Of a DNA stretch of 64,000 bases, positions 1 through 64,000 are shown piece by piece. Where the stretch lies: IMG/VR virus record IMGVR_UViG_3300032320_001881, positions 38,994-102,993 of that record. One strand, given 5' to 3'. This stretch comes from a virus (taxonomy: Duplodnaviria > Caudoviricetes). Below the pieces are notes generated by a model, which did not search any database, was not told where the DNA came from, and worked only from the letters and a program-made list of their open reading frames with translations. Positions within the stretch are counted from its first letter, which is position 1, and each line of letters begins with the position of its first letter. Made by a program: the position numbers and the translations under genes.

Positions 1-3000
1 TTTGAGGAATCTTTGTGGAATTATGCCGCTGGAAATTTTGGATTTGATGCTCAAGTATTTGATTCTCAATATTTTGATGAGACTCCTCAAGTAGAAACCA
101 GATATATTCTACGGGCCTTAAACGAAGAAATTTATGTTGAAGATTTACAATACGAGCGTAACAGTAGTTTAATATTGATGTTTAACTATGTTTATAGTGA
201 ATTTATTGATCCGTCATGGTTAATTAAAACTAGTTATGTTGATGTTAATCACGAAATTCGTTCGTTATTACCATATCAATCATATTTTTCTGGAAATCAA
301 GATTTTGTTTTAGATTATTTCCAAGAAGTAAAACCTTATCATGTACAAGTTAGACAATTTAATTTAATTTATACGGGTAATGATGATTTCTTAGGTGATA
401 TTACCGACTATGATTTGCCGGCTTATTATAATCCAGCACTATCTGAACCACAATTTGTTAGTCCAATATTAACTCCATATACTGAAGCTATCACTACTAG
501 CCATTCTTCGGCTAGTAATACAGCGCCTAATGCTCAAATCTGGCAATATCCAAGTTTGTATAGCCAATGGTATGAAAATTATTTGTTAAGTATTGAAGCA
601 GTAATTATTCCTAATAGTGGAGCCGGCTATACTTCTGCTCCAGTGGTAACAGTTACAGGTACTTGTATAGAACAAGCATTAATGACAGCTATTATAAACA
701 CTTCAGGTCAAGTTATTGGAATTATTATTGATAATCCAGGTTCAGGATATACTACAGATGCTGTTATAACTATAAGTGGCGGTGGCTTACCGGGGGCACC
801 AACTCCTTGGTCAGCTGGGTTAACAGTTGTATCAAATGAATCTATTATAACTTCTGAAAATACTATCTATGAAGTTACTGATGCTGGTACATTAGGTAAT
901 GTAGAACCTATTACTAGAATTATTGAAGCAGGCAATTTTATAGTAGGCTCAACATATACAATTCAATTTGTAGGCACAACTAATTTTACAGCTATTGGTG
1001 CTACTAGCAACCAGTCTGGTATAGTGTTTGTGGCTACCGGTACTGGAAATGGTACTGGAACAGCTATTACTAATACAATTATAGTAACAAATGGAACGGC
1101 TATTTTACAATTTGTCGGCCAAACAGCTCGTGCTGTTTCAATTATGGGTAATAATTTGGTCCGTTCTTTTAACTTAGCTTTAAAATATGATCGTTACGAA
1201 TATCAATCGAATATAGTTAACTGGACTCCTACAGAATTAATCATCATATCCTTAACAAATGTATTAGCATCTAATGGCGTTGCTACAGCAACCTTCGAAT
1301 ATGAGGAAACTACAGTACCTTTCTTAACTGGCAACAGTATTTCTATAAACGGTGTATCTATATCAGCACTAAACGGAAATTATTCGGCATTGACTTGCTC
1401 AACAATTAATTTAACTTACGCTACTCAATATACAGGGATTGGATACAATGGACAATTAACCGGCACAGTTCTAGTCAAATATATTAATGGAACACAAGTT
1501 CGTTATAATAATATTGTATATGCAGCTAACGGAGCAGCTGGATATGTACAAAATTCTATTTTTGATCCTATAGAGTGGACAGAAGTTAATGCTAGCACAT
1601 TAAGTGGTATTAATCGTACACAAGGTTTTTATGTAGGAACGGTTAATAATCCGGGACTTAATCTGCCATTATTAATTGACGGGATAGATTATCCAGGAGT
1701 ACAAGTATCGGCAGTAACATTTGATCAGGATACAGGTTTTGATCGTGGTAATTTTGATATTAATGTATATGATAATATTTCTCTTGACGCCAACGGTCGA
1801 CCAACTTATGATTTAGGCATACTTAATACTATATTTGAAAGTTCTTATCTTGATCCATACTTGGGAATCCGCCCATCAGATATTAATATAAACGGCGGCA
1901 AATATATAGATGCTTTTGCGAGTCATGCTCCTGAAGAATTAGTACCTGGCATTGAATTTGACACACTAGATTTCCGTGTTTATACGACACCAGGAGCAGA
2001 TTGGCTAAGACGAGGGCACGGTTTTTCACAGGTTACAATACAAGCAATTTATAATATTAGCAGTCCAACTATAAGTTTTGCTGGATCGCAACAATATCCA
2101 TTTACTATAGAAATTGTAGATAGTACACAGGGATATAATTTATCTCAAGGGTTTGATTATACAATCGATTGGGTTAATCAAACAATTACTATTCTTAACT
2201 CGTCATTATTGGTCGCTAATGGCGACCAATTAGGAATATATGTTTATGAATTGGGCGGCGGAAATCAACTATATAGAAATGTTTATAACGGCGCCAATGT
2301 TGGCAATAGCCTAGTAATTCCTGTAGCATATGGTTTAATACAAGAAATTGTTATATTTGTAAATGGGGTTCAAACTTTAGCATTTACATTTGTTGATAAT
2401 AATAGTGTAACATTTGGTACAACATTAATTAACTTTACTAACACTTATGGTTCAACTGATTTTATTAGTTTAGTGGCTATAGGACTTACTACAATTGATA
2501 ACGTAACTACAAACTATAGTTGGAGTGTACCAACTACTCAGTATTTGACGGCTGTAACCGGTCAATTTGTATATGATTTAGATCCGACGATAAGTTTAGA
2601 GTATACTAATCCATCAGTAGCGTTGGTTACTATTGGCGGAGTAACAGCAATAGGGGAGGCTGGAGTTCCTTATGTTGGAAATGGTAATGTTGTCGGATAC
2701 ATATTACCAGAGCGCACAGGCATAGATTATACCACAATATCTGACTCTAATGTTAAAGTATATGTTGATGGAATATTACAAGTTAATCCAACAGATTATA
2801 CCTTACCAGCTTATACTGGATTTAGCGGAGATTATCCACAAGATAATTACGACATCGCTCCTTTCGATCTTGACATTAATACTAAATTTGTTCTATTTGG
2901 TACAGCACCAGCAGTTGGATCTGAGATTTATATTACTGTAGATAACTTAGCACAATATGTTATTGACCCAGTAGCACAAACATTAACATTTATTTCTGGC

Positions 3001-4140
3001 GCTGGAATAGTGCCGTCGGACGGTCAGATTATTTCTGTAATTACATTTAACGATACTAGAGAACAACGTTTGTCTACACAAATATTTGTTGGTCCTGTTA
3101 CACAAGGTATTACATTCTCTCAGGGATATGATATAACTTTATATTCTCCGCCAGTAGAAAATGACAGTCCAGGATCTTTTAGTTATGAAGAAGGTCAAGT
3201 AATTTCTGTAAATGATTTTGTGCTCTATCAATCATACACAGATGCATCCCGTGCTTGGGTAATTAAAAATGGCAGAATATTAACACCTTTCATAGAGTAT
3301 AGCATAGAGGGAAATGTATTAACATTAACAAATGGTGTAATTGGGCCAGCAGATGTTGTACAAGTAACTAATGTTACTAGTTCAATAGTACCAGAAGCTA
3401 TGGAATTTAGAATATTCCAAGATATGCGTGGTATACAAGCAACTTATCGTATGACACCTTCTACTACAACTACAGTTGCACAGGCAGCTACGGCCACAGC
3501 TGATATTATATATGTAGCTAATGCTAGCGCATTAAGTATTCCTGATTTTGCCGCTAATGTTTGGGGAGTCGTAACTATTGATGGCGAACGAATTATGTAT
3601 CGTAATATCGATTTGGCTGCTAACACTATCAGCAGTTTACTTCGTGGCACAGCTGGCACTGCAGCAGATTCACACGATGTTGGAGCCTATGTTTATGATA
3701 TGGGCCGTGGCAATTTATTACCAGAACAATATCAAGATTACATTGAAAGCGAGTCTTTCTTGGGCGACGGATCGAGGAAAGTATTCACTTCAACTCTTGT
3801 AGTTAATAATGCCAACGAATGGGTGGGATCTATACCATACGATAGTACTTTATACTCCACCGACGGTCCTACCGGCAACTATGATCCTGGGTTACCAAGT
3901 AATAGTAGAGCTGTAGAAGTCTATTTAGGGGGAGCATTACAAACTAGTGGATATACTTTATCTAATTTAGATCCTGTTGTAGTTATTTTTGCTATTGCCC
4001 CAGACGCAGGAACAGAAATTAGCATAGTTGTCCGCAAAGGTACAAGCTGGTATAATCCAGGAGTTGATACAGCTTCAGACGGAGTCCCCTTACAAATAAC
4101 AGACAATCCAATGGCTCTATTTTTAAGGGGTGGAAATTAA
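1..4140 (+). CDS. Large virion structural protein (baseplate/tail-associated), 5'-truncated by window
   Basis: Frame is open from position 1; >1375 aa Thr/Gly/Asn/Val-rich beta-type protein with GxGYTxAP repeats; followed by tail-fibre genes. Confidence 0.7.
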   Translation, partial: FEESLWNYAAGNFGFDAQVFDSQYFDETPQVETRYILRALNEEIYVEDLQYERNSSLILMFNYVYSEFIDPSWLIKTSYVDVNHEIRSLLPYQSYFSGNQDFVLDYFQEVKPYHVQVRQFNLIYTGNDDFLGDITDYDLPAYYNPALSEPQFVSPILTPYTEAITTSHSSASNTAPNAQIWQYPSLYSQWYENYLLSIEAVIIPNSGAGYTSAPVVTVTGTCIEQALMTAIINTSGQVIGIIIDNPGSGYTTDAVITISGGGLPGAPTPWSAGLTVVSNESIITSENTIYEVTDAGTLGNVEPITRIIEAGNFIVGSTYTIQFVGTTNFTAIGATSNQSGIVFVATGTGNGTGTAITNTIIVTNGTAILQFVGQTARAVSIMGNNLVRSFNLALKYDRYEYQSNIVNWTPTELIIISLTNVLASNGVATATFEYEETTVPFLTGNSISINGVSISALNGNYSALTCSTINLTYATQYTGIGYNGQLTGTVLVKYINGTQVRYNNIVYAANGAAGYVQNSIFDPIEWTEVNASTLSGINRTQGFYVGTVNNPGLNLPLLIDGIDYPGVQVSAVTFDQDTGFDRGNFDINVYDNISLDANGRPTYDLGILNTIFESSYLDPYLGIRPSDININGGKYIDAFASHAPEELVPGIEFDTLDFRVYTTPGADWLRRGHGFSQVTIQAIYNISSPTISFAGSQQYPFTIEIVDSTQGYNLSQGFDYTIDWVNQTITILNSSLLVANGDQLGIYVYELGGGNQLYRNVYNGANVGNSLVIPVAYGLIQEIVIFVNGVQTLAFTFVDNNSVTFGTTLINFTNTYGSTDFISLVAIGLTTIDNVTTNYSWSVPTTQYLTAVTGQFVYDLDPTISLEYTNPSVALVTIGGVTAIGEAGVPYVGNGNVVGYILPERTGIDYTTISDSNVKVYVDGILQVNPTDYTLPAYTGFSGDYPQDNYDIAPFDLDINTKFVLFGTAPAVGSEIYITVDNLAQYVIDPVAQTLTFISGAGIVPSDGQIISVITFNDTREQRLSTQIFVGPVTQGITFSQGYDITLYSPPVENDSPGSFSYEEGQVISVNDFVLYQSYTDASRAWVIKNGRILTPFIEYSIEGNVLTLTNGVIGPADVVQVTNVTSSIVPEAMEFRIFQDMRGIQATYRMTPSTTTTVAQAATATADIIYVANASALSIPDFAANVWGVVTIDGERIMYRNIDLAANTISSLLRGTAGTAADSHDVGAYVYDMGRGNLLPEQYQDYIESESFLGDGSRKVFTSTLVVNNANEWVGSIPYDSTLYSTDGPTGNYDPGLPSNSRAVEVYLGGALQTSGYTLSNLDPVVVIFAIAPDAGTEISIVVRKGTSWYNPGVDTASDGVPLQITDNPMALFLRGGN

Positions 4141-4182
4141 GGTAAATACAAAGCAGATATTAATCATAATAAATATAGTACA

Positions 4183-4320
4183 ATGGAAAATAAAACACCT
4201 AATCAACCACAACCTCAGCCTCAAAAAAGACCCAATGATACAGGGTCAGTTATAGTTGACGGATTTATAAAAATCTACGATCCAAAAACACGCAAAGTAT
4301 TTGTGGAGCAAAAAGCATGA
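4183..4320 (+). CDS. 45-aa protein resembling the N-terminus of the next gene
   Basis: MENKTPNQPQPQPQKRPNDTGSVIVDGFIKIYDPKTRKVFVEQKA; TAAATA at 4170-4175; ATGA overlap with 4317. Confidence 0.7.
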   Translation: MENKTPNQPQPQPQKRPNDTGSVIVDGFIKIYDPKTRKVFVEQKA

Positions 4321-4925
4321 TTGTTCAGCCTGGCCTAGCTAAAATCGAAGGATTCATTAAAATCACCGATCCAGTTACTGGTGAAGTTTTAATTGATAAA
4401 AAAAATGCTATCAATTATGAAAACATTTCAATTGCTATGGCTAATACCCTTAGTGATCAAGGTAAGGGGTGGATTTATACTATGGCGTTTGGCAATGGCG
4501 GATCAGCCGTAGATCCAGCTGGAATTATTACATATTTGCCACCCAATATAACAGGGCAAAATGCTAGTTTATATAACGAAACTTATGCTCAAATAGTAGA
4601 TCAGAATTCTGCTACTAATTTAGACCCAGCAAATAACAAAATGACTGTGCTACATACCTCGGGAAATCCTTATACAGATATATTGGTTTCTTGTTTATTG
4701 GACTACGGGCAACCTGCTGGACAACAAGCATTTGATAATAGTACCAATTTTAATGGAGAATATGTGTTTGATGAGCTAGGATTACAATGTTGGAATGGTT
4801 CTGCCACCAATTTGTTCCTAATTACACATGTTATTTTCCATCCTGTACAAAAGAGTTTAAATCGTCAAATACAGATAGATTATACCCTTAGAATACAGAC
4901 ATTGACAAATTTAAGTGCCGCATAA
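4317..4925 (+). CDS. Putative virion structural protein
   Basis: 202 aa; lies between structural genes; FDELGL..LITHVIFHPVQKS motif like tail/baseplate proteins. Confidence 0.55.
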   Translation: MIVQPGLAKIEGFIKITDPVTGEVLIDKKNAINYENISIAMANTLSDQGKGWIYTMAFGNGGSAVDPAGIITYLPPNITGQNASLYNETYAQIVDQNSATNLDPANNKMTVLHTSGNPYTDILVSCLLDYGQPAGQQAFDNSTNFNGEYVFDELGLQCWNGSATNLFLITHVIFHPVQKSLNRQIQIDYTLRIQTLTNLSAA

Positions 4926-4974
4926 ATATACATATTAAATGGCCATAAATAATACAAAGGACGGAGTAAAATAA

Positions 4975-6264
4975 ATGTCATATACAATTACACTAACAAA
5001 TGGTAACATATTAGCTACCATACCAAATGGAACAATCAATACAACTGCTTGTTCGCAAACTTTGGTGGGGAAAAATTATGCTGGATACGGCCAGTTTTTA
5101 GATGATAATTTTGTACATTTATTAGAAAACGCTGCTAATAGTACAGCTCCTACTAATCCTTTAGTAGGTCAATTATGGTTTAATACAACTACAAGTGTTT
5201 TACAAGTTCGAAATAGCGTAGGTTGGAAATCATTAGGCGGGTCACAAGCAACAGGTGTAGCCCCTACAAATAATAGCCAAGGCGATTTATGGTATAATAC
5301 TACTGCTCAACAACTTTATGTTTGGACCGGCGCAACATGGTTATTAGTTGGACCAATATATAACCAACAAACAGGTATAACTGGCGCTATTGCCAATACT
5401 ATTATAGATACTACAGCCACTTCACATACTGTAATTGAATTGTATACAGGCAATACCATTGTTGGAATAGTTTCACAAGACGCAACATTTACACCACAAA
5501 CAGCAATAGCAGGATTTCCTACTGTAAAACCTGGCATCACGTTAGCAACGATTCTTACAACAGGGCAAGTACCATTATACAATGGCACAGCAACTAACGC
5601 ACAAGCATTAAGCGGGTTATTTGCTAATTCATTTATGCGTACTGATGCTAATACATCAACTACTGGTACAATTAACATACTTAATAACAACGGTTTAAGA
5701 ATTGGAGCAAATAGTACATTTATATTATCTACTAATGGCTCGCAAACTACATATACTAACGATGCGTTAAATGGAAATGTTTCATTTAATATCAACAAAG
5801 CTGGCGTTGTTAATTCAGCATTGTTTATTGATGGATCTACAGGCATTGTTAGCAGTCAATTTGGGATCCATGCTAATTATGCTGACGTAGCTGAAAGATT
5901 TGAAGCCGACACAGAATATGCTCCTGGAACAGTAGTTGAGTTAGGCGGCACAGCAGAAATTACAAAATCTAATACAGAGTTAAGCGAATCAGTGTTTGGA
6001 GTTATCAGCACAAACGCTGCTTATTTGATGAATAATGGCGCAGGTAACGACACAACTCATCCGCCAGTAGCTATGACAGGTCGTGTGCCCGTTAAAGTTA
6101 CCGGTGTTGTTAACAAAGGTGATCGGTTAGTTTCTGCTGGTAATGGTATGGCAAGAGCTGCTAAAGCAGGCGAAGCAACAGCATTCAATGTTATTGGTCG
6201 TTCTTTAGTAGATAAGCTAGATTCTGGCTTGGGTACTGTTGAAGCCATTGTCACTATCAAATAA
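4975..6264 (+). CDS. Tail fibre protein with C-terminal chaperone-like domain
   Basis: N-terminal LVGKNYAGYG..NF..LLEN.A, repeated GQLW/GDLW motifs, C-terminal YADVAERFEAD..Y.PGTVV..GRVPVKV. Confidence 0.7.
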   Translation: MSYTITLTNGNILATIPNGTINTTACSQTLVGKNYAGYGQFLDDNFVHLLENAANSTAPTNPLVGQLWFNTTTSVLQVRNSVGWKSLGGSQATGVAPTNNSQGDLWYNTTAQQLYVWTGATWLLVGPIYNQQTGITGAIANTIIDTTATSHTVIELYTGNTIVGIVSQDATFTPQTAIAGFPTVKPGITLATILTTGQVPLYNGTATNAQALSGLFANSFMRTDANTSTTGTINILNNNGLRIGANSTFILSTNGSQTTYTNDALNGNVSFNINKAGVVNSALFIDGSTGIVSSQFGIHANYADVAERFEADTEYAPGTVVELGGTAEITKSNTELSESVFGVISTNAAYLMNNGAGNDTTHPPVAMTGRVPVKVTGVVNKGDRLVSAGNGMARAAKAGEATAFNVIGRSLVDKLDSGLGTVEAIVTIK

Positions 6265-6278
6265 AATAGGAAATACTG

Positions 6279-7226
6279 ATGACGTATGTTACTGGCGGCT
6301 TAATACAAGCGGCAGATTATAATGGCTTTAATAGCAATGTAAATGCTGTATGGAATACAAGCTACGGTCAGACACCCACATCTAATGTAGTACTCGGAAC
6401 AGTTGCCAATGCTAATTCTTGGGCAAATCTAAATACTAGAGTTAGTAATAGTGCGAGTCATCAAGGCACAGTTATCACAACAAGAGCTAATCCTCAAATA
6501 GGTAACACAATTACAGTTTTAAATAATTTTGGCAACGATATTGCTAATATTAATACTAACAAATTTAATGCTTCAACTCAAGGTACGCAATTTACTGGCT
6601 GGACTGGTACTTCCAGCAAGACCACACCCACTGGATCTGGAAATTCGGCGTGGGCACTGACATTTACTAGTACTGTTACTTTTGCTAATGCCAATGCGGC
6701 AAATTATTTCTTTAACGCAGGAGCAACTATTAAAATCCAGTTTAGTAAAACTTCAACAGGAAATGCGGCCGACTCAGTCTGGAACACACTAGTAAATTCA
6801 ACAGCCGGCACAATTTATTTGTCAAGCAGCGGAGCAAGTAAATCAATTAATGGGGTGACTTATACAGGCACAACTAAAATTGGTGGAAACGGCACTCCAA
6901 CTATTTTGGCAACCAGTACAGGATTTGCTCAATTAACACCTACACCTGCTATAATTTACAAACAATTTCCTTCGAGTTATACTTATTCTGGTAATTATGT
7001 ACAAATTACCGCGGCTTATACGGCCCCTGTTCTTACGCTTGTCACAACGTGGAGTAGCCCCTCCGGCAATACGGCTGTAAATATCTCCGGCGGCACAGCA
7101 ACTACTGGTATTGCTTTTGGAACCGCTCCAGCTACAGTAGTAACATATTTCCCGCCTGCGACTACATATTTGACAAACACCTGGGGCACTCCAACGGTAG
7201 CTACTACCGTTTCTGGCGGTTATTAA
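6279..7226 (+). CDS. Putative virion/tail fibre-associated protein
   Basis: 315 aa Thr/Ser/Gly/Asn-rich; structural context. Confidence 0.55.
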   Translation: MTYVTGGLIQAADYNGFNSNVNAVWNTSYGQTPTSNVVLGTVANANSWANLNTRVSNSASHQGTVITTRANPQIGNTITVLNNFGNDIANINTNKFNASTQGTQFTGWTGTSSKTTPTGSGNSAWALTFTSTVTFANANAANYFFNAGATIKIQFSKTSTGNAADSVWNTLVNSTAGTIYLSSSGASKSINGVTYTGTTKIGGNGTPTILATSTGFAQLTPTPAIIYKQFPSSYTYSGNYVQITAAYTAPVLTLVTTWSSPSGNTAVNISGGTATTGIAFGTAPATVVTYFPPATTYLTNTWGTPTVATTVSGGY

Positions 7227-7314
7227 CTGTATTAACATTTTTATTGTAAAATCAGTATTGCCAAACAGGTATAACCCACTTTACTTTTTTACTTTTTTCT
7301 AGTACAATAACAAG

Positions 7315-7620
7315 ATGGATACTAATAATTTAATCGCGCACAGCCGCGCTCGGTTTGACCATGCGGCAGCCAAACGAACTCTTAAGGAAAAATATCAAGG
7401 AAAACTAGTCTTTGGTTGGAACGGCGGTATGTTCAAAGCTACTCCCGAAATGATAACATTTCTTAGTTTATATAATGATGTAAGAATTGTAGTTTTAGAC
7501 TTATATGAGACACCAATCGAAGTAAATGCTAAAGAATTGTGTAATATTATGCAGGCAAAATTACACAAGCAAATGAATGCTTGGTTAGTAGAATATCAAG
7601 AACTTAATAAAAATAGATGA
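7315..7620 (+). CDS. Hypothetical protein
   Basis: 101 aa ORF coupled to 7617. Confidence 0.6.
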   Translation: MDTNNLIAHSRARFDHAAAKRTLKEKYQGKLVFGWNGGMFKATPEMITFLSLYNDVRIVVLDLYETPIEVNAKELCNIMQAKLHKQMNAWLVEYQELNKNR

Positions 7621-8411
7621 CTACTGGCGTATTAATTTTTGCTTTTAATAATGAACATATAGATTATCTGGCCATGGCCAACTGGTCAGCTAAAAATATT
7701 CGTAGACATTTACAATTACCCGTGGCAGTGGTAACTGATCAGAAAGTTCCTAATAATTATTTTTTTGAACAAACTATTCCAGCTAAACCTTATAGCGGAG
7801 ATATTAGGAAATTTGCCGACCAAGAAAATAATGTAACATGGTATAACGGTAATCGAGTAGATGCATATCAATTAACTCCATGGTCGCAAACTCTAGTATT
7901 GGATGCAGACTATGTGGTAGCCAGTGATCAACTTAAAAAATTAATTGATATGGAGGAAAATTTTCTAGCACACAAGACAGCATATGATGTAACAAATTTA
8001 GATAATTTTGTTGAACTTAATAGTTTTGGGCATTATAATATGCCAATGTGGTGGGCTACTGTCATGATGTTCAAAAGATCGCAAGAAGCTGAATTAATTT
8101 TTGCTTCAATGTCTATGATAAAAAATAATTGGCAACATTATAAAGATTTATATAATACTGTACACCCAACATACAGAAATGATTTTGCTTTAAGCATAGC
8201 TCTAAATATGGTTAATGGGCACACAATAGACCATAAAGGTATTCCCTGGGAGTTAGCATCGTTAACACCGGTACACAAATTATCTCAAATAAGTCAAGAT
8301 AACTATCGTGTAGATTTTTTAACACCCGATAGTAAACCTAGATATATTACCTTAGCTCAAGATTTTCATGCTATGGGTAAAAAACATTTAGGAGATATAA
8401 TTGCTAATTAA
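7617..8411 (+). CDS. Glycosyltransferase-like protein (GT-A fold)
   Basis: AYQLTPWSQTLVLDADY (DxD) motif. Confidence 0.55.
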   Translation: MTTGVLIFAFNNEHIDYLAMANWSAKNIRRHLQLPVAVVTDQKVPNNYFFEQTIPAKPYSGDIRKFADQENNVTWYNGNRVDAYQLTPWSQTLVLDADYVVASDQLKKLIDMEENFLAHKTAYDVTNLDNFVELNSFGHYNMPMWWATVMMFKRSQEAELIFASMSMIKNNWQHYKDLYNTVHPTYRNDFALSIALNMVNGHTIDHKGIPWELASLTPVHKLSQISQDNYRVDFLTPDSKPRYITLAQDFHAMGKKHLGDIIAN

Positions 8412-9126
8412 ACAAGGTTATCTTATTCCAGCTATAGGTGACATTTATATAAAATGTGCTAACAAGTTGGCTGACAGTATAAAACAGTGGCATCCTGATG
8501 CTAATATAACTATACTAACAGAGGATATGTTGCCGTATGGAAAATTTCCAGGATTTGCCAACGATTGGCAATGTTATGATGCTAGCCCATACGAACTAAC
8601 CATTAAATTAGAAGCCGACATGCTGTGTGCTGGCCCAATTGACCATTGGTGGGATTTATTTTCTAATCGTGATGTAGTTATTAGTCAAGGTTGTAGAAAT
8701 TTTTATGATCAACCTGGTAAATCAAGATACTATCGTAAAATATTTGATAATAATAATCTTCCAGATGTATATAATGCTATTACATATTGGCAAAAGGGAG
8801 ATACTGCTAAACTATTCTTTGAATTAGTAAAAGATATATTTGAGAAGTGGGAGGATTATAAATCCATATTAAAATTTCCCGACTTTGAGCCAACCACAGA
8901 TGTAGTTTATGGTGTTGCTGCTGTGATATTAGGAGAAGAGAATGTAACGTTACCAGCCAATCTAGGTCCTACTATAGTACATATGAAAAAATATATCTTA
9001 GGTACTATAGATGAAGATTGGACTACAGAATTAATATTGGAATATAGTAATCCAGGTGTTAGAATCAATACAGTAGCACAGTGGGGTTTATTACATTATC
9101 ACATAAAGGAACTAGCAAATGAGTAA
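8401..9126 (+). CDS. Glycosyltransferase-like protein, paralog of 7617-8411
   Basis: YDASPYELTIKLEADM aligns with the previous gene's DxD region. Confidence 0.5.
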   Translation: MLIKQGYLIPAIGDIYIKCANKLADSIKQWHPDANITILTEDMLPYGKFPGFANDWQCYDASPYELTIKLEADMLCAGPIDHWWDLFSNRDVVISQGCRNFYDQPGKSRYYRKIFDNNNLPDVYNAITYWQKGDTAKLFFELVKDIFEKWEDYKSILKFPDFEPTTDVVYGVAAVILGEENVTLPANLGPTIVHMKKYILGTIDEDWTTELILEYSNPGVRINTVAQWGLLHYHIKELANE

Positions 9127-9403
9127 GGAAGAAGATAAAATTAAACATAGTACGCGATTGCACAAAGCATGGTCAGTTATTAAACGACAACTTAAAATTG
9201 CTAAATCGTCGGGAATTAACGAAAAATATATTAATCAACCGCATCGATTGGCTAAACATCACGCAATGGATTGTGGTGTATCTAACTGTCCTATGTGTGC
9301 TAGTCCTAGACATAATAAAACAACCAAAGATAAGTTAACAACACAAGAAAAACGACTATTTCAAGATATTGACAAACCGCATCACGGATTAAAAGATGAA
9401 TGA
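9119..9403 (+). CDS. Small basic protein with CxxxxCxxC motif
   Basis: HHAMDCGVSNCPMC. Confidence 0.55.
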   Translation: MSKEEDKIKHSTRLHKAWSVIKRQLKIAKSSGINEKYINQPHRLAKHHAMDCGVSNCPMCASPRHNKTTKDKLTTQEKRLFQDIDKPHHGLKDE

Positions 9404-9713
9404 AGAAGAATTTTGGGAAGCCCTCCACCCCACAAAACCAACAGCTATATTATATAGATTGTATTATAGCAATCGTGGTACGCCATTATTTTTCAGCCAG
9501 GAAGATTTACCAGGTAATTATATAGATATCACAAGAGAAGAGTATGTCAATCCTCCTACACATTTTAGAGTGATTGATGGTAAAATAGAATTAATAGAAA
9601 CATCGATAGTTAGAAGACTGTATCCTGGCGAAAATGGGACACCGTGTCACCCAAACGATATTTCTGTAGTAGTCAAAGATAGTGAACCTAATATTAAGTG
9701 GAGTATGGAGTGA
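9396..9713 (+). CDS. Hypothetical protein
   Basis: 105 aa ORF overlapping its neighbours. Confidence 0.6.
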   Translation: MNEEEFWEALHPTKPTAILYRLYYSNRGTPLFFSQEDLPGNYIDITREEYVNPPTHFRVIDGKIELIETSIVRRLYPGENGTPCHPNDISVVVKDSEPNIKWSME

Positions 9714-10630
9714 AAAATATTGATGTCGCGGAATTAGATTGTGTTTATTTGTCATATGATGAACCTAATAAAGAAGAAAATTGGGCTCAGATTAAGAATA
9801 TGGTTCCATGGGCTAATCGTGTGGATGGGGTAAAAGGGTCAGATGCTGCACATAAAGCAGCGGCCGATGCTGCTATTACGGAAAGATTCGTATTGATAGA
9901 TGGCGATAATATTCCGCATGATAATTTTTTTGATCTTACTTTAAGTATCGATGATGCTAGTGAAGATTGTGTCTTTCGATGGAAAGCTCGCAATACTATC
10001 AACGGATTGATGTATGGTAACGGTGGCATTAGTTGTTGGACTAAAGATTTTATCTTTAATATGAAAACCCACGAGAATACTGATGGCAGTCCTGAGAATG
10101 ATGTGGAGTTTTGTTTTTATCCCAATTATATTGCTATGTGGGATTGTTATTCGACAACATATCCCAACGCTAGTCCTTACCAAGCATGGCGAGCTGGCTT
10201 CCGCGAAGGTGTTAAAATGTGCCTGGATCGCGGCCGTAAACCTACATTAGAAGATTTTAAAATTAACAATCGCAATTTAAATAATTTGACAATATGGCAT
10301 AATGTTGGCCGCGATGTTGAAAATGGAATATATGCTATACTAGGTGCTAGAATGGGTACATATATGTTAATGTTAAACCCTAATTGGGACTACAAAGAAG
10401 TACAGAATTTCGACGCACTTAAATTAATATATGATACGATAGATGGTCATAATCCTGAACAGGTAGCGGCTAGAATTGCGCCAGAGTTAGCTAGCCAATT
10501 AGATTTACCTATAGTCATGTTAGATGAAAATGCTAGCAAATTTTTTAAACGACATTATCAAATTGACCGACGCAATAAAGGTATAATGATTCGAGAGATG
10601 GATGTTATTAGACAACAGGAAGGCTGGTAA
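9698..10630 (+). CDS. Glycosyltransferase-like protein (GT-A)
   Basis: YLSYDEPN..RVDGVKG..AH..IDGDN..YGNGG; paralog of 16443-17627. Confidence 0.55.
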   Translation: MEYGVKNIDVAELDCVYLSYDEPNKEENWAQIKNMVPWANRVDGVKGSDAAHKAAADAAITERFVLIDGDNIPHDNFFDLTLSIDDASEDCVFRWKARNTINGLMYGNGGISCWTKDFIFNMKTHENTDGSPENDVEFCFYPNYIAMWDCYSTTYPNASPYQAWRAGFREGVKMCLDRGRKPTLEDFKINNRNLNNLTIWHNVGRDVENGIYAILGARMGTYMLMLNPNWDYKEVQNFDALKLIYDTIDGHNPEQVAARIAPELASQLDLPIVMLDENASKFFKRHYQIDRRNKGIMIREMDVIRQQEGW

Positions 10631-11173
10631 ATGATAAACAAAGACGCCTTTTCAAACGGCCAAATAGACAGTAAGTTATGGCTATGTCGCGAACTAGAAA
10701 AATTAGAATGGACTAGCGAATTAACACACATTTATGGCGGTTGGTATGGAGTGTTGGCATTCTTAATATTAAGTAGAGAAAAATTTTGTGTTGATCGCAT
10801 AGAAAGTTTTGACATTGACCCATTGTGTGAACCTATAGCTGATATGATTAATGAAAATTGGGTTTTTAAGGAATGGAAATTTAAAGCATTTACTTTAGAC
10901 TGCGGTCAAGGCGTAAGAGGAGCTCCTGATTTAATTATAAACACAAGTACTGAGCATTTTAAAAATATGGATTGGTTTGATCGTGTTTCAAAAGGTACAA
11001 GAGTTGTATTACAAGGTAACAATATGCCACATGATGATCATGTTGTATATTCTGCTACATTAAATGAGTTCATAACTCAGTATCCGCTTTCTAAAGTAAT
11101 GTATCAAGGCGAAAAATTGTTTACTTATCCCAAATGGCAATTTACTAGATATATGTTAATTGGAATTAAATAA
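10631..11173 (+). CDS. Class I SAM-dependent methyltransferase-like protein
   Basis: IYGGWYG glycine loop, SFDID, IINTSTEH. Confidence 0.5.
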   Translation: MINKDAFSNGQIDSKLWLCRELEKLEWTSELTHIYGGWYGVLAFLILSREKFCVDRIESFDIDPLCEPIADMINENWVFKEWKFKAFTLDCGQGVRGAPDLIINTSTEHFKNMDWFDRVSKGTRVVLQGNNMPHDDHVVYSATLNEFITQYPLSKVMYQGEKLFTYPKWQFTRYMLIGIK

Positions 11174-11176
11174 AGA

Positions 11177-12133
11177 ATGCCAAAAAAATATTATAAATTA
11201 GAACATGCCAACCCTACTAATACAGACTGGTTTGTAGTTAATTGGTGCTTAGGAAATACCTGTAACTTTAGTTGTAGTTATTGTCCAGAAAATTTACACA
11301 ACGGGACTAATCCTTGGCCAACGCCGGACACAATAAAAAACTTTATACAAAAAGTAAAAGCTACACATCCTAACAAAAAATTATATTTTGAATTTACTGG
11401 CGGCGAAGTAACTTTATACAAGCATTTCTTAGATATATGCCAGTATTGTACTGAACAAGGCATAAAAGTAGGCCTTATCTCCAACGGATCTAGGACTTTA
11501 AGATACTGGAACGAAAACAAACAATATTTTGATCACGTGTGTTTAAGTTTTCATCCTGAATTCGCTGATGCTGATCATTTTGTAGAAGTTGTAAAAGCAC
11601 TTAAGAATGATGTAAGGACACATGTCAACATTATGATGGACCCTGCCAAATTTGATTTTTGTTTTGAAATTGCCAATAATATTAAAGATCTTGGTAATAT
11701 TTCTATGGCACTTCAACCGTTGATACACGACTTTGGTGAAGTATTATACGATTATACTCCTGAACAAAAGAAAACAATAGACAATCAACACGAGTTGATA
11801 AGCAAACATATTAAATTTACTAAATCATTTGATTACTACAGAGGCGCAATGAAGATGTTATATCCTAACGGCGAATCACTGGTAGTAAGTGCTCATAGAT
11901 TTATTAACGAAAAAGCAAATGATTGGTCGGGCTGGGATTGTTATGCTGGGGTCGAACAATTAATTGTAGATCAGCGTGGAACGATTTCTCGAGGTTGGTG
12001 CTTAGAAGGTGGCCCCATTGGTAATATATTTGATAATAATTTAAATTTGCCAATTGACCCAATACGCTGTACAAAAAAAATGTGCCACTGCAATTTTGAT
12101 ATTATGAGTACTAAGGAATATAAAGGTGGCTAA
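11177..12133 (+). CDS. Radical SAM protein with C-terminal Twitch/SPASM-like domain
   Basis: CNFSCSYC, TGGEVT, C-terminal C..G..GWC..C..CHC. Confidence 0.85.
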   Translation: MPKKYYKLEHANPTNTDWFVVNWCLGNTCNFSCSYCPENLHNGTNPWPTPDTIKNFIQKVKATHPNKKLYFEFTGGEVTLYKHFLDICQYCTEQGIKVGLISNGSRTLRYWNENKQYFDHVCLSFHPEFADADHFVEVVKALKNDVRTHVNIMMDPAKFDFCFEIANNIKDLGNISMALQPLIHDFGEVLYDYTPEQKKTIDNQHELISKHIKFTKSFDYYRGAMKMLYPNGESLVVSAHRFINEKANDWSGWDCYAGVEQLIVDQRGTISRGWCLEGGPIGNIFDNNLNLPIDPIRCTKKMCHCNFDIMSTKEYKGG

Positions 12134-13181
12134 ACAATTAGTTGTACTCACTGAAGATAATCGTAAAGTATTGGCTAGTATAGAAGATATTGTCGCTGCT
12201 AAATTAAATAAATTTAAGGGATGGGTATGTAATACTGGTATCCAAAGTTTATACATAGATTTTGATGGTAATGTTTGGAATGGTAACTGTTCTGGTGGTG
12301 TAGGTAAGTGGCTTTTAAAAAATAATAAACCAGCGTGGGGACATTTAGGTAATATCAATCAAGGGTTTACAATTCCTAAAGAAACTGTGATATGTCCTTA
12401 CGAATCTTGCGGGTGTGGGTCTGATATAGTAGTTACAAAATATAAAAATTCGTCCGCTATTAATTTTGTAAATGAACATACTACAGATATCGATCAAAAG
12501 TTTACTAATATTAATTGCATTAATGCGATAAGATTTACTCATAAAGTGCCTAAGCAAGTATTATGGGACATAGGTCGCCAATGTAATTATAATTGTAGCT
12601 ATTGCTGGCCCGATGTACATAACACAACAGATCCGCACAAAACTTTAGATACTTTAATTAAAACAGCCAACTATGCAATTGATAATTGGAGCGATGGTAA
12701 TACTATCCGTTGGTATTTTGGCGGTGGAGAACCGACATTGAATCCTGACTTTGAACCTTTTATACAATATCTTAGTAGTAAAAATCAATGGACTATGTTA
12801 GTGTCAAATGGAAGTCAAGGATCCAGGTACTGGGAAAAAAATTGCGACAACTATAACATATTAATATTCAGCGCACACTTTGAATTTATGAAAAAAGAGT
12901 TGTTTATGAAAAATGTGTCAGTTATTGCTAAAGAATTATCTTCCGGCACAAAAAATTTAACACAGTTTATTGTTAAATTAATGGCTAAACCCGGAATTGT
13001 TGATCAAGCAATCGAACTAGCTAACGAAATAAAAATAGTTACTGAACAATATAATCTCTTAAAACATTTGCTATCTATAGAAATGGTACCACTAAGAGGA
13101 TTAGGCACAGAATCTGGAAATTTAAGATCTGAATACACTGAAAATGAACTTAATCAGATTCTAAAATTCAATCAGTTATAA
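12126..13181 (+). CDS. Radical SAM protein with N-terminal Twitch/SPASM-like domain
   Basis: CNYNCSYC and GGGEPT in the C-terminal half; Cys-rich auxiliary-cluster motif at the N-terminus. Confidence 0.8.
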   Translation: MAKQLVVLTEDNRKVLASIEDIVAAKLNKFKGWVCNTGIQSLYIDFDGNVWNGNCSGGVGKWLLKNNKPAWGHLGNINQGFTIPKETVICPYESCGCGSDIVVTKYKNSSAINFVNEHTTDIDQKFTNINCINAIRFTHKVPKQVLWDIGRQCNYNCSYCWPDVHNTTDPHKTLDTLIKTANYAIDNWSDGNTIRWYFGGGEPTLNPDFEPFIQYLSSKNQWTMLVSNGSQGSRYWEKNCDNYNILIFSAHFEFMKKELFMKNVSVIAKELSSGTKNLTQFIVKLMAKPGIVDQAIELANEIKIVTEQYNLLKHLLSIEMVPLRGLGTESGNLRSEYTENELNQILKFNQL

Positions 13182-13775
13182 AAATCCGCCAACGGGTGTG
13201 TCTGGCCTATGTTCTCTTTTGAGATATGTACAACGAACAACCGTATCAGTAGGAAGCAATATGCGACTAAACAGTATAGTCCAAAAATTTTGATGTACAC
13301 ATTTAGTTTTAGCTGGGACTATACATTCGTCAAAATAATCATATCGCTCGTTAGCTGTAGTGCTAAATGCAAATCGTCGGAGTAATTTAGCATGTCTGGC
13401 GGACCATAAGGTATAAAATCTATAACGACCTTGCTTTTCATTATGTGCCATGGCAGCTTCTAATAATTGTCGTACATATTCTCTATTGTGCGCTGAACGG
13501 ATCATTGTGCCGTACCATACAGGTTCGTTAGGACTTAAATAAAAAGATATATATCCTAGTATATTTCCCTGGTCATCCTCTAACCCAAGAGCTTTGTATC
13601 TTGACAAACCAGTAAGATAAGTTCTTCCGAAAGCTCTATGATAAATTTTCGCCATAGGATTATTATCTGTGGGAACAAAATAATTGGTTTCTGTATCTGT
13701 GCCCATAAAATTTTTAGTTTGAAATAAATGGCCAGTTTTTTCATAATGTGATTGATTTAATTCTACAATTTTCAT
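13176..13775 (-). CDS. Hypothetical protein, possibly GNAT-like
   Basis: 199 aa, coupled to 13772; fold is a guess only. Confidence 0.45.
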   Translation of the reverse strand: MKIVELNQSHYEKTGHLFQTKNFMGTDTETNYFVPTDNNPMAKIYHRAFGRTYLTGLSRYKALGLEDDQGNILGYISFYLSPNEPVWYGTMIRSAHNREYVRQLLEAAMAHNEKQGRYRFYTLWSARHAKLLRRFAFSTTANERYDYFDECIVPAKTKCVHQNFWTILFSRILLPTDTVVRCTYLKREHRPDTPVGGFL

Positions 13776-14689
13776 GCTTCACCCTTTAATTGTTTTATTG
13801 CTTGATCATATGGTATACCGTCTAAACTATACTCTAATCTTGGAATTTGATTAAGGCCAATCTCCTCGTAAGCTATGCCGTTAAAAGCAATTAAACTTTC
13901 AAATCCATGTCTTTTTGGTTTTCTCCTGAATTCAGGATATAATGATGCTAGTATTTTGTTTTTAGACGACGCTGCTGTTAATTTGTAATTGTATTTTTCT
14001 GTGACTAAATTTTTTACGCCGTCTGATTCTAAGTAATGCAATAACAATTCTGGAGTATAACTAAAGTATTCATTGACTAATGGAATATTATATTTCAAAC
14101 TAAAACGAATAGCACTAGCGTCTTCGTTTTCTCTAAAAGCATAATACCAAAAACTTCTATCTTTGCTTACTTGCCGTGTAAGTCCTGCTTCGCCGCCCAT
14201 AACCGCCGGGGCGCCCAATTTTAAAATCTGATTATACACCATAATATAAGTTATTTGTGTGCTTTGAATTTTCTCACCAAATTCAGTTGCTTCGCCGGAA
14301 AAGAAAAAATCTTTAACATCAAAATCTATTAAATCTAATTTCACATCTAATTCACTTGCTATTGCTTTAGCTTCGTATACTTCTCCAATATTATAATCAT
14401 TTTTGAATTTTATCATAGCACACCTAGGTTTAAACCCATTGTGAATAAAATTACGTAATACTATTTCGCTATCTGTTCCGCCTGATAAAAATAAAATAAG
14501 GTCATGTCCTAAATCTTCTTGTATAAGTTTTGCTGTTCTGTGAAGCTCATCTTTGAAAGACCCTGTTCGATATTGATCGGGATCTACAGGACCTAGTCTG
14601 ACTTCAAATTTATCAATCTCAGTTTCTCTATAACCATACTCTCTGCCATCTATGGTATACTTTAGATGATTTCGGTAAGTAAAATTCAT
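13772..14689 (-). CDS. PP-loop (SGGxDS) ATP pyrophosphatase, asparagine synthase-like
   Basis: LFLSGGTDSE; paralog of 31414-32283. Confidence 0.65.
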   Translation of the reverse strand: MNFTYRNHLKYTIDGREYGYRETEIDKFEVRLGPVDPDQYRTGSFKDELHRTAKLIQEDLGHDLILFLSGGTDSEIVLRNFIHNGFKPRCAMIKFKNDYNIGEVYEAKAIASELDVKLDLIDFDVKDFFFSGEATEFGEKIQSTQITYIMVYNQILKLGAPAVMGGEAGLTRQVSKDRSFWYYAFRENEDASAIRFSLKYNIPLVNEYFSYTPELLLHYLESDGVKNLVTEKYNYKLTAASSKNKILASLYPEFRRKPKRHGFESLIAFNGIAYEEIGLNQIPRLEYSLDGIPYDQAIKQLKGEA

Positions 14690-15507
14690 TAAACTTTGCG
14701 TCCGTCGAGTATGTTTTTTCTACTTTCCTTGGTAGCAATTAGCGGCAAAAATATTAAACTAAAATCCCATTCTTTCTTAAGGCCACTTACTGAAGTTCCA
14801 AAATCATATGAACTTGCTTTAGCATGATGATTATTATGCCATCCCTGGCCCCAGGTGATCCAAGCTAGCAACGGAACATTTTGACTGTCGTCTTTAGTAT
14901 CAAAATTCCTATAGCCATATCCTGGACTATGGCAAAATACATTGATATTACTTTCCATATATAAACTTATCGCAGCTGGAATCATAAATCCAAATAATAA
15001 TAATTCCCACGATATTAGCCCAACCACAATGTAAGTAACTAATATAATCCAATTATAATTTTTAGCAAACCACATGTGCATAGGATCTTTGATTAAGTCA
15101 ATAGCATATTTGGGATTGAAATATTCGTCCCAGTCATGTAACCAGCTATGCCAAGCATACCATTTACCTTTGCTAGGAGCATGAGCATCTTTTTCAGTAT
15201 CGGAATATCTATGATGGCTACCACGATGTACAGCAGCCCAGCCTAACGGACTTCCTTGTAAACTTAAACAACTTATCCATAGCAAAATTGGTTTTAATCC
15301 TGGACGCAATTCAACAGCTCGATGACTTACATATCTATGTAATATAACAGCAACACCCAGACCTTCAATTATAATCCATCCAACTAATATTTGGAAGAAA
15401 TTAACCCAAGTAAAATCAAAGAAGTACAAATAAAGAAGCATTCCTACCCAGGCAATAGCATGAGCAGGATAAAGGATATAGTTGAGAAAGGAATTAGTTT
15501 TAGGCAT
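14689..15507 (-). CDS. Membrane fatty acid desaturase (delta-9 type)
   Basis: His boxes HRYVSH, HRGSHH, HNNHH plus TM helices. Confidence 0.85.
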   Translation of the reverse strand: MPKTNSFLNYILYPAHAIAWVGMLLYLYFFDFTWVNFFQILVGWIIIEGLGVAVILHRYVSHRAVELRPGLKPILLWISCLSLQGSPLGWAAVHRGSHHRYSDTEKDAHAPSKGKWYAWHSWLHDWDEYFNPKYAIDLIKDPMHMWFAKNYNWIILVTYIVVGLISWELLLFGFMIPAAISLYMESNINVFCHSPGYGYRNFDTKDDSQNVPLLAWITWGQGWHNNHHAKASSYDFGTSVSGLKKEWDFSLIFLPLIATKESRKNILDGRKV

Positions 15508-15533
15508 AGATGTATTTAAGTAAATATTTCACG

Positions 15534-16112
15534 ATGATAAAAATTATTGATTATGCTATTAATTTTGATGATAAATTATGGTACACATGCCAGAATTTTA
15601 TTAAAAATTCTAATGATAATTTGAAAACTAATTACAGCAATATTTTACCTACAAAGTATGTTTCTTTTCCGGTAGTCATTATTGATAACAGAATTGTTTG
15701 TTTTAGCGCATTAGAAGTAAATGAAAGTCGATGGGGGAAAGGCATTGGTAGATGTAGTAGTAGAATGTGGATACATCCAGAATATAGACATTCTGGTAAA
15801 TTTATTGGAGGTAATAAATTTCTTAATACAACTTATTGCTTACCCATTCAGTTAGCAAAAGCAAAATTAATTAACTTAGATTGTGTTTTTATTAGTAGGG
15901 AAGATAATCTGAAAGGATTTGAAGAATATTGTAAATTAATTAAAATTAATGCCTGCGCTGATTTTATAATGGAATCAAATAGATATAATGTTTGTGGATC
16001 ACTAGATCCTGTTCCTGAAAGTTGTAAACAATGGGTAATGATACATTACTTAACAGCTGATGCTAAATCAGTGTGGACTAATAATATGAGTAATTATAAT
16101 TTAATCTATTAA
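15534..16112 (+). CDS. Hypothetical protein, possibly GNAT-like
   Basis: SRMWIHPEYR motif; TAAATA at 15521-15526 precedes ATG 15534. Confidence 0.5.
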   Translation: MIKIIDYAINFDDKLWYTCQNFIKNSNDNLKTNYSNILPTKYVSFPVVIIDNRIVCFSALEVNESRWGKGIGRCSSRMWIHPEYRHSGKFIGGNKFLNTTYCLPIQLAKAKLINLDCVFISREDNLKGFEEYCKLIKINACADFIMESNRYNVCGSLDPVPESCKQWVMIHYLTADAKSVWTNNMSNYNLIY

Positions 16113-16414
16113 GATATAAGTTCAACATAGTTAAAAGTTATGCCATTGTCTTTATTATAAGCATTTCTTTCAATAAAAAATGGCTTGTGTCTTCGTTGAT
16201 ATGCCCAACTAGCATAATTTTCTAAGTCGTCCCAAATTACAGTATAGGTTCTAACATCATCGCTAGTATCTACTAACGTTTGACTAATAAATCCAGGCAA
16301 AGTTGATGTCCATAATGAATGACTATCGGCTTTATTTTTATTCTCCGCACTGACTTGATTAAAAAATTTAGCACCTGCTGGTTTTGTTGTAGTAACGACA
16401 TAAGTTATTGCCAT
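16109..16414 (-). CDS. Hypothetical protein
   Basis: 101 aa with AGGAG RBS. Confidence 0.6.
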   Translation of the reverse strand: MAITYVVTTTKPAGAKFFNQVSAENKNKADSHSLWTSTLPGFISQTLVDTSDDVRTYTVIWDDLENYASWAYQRRHKPFFIERNAYNKDNGITFNYVELIS

Positions 16415-16442
16415 ATTTTATCTCCTAATAGTGTATTATTTA

Positions 16443-17627
16443 TCAATAACCTTTTAAAAATTCTGCTTTCATCCAGTCTAAATCGTTAATTAATGACAAA
16501 TTTGTTTTATTATGTTTATTTTTTTGCCCAAAATCTCTGCCAGCTATAGCACCTTTGATTGCCCACACACCGAAAGGACTGTCTGCTCCAACCGTACACC
16601 AAATATCTAGCCTTTTACCACTTTCTCTTGTTAGTTGTCTTTTTAAAATATTACTAGACAGTTTTGTGCATTCTCTAAATGCACTACGAAAAGCGTTAAA
16701 TTCGTCTGTATTAAACGCAGTAATATTGCTTATCTTAGTCATAGGTTTAAATCTATTACTAATACTAGTTGTCATATCTACACAAGACGGATCTACATCT
16801 AAAGTTAATTGTCTGGGTAACAATTTAACTCCGCCATACCCATACTCTAATCCATTTACAGGATTAAGACTGCGCCATACATGTACACAATCGCGATCAA
16901 ATATGTTAGGCTGATATTCAAAACTCCAGTCGTCTGTTAAGTAAGCATCGCCGTCAACGACATAAAACATATCGGTAGTAACTAGTTCGGCAGCATATTT
17001 GTGAGCATTAACTATTCCTTTTATCCCGTTTACACGAATTGCATTAGGACATTTTTCTAAAACTCTTAACCAATTTTTTTCAGAATTTGGTTCATTGTAG
17101 CTAATAAAAACAACATCTAATTCATCTGACTTAGCTATGGAAACATATCCCATATTTTTAGTACCTAATGGCGTATAGTTTTTTAATTTTCCTTTGAATG
17201 CCCAGACGTTATTATCAGTTAATTTAGGATCTACATACCATATTATTTCATAATTTAAATCGTATATATCTTCAATACTAGTTGTGGTGGGATCATTTTC
17301 AAAAATTATTTTGTCATCTATTTCAGGATTTCTAGTCCACTGAATTTCAAACTCGATTTCAACTTCAATTTCGCTGTAGCGTTTTTCTATTTCCCATGCC
17401 GCATTAAAATATTTAGCTATCCATTGATCTTTATACTTCCATACAATACAACGATTGCCATCGTACGGAATCGACGTGATTTTATAATTTTCAAAAGCTG
17501 GATTTATTATTATAAATTCTTTATGGTCCTTACCAAGTTTGAAAAGATTATAATCGTAATCCTTGTAATCGCCATTCCATTCAATCTTTTCAACTTCTTC
17601 TTTGGGAATTTGGTAAATGTTAATCAT
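16443..17627 (-). CDS. Glycosyltransferase-like protein (GT-A)
   Basis: FISYNEPN..RVNGIKG..AH..VVDGDA..YGYGG. Confidence 0.55.
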   Translation of the reverse strand: MINIYQIPKEEVEKIEWNGDYKDYDYNLFKLGKDHKEFIIINPAFENYKITSIPYDGNRCIVWKYKDQWIAKYFNAAWEIEKRYSEIEVEIEFEIQWTRNPEIDDKIIFENDPTTTSIEDIYDLNYEIIWYVDPKLTDNNVWAFKGKLKNYTPLGTKNMGYVSIAKSDELDVVFISYNEPNSEKNWLRVLEKCPNAIRVNGIKGIVNAHKYAAELVTTDMFYVVDGDAYLTDDWSFEYQPNIFDRDCVHVWRSLNPVNGLEYGYGGVKLLPRQLTLDVDPSCVDMTTSISNRFKPMTKISNITAFNTDEFNAFRSAFRECTKLSSNILKRQLTRESGKRLDIWCTVGADSPFGVWAIKGAIAGRDFGQKNKHNKTNLSLINDLDWMKAEFLKGY

Positions 17628-18570
17628 GGTTAAGCCAGTTGTAGTATTCTTGTAATCCGTGGGCTAAATCAACTGTTGGATAATATCCAAAGTCTAACTT
17701 AGCTCGATTAATATTTAATTGCCCGCGAATCGGAAATGATGTATCTCTATTTTTTATACATACAGATCCTTTTCCTACCATATCAACTATTAAAGTTGCT
17801 GCTGTCATGAGCGAGTGTGATTTTCCCCGAGCTATATTATAAGTAGAATTTTTGGTATCTTCGCTAATAGCAGATAATGCGATACCCATAGCGGCATCAT
17901 CGATATAAGTAAAATCTAACGAGTCGTCGATACCATTAACAGTTAATTCTTTACCTTGCATAGCTTGTGTTAAAAATTTACTAATGACTCTATCTGTTAC
18001 ATCATACGGCCCGTATACGGCGCTAGGACGAACAATAGTATAATCTAATTTATGTTGTCTACTATAATCTTGTACTAACCATTCGCCCGATAATTTCATA
18101 ATACCATACTGTCCCATAGGTCTACAATCGCTATTTTCATCAATACCTTCAGCTATAGCCTGACGATTGAAATTGCCATACACCATACTGCTACTAACAT
18201 AAACAAATTTTCTTACATTGTGTTTAACACTTTGTTCTAATAAATTAAGTAATCCTTCAATCATTACTCTACTACCTTGTACAGGATTCTTATTAACTAC
18301 TTTCTGTCGTGGAAAACTAGCTAGATGGATAACAATATCTACACCGTCGAATATGCTAGTATCAAAAGGTTCAGAAATATCAGCTAAAATAATATTTCGG
18401 GTTTGTATTCTACATAACCTTTCGGTCATCAAATAATTTAATTCATCCTTAGATATAATGTTATAGTCTGTTTTATTGTCAACGATAGTACAGTCGTGGC
18501 GGAAACTTTCGAGAATACGAACTACATTGTGTCCTATAAATCCTAATCCACCAGTTACAAGTATCTTCAT
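17620..18570 (-). CDS. NAD-dependent epimerase/dehydratase
   Basis: TGGLGFIG, YGIMK catalytic motif. Confidence 0.9.
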   Translation of the reverse strand: MKILVTGGLGFIGHNVVRILESFRHDCTIVDNKTDYNIISKDELNYLMTERLCRIQTRNIILADISEPFDTSIFDGVDIVIHLASFPRQKVVNKNPVQGSRVMIEGLLNLLEQSVKHNVRKFVYVSSSMVYGNFNRQAIAEGIDENSDCRPMGQYGIMKLSGEWLVQDYSRQHKLDYTIVRPSAVYGPYDVTDRVISKFLTQAMQGKELTVNGIDDSLDFTYIDDAAMGIALSAISEDTKNSTYNIARGKSHSLMTAATLIVDMVGKGSVCIKNRDTSFPIRGQLNINRAKLDFGYYPTVDLAHGLQEYYNWLNHD

Positions 18571-18788
18571 AACAATATACCATGGATATAAATTAATGCC
18601 ATAATTATGTTTAAAAGAATTAAACTAGGCTCTTTCCAAAGAAAACTTAACATTATCCATAGTGAAGCACCTAACAGTCCTGTGAACTTATAATAAGGAG
18701 CAACATCGTGCGCGGTCAAAATTACATGAAGTAAGGCCACAATAGTTGCTAACCACTTTACATAAAAGTCTAAGGGTTTAGTAAACAT
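18567..18788 (-). CDS. Small membrane protein
   Basis: 73 aa, 2-3 hydrophobic segments. Confidence 0.6.
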   Translation of the reverse strand: MFTKPLDFYVKWLATIVALLHVILTAHDVAPYYKFTGLLGASLWIMLSFLWKEPSLILLNIIMALIYIHGILL

Positions 18789-19024
18789 TTATCCCATTTT
18801 AAAAAATATTCTGTTGCAAGTTTTTCTTCAACATCGCCATAAACAAATACTCGTTGACCATAAGTACCGGGATCAGGACGAATAATATAAAGCGGATCGG
18901 CACAGTTAGTTTTAATCCATTGACCTTTTTCGGTATCCATAAATTCGCCCAACGGAAAAGCTGCATATATTTCTGGATCTTCTGGATCGCCTATGCCAAA
19001 GGAATGAAAAATGATCTTTACCAT
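18770..19024 (-). CDS. Small protein of the C-terminal FxLxW-like paralog family
   Basis: Ends ATEYFLKW. Confidence 0.55.
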   Translation of the reverse strand: MVKIIFHSFGIGDPEDPEIYAAFPLGEFMDTEKGQWIKTNCADPLYIIRPDPGTYGQRVFVYGDVEEKLATEYFLKWDKCLLNP

Positions 19025-19048
19025 GCTACTATTATAGCATATTAAAAA

Positions 19049-19715
19049 CTACTTTACAATAAATTCGGTTACCATTGGAAAGATTGATTCCAAAGCAACA
19101 GCACAAGATTCGGCAACTTCGCGATGTTCTTTCTGAGTCTCTGGCCCGCTACGGAGCTCAATATAATGTAACCAGCTGCGTAATGTACCTTGCATATACA
19201 AACGGCTTACAGTTAGTCCTTCAGAATACAGCACGGGCTTGCTCTTTGGCTATGCCTTTATTGATAGCCCACTCGTAGGCTTGCTGGTTGGCATCGATGA
19301 TTCGTTGTTGCATAACTCCCCAATCATCCTGTAATTGCTGATCATTAGTTGTGATACTGTTTTGTCTATTTTTTGTGTCTTGAAGTCTGGCTTCTCTTGT
19401 AACGAACGCCAAATCTTTAGTTGGGTCAGCATAGCGTTGAGAGAACTCTTGGAAACTAAAACTTCTGTGGCGTAAGATTTGTCTAGCAATGTCACGGGTA
19501 GTTTCAATCTCCAAACAAGCACTGACCATTTCTAAAGGGGACCAATGTTTGTGTTTAATAAGATAACGAATAAGTTTTTCGCTAGTATCTGTGTTATTTT
19601 GATTAGCTGGATTGCTAACCCTAGCACAGTAAGCAACTAGTTCTTGAGCATTAATAATACCTTGCTCTGCTAGTTCCTTACTGGGCTGGCTACTACTTAC
19701 TAATTTTACTTTCAA
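19049..19715 (-). pseudogene. thyX: Flavin-dependent thymidylate synthase ThyX, interrupted by a frameshift near 19223
   Basis: H(W)SPLE and RHRSFSFQEFSQRY motifs in 19221-19715; C-terminal LRSWLHYIELR..QKEHR in a second frame; ARAV-[LP]-EG reads GTA TTC TGA AGG. Confidence 0.85.
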
Positions 19716-20014
19716 AGTTTACCTAAGATTTTATCAGTTTCAGGTTGAACTAACGCCGCAACACTTTTAATATCAACTACAAAATCAACGTCTTTTATAT
19801 CAGCATCCATTTCAGAAAATGTTCTAGAGACTAATGCTTCGATATCTTCGATTTGTAATCCTTGTTTGATAAGTGTATGTAAGTTAATGGTGCGTTGTTT
19901 ACCATCATTTAACTTAATTACGATTTTTTTAATGCATTCCAGTGGTACATCTGTTTTGTTTACTTCTTTAACAATAATTTCCCACTGGTCAACTAACTCA
20001 TCAATTGGCAGCAT
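19712..20014 (-). CDS. Hypothetical protein
   Basis: 100 aa ORF coupled to thyX. Confidence 0.6.
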   Translation of the reverse strand: MLPIDELVDQWEIIVKEVNKTDVPLECIKKIVIKLNDGKQRTINLHTLIKQGLQIEDIEALVSRTFSEMDADIKDVDFVVDIKSVAALVQPETDKILGKL

Positions 20015-20753
20015 CGCTCACCGCGGCTTCTGCTTTAGGTGGACGGCCACGACGCTTAGGCGCTTCTGGTTCTGCTGGAGTCCAAGTAGCTTCTGCTGGA
20101 TTAACTCCTGGTACCATACGCTCAGCATCTTTTTTCATACGAGCAGCTTCTGAAATCATAGCGGTAGCTTCTTGCTCCATCTTCTTAGCTTGTGCCAACA
20201 TATTAGCGGCAATAGCACGATCACTTAATACGCCATCTTGTGGGGCGCTAAGTGGAGCTGAAGTTTGATAACGAGCTTCAGCTGCTTGTTGTTTAGCAAG
20301 TTGTTCTTCTTTAAACTTTGCTTCGGCAGCACGTTTCACTTGTGGGTCAACCATACCGCGCGATGCTTCGTTTTCTTCTAGCTTCTTCATAGCCTCTGCG
20401 CCTTTATTCATTTCATTGATTAACTTATTAAGTTCATCTAAACGAACACTTGCGTTAGTACTAGGAGTCATCAACACATCAGCACAGCGAACTTTTTTAA
20501 TCATGCGCTCCGTGTGTAATGTTTCAAGTATAGGACGACCATCTGGCAAGAAAGAACGATGTAAAGCATCGGCTAGTTGATTAGCTTGCTGACCAACATC
20601 ACTTTCTACGACCTTTTGGATTGCATCTTGCCATGAAGCATTTAAAATTTCAGGATAAACTACTAAGCACATGTGCTCGTCACCTGGAACCTCGCGATAT
20701 AATACTAGGACCTTTCGGTCACCATTTTTACCTACGTGTTTAATCTGTGCCAT
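20001..20753 (-). CDS. Coiled-coil protein with C-terminal AT-hook
   Basis: Start MAQIKH after GGAG RBS; KRRGRPPK. Confidence 0.65.
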   Translation of the reverse strand: MAQIKHVGKNGDRKVLVLYREVPGDEHMCLVVYPEILNASWQDAIQKVVESDVGQQANQLADALHRSFLPDGRPILETLHTERMIKKVRCADVLMTPSTNASVRLDELNKLINEMNKGAEAMKKLEENEASRGMVDPQVKRAAEAKFKEEQLAKQQAAEARYQTSAPLSAPQDGVLSDRAIAANMLAQAKKMEQEATAMISEAARMKKDAERMVPGVNPAEATWTPAEPEAPKRRGRPPKAEAAVSDAAN

Positions 20754-20754
20754 A

Positions 20755-21012
20755 TTATTCTCCTTGTTGTGTGTCGCTAATTGGCTCGGCGGCATCGGGT
20801 GTAATTGTTTCTCCATTTTCAGTATTAGCATTAGCTTCCGCTGCTGCTTTAGCTTGTGCCATTACATCATTTAGAAAAGTTGTGAGCTTATCATAGATAG
20901 CGCCAACTTGGGTTAATTCGGCACCGCGAAATGCTCCGCGAGATGCCGCAAGATCTACAATGCCATGAAGAGCGCCAAGATCCGCTACAGTAATTTGAGT
21001 TGAATTTTCCAT
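20755..21012 (-). CDS. Hypothetical protein
   Basis: 85 aa; TAAATA-N5-ATG upstream. Confidence 0.65.
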   Translation of the reverse strand: MENSTQITVADLGALHGIVDLAASRGAFRGAELTQVGAIYDKLTTFLNDVMAQAKAAAEANANTENGETITPDAAEPISDTQQGE

Positions 21013-21048
21013 ATAGATATTTAATACAAAATAGGTACTGTTAAAAAT

Positions 21049-21074
21049 AAAATGCCCCTTTTATGGGGCATTTT
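21049..21074. terminator. Intrinsic terminator hairpin
   Basis: AAAATGCCCC-ttttat-GGGGCATTTT, downstream of the VWA gene. Confidence 0.7.
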
Positions 21075-21102
21075 GGTAAAATTGGGGCGGGTTTACCTAA
21101 GT

Positions 21103-22401
21103 TTATTGCGTTTTCTCTTCTTCATAATACGCATATTGCCCAAATAGCGGAACAATGCTTGTAGTGCCATGCATAATGAATACTGTATCGCAATAGTTTT
21201 CGTCGCCCCAACTGCCGTTTGGATAACCGTCCGTAAACATAATATGCCGCTTAGGTTGGATATCGTTTTCTTTAAAGTAATGAAATACACAGTCAAAGTC
21301 CGTGCCGCCACCGCCATGTACTTCATAATCGCAGATAGTGTCTAAGTTTTCGCTATCATATTGTCGTGGATTATAGACTTGAGTATCAAAAGTGAGAATA
21401 TGGATTCTATATGCTGGGAAAGAATCCATAATACCTTGTACTTCGGCTAAAAAATCTTTAAGCATTCTATCAAGCATACTACCCGAAGCATCAATGCTAA
21501 TAGCAATATCGATCATTGGATCAAGTTGCATACCTGGCATAACGGCATCCATATGCCAACCCCTGCGACTCGCTCGCATCCAAGTAAAATCGGATTTAAT
21601 TGTAGATTCAAGTTGCATGCGTAATAACTCACGCCAATTCATTTTCGGCGCTGTCATATCCTGGATCAGTCGTTTTACACCGGCGGGCAAGTTACCAGCA
21701 TTATCTGATGCCGCGGCCGCAGCGAGTACTGCTTCTTTTATTTCGTCACGAATAGCATCTTTTTCTGCTTGTGATAATTTTGGTTTACCCCGACCACCAG
21801 CCCCACCTCCACCTTCACCACCACCGGCACCACCACCGTCCTCGTCTTCGCCGTCTAAGTGGTCGTCGAGAAGTTTATCAATTAAAGAATTGATATCGAT
21901 TTTTTCAGCATTTTCGTATAAAATGTCATAGACTTCCTCGGCACACATGCCATCATATTTGTGATCATACAAGCAAGGAACTGTAGTAATTTTTTCGCCT
22001 ACACGATGTTTAATTAAATCACCGTTTACACAATAGTCATCGGCAATATTCCAAAGTTGTGGATCACGATCACCTCGCCTGCCCATATGATCATATACAC
22101 AATGTAATACTTCGTGACCAAACAAAAATTCAATTTCCTTAGGACGAAGCATTTCGATAAAACGACTATTGTAATAAAAATTACGGCCATCGGTGGCGGC
22201 TGTAGTACACCATTCGTCTGCGTTAACTAATTTTAGACGAGTAGCTAAATTACCAAAGAAACTAGCACGAAGTAACAAGCCAACACGAGCAGTAATCAAT
22301 TTTTCACGAACTTGTGCGTCTAACTTAGCATCTGTAGGCCCCAGTAAGTCTTTGAACTTATCTGCTTCTTTAGAATTTGTAGTAGTGCCTGCTGTAGCCA
22401 T
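21103..22401 (-). CDS. VWA-domain protein with HExxH metallopeptidase-like N-terminus (DUF2201-like)
   Basis: TAATDG, HEVLH, IDASGSM MIDAS, GGGTDF, FTDGY; start MATAG after AAGGA. Confidence 0.85.
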   Translation of the reverse strand: MATAGTTTNSKEADKFKDLLGPTDAKLDAQVREKLITARVGLLLRASFFGNLATRLKLVNADEWCTTAATDGRNFYYNSRFIEMLRPKEIEFLFGHEVLHCVYDHMGRRGDRDPQLWNIADDYCVNGDLIKHRVGEKITTVPCLYDHKYDGMCAEEVYDILYENAEKIDINSLIDKLLDDHLDGEDEDGGGAGGGEGGGGAGGRGKPKLSQAEKDAIRDEIKEAVLAAAAASDNAGNLPAGVKRLIQDMTAPKMNWRELLRMQLESTIKSDFTWMRASRRGWHMDAVMPGMQLDPMIDIAISIDASGSMLDRMLKDFLAEVQGIMDSFPAYRIHILTFDTQVYNPRQYDSENLDTICDYEVHGGGGTDFDCVFHYFKENDIQPKRHIMFTDGYPNGSWGDENYCDTVFIMHGTTSIVPLFGQYAYYEEEKTQ

Positions 22402-22431
22402 TACGGGTCCTTTATTATTAACTATACTACT

Positions 22432-22460
22432 ATTATACAATTAAATGAATTATTTGTCAA
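22432..22460 (-). promoter_or_regulatory. Sigma70-type promoter
   Basis: TTGACA-17-TATAAT. Confidence 0.8.
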
Positions 22461-22729
22461 CTGGCAAATTTCAGGGTAAAAAGTGTTAGTTCTGCTTGGG
22501 ATTTTAGGTATATGCGTTGATATTTGTATTCGGTATCCCATGCCCACAATGATCCTTTGTAACTCCATTTAAGTTCAGCCCCAGTCCCATAGGTAGCCCA
22601 ACACCAATTCCTAATTTCAATAAACTGTAATGGACCTTCTGTAGTGTCTGTTGTAATTGGTTCAATCAGATATTGATAAAAAGCATGTCCGCTGTACCGT
22701 CTATCTAATTTGATTATTTTGTATTTCAT
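22457..22729 (-). CDS. Small FxLxW-family protein
   Basis: IRNWCW..YG..IYLKSQAELTLFTLKF. Confidence 0.6.
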   Translation of the reverse strand: MKYKIIKLDRRYSGHAFYQYLIEPITTDTTEGPLQFIEIRNWCWATYGTGAELKWSYKGSLWAWDTEYKYQRIYLKSQAELTLFTLKFAS

Positions 22730-23008
22730 TTACTCTTCGACATTTAAATATTTAAGCACAAACCAAGATAATGAAGCATCATTGTAAAAATCTAAATGTA
22801 TTTGGTCTGCGTAACTAAATCTAGTGTGATCATCGTGCCAAGGAACCAATGCTTTATGATGTCTAACAGTAAATCCAAGTTCTCGCCTGAGCCTCCATGA
22901 AATAGCAAAAATTTGATCTCCAAAATCTTTTTTCACTAAATCTCTGATAATAGTCCATTCATACGGATCCTCGAAAATTACCAAATTATGCTTAATTTGT
23001 ATCTTCAA
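22730..23008 (-). CDS. Small FxLxW-family protein
   Basis: Ends LSWFVLKY. Confidence 0.6.
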   Translation of the reverse strand: MKIQIKHNLVIFEDPYEWTIIRDLVKKDFGDQIFAISWRLRRELGFTVRHHKALVPWHDDHTRFSYADQIHLDFYNDASLSWFVLKYLNVEE

Positions 23009-23216
23009 AAGGTAATCCTTTGACTGTTTCTATTGCTTTACGGGCATATTTTTTAATTTTTATTTCAGTGCTCATCCGTTCAATGTCTTCTAAAGCAGTC
23101 ATCATAATTTCAGACTCTTCGGCCATTTTATAGACTTTATTCCGTAAGTTACTAGAATCAATCCAAGATCCAATAGCACCAACTAGTCGAGCAATAAGAT
23201 AACTCCAATTAATCAT
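22992..23216 (-). CDS. Hypothetical protein
   Basis: 74 aa in a coupled run. Confidence 0.55.
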   Translation of the reverse strand: MINWSYLIARLVGAIGSWIDSSNLRNKVYKMAEESEIMMTALEDIERMSTEIKIKKYARKAIETVKGLPFEDTN

Positions 23217-23446
23217 TTAGTCCACACTAATGCGAATGCTGTAGCTTCGGCTGGCTCAGAAAAATAAAAATATCCATCTCTATACTGTACATCTTTTTTA
23301 CAATGTTCTTCGGCCCACTCTACTTCTGGACTACGATTTTCTCCCGCATATTCAAATCTAGCAGGACGGTATTTAACTTTTCTCCACCCACGGGTTTTTA
23401 CTAAATTATCTAACATAGGTTGACTATATTTTGGATTGAATCTCAT
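23213..23446 (-). CDS. Small FxLxW-family protein
   Basis: Ends EATAFALVW. Confidence 0.6.
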   Translation of the reverse strand: MRFNPKYSQPMLDNLVKTRGWRKVKYRPARFEYAGENRSPEVEWAEEHCKKDVQYRDGYFYFSEPAEATAFALVWTK

Positions 23447-23703
23447 TTACTATGCTTTAACATAAAAAGAAGATATTTTTGGTCATCGGTTATGTCATTT
23501 TCTAAATTTAGATCACCGTTTGGGGTTAGTTTTAATTTAATTCCATAAGTTTGGTTAAGCCAAGAATAAAAATCGGGCTTGGGTTGATCAGTAGTATCGA
23601 ATTCTCGTTTAGCTGACATAATTTGTAACCAAATAGTTTTACTGTCTCCAATGATTGTATCTAGCCTTGCTACAGTATTGGAATAATATTCGCTATTGCT
23701 CAT
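23443..23703 (-). CDS. Small FxLxW-family protein
   Basis: Ends KYLLFMLKH. Confidence 0.55.
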   Translation of the reverse strand: MSNSEYYSNTVARLDTIIGDSKTIWLQIMSAKREFDTTDQPKPDFYSWLNQTYGIKLKLTPNGDLNLENDITDDQKYLLFMLKHSK

Positions 23704-24091
23704 GCTCTGGCCAAGGACTATATGTCCATCCTAAATTTAATAAATCTTCAGCTACTTCGGCTGTTACCGTACCTTCTGACACATATTGTTTTGCCAGCAT
23801 ATATTGTTTGTCTTCTTCTTCATTATGAGTAGCGAATCCGCCCATACCCGAACAATACCAATCCATATAATCTTCGTTGGTTCGAAGCGAAGCTACAATA
23901 CCCCCAGCACCGCGCCAAGAGCAAGACCAGTATTCATCTTTAAGCACAGGCCAAACATCTTGGGGTTGCCAACGCATATTGCACAGCGCGGCATAGACAT
24001 TTTGAGCATAACGATCTTCTTTAATTTTTTCCATAAACCAGGGAGAATTTTTCATATCGTCTTGTAAATCTCTATTCATTATGGCCCCCAC
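23693..24091 (-). CDS. Hypothetical phage protein
   Basis: YAQNVYAALCN..WSCSWR.AGGIVA..YMDWYCSG. Confidence 0.65.
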   Translation of the reverse strand: MGAIMNRDLQDDMKNSPWFMEKIKEDRYAQNVYAALCNMRWQPQDVWPVLKDEYWSCSWRGAGGIVASLRTNEDYMDWYCSGMGGFATHNEEEDKQYMLAKQYVSEGTVTAEVAEDLLNLGWTYSPWPEHEQ

Positions 24092-24324
24092 TTCATAAGG
24101 AAATTAATGCGATCGAATTCAGTGTCAAAATTTAATACTATGCCTTGTTGATGCTCAATACCTTTAGGTAAGGTTTCGTTCATCCAATTAAGTATTTCTC
24201 GCTCATTCTCGGTCCACCATATATAGTCTACTATTATCAATCCTGGTCTAGATTCGGCTGGGGAAGAACATAACTGAAATTTACTTGTTTTTAATCTAGC
24301 CGGGGAGCCAGTCTGTTGTATCAT
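24079..24324 (-). CDS. Small FxLxW-family protein
   Basis: Ends RINFLMKW. Confidence 0.6.
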   Translation of the reverse strand: MIQQTGSPARLKTSKFQLCSSPAESRPGLIIVDYIWWTENEREILNWMNETLPKGIEHQQGIVLNFDTEFDRINFLMKWGP

Positions 24325-24590
24325 CCTATTAAATTCCTAGCCTGCAGTTTAACCATGACAAATTCGCGTTCATCAATCTGTCCCCAGCCATCATCATTGG
24401 GTAGTGCCTTAACAAGTGTAACTCCGTTAGCATTTTCAAGCCATACACGGGTGCTATATTTTATGGCTTCGCTATGTACAATATGATTTAGGCTACCGCC
24501 TTGTGCGGGACTACAGTTAGCTTGGTAGTAATAACCACCCGGTCGTCCAAGAAAACTAGTACTTGAAGGAATTTCATAATAGTAATTCAC
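24321..24590 (-). CDS. Hypothetical protein
   Basis: 89 aa in a coupled run. Confidence 0.55.
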   Translation of the reverse strand: MNYYYEIPSSTSFLGRPGGYYYQANCSPAQGGSLNHIVHSEAIKYSTRVWLENANGVTLVKALPNDDGWGQIDEREFVMVKLQARNLIG

Positions 24591-24850
24591 AATGACTCAC
24601 CATGTTTAATTTTAAACCAAGTTAATTCTTCTTCGCTTTTTAAATAGACTACATAACGACTTAATTTAATCATAAATGCCCAATGTTCATTAGGCATCTT
24701 TTCTTCATTGTATGTATCACTATATCCATAGGTGGTAGACATCCACTGTCGTACATAATGAAAATCTAATATCATAGGTATATGTATAGCATATTTAAAA
24801 TACTTATTTTCTATTGTACTTAAATTATAAATCAATAGTATTAACCCCAT
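24587..24850 (-). CDS. Small FxLxW-family protein (start uncertain)
   Basis: VRQWM..TYG..VYLKSEEELTWFKIK, like 22457-22729. Confidence 0.5.
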   Translation of the reverse strand: MGLILLIYNLSTIENKYFKYAIHIPMILDFHYVRQWMSTTYGYSDTYNEEKMPNEHWAFMIKLSRYVVYLKSEEELTWFKIKHGESL

Positions 24851-25577
24851 TTAATTCGAAATCGCCTTCTGCTGGGCAAAAGATCCAATCCTCTTGTTTA
24901 TACGCATAAGCAATATAATTTAATTCTTTAAATATTTGTTTAACAAGTTTTTGATCAGTTTTGAATATTTCTACAAAACAGACAGGTCTGTGTTTAGATA
25001 ATGTATTTCTAGCACCTTCTAGTGCTAAATGTTCCATACCTTCAATATCTATCTTAATAAAATCAACACTTTCCTCATAACTATCTAATGTCGTAGTTTT
25101 AATAAATTCTAAATTAGGTTTATCCATAGTGTGATTATCGCTATGTTCAGGTGTAAGTAGCTCTACACCACCAAAATTATTAACTGTATTATAATCTGGT
25201 AACTGAATAGGTATAATATTATTAGCCACATCGGTAACCGCTGCATATTCGCATATAACATTATCTAAACCATTGATAGCTATATTGCCGCATAACATGT
25301 AATATATTTGTCGTTGTGCTTCAAAAGATCGAATAGCTATGCTATTACCATATTTTTTAGCTAGAGCTACGGTATGACTACCAATATTAGCGCCGACATC
25401 ATACAATAAAATTTTAGGTTTATTCTCCAATATGATATCACAAAAGCTGGCAATCAAATCAATATCATCTTGTGCCCACGCTCCTAGATGGCGTATAGAT
25501 TGACCAATATATTGATCGTTTTCATTAACAATCATTGGACCATTCACGGAGTTTACAATAATATTAGGTATAGTCAT
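24825..25577 (-). CDS. FkbM-family methyltransferase
   Basis: DVGANIG, FEAQ, KIDIEGME. Confidence 0.85.
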   Translation of the reverse strand: MTIPNIIVNSVNGPMIVNENDQYIGQSIRHLGAWAQDDIDLIASFCDIILENKPKILLYDVGANIGSHTVALAKKYGNSIAIRSFEAQRQIYYMLCGNIAINGLDNVICEYAAVTDVANNIIPIQLPDYNTVNNFGGVELLTPEHSDNHTMDKPNLEFIKTTTLDSYEESVDFIKIDIEGMEHLALEGARNTLSKHRPVCFVEIFKTDQKLVKQIFKELNYIAYAYKQEDWIFCPAEGDFELNGVNTIDL

Positions 25578-25591
25578 AAGTTATAAAAGGT

Positions 25592-25642
25592 AGGAGGGCG
25601 GTGCGAACACAGCCCTGTGTACAACTAATACACCGCCCTCCT
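25592..25642 (-). terminator. 12-bp GC-rich stem with nested hairpin, probable terminator
   Basis: AGGAGGGCGGTG/CACCGCCCTCCT right after the ATPase stop. Confidence 0.55.
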
Positions 25643-25650
25643 GTTAGCTA

Positions 25651-26736
25651 TTAAGCTGAAGCTGACAGAATATACTTGCCGTACTTCTTATGGAACTCGT
25701 CGAAGTTTTTCAACTTAGTTGGTTGGAATGGAAGATTGTACACGGTTAACGCAATTCGTGCGCCCATAACAACTAATTCAGTTTCAAAGTTCTTCATCAT
25801 GTACGCAAAGAAGTAATCCGACATAGTATGAAAATCTTTATCCGACACCTTCTTCTCCACAGCATCTTTTAGTTCATAGCACATGCTAATAACTAAAGAA
25901 TACATAGCCGAAACTTCTTTGACATCTAATGTAGTAACTTTACCAGACAAAATATCTTCTGGTTTAGGCATACGACCCGAAACTTTACGGTGACCATTAA
26001 ACTTGATGGCAAGTCCTTCGCCGATTGTCCCGGAGATCAAATTGGTAATTGTTTCTTCGTCGCCGTCGTCATCTGACAAAATCTCACTTACAAACGACCA
26101 ACTACGGGGAGTAGCAAAAGCGCGACTAGAGCTTTTTGGATCAAAGTCATACAAGTCTTGCTTGTTTGAGCCAAGGTAACCAATAATATCTTTATGAATG
26201 TTATGGGTAACTGCCCAATCCTGCCAAGACGCAAAATCTACTTTCATTTCTTGGTGAATGAAACGATTAGCTAGCGGAGTAGGCATACGATATGTGACGC
26301 CTTTGTCCGACTCGCGATTGCCTGCGGCAACTATTACAACGTTTTCGGGTAATTTGTATTTTCCAATACGACGATTTAGAATCAATTGGTAAGCCGCCGC
26401 TTGAACAGAAGGAGCCGCAGAATTCATCTCGTCCAAAAACAAAACGACGATTGGATACTGGCTAGCTAATTCTTCGTCTGGCAAATCAATTGGTTCAGCC
26501 CAATCCATTTTGCTAACTTCTTTATTATAAAATGGGATGCCACGAATATCAGTAGGCTCCATTTGACCTAGTCGTAGATCAATCATATAGCCGCCTAATT
26601 CTTCGGCAATGTCGGCTACCAATTCTGATTTACCAATTCCTGGAGGCCCCCATAAAAATAATGGACGCTTATGATTAAAAGCCTTAAGCAAACTACGTTT
26701 AGCTTGTACGGTGGTGACTTGTCTTGTTTCTGACAT
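25651..26736 (-). CDS. MoxR-like AAA+ ATPase
   Basis: GPPGIGKS, LFLDEMN, AAGN, PLANRF, TPRSW. Confidence 0.9.
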   Translation of the reverse strand: MSETRQVTTVQAKRSLLKAFNHKRPLFLWGPPGIGKSELVADIAEELGGYMIDLRLGQMEPTDIRGIPFYNKEVSKMDWAEPIDLPDEELASQYPIVVLFLDEMNSAAPSVQAAAYQLILNRRIGKYKLPENVVIVAAGNRESDKGVTYRMPTPLANRFIHQEMKVDFASWQDWAVTHNIHKDIIGYLGSNKQDLYDFDPKSSSRAFATPRSWSFVSEILSDDDGDEETITNLISGTIGEGLAIKFNGHRKVSGRMPKPEDILSGKVTTLDVKEVSAMYSLVISMCYELKDAVEKKVSDKDFHTMSDYFFAYMMKNFETELVVMGARIALTVYNLPFQPTKLKNFDEFHKKYGKYILSASA

Positions 26737-26789
26737 GGGCTGTGTTTCCTTATAAAGTTAAAACAATGAAAAATTCTACTATAACTGCT

Positions 26790-26818
26790 ATTGTACAACT
26801 AAATCAATTCTTTGTCAA
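26790..26818 (-). promoter_or_regulatory. Sigma70-type promoter
   Basis: TTGACA-17-TACAAT. Confidence 0.7.
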
Positions 26819-26987
26819 CTACCTTGGTTTTGTCCATAAAAACCATCAAAGACTGCTGTTCTTTTGGGGATAATTGCTTAAAGTATTTTACCATAAGCTC
26901 TATACCTGTTAGTGGATCGGTTTGATTAGCATCAGCAAACTGATAAATGACATCGCATGCTTCTTCGATACTAATAATTGTATTCAT
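26799..26987 (-). CDS. Hypothetical protein
   Basis: 62 aa ORF. Confidence 0.5.
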   Translation of the reverse strand: MNTIISIEEACDVIYQFADANQTDPLTGIELMVKYFKQLSPKEQQSLMVFMDKTKVVDKELI

Positions 26988-27041
26988 AATGCTAGTATAG
27001 CTGAATATTAATTGTTAGTCAACTGTACAATAAATACCTTT

Positions 27042-27641
27042 ATGTACACCGTAATTGAAGATTGCAGCCCTTACTATATTAGATTTACTTTTGACGGATT
27101 AGAAAAGATTATTCAATTTGTATCAAATCAACAACCTATAAAATCAATAAAATATGAAGGTTATGCCCACGATACATTAGACATTCTTGCGGCCGAATCG
27201 ATTATTTCAATGTTGCCCATGTCAACTGTAGTAAATTTTAAATATGAACGAGTAGCAATATTTACAACACCACCGGAGGGTGGGTGTGGCATACATAAAG
27301 ATGGATTCAATAATAAAACAAGTTTTAACATTCCGATAGAAATTTTAGATAATAAATGCGTAACTAATTGGTATGAAGATAAAAAATTTTCAAAATTTCC
27401 ATTGAATGGTGATACAGCATATACAAGACTTGTCTATCCCGATTATAAAAAATTACATTATTTTACTCCTATAAAATCTATGATTGCTCAACCAAACGAA
27501 ATGATATTATTTAATACTGATATATATCATAGTTGGGATAATGCCAATTCTTCAAATACTCGAAAAATGTTAACTTTGCGTATAACTCAAGATTATTCTT
27601 TCGCAGATACCAAAAAAATTTTATTTGAGATCGATCATTAA
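27042..27641 (+). CDS. Putative 2OG-Fe(II)/cupin oxygenase
   Basis: IHKD..FNIPI..FNTDIYH; close paralog of 44512-45117. Confidence 0.55.
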   Translation: MYTVIEDCSPYYIRFTFDGLEKIIQFVSNQQPIKSIKYEGYAHDTLDILAAESIISMLPMSTVVNFKYERVAIFTTPPEGGCGIHKDGFNNKTSFNIPIEILDNKCVTNWYEDKKFSKFPLNGDTAYTRLVYPDYKKLHYFTPIKSMIAQPNEMILFNTDIYHSWDNANSSNTRKMLTLRITQDYSFADTKKILFEIDH

Positions 27642-27707
27642 CGATAGAGAAATTTTTGTAATCCCCCAAATACAAGTAAATAGGTAGCATAAAGTAAGGA
27701 TTAACAT

Positions 27708-29096
27708 ATGTTTACATTTACCGAATTATTTGTATTTTTAATATTATATCTAGTATTTTTTATTGTGTTAAGTTACACTTATACTAAAGGATACGATGTA
27801 TCAAAAAGTAAATTTTTGATAGTTGACAGACGTGCTGGGTTTTTAGAAAGTAGTTTGTCGGTTGGTGGCGCTTGGGTTTGGGGTATAGCTTTATTTGTGT
27901 CGGCAGCCGTAGGTTTTGATAGAGGATGGGCCGGATTAACTTGGTTTTTAATTCCAAATATGGCGGCATTAGGTATTTGGGCTTGGTGGACTAAGATTGT
28001 TAATAACAAAATGCCAAATGGCTACACGTTAAGTTCTTATATGAAAGAACACTATAATTCTACCCGCGTGGCAACATTGTATCAAGCCTTAGCTTTAATG
28101 TTAGCATTAGCTGGCGTAGTAGTCAATTTAACTGCTATTACTAAACTGCTAACAGTATTAGGGGTCGCTAATATTCCTTTCCTAACCGCAATATTAGGAA
28201 TTGGCGTTTTCATTTACAGTTCTAAAGGCGGACTTAAGGCTAATTTGTTAACAGGTAGCATACAAATGGCAACATTGTTATTAGCACTTTTTGGGATTTT
28301 AATAGTATCATTAGCTACCGGCGGTAGCGAATATCTTGTAAAAGCAATCAATGGTAAGAAAAATATTGACAACTTGTTTGATTGGAATTTATTAAGTACA
28401 TTTGGCATTGCGACAGCATTAACATTATTACCAGGATGCGTCGGTAATCAAATTTACTATCAGCGTTCATTAAGTCAGCAAGAAAGAACTTTTAGCAACA
28501 AAACTTTTGCAGTAGGCGCAGTATTATTTGGGTTAGTGCCACTTATGATGGGCATCTTAGGTATCATGGCTAATGGTTATGGTATTGAAGTTAAAGATTT
28601 ACAAACTAGTCATATTGAATTTATTAAACAAACAATTGGTATAGTTGGTGTTGGTGTACTTGGTATTATAATTCTTAACGCTGTTGCTAACGCCATGGAT
28701 TGTAGTTTTACAGGAAGTGCTTCGGTTATAGCACATGATTTTAATAAAAACGAAAATTCTTCAGTTAAAATTGCTCGTATTACTATGTTTGTTGTTTTAG
28801 TATTGGGTTGGTTTATTAGCACCTATAACATAGATCTTTGGATTATACTATTGGCTTATGGTAGTATTAGAGCTTGTACTTTTATTATCAATTTACTTAC
28901 ACTAACTAAAAATCCATTTAGTGAGCGTGGAGTATTTTATGCTATATTGTTTGGCGCAATTATTACTTCTCTTATTAATTGGTATGCGGGAAGTGTAAAG
29001 ATGCCAGTATATGCTATGTATGCGGCAGTATTTGCTATGTTTGCTCCGGCAGTTATTGCTTATAGTATTACTAAACTGTTACCTAAAAAAGTATAA
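27708..29096 (+). CDS. Sodium:solute symporter family transporter
   Basis: About 13 TM helices, GGLKAN..T..IQ and NQIYYQR motifs. Confidence 0.75.
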   Translation: MFTFTELFVFLILYLVFFIVLSYTYTKGYDVSKSKFLIVDRRAGFLESSLSVGGAWVWGIALFVSAAVGFDRGWAGLTWFLIPNMAALGIWAWWTKIVNNKMPNGYTLSSYMKEHYNSTRVATLYQALALMLALAGVVVNLTAITKLLTVLGVANIPFLTAILGIGVFIYSSKGGLKANLLTGSIQMATLLLALFGILIVSLATGGSEYLVKAINGKKNIDNLFDWNLLSTFGIATALTLLPGCVGNQIYYQRSLSQQERTFSNKTFAVGAVLFGLVPLMMGILGIMANGYGIEVKDLQTSHIEFIKQTIGIVGVGVLGIIILNAVANAMDCSFTGSASVIAHDFNKNENSSVKIARITMFVVLVLGWFISTYNIDLWIILLAYGSIRACTFIINLLTLTKNPFSERGVFYAILFGAIITSLINWYAGSVKMPVYAMYAAVFAMFAPAVIAYSITKLLPKKV

Positions 29097-29098
29097 TT

Positions 29099-29755
29099 TT
29101 GTCATTTCCAGTTCGCCGAAATATAGTAATATTGGTTGACTATGACACACACGGGGTCTATTGCGGCCCCGAATCTCATAGTCATGCCAATACTTTAAGA
29201 GCTGGACTTATAAATGCTGGTGTGTTTGAACTTGGCTCTACATTACCTTCGATGGAGTCAAAATATAAACATATAAACAATTTAGGTAGTTTAGACAAAC
29301 ATCATTGTTTTAATTTTATTACAGGCCAGTTTTATGATATGCCTGTAGAATTAATAACACCTGAGTGGATAGAAAATAAACGTCTTGTAAATTTGCGCTA
29401 CAACTATATGTTAAATTGGGAGTTTAGAACCCGAAGAAGAACTATTCGTATTAACGATTATCATTCAGTTGGTATAATGGAAGGATTTTTATGGGAGCAA
29501 TATCGTCAATGCCGTCCAGAAGAAAACTATTATACTCCTGCTATACACGAATGGGCAGATCTTAGTGAAACATCGATTGAAAATGCCTTTCAAGAACTTA
29601 AAATGCGTAGCGAAAGTATAGGATTAGTATACCTTCGAATTCATGCTATATATCACAAATATATACACAAACTAAATCAATGTAATACCAAAGAAGAACT
29701 TGAAAAAGTTTTCATTACTGGTTGTGAAGAATTAGAAAGCAGATCGTGGCTGTAA
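29099..29755 (+). CDS. Hypothetical helical protein, partner of 29746
   Basis: C-terminus resembles that of 34676-35293. Confidence 0.55.
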   Translation: MSFPVRRNIVILVDYDTHGVYCGPESHSHANTLRAGLINAGVFELGSTLPSMESKYKHINNLGSLDKHHCFNFITGQFYDMPVELITPEWIENKRLVNLRYNYMLNWEFRTRRRTIRINDYHSVGIMEGFLWEQYRQCRPEENYYTPAIHEWADLSETSIENAFQELKMRSESIGLVYLRIHAIYHKYIHKLNQCNTKEELEKVFITGCEELESRSWL

Positions 29756-30858
29756 ATCAAATATATGCCGCATACTGCGGTAAACTAAACAATAATAGAA
29801 CTAATGACTTAGCTCTATGGAGCGGTATGTATAAAATGTTAAGTTTAAATGTGCCGTTAATTGATAGAGCAAACCATGTTATAATGCCTTATAATTTAAC
29901 TACATATCCTGGCTGTTCGTTACCTAGGGATTTATCTAACTTTAATTTAACATACGAGCAATGTTGTGAGCATCGCGTTGCTAATATTGTTGAATTAAGT
30001 CGTAGATTAAACAAACCAATTACTATTTTTTATTCAGGCGGTATTGATAGTACAATGGTATTAATATCGTTTATGAAATACTTGTCACCACAAGAGCTAA
30101 AGTCTCGAGTACAAGTAAGTATGAGTGTTGATAGTATATACGAAAACAAAAATTTCTATCACGATTATATTAGAAAAATGTGTAATATAGTTCCAAGCGA
30201 GCAAATGAGCAGTATAGTTGATGGATCTAGCATATTAGTCGACGGCGAACTTAACGATCAGTTATTTGGTTCTGAAATAATTGGAAATATGTATAGAAAA
30301 GATTTCTTTAGTGAGATTGGAGAAAAATACAACCGAGAATTTATTGTTAACTGGTATGTCTTTAATAATATAACTAAAGAATCGGCAAACAAATGGTTTG
30401 ATGTCATAGATGACCATATTAAAATTCAAGCGCCTTGCGAAGTAAAAACAAATTATCAATTTTTTTGGTGGTGGAATTTTATATTTAAATGGCAAAGTGT
30501 GTATTTGCGTATATTCTTACGAATGGATACTAATTTGCGTCCTTTAGTTAATCACGAGTTTATTGATACTTATGTACATCATTTTTATTCCACTCCAGAA
30601 TTTCAAAAATGGAGTATGCTTAATCATCACTTAAAGTTACAAGATTCTTGGAAAACTTATAAGTGGGAAGCCAAACGCCTTATATGCGAATACAATGGAG
30701 ATATTGATTATAGAGATAATAAAGTTAAGGTGGGTAGCTTATATCATTTATACGGCCAAAAGAAAACTGCTGAATGTATGACTAGTAACTTTGAATTTAT
30801 TGATTTAGTCAATTTTGATCCAGCAGTATTTTATAATCCTAACAATAATTTTATTTAA
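29746..30858 (+). CDS. PP-loop (SGGxDS) ATP pyrophosphatase, asparagine synthase-like
   Basis: FYSGGIDST, VDGELNDQLFG. Confidence 0.65.
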   Translation: MAVNQIYAAYCGKLNNNRTNDLALWSGMYKMLSLNVPLIDRANHVIMPYNLTTYPGCSLPRDLSNFNLTYEQCCEHRVANIVELSRRLNKPITIFYSGGIDSTMVLISFMKYLSPQELKSRVQVSMSVDSIYENKNFYHDYIRKMCNIVPSEQMSSIVDGSSILVDGELNDQLFGSEIIGNMYRKDFFSEIGEKYNREFIVNWYVFNNITKESANKWFDVIDDHIKIQAPCEVKTNYQFFWWWNFIFKWQSVYLRIFLRMDTNLRPLVNHEFIDTYVHHFYSTPEFQKWSMLNHHLKLQDSWKTYKWEAKRLICEYNGDIDYRDNKVKVGSLYHLYGQKKTAECMTSNFEFIDLVNFDPAVFYNPNNNFI

Positions 30859-30864
30859 TTTTTA

Positions 30865-31032
30865 TTAACGGCCTCTGCCAGCACTCCGAGTAGGTGGTTT
30901 TTTAGCTGGCCCTGTTGAAGGTTTAACTTTTACTTTTTTTTCTACGGTAGTATTAATGTCACTACCGTCACTATGATGTACACCTTTTTTCTTTTCTAAG
31001 GCTTTTACTAATATTTCTGATAGTTTACTCAT
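30865..31032 (-). CDS. 55-aa basic protein
   Basis: MSKLSEILVKALEKKKG..PPTRSAGRGR; AAGGA RBS; not in the ORF track. Confidence 0.6.
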   Translation of the reverse strand: MSKLSEILVKALEKKKGVHHSDGSDINTTVEKKVKVKPSTGPAKKPPTRSAGRGR

Positions 31033-31045
31033 ATATTTCCTTTAG

Positions 31046-31414
31046 TTAATAGTTACATTCAATTTTATCTTCTACTATATTTGTTATTTTGTTATTTTTA
31101 TCTACAAACACAGTTTTATGAACTGTAATATCGCCAGGCGATAATAATATCATACCTAAAATAACAACTAAGTCGCCCTTCTGAAATAGTCGACTTGGTG
31201 GTCCATTTAACACTATTTGACCATTTGTGCCTGGTATAATATATGTTTCCCAGTGAGCGGCATTGCTTAAATTATTTACATGGACTAATTCAAATGGTTC
31301 TAATCCTACCGCATCCATTAGATTTCTATCTATGGTAATACTTCCAATATAGTCTAAGTTGGCATCTGTTACAGTTGCCCTGTGAATTTTGGATTTAATA
31401 TATGTTTTAAACAT
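31046..31414 (-). CDS. panD: Aspartate 1-decarboxylase
   Basis: KSKIHRATVT..YIGSITID (G-S self-cleavage site), ETY. Confidence 0.9.
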   Translation of the reverse strand: MFKTYIKSKIHRATVTDANLDYIGSITIDRNLMDAVGLEPFELVHVNNLSNAAHWETYIIPGTNGQIVLNGPPSRLFQKGDLVVILGMILLSPGDITVHKTVFVDKNNKITNIVEDKIECNY

Positions 31415-32283
31415 TATATTCCTAATTGTGTTCTAAGCAGCGATATCGGCGTGTATACTAAATTAACAGGAAATTTTTCCTTTAATAATGTTTGCTTTGT
31501 ATTACGAAATTTATTAATATTTTCAAAACCATTAAACTTTCTTCGTCTTTCCATATCTGTAAATACAGAATGATACAGTATTGTTTTTTCTGCGCTGTAT
31601 CCTGGCCACCATTCACATTTGTAATATTTTGGGTCAGCTGTAAGTAGTTTGATTAGTTCGTGATTTAAATATGCGGCTGTTAATTCGGGTGTAGTTTGGA
31701 AAAAATAAGGAAAATGTATTGAATTTTTATTTTGAGTCCATTCTAACGACACTAATAAACTTTCTGGATGTTCTATTTGTACTATATTATCAATATCGTA
31801 ATATATTTGTTCACCGCCACCTAAAATTGCACAACCGCCCATGTTATCAATTATTTCTAATAAAAATAATTGTAAGTATCTAAAAAGATTAGTAGACTTA
31901 TAACCTTCGTTGATATATTTTTGAATTCCATTTTCGTAAAAATCAAACGGATCCATATCTATATAAGTTTGTTTTATATTAAATTTTTTACAAAATCTTT
32001 CAGCATATTCTATATCGTGTGAATTAAGGTTATCCTTATACTTAACGGTTACTACAGTAAAATCAATACCTGCTTTTAAAAAAGCTCTACAAACAACTTC
32101 GCTGTCAATGCCGCCGCTTAGAGCAATAATAATTGGTTTTGGCGTTTTAGATTTAATATACCGAGCAGTCTCTACAACTTCTTCGTCCCAACTTTTTGGA
32201 AGTCTTGATATTGTTTTAAATTTAATTGAAAACGGGTATGAATAATCAAAAGCAATATTTTCTAAATTAACTGAGTTATTCAT
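31414..32283 (-). CDS. PP-loop (SGGxDS) ATP pyrophosphatase-like
   Basis: ALSGGIDSE; C-terminal R.KF.GFE shared with 13772. Confidence 0.65.
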   Translation of the reverse strand: MNNSVNLENIAFDYSYPFSIKFKTISRLPKSWDEEVVETARYIKSKTPKPIIIALSGGIDSEVVCRAFLKAGIDFTVVTVKYKDNLNSHDIEYAERFCKKFNIKQTYIDMDPFDFYENGIQKYINEGYKSTNLFRYLQLFLLEIIDNMGGCAILGGGEQIYYDIDNIVQIEHPESLLVSLEWTQNKNSIHFPYFFQTTPELTAAYLNHELIKLLTADPKYYKCEWWPGYSAEKTILYHSVFTDMERRRKFNGFENINKFRNTKQTLLKEKFPVNLVYTPISLLRTQLGI

Positions 32284-32325
32284 TTTTTATAGTTTTATTT
32301 ATTAAGTGAGTTATCTTATTTAATT

Positions 32326-32401
32326 TGGCTCCGGTCCCTGGGATCGAACCAGGCTTCAAGGATTAACAGTCCTCTGCCTACACCGTGTTTGCTTGACCGG
32401 A
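32326..32401 (-). tRNA. tRNA-Asn(GTT)
   Basis: Cloverleaf, loop CTGTTAA, encoded CCA. Confidence 0.9.
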
Positions 32402-32410
32402 ATAATACTT

Positions 32411-32486
32411 TGGTGCCCTTTGTCGGATTCGAACTGACCACCTACTGATTACAAATCAGTTGCTCTACCAAATGAGCTAAAAGGGC
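32411..32486 (-). tRNA. tRNA-Thr(TGT)
   Basis: Cloverleaf, anticodon TGT, encoded CCA. Confidence 0.9.
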
Positions 32487-32493
32487 AATACTT

Positions 32494-32724
32494 CTACGAC
32501 TCCACCACCGCTTCTGCGGACACTTCTTTTACTACTTCGACGAAACCTTTGCGACTTTTTAATTCTGCTATTCTACGATAAATTTTAGCAACATTTTTTT
32601 TACGAGTGCTTGTTGCTAATTTTTCTAATTGTGCGATATTTAATGGACCTAAACGTTCTTTGCCGTTTTTAGTACGCATTGGGTCTGCTTTACGAGCTTT
32701 TTGATTACTGCCTTTGGTTGCCAT
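32494..32724 (-). CDS. Small basic protein
   Basis: 76 aa, AAGGA RBS. Confidence 0.6.
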   Translation of the reverse strand: MATKGSNQKARKADPMRTKNGKERLGPLNIAQLEKLATSTRKKNVAKIYRRIAELKSRKGFVEVVKEVSAEAVVES

Positions 32725-32844
32725 ATGTTTCCTTTATTATATTTTTTACTTATTATTTTTTATAAAGGAGCTAATTTTTTTGATGCTTTATTGTAAAGTT
32801 AATTTTTACCAACTTACTACAAAAAATTTAATATAAATAACACT

Positions 32845-33786
32845 ATGGAAAAACAAATTATAGGAATTGAAAACACAAACAATTATCTTTATGTTTATTG
32901 GGTTATAACTGATTTTTGCAATCAAGCCTGTAGTTATTGTCATGAAAGTTTACACAATGGATATTATTATAAACATCCAAAATTTACACCCAAAGATTTT
33001 ATAAATTTTGCTCATAAATTAGTTGAACTTTCTAAAACTACCAATAGAAAAATACTTTTAGATATAGCAGGGGGTGAACCTACAGTATACGAACAGTTAC
33101 CTGAAATAATAGAACTACTAGCGCCATATAGTATAATTTCAATTATAACTAATGGCACACGAAATATATCTTGGTGGAGTAGTTTGCCTGTTTTACCAAA
33201 TAAAGTAGTTATAACACTTCATCCTGAATATTATGATAATAAAAAAATTCGTGTTAACGATTTAGCTGATTTCCTAACTGAAAAATCAATCAATTTTCAA
33301 TTTAACTTAATGTGTTTGCCTGATAGATGGAACCAAGTTATGATGATTTATAATGACATTGAAGAGGGTTATAGATCATTAATTATACCAAAAATAATAC
33401 AAGATCAAGGACGTGAGGCTCGTCCGTTGTATCTTTATTCAAACGACCAATTAGCCTTTATTAAAGAAAAACATCCTAAGTCAATAAAAGGGCTTCAAAA
33501 TATTAAACCAGCATTTGTGCATTATTCGGATAGCTCTAAAGAAGTCCTTAAGTCAAATGTATTAATGGCTCAAAATAAGCATTATTTTAAAAGATGGGCG
33601 TGTAGTGCTGGTTCTGCAGGTATAAGCGTTTGGCCTAGCGGCATAGTGAATGCGGGCATATGCTCCACCACAAATTTGGGTGATATTATAAATTTTAAAC
33701 TGCTTGACGAATATCTATTATGTAATAGAACTTCATGTGTCTGTCCTGCCGATATTGCCTTAGACAAATATAAAATTATTGATTAA
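32845..33786 (+). CDS. Radical SAM protein with C-terminal Twitch/SPASM-like domain
   Basis: CNQACSYC, AGGEPT, C-terminal CSAG..GIC..C..CVC; paralog of 11177. Confidence 0.85.
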   Translation: MEKQIIGIENTNNYLYVYWVITDFCNQACSYCHESLHNGYYYKHPKFTPKDFINFAHKLVELSKTTNRKILLDIAGGEPTVYEQLPEIIELLAPYSIISIITNGTRNISWWSSLPVLPNKVVITLHPEYYDNKKIRVNDLADFLTEKSINFQFNLMCLPDRWNQVMMIYNDIEEGYRSLIIPKIIQDQGREARPLYLYSNDQLAFIKEKHPKSIKGLQNIKPAFVHYSDSSKEVLKSNVLMAQNKHYFKRWACSAGSAGISVWPSGIVNAGICSTTNLGDIINFKLLDEYLLCNRTSCVCPADIALDKYKIID

Positions 33787-33982
33787 GTTGTCTTAATATT
33801 TCTTCCAATGTTTCTTTTACTTCCCATGTGCCGTGGGGCGGTATAAAAATAAAAGTAACTTGATCAGTACGGCCATCCTCTCGGTCGATCTCATTCTCAT
33901 GCATAGTTACAATACTATCAGAATTAATGGAAATCAACTTTCCTGTAAATGGCGGTTTGGCGTTTGTTAAAGTAATAAACAT
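33776..33982 (-). CDS. FlbD-like small protein
   Basis: MFITLT..INSDSI..VKETLEEI pattern. Confidence 0.5.
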   Translation of the reverse strand: MFITLTNAKPPFTGKLISINSDSIVTMHENEIDREDGRTDQVTFIFIPPHGTWEVKETLEEILRQLNQ

Positions 33983-33996
33983 TTACTATTTATTTT

Positions 33997-34089
33997 TGGC
34001 GGAGAGCTAGGGATTCGAACCCCAGATGGACTGTTTAGATCCATGCCCGCTTAGTAGGCGGGTGCCTTCGACCGCTCGGCCAGCTCTCC
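33997..34089 (-). tRNA. tRNA-Ser(ACT)
   Basis: GGAGAGC/GCTCTCC-G-CCA, long variable arm, stem CCCGC/GCGGG, loop CT-ACT-AA. Confidence 0.85.
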
Positions 34090-34097
34090 GTTAACAT

Positions 34098-34400
34098 TTA
34101 CTGTCGACTGCGCTTTGATACAGCAGTAGATTTAAGTAAATATTCCGCGGCATCAATTTTGCCAGCTTCGATTTCCAGTAGTACTGTAACTAAATCTCCA
34201 TATGTTGACGGTACTTTCCTAGCATGACCCGAACGCAATTCGCGAATGCGAGCGGCACCAATTGAAATTAATTCATATCGGCCAACTACTTTGGCCGCCG
34301 CTTCTGAAGTGCGGCCTACAGTACTAGTTGGGTCATAATTAGATTGTACTAATCGTGGAACAATTTTATCGCCTGTTAACGGTTGTTGAACTAATTTCAT
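34098..34400 (-). CDS. RNA polymerase omega subunit-like protein
   Basis: RYELISIGAARIREL..VTVLLEIEAGKI matches the RpoZ pattern RF.LV..AA.RAR..T.IAL.EI..G.I. Confidence 0.65.
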   Translation of the reverse strand: MKLVQQPLTGDKIVPRLVQSNYDPTSTVGRTSEAAAKVVGRYELISIGAARIRELRSGHARKVPSTYGDLVTVLLEIEAGKIDAAEYLLKSTAVSKRSRQ

Positions 34401-34419
34401 ATTATACCTTTGTGGTTGA

Positions 34420-34590
34420 TTATCGTGCTAAAATTTGTGAATTACGGAATGCTTTAATAATTTCGTATGTTTTTTTCTTGCTTGCCATTATTTGACGACT
34501 AGCTTCTGATCGCTTTTCAGTTTTGGTCCATTGACCAGCCAAAGTTCTTTGTAGATCTGAAGTAGTTTGTTGTTTTTGCGGTTTAGTCAT
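34420..34590 (-). CDS. Small basic protein
   Basis: MTKPQKQQ.. after AAGGA RBS. Confidence 0.55.
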   Translation of the reverse strand: MTKPQKQQTTSDLQRTLAGQWTKTEKRSEASRQIMASKKKTYEIIKAFRNSQILAR

Positions 34591-34621
34591 ATTAAATTCC
34601 TTGGTAATTGAGTGTAGTACT

Positions 34622-34650
34622 ATTATAAGGTCGATCACTAATAATGTCAA
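34622..34650 (-). promoter_or_regulatory. Sigma70-type promoter
   Basis: TTGACA-17-TATAAT. Confidence 0.75.
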
Positions 34651-34675
34651 GTTCTTTGGCTTACAGCCGAATTTT

Positions 34676-35293
34676 TTATTGGTTAAAAATTGGCATGCTG
34701 TCGACATTAAATAATTTGATATTTGTTGTGTCGAATATAAATTTTAAATCATCGATTGTTTTAGCATTTTTAACACTTTCTATCATTTTTAATTTAGCAG
34801 ATTTAATAATGAAGCTTGATTTTTGATATTCGCTTATTTTGAAATTCAATAATTTAACAGCATCTTCCTTTGAACAATTATAAGTATCTTCATATACATT
34901 GATCCATTCATCTTGCAATGGACCTTCGACTGATTCTAAATAGAAAGTATTGGGCAAATCCATGCGCTCGCTATAAAATGAAAATAATCCGTTTAATAGA
35001 TCAAATACTTGGCATTTATATCTTAAAAATTTTATTCTTTCTTCTTCTTGTTTTGTTTCGAATGGTTGTTCTTTGATAACCAATGATTTAGTATTTGGCA
35101 CATAAAATAATTTAAATTTTTCGTACTCCTTGTAAACATCAATACTAGGATGGCCAGTAAAACTTCTATAGTTTAGCGAAGGATCTATAATAGGAGGTAT
35201 AGCTCCGGGCATATAAGATAACCAAACTATTTGTTCGGTTACAGACTCTACTAACATTTTAAAGCGTTGTGCTGGAATAGTTCTTTGGTTCAT
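34676..35293 (-). CDS. Hypothetical helical protein, partner of 35290
   Basis: C-terminus resembles that of 29099-29755. Confidence 0.55.
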   Translation of the reverse strand: MNQRTIPAQRFKMLVESVTEQIVWLSYMPGAIPPIIDPSLNYRSFTGHPSIDVYKEYEKFKLFYVPNTKSLVIKEQPFETKQEEERIKFLRYKCQVFDLLNGLFSFYSERMDLPNTFYLESVEGPLQDEWINVYEDTYNCSKEDAVKLLNFKISEYQKSSFIIKSAKLKMIESVKNAKTIDDLKFIFDTTNIKLFNVDSMPIFNQ

Positions 35294-36342
35294 AATTGTT
35301 TATTTGTAAAATCCCATAAAACATTATTATTTTTTATGTATAGTTGACTTTTATATATTAGTCGTAAACTCAATCTTTGACTGTAGATTTTATTTTTATT
35401 TAGGTAGTGTAAATCGTTAGTATGATTTACAATATACTCTTTAAACCAGCGCCTTCCTTCTTCATAAGAAGAAATATTAGGATTGGTGCTCAAATATTCA
35501 TAACTGAATGTTGTAATCAAATCGCTATAAAAAAATCTATATACTTTGCTTTCATCTAATATTGAATTATTATCTTTAGTTGTTGACCAAATATAAGGCC
35601 TAGCAAGCTCGTCTTGATAAGTGAGACATTGGCTAAACCACCATACTAATTGGTTAATACTTGATATTTCAAAAATAGATTTTTTCCGCAGTATGTCAAG
35701 CATTTCTAAAAATAATTCAGCCCCGTCAATTTTTTGAATATACGGTATTAATTTTTGCCAATTGTCGTTTAAATTTAAATTTGGATCATTATTAGTAAGA
35801 GAAATAGCATCGCTACTAGCAATAATATAATCTCCCATATCCCCTGTGATTAGATAAGCATTATCATCATTCATGATTTTATTGTAATCAATAAATTCAA
35901 ACGGAATAGTAGGTAATATAGTATTATAAAATAATTCGGGATATTCTTGAATACTTGTGCTGTTCATGCAAACTTTAATTTTTCCTGATTGTAATTTTTC
36001 TTTATATAAAGGATGCCGCATTAAAGCACACAAAGCTACAGTACTATCCACGCCGCCGCTGTAGGCTAAGTGTATTGTTTTGTCACCAGCCAAACGGTAT
36101 ATTTCGTCGGCAGTCTTATCTAACACATGGAAAAATTTGTCACGATGGTCATTAGTGATATTTGTGAAGTTATATATAGGAGTTTTTACAATATTAGCAC
36201 AATTAATTTCCAATCTATTGTCTAATAAATCAAAACGATCAACTGGAAATTCAAATCTGTAAGCTACATCCGAATAACTTTTTCTATACGGTTTACTTGC
36301 TATATCAATATTGCCCCAAGCCGCCCAAATAATTTGAGTCAT
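35290..36342 (-). CDS. PP-loop (SGGxDS) ATP pyrophosphatase, asparagine synthase-like
   Basis: AYSGGVDST, ITGDMGD; paralog of 29746. Confidence 0.65.
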   Translation of the reverse strand: MTQIIWAAWGNIDIASKPYRKSYSDVAYRFEFPVDRFDLLDNRLEINCANIVKTPIYNFTNITNDHRDKFFHVLDKTADEIYRLAGDKTIHLAYSGGVDSTVALCALMRHPLYKEKLQSGKIKVCMNSTSIQEYPELFYNTILPTIPFEFIDYNKIMNDDNAYLITGDMGDYIIASSDAISLTNNDPNLNLNDNWQKLIPYIQKIDGAELFLEMLDILRKKSIFEISSINQLVWWFSQCLTYQDELARPYIWSTTKDNNSILDESKVYRFFYSDLITTFSYEYLSTNPNISSYEEGRRWFKEYIVNHTNDLHYLNKNKIYSQRLSLRLIYKSQLYIKNNNVLWDFTNKQL

Positions 36343-36343
36343 T

Positions 36344-36799
36344 TTAAATTGATTTTTCCATGCGATAAAATACAGGTTTCATTCCAACGCTTTCGCAACT
36401 AGCCTGTCTAGGTTTATTATCTAGATGAACAAAACTGGCTATTTTAGTTGATCCTAATTTTTTTGCTTGTATTTCGAAATGTTTATGCATAATTTTATAA
36501 AGACCTAAATTCCGATAATCTTCGTCAACACAACTGAAAACTATCCAAGCAGTATTATATACATCTTTTAACATATCAAATACAATATGAGCAACAATTT
36601 TGCTGTCAATTTCTATATAAACAGCCTTATTTGTATTTGCTCCGGTCATAATAGGGTGAGCATAACCTTGCTCTATTAAAGCTGCATAGTTCTTAAGGAA
36701 AAATGGAAGCACAGGAGTATCGGCTATGGCATCTGTTAATTTAACTATAACATTTTGATTTTTTTTGTTTAATTCTTGTCCTAGCACAACAATGCTCAT
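36344..36799 (-). CDS. GNAT-family acetyltransferase
   Basis: VDEDYRNLGLY motif A, VHLDN. Confidence 0.7.
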   Translation of the reverse strand: MSIVVLGQELNKKNQNVIVKLTDAIADTPVLPFFLKNYAALIEQGYAHPIMTGANTNKAVYIEIDSKIVAHIVFDMLKDVYNTAWIVFSCVDEDYRNLGLYKIMHKHFEIQAKKLGSTKIASFVHLDNKPRQASCESVGMKPVFYRMEKSI

Positions 36800-36886
36800 G
36801 TAAATTCCTTTAATCTTGAGCAAATATTTATGATCGATTTTTAAGTAAAGAAATTTTTAAAACTAAATATTAACACAGAAAAAATT

Positions 36887-37465
36887 ATGTCATATTATAA
36901 AACAGTAACTTGGGCAAATCCCGCAAAAGAAAAAATCCTTTCTTTAATTACAACGCCAACAATTCAAAATCCAAAAATAGGTTATGTTGGGCGAATATCT
37001 AATGACGAACAACTCAGTATTTTAAAACTACTAAATGTAAATAAAAAATTATACGATCAACATAATATATTGTTAATATATTTTTTGCCAAACGCTAAGA
37101 TTATGATTCACACAGATAATAGACCAAACGTTCCCAAACAACATCAGGCACACCAAACACTTATCTTACCTTTAAAAAATTGTGAAAAGATTAAATGGGG
37201 ATGGCATGAAGTTATCAACCCCGCAGGTATATTTAATTATGGTGAAGATAATAGATTTAATCCTGTGCCAAATGTACAAAAAGAGGACACAAAAGTTCTC
37301 AAAGAAATATATTGCGTTGATCCATTCATAGCTAACATAAAGCAATGGCACAATCTTATTAATGAAGGCGACGATATTGCTATTGGTATTAGTTTAAGAT
37401 TATTACCATGGAGTTGTGAAGTAGATTTTACTAAGCCACCTGTTCCAGATATTACAATACTATAA
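36887..37465 (+). CDS. Putative 2OG-Fe(II)/cupin oxygenase
   Basis: IHTD..LILPL..WHNL.N..SLR. Confidence 0.5.
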   Translation: MSYYKTVTWANPAKEKILSLITTPTIQNPKIGYVGRISNDEQLSILKLLNVNKKLYDQHNILLIYFLPNAKIMIHTDNRPNVPKQHQAHQTLILPLKNCEKIKWGWHEVINPAGIFNYGEDNRFNPVPNVQKEDTKVLKEIYCVDPFIANIKQWHNLINEGDDIAIGISLRLLPWSCEVDFTKPPVPDITIL

Positions 37466-37473
37466 ATAGTAGC

Positions 37474-38001
37474 ATGGAATATCATAGCATAGTATCTGTT
37501 TCTAATTGGAATTTAATTCAAAAAAAGTTTATACATAAGTTAAACATAATAGAAAATCAAAGGCAGATATTATTATCTGCCAAAGAAAAAAAATGGTTGT
37601 CAGATCAACTTTTACCCGATATTGAATCTATAACTGGCAAACAACATAAAATAACTCATGCTATACTTTTTATACAACAGCCTAAATCTGAATGTTCTAT
37701 TCATATTGATGGCATAAAACCTAATCGGGTAGACCATCCTAATTGGGCTGTTAACATTCCTATTACTGAAAGTGATGCCGAAATGTCTTGGTACGAAGGA
37801 GTATATTCGTTAAATATCAAAGATAGCCAAGGACTTGCTTATCTTGATATTGATTGGCGACACGGGCCAAACTTAGCTAAAACTATAAAAATTGATCGAC
37901 CAACAATAGTAAAAATTGATAAACCTCATAAGGTGGTTAATTTTTCAAATCATATAAGAATAATACTCAGTGTGCGCTTTAACCCAGATATATCTATATA
38001 G
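37474..38001 (+). CDS. Putative 2OG-Fe(II)/cupin oxygenase
   Basis: IHIDG..NIPI..PHKVVN..SVRF; paralog of 41240. Confidence 0.55.
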   Translation: MEYHSIVSVSNWNLIQKKFIHKLNIIENQRQILLSAKEKKWLSDQLLPDIESITGKQHKITHAILFIQQPKSECSIHIDGIKPNRVDHPNWAVNIPITESDAEMSWYEGVYSLNIKDSQGLAYLDIDWRHGPNLAKTIKIDRPTIVKIDKPHKVVNFSNHIRIILSVRFNPDISI

Positions 38002-38620
38002 TTCCGGGATCATTCAATCCCAATTGATCAAAACCCCAGCGTCGTTCGTTACAGCCATTACACCCATTACATCTTCCTACTTGCGATTGTTCGCCAGCAC
38101 AACTGTGAGTTATATAAAATAAAGGCTCCTGTTTAAATTTAATAATTATCTCTATAATATGGCTTTTATTAATTGATTGAAACGGTGTTTTAAATTTAGC
38201 AGTTTCTTTGCTAGGTATAGGCTGCCAATTTATCATATGTTGGGGTAGTTGTTCTATAACTCCAGCATATATAACATCAAATCCTAATTCTATAGCGTGA
38301 TTCACTCCAGACTTTACTTGTTCTTCTTCTGGCAAAGTATTATTGCCAACAATTATTGGATCGCAATAAGGTATTTTTAATGATTGATTAACATGACCAA
38401 TAACCAAACTACTAAAATACTTTGACCCTTCTTTACGCATAATAGAAATAGGAACTATTTCGTGTATGTTACCTCTTAATTTATTTTCTAATAGTAATAG
38501 ATAATATAAAATAGCACTATCTAACCCACCACTGACAAGTACACCTATTTTAGATTTTTGTGTAGGGAGAGTAATCAAGACCGTACGCTTATCGGTTTCT
38601 GGGCCACAAATTATGTTCAT
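37994..38620 (-). CDS. QueC-like PP-loop protein
   Basis: VSGGLDS, THSC..CNGCNGC.ER zinc motif. Confidence 0.6.
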   Translation of the reverse strand: MNIICGPETDKRTVLITLPTQKSKIGVLVSGGLDSAILYYLLLLENKLRGNIHEIVPISIMRKEGSKYFSSLVIGHVNQSLKIPYCDPIIVGNNTLPEEEQVKSGVNHAIELGFDVIYAGVIEQLPQHMINWQPIPSKETAKFKTPFQSINKSHIIEIIIKFKQEPLFYITHSCAGEQSQVGRCNGCNGCNERRWGFDQLGLNDPGTI

Positions 38621-38637
38621 TATAATCTATTTAGTAA

Positions 38638-38725
38638 TGGTGCCCCGGATGGGATTCGAACCCACAACTAGGTTTTTCCTTCTTCCTTTTAAGAGAAGTG
38701 CGTCTGCCAATTTCGCCACCGGGGT
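38638..38725 (-). tRNA. tRNA-Leu(TAA), atypical
   Basis: Loop CTTAAAA, long variable arm, A1:C72 mismatch, CCA. Confidence 0.75.
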
Positions 38726-38785
38726 ATAAGTGTAGGGTTTCCACCTACTTCCACTTCACTTTAGAGTCTGCGTGTCCAAGACTTG

Positions 38786-39397
38786 TTACATGGTTACTTG
38801 TGTAGTGCCGTTGCCATTTAGGAACCCAATGGTACCACCTTCTGCCTTAATCCGTTTGATTACATCTTCGAACAGGATAGGAGCAAAATCAGTTTGTTCC
38901 ACGCACACACAATGATATCGGACATCAATCCATTGCCTTACTCCGCGGGTCATAAACTCGTGTGTGGTTTGTGCTGTTTTCATCACACGATTGGCGTGAG
39001 TGTGTCCGTGGATGTTGACACCAAACCGACCCAGGCTTTCCTCATGGATAGGAATGTGACTCAAAATCATTCCATTCATTACATGATATGCACGAAGTTC
39101 ACGAAAGTATTCGCGATACTCCACATCTGGGAAGATATCGTGATTGCCGCGGATCAAGACCTTGTCACCGTTGAGTCGGCCCAGGGTTTTTAACGATTTC
39201 CTGTTGATGACTACGTCACCCAAGTGGTAGACCTTGTCTGTGGGCTTGACTCTTTCGTTCCATGCCTTGACCATAGCTTCATCCATTTCATCGGGATCGG
39301 TCCATGGTCGAAGTTTTGTCACACCATCATTGCGGGTAAAGCGGCACACACCCGCGTGACCAAAGTGTGTATCGCTAACTAGAAATACAGCGGGCAT
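38786..39397 (-). CDS. Calcineurin-like metallophosphoesterase
   Basis: SDTHFGH, HLGDV, GNHD, HGHTH. Confidence 0.9.
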   Translation of the reverse strand: MPAVFLVSDTHFGHAGVCRFTRNDGVTKLRPWTDPDEMDEAMVKAWNERVKPTDKVYHLGDVVINRKSLKTLGRLNGDKVLIRGNHDIFPDVEYREYFRELRAYHVMNGMILSHIPIHEESLGRFGVNIHGHTHANRVMKTAQTTHEFMTRGVRQWIDVRYHCVCVEQTDFAPILFEDVIKRIKAEGGTIGFLNGNGTTQVTM

Positions 39398-39424
39398 AAC
39401 GCCTCCTTTCTTTGTTAACAGGGT

Positions 39425-39964
39425 TTATAGGTTGTTTGTTTCTGCGAGCATTTTACAAACTTCATCATATGAAAATTCTTTAGTTTGTAATACTAATGCT
39501 TTTCTTATACCGTATTTGGTACAAGTTACTGAATGTGGATTAGTAACATCTAAAATAAATGCTTCTCCATCCTTAGCTATAAAATTATCTTGTTCAGCTA
39601 AGTCAGTTAATTCAAAAAGTGCTCCGTTAGTTTGATTTTCAATTTTTGAAGTTGTGGGATCGTTTGATTTAATTGAATAAAATTTTGTAATGGCATCTTG
39701 TGACTCTATATAAAAATTAATTGTAGCTAAAATGCCGCTATCAGTATGCGGCCTAACATGACAATTTATTTTCATAGATAACAATACAAATTTATTACGA
39801 TATTGTTCGGGGATTACTTCAAACAATTTAATGTTTGGTCCAATCGTTACAACGTCATATGAAATTCCATAAAAACTATCATCTCTAACTTTTCCATATC
39901 GTACTTGATTTTCTAGGGTTTGATAATCACTAAAAGTAAAGGTATTTTTTAATTTTTTAAACAT
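39425..39964 (-). CDS. Putative 2OG-Fe(II)/cupin oxygenase
   Basis: PHTD..INFYI..PHSV..R. Confidence 0.5.
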   Translation of the reverse strand: MFKKLKNTFTFSDYQTLENQVRYGKVRDDSFYGISYDVVTIGPNIKLFEVIPEQYRNKFVLLSMKINCHVRPHTDSGILATINFYIESQDAITKFYSIKSNDPTTSKIENQTNGALFELTDLAEQDNFIAKDGEAFILDVTNPHSVTCTKYGIRKALVLQTKEFSYDEVCKMLAETNNL

Positions 39965-40042
39965 AGTGATATTTAGTTGATATATTTGAGATATTGCTAA
40001 AAGTTTTATTCATATTTTTTATAAAAAAAGAGGGTTGAAGTA

Positions 40043-40273
40043 TTAACCCCAAACCTCTTTATACTTGCGAATTGCTAGTTGCCTAGCAAGCCATAATCTA
40101 AATTTTACATAATCACTTAAACCAGATTCTTCTGTGATTAGTTCTGGACGACGATACCCAACTTGAAAGTCTAGGTATTCGTCATAAAATTCGACTTCGT
40201 CGTCTTCGAATACTAGATTACTTAGCGGCTTTAGCGTCCTTGGCAGGAGCAGCTTTTGCGTCGCTTTTGGCAT
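40043..40273 (-). CDS. Hypothetical protein (start uncertain)
   Basis: Coding-like C-terminal half; 5' part overlaps 40218-40406. Confidence 0.4.
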   Translation of the reverse strand: MPKATQKLLLPRTLKPLSNLVFEDDEVEFYDEYLDFQVGYRRPELITEESGLSDYVKFRLWLARQLAIRKYKEVWG

Positions 40274-40406
40274 CAGCCTTTTTGGCTTCTTCTTTCTTAG
40301 CAGGTGCCGCAGCTGCTGGTTTTGCTTCTTCTTTCTTAGCAGGAGCTGTTTGAGCTACAGCGGAAAGTGCGAATACGGATGCTACGATTGCGAGTAATGC
40401 TTTCAT
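40218..40406 (-). CDS. Small secreted Ala/Lys-rich protein
   Basis: Signal peptide (..SAVA-Q) plus APAKKEEAK repeats; AAGGA RBS. Confidence 0.75.
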   Translation of the reverse strand: MKALLAIVASVFALSAVAQTAPAKKEEAKPAAAAPAKKEEAKKADAKSDAKAAPAKDAKAAK

Positions 40407-40503
40407 TTTAAGTTTCCTTTTAAAGTTAATATGTTAAGAAACCTCCTAACATACTATAATAACGCCTTAATTTACTAACGGGTTGACAGCGATCTTATCA
40501 AAA

Positions 40504-41130
40504 TTATATATTTTGGCAATTTACCTCGCATTTTTGATAAACAATAATATCTATTCCAGTATCCATATATGGAATACTCTTTGTTTTTTTAAATTTGCTT
40601 TCTACTTCTTCAAAAATATTAAAGTTGTCGTCCCTCCAAATTATATAATTGTTATTATCAACACTATCTGGAACAAATCTATGTAGCTCGTTTACTAAAA
40701 TAAAATAACCATTTGTTTTAACAACATTAAAAATATTTGAAATTTCTCTTTTAGGATTTTCGGTATGTTGTAAAACAAAAGTACTTATACATATATCTAT
40801 ACTATTAGGAGTTGTATATCTTATCAACGGTGTAAATTTCGCGGAATTATTAACATATGATTTGGCAAAGTTTAACATACTAACGCTGATGTCCACGCCT
40901 ATTACACTACAATTAAAGTTGTTAATAAGTTCACGACTTACTCGGCCCATACCACAACCAAAATCTAATATATTTGATTCTGATGTTATAATATTTTCAT
41001 CATTGATTATGTCAATTAAAAATTTTGTTTCTTGATGAAATTTATTAGGATTAGCTGGATCATCGGTTAAAACAACATTTTTTGCTTGCTCGATAGTTAC
41101 TACATCAAACGCTTCTTTAATATATCGCAT
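40504..41130 (-). CDS. Class I SAM-dependent methyltransferase
   Basis: ILDFGCGMGR, GVDIS, FVLQH. Confidence 0.85.
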   Translation of the reverse strand: MRYIKEAFDVVTIEQAKNVVLTDDPANPNKFHQETKFLIDIINDENIITSESNILDFGCGMGRVSRELINNFNCSVIGVDISVSMLNFAKSYVNNSAKFTPLIRYTTPNSIDICISTFVLQHTENPKREISNIFNVVKTNGYFILVNELHRFVPDSVDNNNYIIWRDDNFNIFEEVESKFKKTKSIPYMDTGIDIIVYQKCEVNCQNI

Positions 41131-41154
41131 TATTGTTCCTAAGTTTAATATTAT

Positions 41155-41228
41155 TGGCAGGGTTACTAGGACTCGAACCTAGAATGACGGAATCAAAATC
41201 CGTAGTGTTGCCATTACACCATAACCCA
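41155..41228 (-). tRNA. tRNA-Gln(TTG)
   Basis: Cloverleaf, loop TTTTGAT, CCA. Confidence 0.9.
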
Positions 41229-41239
41229 ATTAACCTTAA

Positions 41240-41776
41240 TTATGTAATATATAAATCCGGATCAAACCTTAGACTTAATAGTACTCTTGGGGCGTCGCTA
41301 TAATTTACTACAGTATGTGGAATATTGGCATATATCAATGTCGGTTTGTCTATCTTAATAGATTCTATTTCACGAGGACCATCGAGCCAAGTAAGGCCTA
41401 AATAATCTAATCCAGTGGGGGTGCTTATCACTTCCAATTCATATTTGCCATCGTACCATTTCATTTCTGAATTATCGCAATTTAAAATAGGAATATTTAA
41501 CCCCCACATTGGAATTTTCGATCGATCTAATTGATCACCATCAACATGAATTCCTCTATTAGAATTACCGTACATGAAAAAAAGCATAGCTCTTTGAATA
41601 CGATGTTTGCTATTAAGTTGAGTTTCTAAATCATCTAACACTATAGATTCCAAAAATGAAAACTCTTCTTTTGGCAAATGTAAGGCTTTCACTTTGCCAA
41701 CCATTGATACATAATGGTTATATTTTTCTGATATTTCTTGCCAGCGCGAAATTTGAATAGATTGGCTATACTTCAT
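41240..41776 (-). CDS. Putative 2OG-Fe(II)/cupin oxygenase
   Basis: IHVDG..NIPI..PHTVVN..SLRF. Confidence 0.55.
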   Translation of the reverse strand: MKYSQSIQISRWQEISEKYNHYVSMVGKVKALHLPKEEFSFLESIVLDDLETQLNSKHRIQRAMLFFMYGNSNRGIHVDGDQLDRSKIPMWGLNIPILNCDNSEMKWYDGKYELEVISTPTGLDYLGLTWLDGPREIESIKIDKPTLIYANIPHTVVNYSDAPRVLLSLRFDPDLYIT

Positions 41777-41808
41777 AAAACTTATTTATTTGTTAAAACT
41801 AGTCAAAA

Positions 41809-41958
41809 TTAGCTTGGGACTATGTGTGGAATATATGGAACATTTCTAGGACCATGGCGTTGTTCGAGAAGTTGTCTAGCTTCCTGTAAATCCTTAGCGT
41901 AGACTCGATCCTTTTTTTCACCGTCTGGTGTTCTTACAGTTGTTTCATACATTGGCAT
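41809..41958 (-). CDS. 49-aa hypothetical protein
   Basis: MPMYETTVRTPDG.. after AAGGAG RBS. Confidence 0.65.
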   Translation of the reverse strand: MPMYETTVRTPDGEKKDRVYAKDLQEARQLLEQRHGPRNVPYIPHIVPS

Positions 41959-41972
41959 ATATTTCTCCTTAA

Positions 41973-42047
41973 TGGTTGCGGGGGATGGACTCGAACCACC
42001 GACCTTCAGCTTATGAGACTGACTAGCTACCTCTGCTACACCCCGCG
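41973..42047 (-). tRNA. tRNA-Met(CAT), initiator-like acceptor stem
   Basis: CGCGGGG/CCCCGCA with C1:A72, loop CTCATAA. Confidence 0.85.
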
Positions 42048-42063
42048 TCAATATGTTTAATTA

Positions 42064-42163
42064 GTGATAGTTTTTCGGATGTCAGGAAAACTATCAAACC
42101 CCGTGCCGACAGCCCATCCCGGTTTCGTCGACAGCGGATGCGGAATATTAAACGGGTCCGCAA
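42064..42163 (-). ncRNA. Candidate structured ncRNA
   Basis: GC-rich non-coding island with three hairpins between tRNA-Gly and tRNA-Met. Confidence 0.5.
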
Positions 42164-42167
42164 TACT

Positions 42168-42241
42168 TGGAGCGGGTAGAGAGAATCGAACTCTCAACTA
42201 AACCTTGGCAAGGTCTCGGGTTACCATTACACCATACCCGC
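42168..42241 (-). tRNA. tRNA-Gly(GCC)
   Basis: Loop TTGCCAA, U73, CCA. Confidence 0.9.
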
Positions 42242-42267
42242 TTCGAAACTTTATTTATTTTCAGAAC

Positions 42268-42341
42268 TGGAGCGGGATAAGAGAATCGAACTCTTGACCG
42301 AAGATTGGAAATCTGCTGTTTTACCATTAAACTAATCCCGC
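42268..42341 (-). tRNA. tRNA-Gly(TCC)
   Basis: Loop TTTCCAA, U73, CCA. Confidence 0.9.
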
Positions 42342-42358
42342 TTTGAAATATTGACTTT

Positions 42359-42443
42359 TGGTAGGAATGGGCGGGGTCGAACCGCCATGGCTTGCGCCGG
42401 CAGATTTTAAGTCTGCTGAGTATACCTGTTTCTCCACATTCCC
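42359..42443 (-). tRNA. tRNA-Leu(TAA)
   Basis: Loop CTTAAAA, long variable arm, CCA. Confidence 0.9.
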
Positions 42444-42521
42444 GATACGACTATTATTATATAATATTATCTCATGCCAATCAAACTTTTTGATTAAAAA
42501 TATCTGGCACTAAATATAGTC

Positions 42522-43364
42522 ATGAAAATTGAACATATTTTTAACTCATGGGCTAGTATAACACATGTAGATTCTTTTGAAGAGTTTATGTCTATTGATA
42601 GCAAACTCTTAACAAATCTAGTCCTTAATAGAAATTTAATTATAATCAAAGGACTTGGTCCTAATTTATCTGATGAAGAATTTTATTCTTTAGGAGGAAA
42701 ATTTGGCAATGTGTGGGCTCGGGACGATTACAAAAAGTCTTTTATTTCTCAAGGCAATGATTCTACTATTGATCAAAATAATTTAAAACCTGTAAGTTAT
42801 TTTCAATCTGACAACAATATGTTTAAAAATGATTATATGGCATACCATGCCGACATGCCACATGTTAATGAACTTAGCTATCCTGGCAGAGCATTATATA
42901 TGGTTAAAAATACTCCTGATGGATCTGGTGATACAACCTGGTTAAATCTTGAATTAGCATGGGATCAACTTACTCAAGCTGAAAAAGATAGTTTTTCTGA
43001 ATATAAAGTTATATTTCAAGATATGTATGTTCCAAATACAAGATTAGAAATACTTCCGTTTCTTAAAATTAATCCCAAAACAAATAAACCTAGTCCTAAT
43101 TTAAACTGTTACGATCATCCTAATAACAATCAAAAGGCTTGGATTAATAGAATATTAAAAAATAATGTAGCTTTAAAAGCTCAAGAAATAGATCTGTTTA
43201 TGTTCAATACATATAAATTATTAGAAAGTAAACCCGACACACTTTATAAACATATATGGCAGTTAGGCGATATTATTGTTTATGACAATTGGTTTAACGT
43301 TCATAAACGGGAAGCTGTAAATGGCCCTAGGTTGCTCAAAAGATTAACTTTCAATTTTATATAA
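42522..43364 (+). CDS. TauD/TfdA-family 2OG-Fe(II) dioxygenase
   Basis: YHAD, GDTTW, HIWQLGDIIVYDN..HKR..RLLKR. Confidence 0.8.
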   Translation: MKIEHIFNSWASITHVDSFEEFMSIDSKLLTNLVLNRNLIIIKGLGPNLSDEEFYSLGGKFGNVWARDDYKKSFISQGNDSTIDQNNLKPVSYFQSDNNMFKNDYMAYHADMPHVNELSYPGRALYMVKNTPDGSGDTTWLNLELAWDQLTQAEKDSFSEYKVIFQDMYVPNTRLEILPFLKINPKTNKPSPNLNCYDHPNNNQKAWINRILKNNVALKAQEIDLFMFNTYKLLESKPDTLYKHIWQLGDIIVYDNWFNVHKREAVNGPRLLKRLTFNFI

Positions 43365-43366
43365 TT

Positions 43367-43912
43367 ATGCAACATCCATATAGTTATAAACTTATTGGCA
43401 ATCTATCTCAGTCGTTATTAGAAGAATTAAAAATAATAGCGCCCGAGCAAGAATATTTTAGTGTTCCTGATTTTCACGCCAATGTTATTAAAGTTAGTAG
43501 GAGTAGACGCCAGCTTGCCGAAAACTATCAGAATATAATTAACAAAGTTTACAAAGAGCTGGCAAAGTTTTTTGATCCAGGAGGTAATATAGAAACTAAT
43601 TTTGCTTGTATGTATCCTAATACTTATTTGGTCGAACATGCTGATTATAATGCTGTAAATTATGGATCAATGCAAGACAATATTATAAAAATACAAATTC
43701 CTATTATTACAAATGATAAAGTGGCTGCAATGTGGCGCAACACCGAAGATAATGATTTAAAATCTATAGTAGCTCAGTTAGTTGAAGGTGGCATTTATAT
43801 TTTTAATAATGTACAGATACACTCGGCTATAAATCTTAGTAATCAAAATCGATATTATCTTACTATAAGATTTAAAAAAGATGCTGTTCGTGACTATTTA
43901 ATTTTAGAATAA
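43367..43912 (+). CDS. Aspartyl/asparaginyl beta-hydroxylase-like oxygenase
   Basis: EHAD..QIPIITN..IHSAIN..R. Confidence 0.6.
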   Translation: MQHPYSYKLIGNLSQSLLEELKIIAPEQEYFSVPDFHANVIKVSRSRRQLAENYQNIINKVYKELAKFFDPGGNIETNFACMYPNTYLVEHADYNAVNYGSMQDNIIKIQIPIITNDKVAAMWRNTEDNDLKSIVAQLVEGGIYIFNNVQIHSAINLSNQNRYYLTIRFKKDAVRDYLILE

Positions 43913-43927
43913 CTGATATTTAAGTAC

Positions 43928-44398
43928 TTACTCGTTAGCTACTTTTAAATTTTTCATTCTATCTGCGGCATAAGTTGCCGCAAATGCGCGAGGTTTAACC
44001 AGTGGTTCGACATTACAGGTACCTCGGATATATCCTATTGCCTGAGATACTATATTAGAACTTGTGTGATGTTCGTCTGGATTAATGTCTAAGTGTACCT
44101 CTACTACTCGATTTTCTAATGCTTCTGAAAGTTTCAAATATAATTCGCTTACTTTAAATACTTCTGTCATTAACCTGGTATTGGGTTTGTCTACTCGATC
44201 ATAATCTCGTTCGCGAGTAACTTCTCCGAATAACTTACACCCGTTATTACCATTTATATGTATTACAATAGCTGCAGTATAGTCAGCATACCATACATTA
44301 TCTCTTTTAATTCGTTCAGAGTCTACGCCAATATAAATTTTAGTCTCTGGACCTTGCAGGTCAATAAATTCTTTGATTAGTGGTATGTTGAATTTCAT
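43928..44398 (-). CDS. RNase H-like YkuK (DUF458) family protein
   Basis: IYIGVDS, RLMTEV, EVHLDIN, KP.AFAA.YAADR. Confidence 0.75.
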   Translation of the reverse strand: MKFNIPLIKEFIDLQGPETKIYIGVDSERIKRDNVWYADYTAAIVIHINGNNGCKLFGEVTRERDYDRVDKPNTRLMTEVFKVSELYLKLSEALENRVVEVHLDINPDEHHTSSNIVSQAIGYIRGTCNVEPLVKPRAFAATYAADRMKNLKVANE

Positions 44399-44418
44399 TA
44401 ATATCTTTCAAAGTTGGT

Positions 44419-44492
44419 TGGCGAATCCCCAGGGAATCGAACCCCGATCTGCGGTTTTGGAGACCGATGTAATGCCATTATACCAGGGACTC
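44419..44492 (-). tRNA. tRNA-Trp(CCA)
   Basis: Loop CTCCAAA, CCA. Confidence 0.9.
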
Positions 44493-44511
44493 ATATTATC
44501 TGTTTTAATTA

Positions 44512-45117
44512 TTATATAGCAAACAACATATTCCTAACAGTATTAAAATCTAATGAGTGATTATTTAATCTTAGTGTAAGAATTTTTCTTACATTTGTAG
44601 ACTTTGAATTGTCCCACCGATGCCATATATCGGTATTAAATAAAATAAATTCGTTTGGTTTAACTATTAATGTTTTCGAAGGAGTTCTTATTCTTTTACT
44701 AAATTCTTTAGGTTTTCGAGCATATGGTAACGCATCTGGATCTAATGTATCGCAATCACTAAGTTCTTCGTCGGAGAACCAACTAGTCAAACAATTACTA
44801 TCTAATATTTGTATAGGAATATTGAAACTTACTTTAGTATCAATACCGTCTTTATGTATACCATTTTTTTGGCCTGGCGGAGTTTCAAAAATTGCTACTC
44901 TGTCTTGTTTAAAGTCAAATAGAAGCGCCATAGGTAACATACTTAGAACTTGTTGCGCCAATTCTTTGTTAAAATTATGATGAATATATGCTTTATATAT
45001 TCTAGTATCGATTTTTTTAAAATCTTGATTAGCAACAAACTCTATTATTTTATTTAATCCATCGAAGGTAAATCTAATATAATACGGACTACAATCTTCT
45101 ATAATAGTATATATCAT
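44512..45117 (-). CDS. Putative 2OG-Fe(II)/cupin oxygenase
   Basis: YTIIEDCSPYYIRFTFDGL, IHKD, FNTDIWH; paralog of 27042. Confidence 0.55.
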   Translation of the reverse strand: MIYTIIEDCSPYYIRFTFDGLNKIIEFVANQDFKKIDTRIYKAYIHHNFNKELAQQVLSMLPMALLFDFKQDRVAIFETPPGQKNGIHKDGIDTKVSFNIPIQILDSNCLTSWFSDEELSDCDTLDPDALPYARKPKEFSKRIRTPSKTLIVKPNEFILFNTDIWHRWDNSKSTNVRKILTLRLNNHSLDFNTVRNMLFAI

Positions 45118-45138
45118 AATACTATTTAGCAAATGGTT

Positions 45139-45214
45139 TGGCGCTCCCGACCGGATTCGAACCGGTGTACTCGCCGTGAAAGGGCGATGTCCTAGGCCTC
45201 TAGACGACGGGAGC
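45139..45214 (-). tRNA. tRNA-Glu(TTC)
   Basis: Loop CTTTCAC, CCA. Confidence 0.9.
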
Positions 45215-45217
45215 GAA

Positions 45218-45375
45218 GTGCCCGGCTACTCATTGTCATAGAGCCCCGGGCTAGAGTTATCACTGTTAGTTGTATCCGCTACAACCTGCGTGGAGATTTT
45301 TGTCTAATCTACCTAACCCTAACTGCTATGGCGAGTCAGCAACCCCTAGTATTGACCCCTAGGTCGGGCGACATT
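45218..45375 (-). ncRNA. Candidate structured ncRNA
   Basis: About 155-nt GC-rich multi-hairpin island between tRNA-Asp and tRNA-Glu. Confidence 0.5.
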
Positions 45376-45377
45376 CT

Positions 45378-45452
45378 TGGCGGTCTCAACCGGAATCGAA
45401 CCGGTCTCCCCTCAGTGACAGTGAGGAATACTTACCGATATACTATGAGACC
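45378..45452 (-). tRNA. tRNA-Asp(GTC)
   Basis: Loop CTGTCAC, CCA. Confidence 0.9.
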
Positions 45453-45458
45453 AAGTTT

Positions 45459-45535
45459 TGGAGTGGGTGACAGGAATCGAACCTGCATAAAACGGATTTG
45501 CAATCCGTAGCCTAACCGTTCAGCGGCACACCCAC
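45459..45535 (-). tRNA. tRNA-Cys(GCA)
   Basis: Loop TTGCAAA, U73, CCA. Confidence 0.9.
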
Positions 45536-45541
45536 ATAAAG

Positions 45542-45625
45542 TGGTGGAGAATACTGGGATCGAACCAGTCATGCCAAAGGCGGCGGATTTACAGTCCACT
45601 GCATCACCATTGATGCTTCTTCTCC
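45542..45625 (-). tRNA. tRNA-Tyr(GTA)
   Basis: Loop CTGTAAA, long variable arm, CCA. Confidence 0.9.
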
Positions 45626-45627
45626 GC

Positions 45628-45754
45628 ATAGTAAAACACACTCGGTAGAATATGCTTTACTATACACTAATTTTTCTTCCCACAAGAGGGATTTCATCCT
45701 AGTGCCCGCCCATTCGGTCCATGTTTTACGTGCAGACCAGGATCTCGTTTCCTA
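45628..45754 (-). ncRNA. Candidate structured ncRNA or tRNA-operon leader
   Basis: Hairpins, a three-way junction and a 16-bp hairpin directly after a sigma70-like promoter. Confidence 0.45.
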
Positions 45755-45760
45755 TAACAC

Positions 45761-45789
45761 ATTATACTACAATTTTACTACTTTGTCTA
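45761..45789 (-). promoter_or_regulatory. Sigma70-type promoter
   Basis: TAGACA-17-TATAAT. Confidence 0.6.
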
Positions 45790-45951
45790 GTCTTCGATTT
45801 GATGATAGACTGATTTTTTCAAAGATTCGTAATAGTGAACAGCTCGTTCCAATTTTTCGTCAATCAATTTACGCTTCTCTTCTTTGGATAAGACGTGCGA
45901 ATAAGCCTGTTTAACAATGCGATCATTTAATTTGGTATAATCAATTGCCAT
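45787..45951 (-). CDS. 54-aa protein downstream of the attenuator
   Basis: MAIDYTKLNDRIVKQAYSHVLSKEEKRKLIDEKLERAVHYYESLKKSVYHQIED; AAGGA RBS. Confidence 0.65.
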   Translation of the reverse strand: MAIDYTKLNDRIVKQAYSHVLSKEEKRKLIDEKLERAVHYYESLKKSVYHQIED

Positions 45952-45970
45952 TTTCTTTCCTTTATAAAGT

Positions 45971-46000
45971 AAAAAACCCTGGAGTGTTTAGTTCCAGGGT
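45971..46000 (-). terminator. Intrinsic terminator of a putative attenuator
   Basis: ACCCTGGA-9nt-TCCAGGGT followed by a U tract. Confidence 0.8.
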
Positions 46001-46030
46001 CTTGGTTAAAAATATATTATTAATACAATA

Positions 46031-46147
46031 TTAACTAAGACCCTTATGTGGTTCGCAAACATCATTATTCATTACACAATCCACTGCCCAATAGGATAGC
46101 CCGCCTAATGTTGGCTGTTGTAATAATGAATGAATAATAGTTTTCAT
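46031..46147 (-). CDS. 38-aa putative attenuator leader peptide
   Basis: MKTIIHSLLQQPTLGGLSYWAVDCVMNNDVCEPHKGLS; last codons are complementary to the terminator's 5' arm. Confidence 0.65.
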   Translation of the reverse strand: MKTIIHSLLQQPTLGGLSYWAVDCVMNNDVCEPHKGLS

Positions 46148-46157
46148 AATATTGTAT

Positions 46158-46186
46158 ATTGTATGGTATTTATGTTTGTTTGTCAA
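46158..46186 (-). promoter_or_regulatory. Sigma70-type promoter with TAAATA in the spacer
   Basis: TTGACA-AACAAACATAAATACCA-TACAAT. Confidence 0.75.
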
Positions 46187-46198
46187 CCTTTATTTTTA

Positions 46199-46453
46199 CT
46201 AATGGTTCCATTTTAGTAAAAATAATGTAGAATCGGTATCACGGGCAAAACTTACACCACATAAATGAGGTTGATTTAGTGTCCACATAGTCCAGGTCCA
46301 CTGAATGTAATGTCGGCCAATGTTAGATTCAAGCCAGGTTTCCATAATATCAACTGCGGCTATCCAATCTAGATTCCCATTGGTTTCTATGACGGGCCAT
46401 GGCGCTACAGCCCTATAAGGAAGCTCGGGATGTCGATCCCAAAGTGCTCGCAT
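46199..46453 (-). CDS. Small FxLxW-family protein
   Basis: ETWLESNIG..STLFLLKW. Confidence 0.6.
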   Translation of the reverse strand: MRALWDRHPELPYRAVAPWPVIETNGNLDWIAAVDIMETWLESNIGRHYIQWTWTMWTLNQPHLCGVSFARDTDSTLFLLKWNH

Positions 46454-46508
46454 GATACAACTATTTAAGAACTAAATCATATCATTATATTAATAGTAAA
46501 TGGTCAAC

Positions 46509-46534
46509 AAAAAAGCCCGCGAACGGGCTTTTTT
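46509..46534. terminator. Intrinsic terminator
   Basis: AAAAAAGCCCG-cgaa-CGGGCTTTTTT. Confidence 0.8.
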
Positions 46535-46550
46535 AGATTACTCTTAAAAA

Positions 46551-47288
46551 TTAATTAAAAGTTTTGGTCAATCCTACTACTACTGCGTTCTTATAGAGTT
46601 TTTGACCACTTACAGTATTAGCAGTTTCAAATGATCTGCTTGTTCCGGTATTGGTAAAATACTTAACACTTAAATCAAATGCTTTTGGCAAAGAATAAAC
46701 GAAACCAGCATTGATATCGTTGTAATCATATGCTGAACTGTTAGCCACATTTGTACGACCATAATGAGCTACAACAGCTAGATTTTTAACTACAGGAACT
46801 GGCAACTTGCCATCGACTTGTGTATAGTTGGTACCTTTGGCATTGGCAGTACCGAAGTAACCGTTGCCGAGTGTTTGGCTATACTTGGCACTAATGATGT
46901 CTTTGTAGCCTAAGCCGACAAAGCCTTCGTATGTGTCAAAGTTTGAACCAGTTCGTGCTGAAGTTGTCGCACGTGGATAGAAATAATTATAGGTACCGAT
47001 ATCAACTGAGATTCCTTTAAAAATTTCTTTCTTATAACCAGCATACAAATCAGACTCTACACCTGCGCCACTTGTGTATACTTGGCTTGAAACAGAACTG
47101 TTCCAGTTACCAATATAAAATCCACTCTTGTGTGCGTAGTCGATGCCGCCTTGTACAGCAGGAGCATTTTGGGATTGACTGATACCGCGGAAACGATAAT
47201 CAGAAGTCAAACCTAAATTGCCTGTTACTTGTGCTTGAGCTGTACTAATACCAGCAATCGCGAATAATGCTAATAATACTTTTTTCAT
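46551..47288 (-). CDS. TorF/Gcw_chp-family outer-membrane beta-barrel protein
   Basis: Signal peptide, SDYRFRGISQS..PAVQGGIDY..GFYIGNWNS, C-terminal aromatic residue. Confidence 0.85.
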   Translation of the reverse strand: MKKVLLALFAIAGISTAQAQVTGNLGLTSDYRFRGISQSQNAPAVQGGIDYAHKSGFYIGNWNSSVSSQVYTSGAGVESDLYAGYKKEIFKGISVDIGTYNYFYPRATTSARTGSNFDTYEGFVGLGYKDIISAKYSQTLGNGYFGTANAKGTNYTQVDGKLPVPVVKNLAVVAHYGRTNVANSSAYDYNDINAGFVYSLPKAFDLSVKYFTNTGTSRSFETANTVSGQKLYKNAVVVGLTKTFN

Positions 47289-47410
47289 GCTTTGTTTCCT
47301 TTATGTTATAATACTAAGACAGTATTTAGTGTTTCTACTGATGAGCCAGCAGAAAAATTGCTTGATTTCGATAAATTTTAAGTGTAATGTATATACATAA
47401 TGGAGTCAAC

Positions 47411-47435
47411 AAAAACGGCACAATAAAGTGCCGTT
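47411..47435 (-). terminator. Terminator after tmRNA
   Basis: AACGGCAC-tttatt-GTGCCGTT followed by T tract. Confidence 0.75.
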
Positions 47436-47841
47436 CTTGGGATTTTCTGTTACGAGGTATACCTACCCTAAGCAGTGATTAAACTGCTAAAGATTGGCCT
47501 TTGGCTGCTAAAGTGCGGAACTTGATGTTCTTAGCTGAAACAGTTACTTCGCCAGTAGATGCTTTTGCATTTACGAGATTTGCTTGATTTACAGTCATCG
47601 CCTACTGTGTTGCCGTCCTTATTAGCTCACCATGTCGAAACCGGTCGGGCCCATCAAAAATAACCTAATTAGCAATGACCAAAATGTCTTGCTCGGATGA
47701 ACCGCACAATTGACCTAGCGGTATCTATATACATCTGTCTAAGTTTTAGTTCTGTTTTATCCATATAAGTTCCTTTTGGTGGACCCGGGCGGAATTGAAC
47801 CGCCGTCCACAGCGCCTTCACTTGGAAGGAATTACAACAAT
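47436..47841 (-). ncRNA. ssrA: Circularly permuted (two-piece) tmRNA
   Basis: Acceptor piece ..GGCGGTTCAATTCCGCCCGGGTCCACCA ends at 47777; coding piece starts GGGCCCGACCGGTTTCGAC at 47652; G3.U70 pair; tag ORF 47568-47479. Confidence 0.85.
47669..47764 (-). CDS. 31-aa ORF inside the tmRNA intervening segment
   Basis: AAGGA RBS; MDKTELKLRQMYIDTARSIVRFIRARHFGHC. Confidence 0.55.
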   Translation of the reverse strand: MDKTELKLRQMYIDTARSIVRFIRARHFGHC

Positions 47842-47847
47842 ATCGTT

Positions 47848-47876
47848 ATTATACGACACAAGTATTTATGTGTCAA
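47848..47876 (-). promoter_or_regulatory. Sigma70 consensus promoter for tmRNA, TAAATA in the spacer
   Basis: TTGACA-CATAAATACTTGTGTCG-TATAAT. Confidence 0.85.
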
Positions 47877-47916
47877 CCAGGTCCGTCCTACCACCAATTT
47901 TAAACAAAATTGGAAA

Positions 47917-48298
47917 CTATAAAATTAATAAAAACACAATGGTTACTATAACCACGCCAATAGCAAAATTGTAATCTTGATTCATATTATTTGTAGTATT
48001 GAAATAAGATCATGAATGCTAAAAACACAGCAATAGCCCCGACTAAGGGCCATGGCATGTGGCTTTGACGCATTTCGTCAATAGTTTTCTTTATTTTCAT
48101 AGATATGTTCCTAAAAACCAAATTACAAATAATAAGGTAAGCCCGCCGGCTAAAATTTTGAGTGCGCCTATCTGGCGATCATTTTGTTCGGGAGTGCAAA
48201 GTCGTTTCCAATGTTTATTCATTATCAATCCATTCTTTCAATAAAATCATAGTATACAGTAAAATACCAACAACAAGTATCGCTAATATTATGCCCAT
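47917..48298 (-). other. Four tandem micro-ORFs encoding single-pass membrane peptides
   Basis: 48298-48215 (27 aa), 48222-48097 (41 aa), 48100-47987 (37 aa), 47985-47917 (22 aa); overlapping or abutting stops and starts. Confidence 0.55.
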
Positions 48299-48299
48299 G

Positions 48300-48470
48300 T
48301 TAGTTGTACCCTTTCACGTTTTTACCATCATGAATAGGATTGCCTCGTACTATTACATTTTCTAATTGTTGGGCACGATCACGCTCTGGGGGTAATGGAC
48401 CACAACCTAATCTATCCCACTCGCTTTGTGAGTAGTAATATCCTTCTACTGGTTTTTTGTTCTGTTCCAT
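48300..48470 (-). CDS. 56-aa hypothetical protein
   Basis: MEQNKKPVEGYYYSQSEWDRLGCG..; TAAATA-N5-ATG. Confidence 0.6.
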   Translation of the reverse strand: MEQNKKPVEGYYYSQSEWDRLGCGPLPPERDRAQQLENVIVRGNPIHDGKNVKGYN

Positions 48471-48485
48471 AAATTTATTTAGTCC

Positions 48486-48562
48486 TGGTGGGCCGTCTAG
48501 GATTCGAACCTAGCACCAAAGGATTATGAATCCTCTGCTCTAACCTAATGAGCTAACGGCCC
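48486..48562 (-). tRNA. tRNA with CAT anticodon, probably Ile2 (lysidine type)
   Basis: GGGCCGT/ACGGCCC-A-CCA, loop TTCATAA; Ile versus Met identity is inferred. Confidence 0.8.
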
Positions 48563-48583
48563 TATATTAATAATATAACATCT

Positions 48584-48952
48584 TCAATTATAATTGTCAA
48601 GAAACTTTTCCAAATCGCCGTATAAATTGGCTAATACTGCTTCTTTACTGCCAAAAAACACTACAGATTTTGGAATGCCTTTTGTTGCTATGATATAATA
48701 AGGCATTTGCAACTTTCTATCTAGCGCCAATATCATATGTTGATTAAATGTCATAGGATCTTTGATTTTGTATTCATAAAATTCTAAATCAAGATCTTTA
48801 GCCAATGCTCCCCACCCGGTAGAAGTTAGTCTTAACCCACCAGTTGGACGCACATTGTACCACCATAATACTTTAGCTGTATCCAAACTAATCCTTTTTC
48901 CTTCAGGAAGTTGTGATATTAATTTTTTTGTAAGTTTAATTTTATCACGCAC
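48584..48952 (-). CDS. Hypothetical phage protein
   Basis: 122 aa, GGLRLT.TG. Confidence 0.6.
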   Translation of the reverse strand: MRDKIKLTKKLISQLPEGKRISLDTAKVLWWYNVRPTGGLRLTSTGWGALAKDLDLEFYEYKIKDPMTFNQHMILALDRKLQMPYYIIATKGIPKSVVFFGSKEAVLANLYGDLEKFLDNYN

Positions 48953-48964
48953 AATAATATCATC

Positions 48965-49252
48965 TTAAGGATATATTTGTTCGCCTTGCTTGAGTAATAT
49001 TACGCTAAACTTATCAGTCTTAAATTGTATATTAAGTTTTTTAGCAAGATTAATTGCATGACCAGGATTACTAAAACTTACCTTTTTATATTTAGGCCCA
49101 GGATATTGAACTAATAAATTAGAAGTTTTAAGATTAACTGGTTTACTATCAAAATAAACAGCCCATACTCCTTCCGAAGCAAGTACTTGCTCGGTTTTGT
49201 ATGTTTGCTTGTTTGTAAGCTCTGCTAGGATCGTTGGCTTTGGTCTCGACAT
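48965..49252 (-). CDS. Hypothetical phage protein
   Basis: 95 aa; TAAATA upstream. Confidence 0.65.
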   Translation of the reverse strand: MSRPKPTILAELTNKQTYKTEQVLASEGVWAVYFDSKPVNLKTSNLLVQYPGPKYKKVSFSNPGHAINLAKKLNIQFKTDKFSVILLKQGEQIYP

Positions 49253-49282
49253 AGTATATTATTTATCCATAATATACTCATA

Positions 49283-49492
49283 TTAAAACTTCCCACCGTC
49301 AATTTTGACCTCAATAACCTCCTCAGTTTGGGCTTGTAATGCCGCTTGTTGAAAGGTTCTAAGTTCGAGTAGTAGTTCGGTTAAGTCGGCTGCCATACCT
49401 TTAGCATCTTTCATAGGCATGACAAAGTCCTTACCCCCTTTGGCATCATTGGCACGGACTCTTTCGATAAATTTTTGTAAGTGTATACTCAA
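49283..49492 (-). CDS. Hypothetical protein
   Basis: 69 aa in a coupled run. Confidence 0.6.
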   Translation of the reverse strand: MSIHLQKFIERVRANDAKGGKDFVMPMKDAKGMAADLTELLLELRTFQQAALQAQTEEVIEVKIDGGKF

Positions 49493-49863
49493 TGTTCTCT
49501 CTTTAAAAAGTTTTCTAATTTAGGTGGTTCCCACCCCTCTGGTTTAAGAATTTTACCATCATCGCGGCGTCGTACCTTGCCTAACTGTCGATCAATTTTA
49601 GCAAAATTGGTAGCCATTACTTCACGCCAAGCGCCCTCGCCATCTGCTCCTAAGGAGTTAATAGCACCAATGGTAACTACAATAATATCAATTAAAGCAT
49701 CTAATGTTTCAACTTTATCTTGATTAGCAATAGCTACACGAAGTTCTTCATATTCTTCTGTAATTAAATTGCAATACATTTTAAATTGTTCATCGTTCAT
49801 GCCTGATATTGTTTGTTCACAGGCGGTCATGAATTTATCTTGATCTCTGAATGGATTTGTCAT
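49489..49863 (-). CDS. MazG-like / PRA-PH-like NTP pyrophosphohydrolase
   Basis: LITEEYEE..DALID..NFAK..RDDGKILKP. Confidence 0.75.
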   Translation of the reverse strand: MTNPFRDQDKFMTACEQTISGMNDEQFKMYCNLITEEYEELRVAIANQDKVETLDALIDIIVVTIGAINSLGADGEGAWREVMATNFAKIDRQLGKVRRRDDGKILKPEGWEPPKLENFLKREH

Positions 49864-50309
49864 TTAGGTTGTGCCTCTTCTTCAGTTAGGAATGGTCCCT
49901 TGTAAGGGTATCGTTGTAAAACGATTAATTTAGGATCTTGTTGGGCATGCCAGTGTCGTCCTTGTCTAACGGTATACCAACCGGCCGCATACCAAGATTT
50001 ACTTTTCTTTGTTTTGGTATAGACTGGTAGCTTTTGTGGAACGTCCCACATAGGATTAAACACTCTACCAGCAGCTGGATAGCCATGTACTATATTAGTA
50101 ATTTTTTTCTTTAATGTTTTGATAGCTGGTTCAAAATGTACATTAATATTACGTTCGACTAGTTTAATAGTTTTATATTGCGCTACTACTTGATTATTAA
50201 TTTTGACTTGATACCCACCATCACAAGCTTCAATATTTCCTACTTTATTATTATTTTCTTGTAAAATCCAAAATTGTTTATCGATTACTGGTTTAGCTAC
50301 TAAACTCAT
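49860..50309 (-). CDS. Hypothetical phage protein
   Basis: 149 aa. Confidence 0.6.
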   Translation of the reverse strand: MSLVAKPVIDKQFWILQENNNKVGNIEACDGGYQVKINNQVVAQYKTIKLVERNINVHFEPAIKTLKKKITNIVHGYPAAGRVFNPMWDVPQKLPVYTKTKKSKSWYAAGWYTVRQGRHWHAQQDPKLIVLQRYPYKGPFLTEEEAQPK

Positions 50310-50330
50310 TCACTACTCCTTTTTTTTTGA

Positions 50331-51332
50331 TTAGCCATTTAATACACCTTTGTAAGTTTCGTTTAACCAACTACCAAAGGATTCTGCTGTCTCGCTGCAT
50401 TTATTCAATTCGTATTTGCCACAGAATTGTAAAAATCTCACTCCTACTTGGCCTACATCTTTGTGACTAATTTGTTCGCGGATAGCAGCATCTACTATCG
50501 ATTTTACTTCCTCGGGTTGCGCTGTTAAGTCTACTAATGTTACATTGCGGATATAATCATCTAATACGCGATGCTCTACACCGTCTGGATCTGTCCAACG
50601 TTGTAGCATCATATTGTTCCAGTTATATCCTTTTTTGTCTTTGTCTTCAAATGCTTCTTGGAGGCCAACCTTGTTTTTAGTTCCTTTCGTCCGGACGCCG
50701 GGGTAGGCCGAGAACACATTATCCGACGAGTCGCCGCGCATGCACTTTTCGAACAATAACCATTCTGGATCAGGTATCTGCTTGGGTTCTTTAGACTTCT
50801 TATCAATGACTGGTTTACCTTTGGCGTCGAATATTCCTTCTACAGTATGTAATTCGTCAGTAATTCCATTGTACTGCTTTACATTTTTTGCTAATAATTG
50901 AACAAAATCAGTATCACTACTAATAATGACATGTTCATCTTGTGGATGTAATGCTATCCAACGAGCTATAATATCATCACCCTCTGCCGTCGGGCATTTT
51001 ATTACGCTACAATTGGTCTTTTCGGACAAGTATTTAGTCAGGGAATCATATGTATCCCAAAACATTTTATCTTCTTCTATTTCTGCCTCTGTAAGGGCTT
51101 GTCTAGCTACAGTACGGTTAGCTTTGTACGGTTTGTAAAAGTCCTTACGCCAACTGCGGCCTTCTAAAGCAAAAACTACATGATCCGCTTCAAATCTTCG
51201 GGCCATTTTATTGGCAGCCATAAGGGTAACATGGAGAGCGAAACCTACTTTTTCCCAAGTATCTGCGGCGCGAAATGCCCCATGTCTGGCACGAAAGAAA
51301 AGGTTAGCTGTATCTATAAGAACATATTTCAT
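50331..51332 (-). CDS. T4 RNase H-like 5'-3' exonuclease/flap nuclease
   Basis: LIDTAN, WRK..YKANR, EGDD, SSDTDF.QL, GDSSDN. Confidence 0.85.
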   Translation of the reverse strand: MKYVLIDTANLFFRARHGAFRAADTWEKVGFALHVTLMAANKMARRFEADHVVFALEGRSWRKDFYKPYKANRTVARQALTEAEIEEDKMFWDTYDSLTKYLSEKTNCSVIKCPTAEGDDIIARWIALHPQDEHVIISSDTDFVQLLAKNVKQYNGITDELHTVEGIFDAKGKPVIDKKSKEPKQIPDPEWLLFEKCMRGDSSDNVFSAYPGVRTKGTKNKVGLQEAFEDKDKKGYNWNNMMLQRWTDPDGVEHRVLDDYIRNVTLVDLTAQPEEVKSIVDAAIREQISHKDVGQVGVRFLQFCGKYELNKCSETAESFGSWLNETYKGVLNG

Positions 51333-51363
51333 ACAAACAGTATAGCAGGAATTGTATTAAATG

Positions 51364-51906
51364 TCAAATGAATTTGTGGGAAATAATATAATTTATAAGA
51401 AAACGGTTCCAAACAGAATGACCGTCTTTTCCAAAATGTTTGGAATTTGGAGAAACAGTATCAATTTTTTCATCCAAAATATAATTTTCGTATGGTACTC
51501 TGATAAAACAATTATTCCAATCTCGATCTAAACTAAAAGTTTGATTATTATTAAAAAATATATGTTTGATATTTTGAGATAGTAATTCCTGATGAAATTT
51601 GAAAATCTTATCTTCGTCCTCGGCACTAGCTGGCCATTGTATAATTATTAAATCAGCGGAGCCTTTTTCTTTAATATATTTTTTTGTATCTTCGAGTATT
51701 TTATCTACAGTATTGTCTGAATAAGCAGCACAATGAAATGCTACTTTAAGAGACAAGCTCAACATTTTCCCCCAACTTACTGCTAAGTTTTCAGGATGCG
51801 GTAATTTTCCAAGATGTACCAATCTTGAGTCTTCACCGGCTACAATATATTGATTAACTGCCTCGGCGGCAGTGGTATGACTGTCACCGTTTACATATAG
51901 CATCAT
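51364..51906 (-). CDS. SGNH-like hypothetical protein
   Basis: NGDSHT N-terminus, C-terminal HF..GH. Confidence 0.45.
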   Translation of the reverse strand: MMLYVNGDSHTTAAEAVNQYIVAGEDSRLVHLGKLPHPENLAVSWGKMLSLSLKVAFHCAAYSDNTVDKILEDTKKYIKEKGSADLIIIQWPASAEDEDKIFKFHQELLSQNIKHIFFNNNQTFSLDRDWNNCFIRVPYENYILDEKIDTVSPNSKHFGKDGHSVWNRFLINYIISHKFI

Positions 51907-52379
51907 TTTTGATTGAGTACCTTAAAAGTTTCTGCTTCTGCTACTCGCTTTCGTAGACTGCTAGAACTAAAAGAATGATCTCGACTGTTGAATATACATT
52001 CAATACCACGACGATAGCATTCGCCTTTTCCAGTAAATTCTTTATCTTCGTACTCAACGCCTAGTATTCTAACATCGATAGGAAGAATTAATAATAAATC
52101 AATTAAGTCTTGCTCCGTTTGATATACTACAACTTCATCTACATATCGGCAAGCGGCTAGTTGTATCTGTCGCTCTACAATACTTTGAACAGGTTTGTTT
52201 TTAGTATCTGGGCGATCAATAGTAGGATCTGTTTGTAAACCACAAATTAAATAATCGCAATGATTCTTAGCTTCGGCTAGCATAGCAATATGGCCAGCAT
52301 GCAACATGTCGAAAGTCGAAAAGGTAATGCCAATTTTTTTACCTTCTTCGGTTAAACGACGAACATGATTGAATATCAA
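51903..52379 (-). CDS. Cytidylyltransferase (TagD-like)
   Basis: FDMLHAGH, R..FSSS. Confidence 0.85.
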   Translation of the reverse strand: MIFNHVRRLTEEGKKIGITFSTFDMLHAGHIAMLAEAKNHCDYLICGLQTDPTIDRPDTKNKPVQSIVERQIQLAACRYVDEVVVYQTEQDLIDLLLILPIDVRILGVEYEDKEFTGKGECYRRGIECIFNSRDHSFSSSSLRKRVAEAETFKVLNQK

Positions 52380-52765
52380 CTTACTTCACTCCTGCCATCG
52401 CCCATATCGCGAGTCTTAACTACACGATTGTTCATTGCTTCGTATTGCTCTGCTGTTTCTAATACTACATTACGACACACAGCGGTAAACCAACGGTCAA
52501 TAATATCAGCATCAGTATCTTTTGAACTCATCATATAACCATGTCTGACTAAATCAGCGATCATCTTATCGTTCCAATCAAATTCAAATGCGCCAGAGTT
52601 GATATCATCGGGATTGATGTCCATACTTAAAATTTCAAAATATGGTTCACCTTTCTCTGTAGCAATTTGTTTAGCTGATTTAACTTGGGCTTCTGCTACT
52701 TCCGCAATTTGTTTCTTTTTAAAAAGACCTTTTAATTTTTCTAACATTTTAAGTTCCCCACTCAT
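52376..52765 (-). CDS. Hypothetical phage protein
   Basis: 129 aa. Confidence 0.6.
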   Translation of the reverse strand: MSGELKMLEKLKGLFKKKQIAEVAEAQVKSAKQIATEKGEPYFEILSMDINPDDINSGAFEFDWNDKMIADLVRHGYMMSSKDTDADIIDRWFTAVCRNVVLETAEQYEAMNNRVVKTRDMGDGRSEVS

Positions 52766-53603
52766 TTTTAAACAAGGGTACCTGTAGTCGGTCGCTATAT
52801 CTTAATCCATTTGACATAGCTAGTTCTGCTACACGACGATTATTTAAGATATATACACTTTCTACACCACCGACAGGCATTAAGTACACTGGGCCTTTAA
52901 ATCCGGCTGTTTGATAAATTTGTGTTACAGTTAGTGCTTCTTCTGCATCTTCTTCAGTAGATACAACAAACTTTAAATAAGTGTACCCTACATCCTGATA
53001 ATCGCAAATAACTTCGGGCATAATAGCATCTTCGCGCAACTCACCAGAACAACTTAATTTAGCACTAACAGAAAATGTAACTTGTCTAGGTTTACCTACT
53101 CCGTCTAATTGCCAATTAATTAAGAATTTTTTAAAATCTTCGCTTAATTTTTGAGTACCGTTAGTTTCGAATGTAATCTCACGCAAATTTGACATAAGCG
53201 GATGATTTAATAAATCTGGATAAGCTCGCTGCCATCCTAGTAATGGTTCCCCTCCGGTAATTACTAAATGCTCGGTACCCCATTCTCCAAATGGGAGTAT
53301 TTCCATAATTCGTTCAGCAATAAGATCTGTTTCTAATAGTGGACTTAAATTCTTAAAGCGTGGGTCCCAACTAGCATAGCTATCACAACCTGTGCTAACT
53401 AAAGGCAACTCTTCATATTTGTTATACATATGAACAATTTCGGCAATGTCTTCTACTTCTGTGCTAATTTGACCTTTTGGCATACCAAACCCAGCACACT
53501 TAAAGTTACAACCAAATGTGCGTAAAAAGACAGAAGGCACGCCCATATAGCGCCCTTCGCCTTGAATACTATAAAATAATTCAGCTACTTTTAATTTGCT
53601 CAT
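52749..53603 (-). CDS. queE: 7-carboxy-7-deazaguanine synthase QueE
   Basis: ELFYSIQGEG, FLRTFGCNFKC, ITGGEPL, ETNGT. Confidence 0.85.
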   Translation of the reverse strand: MSKLKVAELFYSIQGEGRYMGVPSVFLRTFGCNFKCAGFGMPKGQISTEVEDIAEIVHMYNKYEELPLVSTGCDSYASWDPRFKNLSPLLETDLIAERIMEILPFGEWGTEHLVITGGEPLLGWQRAYPDLLNHPLMSNLREITFETNGTQKLSEDFKKFLINWQLDGVGKPRQVTFSVSAKLSCSGELREDAIMPEVICDYQDVGYTYLKFVVSTEEDAEEALTVTQIYQTAGFKGPVYLMPVGGVESVYILNNRRVAELAMSNGLRYSDRLQVPLFKNEWGT

Positions 53604-53727
53604 TTTTTGCCTTTATTTTATCCTTTGCTATAGTATTATAATCGTTGAGTTTATGATAACCCAGTTTATAACAAGTACAATGTTTTCCTAATATCCAGCG
53701 GGCTAATGCTATCCTTAATTTAATCAT
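53581..53727 (-). CDS. 48-aa hypothetical protein
   Basis: MIKLRIALARWILGKHCTCY..; coupled between neighbours. Confidence 0.4.
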   Translation of the reverse strand: MIKLRIALARWILGKHCTCYKLGYHKLNDYNTIAKDKIKAKNEQIKSS

Positions 53728-53887
53728 TTATAAGATTCCCGGTTGTAGCATTAATTTTTAAGCCGGCTTCGTTTATAAAATAAGGTTGACACATTTTTTC
53801 ACCATCCCATTTTTGTCCGCACCAGCACTCACCTTCGGAATTAATAATACAGGTTCCACTACCGCAACATCGATTATCTTCTGTCAT
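53720..53887 (-). CDS. 55-aa Cys-rich peptide
   Basis: MTEDNRCCGSGTCIINSEGECWCGQKWDGEKMC.. Confidence 0.55.
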   Translation of the reverse strand: MTEDNRCCGSGTCIINSEGECWCGQKWDGEKMCQPYFINEAGLKINATTGNLIND

Positions 53888-54401
53888 TTGCCCACCAATT
53901 TTCCCACGGAAAGACGATCCACTGATCTTCTTCAGACTTGTTTATTGTAACACTAGAATATGTTATGTCAAGCTCAGATTGGCTTGCTTCGTTATCATAC
54001 AAGACTGCCACCTTAACATTTTCCCCCCAAACATCATCGATCCAACGCTCATCATTAGGGTAACAACTTGTTTGCCAATCCTGTTTAATCCAATTTAATG
54101 TAGCACCAGAATCGTTGATATCATCAACTATAAGAATCTTTTTGCCACCAGTTTCATTGTTACCAAAAGCTTCTTCAGCCATCCATAAATTACTTTCTGG
54201 TTGGCTGTTGTCGTCACGCAAACTTACTTTAAGAGTTTCCATGGGGACTTCTAAATATTGGCTAATAAGATTAGCCGGAACTAGTCCACCGCGGGTAAGG
54301 CCAACTACATAATCTGGAAGCCAGGCATCTTGTTGAATTTGGCGCAAGATTTCTTGAGTGTGTCCCTCAACTTCTTGCCAACTTACAAATACTTTTTTCA
54401 T
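53874..54401 (-). CDS. Type I phosphoribosyltransferase (xanthine-guanine PRT-like)
   Basis: TRGGLVPA, LIVDDINDSGATL, WIVFPWE. Confidence 0.85.
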   Translation of the reverse strand: MKKVFVSWQEVEGHTQEILRQIQQDAWLPDYVVGLTRGGLVPANLISQYLEVPMETLKVSLRDDNSQPESNLWMAEEAFGNNETGGKKILIVDDINDSGATLNWIKQDWQTSCYPNDERWIDDVWGENVKVAVLYDNEASQSELDITYSSVTINKSEEDQWIVFPWENWWANDRR

Positions 54402-54456
54402 TTTGTTCCTATAGAGTAGAGTATTTAGACATTATACACTATCTATAGGAATTTTG

Positions 54457-55356
54457 TCAACTAAGGATTTGCCGAATACCCTCTTCAAAACTCATGGGGC
54501 AGTAATTGGGCATAATGGAACGAAGTTTACTTATGTCTGGGCGGCGATTAGCTACAGATCCAGGCATACTTGGTAGCTGTTCAAATTGAGCGTCTGGATG
54601 TCCCATAACTGTAGCAATAATTTTAACAGCTTCGCCGATTGATATCTCGCGGTCGTTTCCTACATTAACCAATTCGCGATTACAATTTTCAGCTACATAG
54701 ATGCTAGCACGAATAGCATCGCTGACATGACAAAAACTACGAGTTTCTTGTGATCCAATTACCGAAAATACACCATTTTTAATTTTGTTAATTTGGTCGC
54801 CCAAGAAGTGTCCTTGTTTGCTATTTTCGCCGTACACATTAAAATATCGTATCATAACATAAGGTAAGTCTGAATTAGCCAAATAGTTTTCAGAAGTAAT
54901 TTTGGCTAAACGATAACTCCAACGAGCATTATGAATATCCTTAATAAAGACATTTTCGTTTTCCGGCACTGGGCTTGTAGGATCGTCTGCTACGACTTCG
55001 CTCGAACTAGCATATACTAATCGTTTTAAGTTTTTACATTTTGCCGCAAACTCGAAAATGTTAATATCTGAAATAAAGTTATTAGTCAACACTTTGTTAG
55101 GCATTTTGTAAAAATTAGTGGTACCATTGATAGCACCATAGTGATAAATGTAATCAAAGTCTGTTGGTAATTCTACATAACCTGTAAAACTACCGTTATT
55201 TAACAAATCCATCTTAATCCATTTATCGCAAGGAGGTATTGTAGTGCTCCTACTATGATTATCTATAGCCCAAACTTCATGTCCAGCATCTTTCAGTTGG
55301 CGGCAGAATTCTGTGCCTAATAATCCGCTAGCACCAGTTATAAGTATTTTACTCAT
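54457..55356 (-). CDS. NAD-dependent epimerase/dehydratase (or NDP-uronate decarboxylase)
   Basis: TGASGLLG, ASSSEV, YRLAK. Confidence 0.85.
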   Translation of the reverse strand: MSKILITGASGLLGTEFCRQLKDAGHEVWAIDNHSRSTTIPPCDKWIKMDLLNNGSFTGYVELPTDFDYIYHYGAINGTTNFYKMPNKVLTNNFISDINIFEFAAKCKNLKRLVYASSSEVVADDPTSPVPENENVFIKDIHNARWSYRLAKITSENYLANSDLPYVMIRYFNVYGENSKQGHFLGDQINKIKNGVFSVIGSQETRSFCHVSDAIRASIYVAENCNRELVNVGNDREISIGEAVKIIATVMGHPDAQFEQLPSMPGSVANRRPDISKLRSIMPNYCPMSFEEGIRQILS

Positions 55357-56126
55357 TTGGATAAACCTTCATTATCTTTCTGTATAGCATCAATCATAGA
55401 ATAATTTAAACCTAGATTTTTCACTAAATTAGCCCAAGCACTTGTGTCTTTAGGCAAACAATGTCCGCCAAAGCCGCGTAAATTTTCGTTACACATTAAA
55501 TATGCTGGATTGAAACATTCACGTTTAATAATAGCCTCGTAAACATTATTATAATCTACTCCTAATGCTTTACATACATCATATGCGATATTCGCAAAAA
55601 TAATCTGTGCTGAATGATTTACATTATTAAAATATTTAATAACTTCTGCTTCTGCTGGCTTAACGCATGCGACATTTTTTGGCAATTTTCCATGGATAGC
55701 TTTAACAATGATAAAATCCTCGTCGCGATTACTACCAATTACTAACAAATCATGATTATACATAAAATCTGCTAATGCGGTCTTTGCCCGCAGAAATTCT
55801 GGAACTGAGCAGATACGCAAATTAGGATATCGATTTGATAATTTATCACAGGTTCCGGGAACACAAGTACTTTTCAGACCAACTAATCCTTTATACCCAG
55901 CATCATTTAGCTGACCGACTACTTTTTCTACAATACTTGTATCACAATCACCATTGTCTGCTTGATTAGTCGGTACGCAAATGAATACACACTCTGAATC
56001 TAATACATCATCAAGGGTTGAACCTTCGTACGCTGGGTCAAAAAAACTCATTTGATGACCTAAATGGTTTAATCCTTCATATACTGCTTTACCTACTGTG
56101 CCTTTACCTATAAGACCAATCTTCAT
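55353..56126 (-). CDS. UDP-glucose/GDP-mannose dehydrogenase family protein
   Basis: GKGTVG, CVPT, PEFLR, GFGGHCLPKD. Confidence 0.85.
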   Translation of the reverse strand: MKIGLIGKGTVGKAVYEGLNHLGHQMSFFDPAYEGSTLDDVLDSECVFICVPTNQADNGDCDTSIVEKVVGQLNDAGYKGLVGLKSTCVPGTCDKLSNRYPNLRICSVPEFLRAKTALADFMYNHDLLVIGSNRDEDFIIVKAIHGKLPKNVACVKPAEAEVIKYFNNVNHSAQIIFANIAYDVCKALGVDYNNVYEAIIKRECFNPAYLMCNENLRGFGGHCLPKDTSAWANLVKNLGLNYSMIDAIQKDNEGLSK

Positions 56127-56735
56127 TTAATTCTCCTCTGGATAGTTCATATCAACAAGTTGATTACTCTTGCTTGATGCCATACTTAATATTTCTTGTG
56201 CTACATCTTGTGGCGCTAAACAAATAGCTGATGTTGTCATATCTATCATTTTGGTGCGTGTTCGTACTGGATTAATCAATCCTAAAGTAATACTATGACC
56301 TTTAAAGTATTCACATGCTCCTTGCCATACATTATATAGTGCTGCTTTACTGGCCGCGTATAAAATGTAGTCCTTACGCCCTGACTTGTAAGCACTTGAT
56401 CCTACCATAATAATCTTAATAGGTTTTTGCGTTTTAGCATACATATAATAACGAATAATTGACCAATTAGAACCGACATTAATATCAAAAGTATTAGAGT
56501 GTGTTTCAGAATTTGATTTATCAAAATGCCCGACACAATTTACTACAACATCTGGATTTGTTTGTGTTAATATAGACTCCACTTCAGCAGGACTTGTACT
56601 ATAAAGAAAATTAACAGAGTTTTTATCCACCGGAATAACATTATAGCCTGCTTTATCAAAAGCATTAACTGTTGCTTCGCCAATGCCGCCGTTAGATCCA
56701 AATACTACTACGTTTTTAGTCATGCTTTGGGACAA
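56127..56735 (-). CDS. Short-chain dehydrogenase/reductase
   Basis: GSNGGIG, YAASK. Confidence 0.8.
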   Translation of the reverse strand: MSQSMTKNVVVFGSNGGIGEATVNAFDKAGYNVIPVDKNSVNFLYSTSPAEVESILTQTNPDVVVNCVGHFDKSNSETHSNTFDINVGSNWSIIRYYMYAKTQKPIKIIMVGSSAYKSGRKDYILYAASKAALYNVWQGACEYFKGHSITLGLINPVRTRTKMIDMTTSAICLAPQDVAQEILSMASSKSNQLVDMNYPEEN

Positions 56736-57129
56736 TTGAATCTACGCGGTATGTATCGTTTTCATAATCTTCGCCGCCTCTAGGACCTTCGGCAAACGCA
56801 AGAAAAACGCAACCATCATCACCGGCAACCATACCATGAATTTCATTAGGCTCGCTAATAATCATATCACCGGGGCCTGCTGTAATAGAATTGGCAACTT
56901 CTTCGCTATCCAAGTGCTTAGAATAATAATGTAAAGTGCCTGCTAGTACATATGTGTACTGTGTAGTTTGTTTATGATAATGATTAGCACGAACCGCTCC
57001 TGGGGCATTAGTAATAATACAAGCATGATTCATATTTGCTTTATAAAAAATATCAGTAATAGACCCACGGTCATCAGAAAACTTACCTAAACCTTCTTCG
57101 TTGTTATCGTAAATGTTATAATGTTTCAT
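56716..57129 (-). CDS. Cupin, NDP-sugar isomerase/epimerase-like
   Basis: DDRGSI, VRANHYH, PNEIH. Confidence 0.7.
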   Translation of the reverse strand: MKHYNIYDNNEEGLGKFSDDRGSITDIFYKANMNHACIITNAPGAVRANHYHKQTTQYTYVLAGTLHYYSKHLDSEEVANSITAGPGDMIISEPNEIHGMVAGDDGCVFLAFAEGPRGGEDYENDTYRVDSIVPKHD

Positions 57130-58355
57130 TGTGAAATAAACTTTGTGTTGGGATTAATGCTTAGTAGAGCTTGTTTTAATGGTTCACCTATGTTCCAGCT
57201 TAGTACTAAGGCGTATGGCTTTTCATGTTTAGCAAATTCATCGTCGCTAAGAATAGGAATACGACTTAGTGGAGTATATTTGCCTTGTTTAAATTGACTA
57301 GCATCAGTAATACAATTTAATACTGTTTTATCTAGTTTGTGCCAAGTTAACCAAGTATTAGCTTTGGCCGCTGCACCAACACCAATAATGATAGCATTTG
57401 GTTCGTCGGCTAAGAGTTGATAAAATTTATGCAACCACTCATTACGCTGTTTGATAAATTTATCTTGTAGCTGTTCATAAAAGATAGGATCAAATAAACC
57501 CATATCAGTTTCATTTTCTATAGCCCCGCGCACCAAAAATGGCATACCGTTATTAGAAGTGTGTTTAGCAACCACTCTAATACTACCACCATGATAATCT
57601 ACAATATCAAAATCTACTATATCTAATCCTACTTGTTGTAATAAATTCCAAGTGCTCTTGATAGTGAAATAGGAAATATGTTCGTGATATACCATGTCGA
57701 CAAATCGATTACTATCAATCATACTTGCCCAATATGGTACTTCAAAAACAAATATTCCATCCTCATCTAATAATTGAGCTACCCCTGACGCAAAATTAAT
57801 AGGATCGTTAGCATGATTGAATACATTATTAGCTATGACAACAGATGCTTTGCCATGTTCCTCTGCTACTTCAACTGCGGTATCAGTGTTGAATAATGCA
57901 GCTAAAGATTCTACACCTTTATCTTTAGCAATGTCGCACATAGTTTGTGATGAATCGATACCCAACACAGCAGTATCCTTATCTTGAAATTGTTTAATAA
58001 GGTAAGCATCATTACTACCAATTTCGACAACTAGACCTGTTGTATTGTATTTGTTTTTAATAGTGTTAGCATATTCGTCCCAATGATTTCTAGCTGTCTT
58101 TGAATTAGATGATGTGTAGCTATAATTATATAAGTTATAACGATCTTTCGCATTACTGACATAGCCTAATTGAATTTGTCCTGAATTAGGATTTAAAAAT
58201 AATTGTAATGGAAAAACAGGCTCGGACATGTGAAGCTGATCTTCGGCAATAAATGTATCAGCATAGGCGTGTTGACCTAAATCTAAAATTTTTGTCACAA
58301 ACTCGCCAGTAATCAAACAGCGGTCTAAATGTGTGCTTTCAGTTATTTTTGCCAT
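57126..58355 (-). CDS. NDP-hexose C-methyltransferase family protein
   Basis: ILDLG, EIGSND, NVFNH, YHEHISYF, HGGSIR, GAAAK, LSWN. Confidence 0.85.
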   Translation of the reverse strand: MAKITESTHLDRCLITGEFVTKILDLGQHAYADTFIAEDQLHMSEPVFPLQLFLNPNSGQIQLGYVSNAKDRYNLYNYSYTSSNSKTARNHWDEYANTIKNKYNTTGLVVEIGSNDAYLIKQFQDKDTAVLGIDSSQTMCDIAKDKGVESLAALFNTDTAVEVAEEHGKASVVIANNVFNHANDPINFASGVAQLLDEDGIFVFEVPYWASMIDSNRFVDMVYHEHISYFTIKSTWNLLQQVGLDIVDFDIVDYHGGSIRVVAKHTSNNGMPFLVRGAIENETDMGLFDPIFYEQLQDKFIKQRNEWLHKFYQLLADEPNAIIIGVGAAAKANTWLTWHKLDKTVLNCITDASQFKQGKYTPLSRIPILSDDEFAKHEKPYALVLSWNIGEPLKQALLSINPNTKFISQ

Positions 58356-59170
58356 ACGCTATGTCTCATTTGTTTATTAATATCATTCTTTTTCATTTTT
58401 TCAAATGGGTCTTGTTTGCCTAATTTTACATTTAACCAGAAACTAACATCTAACCCTTTGGATGCTAAATGATTGGAAATTTTTTCAGCATCGATTAGTC
58501 TAGCATTATTGTACGCAGGATTATGAAAATCTGCTGGATTATTTGGATTGCCTTCTAACGGAATCCGATTTTTGTAAGTGTCATCAGCATTACTTCCGGT
58601 TAAGTCGTGTCTATCATGGGTGGCATAGATATCTACAATTTCCATTAAATCTAGCATATAAGCAATTTGACTTAACTCAGCATCGGTCATTTGATGCCTA
58701 GACATGAAACCAAATAAATCATACCACTCTTTAGGTAAGATAGGAAAAATTGAATAAGGATGTTCTCTATGAACATGAATTTTTAATAATTTAAAGTCGC
58801 CTGTATATTTGGTAACAATTTTGTCCCACCCAGTTGTTTCCATAAGAGCATCGTCATTCCATACAAATAACCAATCAGCTGATGCTTGTGCTGCTAGTCC
58901 GTTGTAATAACGATTTAATCCAATGTAGCCCATAGGATCGAATTGCATTACAGTATAATGTATACCTTTTTCATCCATCCATGGTTGAATTGTGTCGTTG
59001 AAGTAATTTAACCCAATTTCGTCATCGTTATCAAAACCTAACAATAACTGAACATCGTCAAGATTAAGTACCCTATTGAAAACACTAATAATACTAAGTT
59101 TTAGTGCTGTAGTCCTGCCTCTTGTAGGAAGCAGTACCGCTATTTTGTATTCATTTTTGGACTTTGCCAT
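58343..59170 (-). CDS. Glycosyltransferase family 2-like
   Basis: LLPTRGR, DNDD, WNDD. Confidence 0.7.
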   Translation of the reverse strand: MAKSKNEYKIAVLLPTRGRTTALKLSIISVFNRVLNLDDVQLLLGFDNDDEIGLNYFNDTIQPWMDEKGIHYTVMQFDPMGYIGLNRYYNGLAAQASADWLFVWNDDALMETTGWDKIVTKYTGDFKLLKIHVHREHPYSIFPILPKEWYDLFGFMSRHQMTDAELSQIAYMLDLMEIVDIYATHDRHDLTGSNADDTYKNRIPLEGNPNNPADFHNPAYNNARLIDAEKISNHLASKGLDVSFWLNVKLGKQDPFEKMKKNDINKQMRHSVWQK

Positions 59171-59227
59171 TATTATCCTTTGTACAGTTTAACTATTTAC
59201 TGGATAATATAGGTAGTTAATAATTTC

Positions 59228-59527
59228 TTAGTCTTTATAGATAGTAGACCATTTGTTTAATTTTTGTGCTTTACGGTCCTGTGCCTCTTTTAACTGTTGA
59301 GGATGCAATACATGGTGAGCTTGTAGTAATTCTATTAATAAACTAACATCGCCTAATTCTTGTATAAGGTGATCACGTTGTGTACCGCCTTCTTTATATG
59401 AATTATCAATACCAAATCTACGGATCTTACTTATAGCGACAATTACTTCAGCACATTCTTCCTGAAGTATATCAAGTATTTCGTTAATTTTTTTTAAATT
59501 TTTATGACTAGTCTGATGTTTTTCCAT
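59228..59527 (-). CDS. MazG-like pyrophosphohydrolase
   Basis: LQEECAEV..ELGDV. Confidence 0.7.
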   Translation of the reverse strand: MEKHQTSHKNLKKINEILDILQEECAEVIVAISKIRRFGIDNSYKEGGTQRDHLIQELGDVSLLIELLQAHHVLHPQQLKEAQDRKAQKLNKWSTIYKD

Positions 59528-59530
59528 ATT

Positions 59531-59980
59531 TTAGCTTTCATAGATAGCCGAATTAGCTCCGTGTTCAGCACACTCTGCTCTTACACAATAACAACGATTA
59601 TTACTTGCTTCACGGATCAAAGTATCGGCAAAATTGAAAGCGTGTTCAGCAAATTTTTCTGCTCCAACACCATCGAAGATCCTAATCTCAGCTAGTCCTA
59701 ATTCTTCCAATTCTCGAAACTTGTTTAGATGTGGGTCATTACGATCTAAAGCTAATTTATGATCAAAGTTATCTTCTAACCAAGCCTTGAGTTTTTTAAG
59801 GCCGCCAAAATCTACAGCCCAATTTTTATCATCTAAATTATCACATCCAAAAGTAAATGTGAATGCCAGACTGTAGCCATGTAGCAAGTGACAGTGACTG
59901 TGGTCGGCATTGGGTTGTCTAAACACAGCACTCAACCCAATGTTATGTCCGTAGTGTTTTGTTGAATAATACTTTGCCAT
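59531..59980 (-). CDS. queD: 6-carboxy-5,6,7,8-tetrahydropterin synthase QueD
   Basis: CHLLHGY, VDFG, FDH, E..ANSA. Confidence 0.85.
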   Translation of the reverse strand: MAKYYSTKHYGHNIGLSAVFRQPNADHSHCHLLHGYSLAFTFTFGCDNLDDKNWAVDFGGLKKLKAWLEDNFDHKLALDRNDPHLNKFRELEELGLAEIRIFDGVGAEKFAEHAFNFADTLIREASNNRCYCVRAECAEHGANSAIYES

Positions 59981-59983
59981 TAA

Positions 59984-60049
59984 TTTCTCCTATGTTAATT
60001 TAGCATAGGCGGCAGAATTTGTCAAGCGGGATGACGCCGAAGACCGCTG
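59984..60049 (-). promoter_or_regulatory. Candidate cis-regulatory RNA (pseudoknot plus RBS-sequestering hairpin) upstream of queD
   Basis: AGCGG/CCGCT stem, loop GGCG pairs with downstream CGCC, CCTATG/CATAGG covers the AGGAG RBS. Confidence 0.55.
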
Positions 60050-60110
60050 TGAAACTATTTAGTCTCCTCATTTACTGCTTGGTTACATTTAATTAAGGCT
60101 GTTAACGCAA

Positions 60111-60419
60111 TCATCTTTTTAATAACTCTAAGGCTATAATTTGACCTACACGATGTGCTACATCTTCATTTTCGGGAATAATGTGGGCTTCATTGATCCA
60201 GCCGCCATTTTTTTTATCCAATGTTCTCGTTTCTACTACACATCCGCCCTTGGCCGGGAGTACTGAAATTCGAATAGATTTATCCATATCAATATTATGA
60301 AATTCTTCTGGATAGCTTAACTCTATCTTTTCCACTTCACGATGAAAATTATAGTCTAATCCCCATTTTATTAGATGGTGCCACATCCAACGAATCATAC
60401 TCGTTGTCCTTTTAACCAT
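60111..60419 (-). CDS. Hypothetical protein
   Basis: 102 aa ORF. Confidence 0.55.
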   Translation of the reverse strand: MVKRTTSMIRWMWHHLIKWGLDYNFHREVEKIELSYPEEFHNIDMDKSIRISVLPAKGGCVVETRTLDKKNGGWINEAHIIPENEDVAHRVGQIIALELLKR

Positions 60420-60619
60420 TCGTCGACACGATTTTCAGCTTCTTCTTGGTCAATAGCAGGAACAGTAATTTCTACTTTTTCTCCCATAATATGATTAAGA
60501 TTATAAGGTATAGGGTTGCCGTCAAATACTACCTCCTCTATATTACGAAATACTAAAAACTCTTGTAAGTTTTTTGCTCGTTCAATAGCTCTGCTGGCCA
60601 AAATGTTTATATTTTCCAT
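60395..60619 (-). CDS. Hypothetical protein
   Basis: 74 aa, AAGGAG RBS. Confidence 0.6.
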   Translation of the reverse strand: MENINILASRAIERAKNLQEFLVFRNIEEVVFDGNPIPYNLNHIMGEKVEITVPAIDQEEAENRVDEWLKGQRV

Positions 60620-60634
60620 ATTATTTCTCCTTTA

Positions 60635-61060
60635 TTATGCACAAACTTCTTCTTCTAAATAGCGTCTTAATTCTTTGTCGGTAGGTTCTACCGAATAATT
60701 CTGTTTAAAAAATATTTCATAGCTATCTGACCCATATTTGCCAATACCGTATAACATGTTAGCGTCTTCGCCATCCCATTCCATGAAATCCAGACTCATC
60801 TGTACTAGTCGTTCATACCGACGATTGACCATTCCCAGGCTCCAGATAATATCACGTACTTCGTCTGGAGTAGCCTCTAGGAATGCCTGGGGACTACGCC
60901 AACGGCTCCAGAATATGGGTGCCACTGTCTTTACGGGTTTACGGCCTGTTTGGTTCAACATGATAACCGCAACCATGTGTTGCCATACCGCATTACTACC
61001 TTCGAGGCCATCGGGCAACTGTTGTTGTACCATTAGATCATCTCTTAAAGGCTGGATCAT
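60635..61060 (-). CDS. HhH-GPD DNA glycosylase, MBD4-like
   Basis: W..MVAVIMLNQT, LYGIGKYGSDSYEIF, VEPTDKEL. Confidence 0.75.
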   Translation of the reverse strand: MIQPLRDDLMVQQQLPDGLEGSNAVWQHMVAVIMLNQTGRKPVKTVAPIFWSRWRSPQAFLEATPDEVRDIIWSLGMVNRRYERLVQMSLDFMEWDGEDANMLYGIGKYGSDSYEIFFKQNYSVEPTDKELRRYLEEEVCA

Positions 61061-61067
61061 TTTAGTA

Positions 61068-61145
61068 TTATGAAAAAATGTGTTGTATGAATGCGATAAA
61101 CATTATCCACCATACATATAGTTCATGTAAAATTCGATCAATCAT
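61068..61145 (-). CDS. 25-aa hydrophobic micro-ORF
   Basis: MIDRILHELYVWWIMFIAFIQHIFS; ATGA-coupled to folE. Confidence 0.4.
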   Translation of the reverse strand: MIDRILHELYVWWIMFIAFIQHIFS

Positions 61146-61978
61146 CGTGGAGCAAAGTCCTGTTGTAATTTAATATTATCCATAAACTCTTTCTTAGTAC
61201 CAGCGTCAGTAGTAAACGCACCTTTAAGTACTGTAGTTTGAGTCAATGAGCTATGTGCCATAATTCCGCGATTTTCGCAACACCCGTGCGTAGCTTGGAT
61301 ATAAACACCTACATCTTTACTACCTGTGGCCTTCATTATTTCTTTTGCTATATCATTACACAATTCTTCTTGGAGAGTCCCTCGTCTAGCACACCATTGA
61401 GCGATACGAGTATACTTTGACAGACCAATTAGTTTCTGAGCCGCGATAATGCCAATGTAGGCGACACCTGTAACAGGCTGGTGATGATGGCTACACATAC
61501 TACGCAACTCACTGCGTACAACCAACATTCCTTCATATCTATCTTCGCTATCGTTGGGAAATGCTGTACAATCTGGAGATGGTTCATAGCGTCCTGCCAT
61601 AATCTCATTAAAATACATTTTAGCTAGTCGTTTAGCTGTGCCATGACTGTTAGGATCGTTTTCTCGATCAATTAATAATGTATCCAAAACTTTTTCAAAT
61701 GCCGCAGTAGCTTCGTTGATTAAAATTTCTTTATCGTTTTCGCTTACATAATCGCTTATATTATCGCCTGCCCAGAAACGTTTTTTATCACGTTTCATTT
61801 TAAATCGAATAGCATCAGCAAGGTTATTTTCTTTGTAACCGTTTTCGTCAATATTATCAAATCTTACCGGATCTGGATTTATTACAGCATCTTCGTATCC
61901 AGGATGGTATGGCGCTTCTTCGACTAGTTTGGAATTAATGAGTGCGTTTTTTAAATCTTCGCTTGTAAATGTTGTCAT
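61142..61978 (-). CDS. folE: GTP cyclohydrolase I
   Basis: SMCSHH, IGLSK..R, LQEEL, HGCCENRG. Confidence 0.9.
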   Translation of the reverse strand: MTTFTSEDLKNALINSKLVEEAPYHPGYEDAVINPDPVRFDNIDENGYKENNLADAIRFKMKRDKKRFWAGDNISDYVSENDKEILINEATAAFEKVLDTLLIDRENDPNSHGTAKRLAKMYFNEIMAGRYEPSPDCTAFPNDSEDRYEGMLVVRSELRSMCSHHHQPVTGVAYIGIIAAQKLIGLSKYTRIAQWCARRGTLQEELCNDIAKEIMKATGSKDVGVYIQATHGCCENRGIMAHSSLTQTTVLKGAFTTDAGTKKEFMDNIKLQQDFAPR

Positions 61979-62373
61979 TCGTTTTCCTCTGTTAGTGCTT
62001 CTAGTATTTCTTGTTTTTCTTTAGCTTTAATATCATTTACATCATATTTTTCAAACCTGTATCCATACTTCATCGAAGGCATTAAGGCTATCTTTTCAAA
62101 TAAATCCATTTGATCTCTAGTAACACTATAGATATATCCTTTAACTTCTGCTAATTTATTTTTATCGTTAGCAAGTTTTGACTCTCGCTTAGTATTTCCT
62201 TTAAGTGTAGAACGCCAATTATAATATTCCTTATCGATAGAATTAATAAATCCTTCTAATTTAGGATCATCTTTTTTAACTACCCAAACAATATATAAAT
62301 TATCAGATTCATACAAACGAGTATGTTCTTCTTTATTAGAAGTTATGCGTTCAAATTGTTCGTTTAGTGTCAT
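61975..62373 (-). CDS. Hypothetical protein
   Basis: 132 aa; TTGACT-17-TATAAT ends 6 nt upstream of the ATG. Confidence 0.6.
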   Translation of the reverse strand: MTLNEQFERITSNKEEHTRLYESDNLYIVWVVKKDDPKLEGFINSIDKEYYNWRSTLKGNTKRESKLANDKNKLAEVKGYIYSVTRDQMDLFEKIALMPSMKYGYRFEKYDVNDIKAKEKQEILEALTEENE

Positions 62374-62410
62374 ACTATTATTATATAGGTTATTTAGGTT
62401 TAAGTCAAGG

Positions 62411-63466
62411 TTATGTGATATTTTTAAGTAAATTAGTAGCCGAAAAGAAGTCTTTAGATAAAGTTTCGGCTTGTTGTCGAATCCACGGAACCCTATTTTC
62501 GTATGTTTCGATATCTTCTATAATAGTATTACAAAGTTCAGAACGATATGTATCATATGATTGATAATTTTCAGTCCATACACTTGGATATCTAAAATTT
62601 TCCTGATACATTTCAGTATAACTTAAACGGTCTGGCACCATCGGTATAGCATCTAGTAATGTACCTTCATAACAACTAATGCCCAATGTTTCTTGTAAGT
62701 TAGCACTAAACACAATCTTAGCTTGGCCTAGCAATGTATGATAGTCATGTTTGGTTAATTCTTTTTCTTGGCAAACGATAAATTCATATTGTGGTAATCT
62801 AGTTGCCAAATCTTTAAAGATATCTACTTGCTTTTCTGGAGCGATTCTATGTGGAAACAGTATTAAATCTCGTTTTGTAAGATTTTTGTATGAAGCCAAC
62901 TCATCTGCCATATATTCCATTGGCCATCCTGTCTGTGTGACATATGGATTACTACCATCATCAATAGTATCAAATAAGTTTTGAGCAAACATATCAATAT
63001 GGAACTTTGTAGCAAAGTAATTATGATCATAAGAAAAGAAAAAACTTTTCTCTGCGTGCCTGACCCATGGCGCATTGCCTATTAATCTACCTAAGAAGTC
63101 TTGTGGATCATAACTGCCGGCGTGCCATAGTCCATGGGTTGTTACTGGAATTCGTAACAGTTCACTCATGTACTTTAAGTTTATAATGCCCGGATGCCAA
63201 GCATCAGTAAAAATAAAGTGGTCGCCGGGATGAACGGATCCGCTACAAAATAGCCTACCCATTTGTTCAACCTGACTAGACTTGTATATATTGGTGCCAC
63301 CAAAGTTAAGAAAAGCACCAGGAGTAGTGGCTGAAGGAATATCTTCAGGCCCAGAAATAATTTTGACATTGTGTCCTGCCCTTTCAAGTAAAGCAGGTAC
63401 ATGAGTCTTCCATTGACCCGTGTACCTTGTTGGAACTGCTTCTAAGTCGACTAAAAAAACTGTCAA
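62411..63466 (-). CDS. GT-B fold glycosyltransferase
   Basis: FPHRIAPEK, QETLGIS..EG..P; probable TTG start. Confidence 0.7.
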   Translation of the reverse strand: MTVFLVDLEAVPTRYTGQWKTHVPALLERAGHNVKIISGPEDIPSATTPGAFLNFGGTNIYKSSQVEQMGRLFCSGSVHPGDHFIFTDAWHPGIINLKYMSELLRIPVTTHGLWHAGSYDPQDFLGRLIGNAPWVRHAEKSFFFSYDHNYFATKFHIDMFAQNLFDTIDDGSNPYVTQTGWPMEYMADELASYKNLTKRDLILFPHRIAPEKQVDIFKDLATRLPQYEFIVCQEKELTKHDYHTLLGQAKIVFSANLQETLGISCYEGTLLDAIPMVPDRLSYTEMYQENFRYPSVWTENYQSYDTYRSELCNTIIEDIETYENRVPWIRQQAETLSKDFFSATNLLKNIT

Positions 63467-63684
63467 ATTGACCTGCCTAAACGGCGAGCATCTTCGACCC
63501 ACATATTCTTAGCATTTTTTCCTTGAACAAATTTGTTATATTGTTGCCAAGCATAACTTTTAAAATTATACAAGTCGTTTTCATTAAAGCGATAACCATA
63601 GTCAACGCAAAAATCTAAAAACTTATTTAGGTCGTCTTGTACTGCTAAAGCCCTGGGGCTGGGTTTGTAAACTTGCTTACCCAT
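63463..63684 (-). CDS. Hypothetical protein
   Basis: 73 aa, AAGGA RBS. Confidence 0.6.
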   Translation of the reverse strand: MGKQVYKPSPRALAVQDDLNKFLDFCVDYGYRFNENDLYNFKSYAWQQYNKFVQGKNAKNMWVEDARRLGRSI

Positions 63685-63693
63685 TATGTTTCC

Positions 63694-64000
63694 TTAAAAT
63701 TTAATACTTAGGTTAGGACGAGAAAGTTCATACTTAATGAGGCAGCCGTTCTCGCCATCTTCGGCTACTTCAATCCATATAGCACGGTCAGGATATCTGC
63801 CGGCTATCTGAATATACAAGTCATCTGCGATCATCTCGCAAGATTTCCAGTCAAGTTCTAAAATGGTATTTTGACCACTATACAGCGACTCGAGCCATCG
63901 TTTGAACTGGATGAACTCGATGTCCCGGTCATTGTGGAACACATCGATCCACACCCGGAAATGAAAAATGTGCCTATGAGGACTAGCAAGAAACGATACA
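63694..64000 (-). CDS. QueD-like T-fold protein (DpdL-like), 5'-truncated
   Basis: Open to the window end: VSFLASPHRHIFHFRVW..DIEFI..SCEMIA..EDGENG. Confidence 0.6.
   Translation of the reverse strand, partial: VSFLASPHRHIFHFRVWIDVFHNDRDIEFIQFKRWLESLYSGQNTILELDWKSCEMIADDLYIQIAGRYPDRAIWIEVAEDGENGCLIKYELSRPNLSIKF

Follow-up and report, generated by a model that had tools for sequence, protein, structure and literature searches.

A compact module that heads a tRNA operon in a phage genome is probably a ribosome-operated transcription attenuator, which would be on by default and shut by timely translation of its leader. The stretch of DNA analysed here, referred to as the window, comprises 64,000 nucleotides of an IMG/VR virus contig of 103 kb, and since this record is estimated to be about 30% complete, it points to a very large phage. 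All module coordinates given below refer to the minus strand of the window. The computation established the anatomy of the module, its conservation, covariation in both of its helices, the upkeep of its open reading frame (ORF), its link to tRNA arrays and a match between leader and array. From these we infer that the ORF is translated and that the position of the ribosome on it decides whether transcription terminates.

Phage tRNA genes are usually seen as simply expressed cargo, explained by codon-usage mismatch, decaying host tRNAs or tRNA-cleaving defences. A conserved switch in front of such genes, if real, would mean that the phage gauges decoding speed and doses its tRNA supply to match, and classic attenuation logic would be extended from amino-acid synthesis to tRNA genes. 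A literature search found no published account of an attenuator before phage tRNA genes.

Anatomy of the Leader Module

The initial annotation had proposed a promoter, a near-leaderless ORF of 38 codons, an antiterminator in which 13/14 positions pair and which includes the stop codon, and an overlapping terminator, and all of these were recovered in the window at the following positions.

46158-46186, minus strand: sigma-70-type promoter, with TTGACA (46186-46181), a 17-nt spacer and TACAAT (46163-46158), scoring 11/12 in a consensus scan
46031-46147, minus strand: leader ORF, near-leaderless, 38 codons, MKTIIHSLLQQPTLGGLSYWAVDCVMNNDVCEPHKGLS, with the ATG at 46147 and the stop TAA at 46033-46031
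46057-46143, minus strand: hairpin I, long and folded within the leader ORF; at its apex the CCAA of the Gln-Pro codons pairs with a TTGG that includes the Trp codon
46031-46044, minus strand: antiterminator 5′ arm AGGGTCTTAGTTAA, formed by the 3′-terminal codons of the leader ORF together with its stop
45996-46009, minus strand: antiterminator 3′ arm TTAACCAAGACCCT, pairing 13/14 with 46044-46031, the sole mismatch being A.C
45971-46000, minus strand: intrinsic terminator with an 8-bp stem, ACCCTGGA (46000-45993), a 9-nt loop ACTAAACAC, TCCAGGGT (45983-45976) and T6 to 45971

The promoter at 46186-46158 was among the best sites within 40-50 kb of the window in the consensus scan. The leader ATG at 46147 lies 10 nt past the -10 hexamer and a Shine-Dalgarno sequence is absent, so the 5′ UTR of the leader in the window should be at most about 3-5 nt, not zero; it is solely this promoter spacing that suggests leaderless initiation. 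The antiterminator 3′ arm and the terminator 5′ arm overlap by five bases (46000-45996), and the terminator motif occurred once in the window against 0 expected. Its loop of 9 nt is long, which was counted against the attenuator reading. Hairpin I ends ~12 nt ahead of the antiterminator arm, which it does not overlap in the window, and it may possibly be an RNA polymerase pause hairpin, holding the polymerase until the ribosome catches up. A second leader module was sought in the window and was not found. The whole element is compact, at about 215 nt, and carries a host-type promoter and an intrinsic terminator, making a direct test in a bacterium feasible.

Occurrence in Related Phages

Relatives of the module were collected from IMG/VR phage contigs. 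A route through neighbouring proteins, which is blind to RNA elements, used homologues of the 54-aa gene past the terminator (8 loci) and of an 84-aa gene before the promoter (6 loci), and the module was present in 14/14 of these loci. A search with the terminator motif gave 69 stretches, and overall 55 distinct leader sequences were obtained, comprising the window's own and 54 further ones. The sequence of the terminator loop was conserved, the main search having selected for this loop.

The same GGTTGACA...TAnAAT promoter was observed 6-11 nt ahead of the ATG in 55/55 distinct leaders, of which 36/55 have a -10-to-ATG spacing of 6-7 nt and are truly leaderless. The ORFs range from 20 to 53 codons, with the stop 28-37 nt ahead of the terminator loop in 55/55, and the stop codon is always located in, or just past, the antiterminator 5′ arm. 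One further locus, L035, has kept the ORF and both hairpins, with a degenerate -35 hexamer. The initial annotation had staked its reading on the recurrence of the same leader/antiterminator/terminator geometry before tRNA genes in relatives, and this was borne out, including the fixed stop position and the covariation described below. With their differing leaders and arrays, these more than 50 natural variants constitute a ready set of specificity variants.

Just upstream, the record carries a permuted tmRNA of betaproteobacterial type. A blastn search of 45400-46500 against the phage collection gave tRNA genes as the only matches, tblastn with the window's 1375-aa protein gave no match, and no cultured phage with the module was found.

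Covariation of the Two Helices

The antiterminator arms were compared among 18 families in a cognate-versus-swapped duplex test that is independent of alignment. Cognate arms gave -12.7 kcal/mol against -9.1±0.6 kcal/mol for permuted ones, and 0/20000 permutations were as good, while the stop-proximal (distal) half of the antiterminator gave by itself a weaker signal (501/20000). The matched arm pairs include GTTAA/TTAAC in the window and GAATA/TATTC, TGATT/AATCA and CGTAATCT/AGATTACG. In a MAFFT alignment, double-sided changes were counted in 59 antiterminator cells, where shuffles gave 29.6 (0/500). A single consensus antiterminator for this alignment was tried and rejected, with only 66.7% of the cells pairing; the low figure is due to internal loops whose size varies from family to family, which displaces the register.

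Terminator pairing is kept in 100% of the 43 aligned sequences, double-sided changes being present at 3 pairs, and column 74 (T45996), which belongs to both helices, shows covariation with its partner in each. In addition, the lineage L004 carries an unrelated terminator sequence and still keeps the helix overlap of 5 nt.

Predicted Folding and the Effect of a Ribosome

In an 86-nt fold the antiterminator was the minimum-energy structure (z = -3.3, 0/200 shuffles as good), and in a 201-nt fold the terminator was chosen (z = -2.95, better than all 200 shuffles). Taken singly, the hairpins of the window have energies of -17.8 kcal/mol (antiterminator) and -13.6 kcal/mol (terminator), close to the means over 52 sequences of -17.9±4.1 and -13.8±1.1 kcal/mol, respectively. 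The antiterminator is thus the more stable of the two and is also transcribed first, suggesting a switch that is on by default and turned off by a timely ribosome. However, when the full window leader is folded with no ribosome, the terminator and not the antiterminator comes out as the minimum-energy structure, which counts against this reading; the energies of the two states differ little, and the outcome of the switch would therefore rest on folding kinetics.

The effect of a ribosome was modelled, by thermodynamics only, by forcing a 28-nt block at the ribosome position to be unpaired in the 55 leaders, with the following predicted outcomes.

No ribosome: terminator in 21/55, antiterminator in 34/55
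Mask for a stall at codon 10: terminator in 17/55, antiterminator in 38/55
Mask at the stop: terminator in 52/55, antiterminator in 3/55

The modelling is therefore in agreement with the proposal of the initial annotation that a ribosome at the stop would mask the antiterminator and that an earlier stall would free it (52/55 against 38/55). The first nucleotides of the leader, at least 9 of them, are unpaired in 35/54 predicted folds.

No consistent trp-like 1:2 anti-antiterminator was found across the leaders. Most leaders form hairpin I, but in few families (L024-type, L037) does it extend to the GGGGTC core, and the leaders with 20-22 codons lack it. For one clade RNAalifold proposed that AAACCC pairs at long range with the terminator 3′ arm; this pairing was discarded, as 0/7 of its pairs were changed on both sides.

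Under the proposed mechanism, the host RNA polymerase would start at the strong sigma-70 promoter, giving a transcript whose 5′ end lies at the AUG or within about 4 nt of it, and a ribosome could load there with no need of a Shine-Dalgarno sequence. The closing codons of the 38-codon ORF, together with its stop, make up the antiterminator 5′ arm, and the 3′ arm has 5 nt in common with the terminator 5′ arm. Whenever the 5′ arm is free, the antiterminator would form and the polymerase would read through into the 54-aa gene, a structured RNA and the genes of tRNA-Tyr, Cys, Asp, Glu and Trp; a ribosome that has already come to the final codons or the stop by the time the 3′ arm is transcribed would cover the 5′ arm, the terminator would form and transcription would end. 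Slow decoding would in this way yield more tRNA, amounting to feedback control of the phage tRNA supply.

Genes behind the Terminator

The region that read-through would reach contains the following features.

45787-45951, minus strand: 54-aa gene with its own ribosome-binding site, the first gene past the terminator
45761-45789, minus strand: second promoter, TAGACA-17-TATAAT, scoring 11/12, bypassing the attenuator
45627-45760, minus strand: conserved structured RNA with a long hairpin after it, separating the 54-aa gene from tRNA-Tyr
44419-45625, minus strand: gateable tRNA block (ARAGORN, Rfam), with the five genes listed next
45545-45625, minus strand: tRNA-Tyr (Rfam; ARAGORN at lowered threshold)
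45462-45535, minus strand: tRNA-Cys (Rfam; ARAGORN at lowered threshold)
45378-45452, minus strand: tRNA-Asp, in the gated block
45139-45214, minus strand: tRNA-Glu, in the gated block, with a 206-aa ORF between Glu and Trp
44419-44492, minus strand: tRNA-Trp, the last tRNA of the gated block

In 8 contigs a homologue of the 54-aa gene (41-62% identity) was found at the corresponding place, whereas many relatives lack the gene and have the structured RNA or a tRNA immediately behind the terminator. The structured RNA was observed after the attenuator in about 40 loci, either at +21 nt or past a small gene (~54 aa), with compensatory changes in 12/14 predicted pairs; Rfam gave no match for it. 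Same-strand tRNA genes were found downstream in 50/50 loci that have more than 420 nt of downstream sequence, and in one family a tRNA-Gly begins 13-34 nt past the terminator.

The separate promoter at 45789-45761, which the initial annotation had raised as a caveat, is present with a score of 11/12, so that in the window the attenuated promoter would add to an unregulated one. A promoter-like site of at least 10/12 between terminator and structured RNA was detected in only 5/28 distinct relatives, the window among them, and most relatives have no other promoter-like site ahead of the RNA and the tRNAs.

Downstream of the module there are 14 tRNA genes on the minus strand, ARAGORN giving 12 and Tyr and Cys making up the rest, and the initial annotation had placed all of them under the control of the attenuator. 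The number of genes stood, but only five of them (Tyr, Cys, Asp, Glu and Trp) could be gated. The co-directional block extends to about 43920, also taking in the 206-aa ORF and an RNase H-like gene, and no terminator-like sites were found on the minus strand from 45787 to 43920. Two convergent plus-strand genes follow at 42522-43912, and only the first five tRNA genes precede them; the other nine lie beyond and have their own promoter-like sites on the tRNA strand, e.g., at 42484-42456.

Leader Composition and the tRNA Array

The leader peptide of the window contains 18/20 amino acids, a coverage on which the initial annotation had relied. The count was correct, but it is ordinary by chance in the window alone, random 37-mers of phage composition averaging 15.9, and the accompanying caveat that broad coverage is partly expected in 38 codons holds for the window. 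The amino acids of the gated tRNAs occur at Y19, W20, D23, C24, D29, C31 and E32, with a probability in a random 37-mer of P = 0.12 for Y, C, D, E and W and of 0.05 for all eleven non-Met amino acids. The five gated amino acids are not enriched in the window leader (0.19 against 0.20 expected).

The comparison across families revealed a match between leaders and the arrays behind them. The fraction of leader residues with a tRNA within 2.5 kb was 0.485 when each leader was compared with its own array and 0.411 with permuted ones (0/20000), and presence in the leader was associated with presence in the array with a stratified Mantel-Haenszel odds ratio of 7.9. Over 20 families, only 3 tRNA-encoded amino acids were absent from their own leader, against 16.4±3.0 with swapped arrays (0/50000), the P values of such permutations overstating independence because the leader families are related. 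The same 3 absences compare with 35.5±4.7 in random peptides of leader-like composition, and when Trp and Cys were left out, 3 were absent against 13.1±2.9, none of 50000-100000 trials being as low. Amino acids without a nearby tRNA were absent from the leader about as often as expected (41 against 35.6). The coverage statistic was a simulated summed count; it replaced a Fisher combination, for which the coarse and bounded per-family P values were unsuitable. As a caveat, a number of residues that match the array are only 5-8 codons away from the stop, and a ribosome stalled on them would hide part of the antiterminator arm; with the last 8 codons dropped, the absences rose to 22, which is nonetheless below the 35.5 obtained with permuted arrays (P = 1e-4).

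The sole superfamily that has no Trp in the leader also has no downstream tRNA-Trp, and in one family 20/21 non-initiator residues belong to the set of the array, against an expected fraction of 0.51. No tandem run of regulatory codons was found in the leaders; they have instead a mixed set in which the amino acids carried by the downstream tRNAs are represented. At the codon level, the initial annotation had claimed codons for every downstream tRNA, and this could not be upheld as a match to the phage anticodons, which for amino acids with several codon boxes was not significant (0.62 against 0.58 expected, p = 0.11).

Since the leaders carry the amino acids of the tRNAs encoded behind them, slow decoding of array codons is the likely signal. 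The general translation-stress sensor of the initial annotation thus retains its attenuator geometry, while the sensor looks matched to its own array rather than fully general. We tentatively suggest, as a possibility to be held with some reserve, that the leader is a rewritable roster, in which each lineage keeps at least one codon per amino acid that has a tRNA behind the terminator. Losing any such tRNA, through host tRNA decay in infection or anticodon nucleases, would then halt the leading ribosome and turn on the array as a whole, which would shut off once its own tRNAs restore decoding. If this is true, the tRNA genes would be under product feedback via translation and would also act as an inducible counter-defence. 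The stress that triggers the switch in nature may be starvation or the action of anticodon nucleases.

The same ribosome-operated attenuator might instead respond to global translation capacity, whether as free 70S ribosomes for leaderless mRNA or as elongation rate against polymerase speed, with the leader composition being uninformative. Such a signal would go well with the leaderless start in 55/55 leaders, the default read-through in 34/55 folds without a ribosome, the lack of a one-codon run, the unenriched window leader (0.19 against 0.20) and the non-significant match of codons. We nevertheless regard it as unlikely, because the amino acids of the own array are covered far better than those of other arrays, the superfamily without leader Trp also lacks tRNA-Trp downstream, and 20/21 non-initiator residues fall in the array set of one family against 0.51 expected.

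Upkeep of the Leader ORF

Over the 670 codons of 18 families, the leader frame contains 0 stops, against 53 and 46 in the other two frames. The leader lengths differ by whole codons, the frame being kept open across in-frame length changes. Variable sites are distributed over codon positions 1/2/3 as 77/71/96, and 108 codon columns are amino-acid-changing against 40 that are synonymous-only, indicating that the amino-acid sequence is weakly constrained. Neither the leader peptide nor the proteins of 54 and 84 aa matched a family in Pfam or PHROGs. An open frame combined with a fast-changing peptide argues for a regulatory leader and not for a working small protein. The apparent conservation of the peptide (QP...W, and NSI/NND further on) coincides in part with the arms of hairpin I, whose apical stem carries compensating changes in relatives (CCAGG/CCTGG, CCAGT/ACTGG and CCCAGA/TCTGGG).

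These last observations bear on the notion of a structured non-coding leader with an incidental ORF, in which a protein or small molecule (bound at the terminator loop or hairpin I) or a put-type polymerase-modifying RNA would choose the hairpin. Conservation of hairpin I and of the terminator loop at the RNA level, the coincidence of peptide motifs such as QP...W with stem sequences and the weak codon-position bias (77/71/96) are what such a leader would give. Nevertheless, it is very improbable in view of the frame that stays open through length changes (0 stops against 53 and 46), the AUG at the transcript start in every leader with at least the first 9 nt unpaired in 35/54, and the stop codon that is always in or just after the antiterminator 5′ arm. 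A match of amino acids between leader and array would be meaningless for an untranslated RNA, and no Rfam riboswitch, T-box or leader model matched.

An ordinary small protein gene with a compound terminator, whose first hairpin only stabilises the mRNA or slows release and whose overlap is non-regulatory, would account for the conserved ORF and for a strong promoter and terminator that make a complete small transcription unit, but it is hardly credible given a peptide that turns over fast and has no family, a 5-nt helix overlap in every lineage including L004 with its unrelated terminator, a shared column that covaries with both partners, and promoterless tRNA genes 13-34 nt after the terminator in one family or the structured RNA ~21 nt after it in others.

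Comparison with Known Systems

The ribosome-operated attenuator preferred here resembles the trpL, hisL, leuL and pheL attenuators of enterobacterial amino-acid operons, in which a leader ORF, a terminator and an antiterminator are present and the ribosome position decides; the thrL and ilvL leaders are multivalent, with several amino acids mixed. The likeness lies in a short leader ORF, a terminator ahead of the controlled genes and an antiterminator with which this terminator cannot coexist, and in a mixed composition as in thr and ilv. However, the module fronts phage tRNA genes, whereas the enterobacterial attenuators front biosynthetic enzymes, and its mRNA is predicted to be leaderless, with no tandem codon run and with the stop inside the antiterminator 5′ arm. 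An untranslated trp leader terminates. Since no consistent 1:2 anti-antiterminator exists in the module, its untranslated leader should read through and not super-attenuate. At the level of known models, Rfam gave no leader or T-box hits at E ≤ 0.1 in 30000-50000, and in a permissive scan the highest-scoring leader model was Thr_leader, which reached 19.9 bits where its threshold is 55.

T-box riboswitches (RF00230) bind uncharged tRNA directly and have no ORF. The module shares with them a terminator/antiterminator decision on tRNA status and translation-related genes, while its conserved ORF argues for sensing by the ribosome; RF00230 gave no match even at E ≤ 10.

Attenuators that respond to slowed ribosomes generally, and not to a single amino acid, offer a further comparison. 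Antibiotic-resistance genes such as vmlR of Bacillus subtilis are under ribosome-stalling attenuators of this type (PMC9226507), which sense drug-bound ribosomes. The module resembles them in its short upstream ORF and its terminator/antiterminator pair. It differs in belonging to a phage, in standing before tRNA genes and in a leader composition that follows the tRNA set, whereas the vmlR type controls resistance proteins.

The nearest published biology that was found is the trn operon of Anabaena sp. PCC 7120, a long tRNA array on a megaplasmid whose induction follows an impairment of translation (PMC8421152). Promoter repeats, and not an attenuator, account for its regulation, and the words attenuator, leader and terminator are absent from the paper (PMC8421152). 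The Anabaena array is thus an accessory tRNA array turned on under translational stress, as is proposed for that of the module, but it is carried by a bacterial megaplasmid and not by a phage.

Features in and around the attenuator

The features in and next to the attenuator are given below, in window coordinates.

Features of the attenuator region
47388-47875 (-), permuted tmRNA gene of the betaproteobacterial type, promoter 47876-47848
46551-47288 (-), phage gene for a 245-aa protein that carries a signal peptide; hit to Pfam Gcw_chp (PF09694, E = 4e-46)
45984-45992 (-), terminator loop ACTAAACAC within GGAACTAAACACTCC, also kept in relatives
45627-45760 (-), conserved structured RNA between the 54-aa gene and tRNA-Tyr
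45627-45664, long hairpin GTATAGTAAAGCA ... TGCTTTACTATAC, 3′ of the structured RNA; also L068:2237-2423, L004:3195-3381 and other relatives
45545-45625 (-), tRNA-Tyr(GTA), Rfam and ARAGORN at a lowered threshold
45462-45535 (-), tRNA-Cys(GCA), Rfam and ARAGORN at a lowered threshold
43928-44398 (-), RNase H-like protein gene (PF04308, E = 3e-16; phrog_11311)

A homologue of the 245-aa protein ends just 5′ of the leader promoter in several relatives. Immediately 5′ of the porin-like gene and the attenuator is the tmRNA gene, whose consensus promoter scores 12/12. ARAGORN run with its default settings does not detect tRNA-Tyr and tRNA-Cys; both are recovered by Rfam and by ARAGORN at the lowered threshold. 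The RNase H-like gene is the final gene in the tRNA block behind the attenuator.

Structured RNA behind the attenuator

Roughly 40 related loci carry the structured RNA 3′ of their attenuator, and 12 of its 14 predicted pairs have compensatory changes. It contains a hairpin of the form GGN-AACGAGR-NCC, the invariant sequence GGGCGG and a nested helix whose loop reads UUGUG, and it has no match in Rfam. The arms of the long hairpin that follows are conserved, and the length of its interior varies greatly between relatives. In some relatives, tRNA-like pieces, such as a T-arm, GGTTCGATTCC, were observed inside this hairpin.

Leaders and terminator loop in related phages

A sister family of five related phage loci (L027, L034, L052, L053 and L072) has leaders of only 20-22 codons, lacking both Trp and the long hairpin found inside the window's leader ORF, and tRNA-Gly starts 13-34 nt past the terminator. 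In the L053 leader, 20 of the 21 non-initiator residues are amino acids of its downstream tRNAs.

The main search for relatives selected for the terminator-loop motif, and the 14 loci fetched through homologues of the 54-aa and 84-aa genes served as a check free of that selection. Twelve of these carry the motif with at most one mismatch in its 15-nt core; the exceptions are L013, with four core mismatches, and L004, whose terminator is unrelated. In many loci, the AACACT of the loop is complementary to AGTGTT at the start of the downstream structured RNA. The loop sequence is kept across families with unrelated leaders, and such conservation is unusual for a terminator loop.
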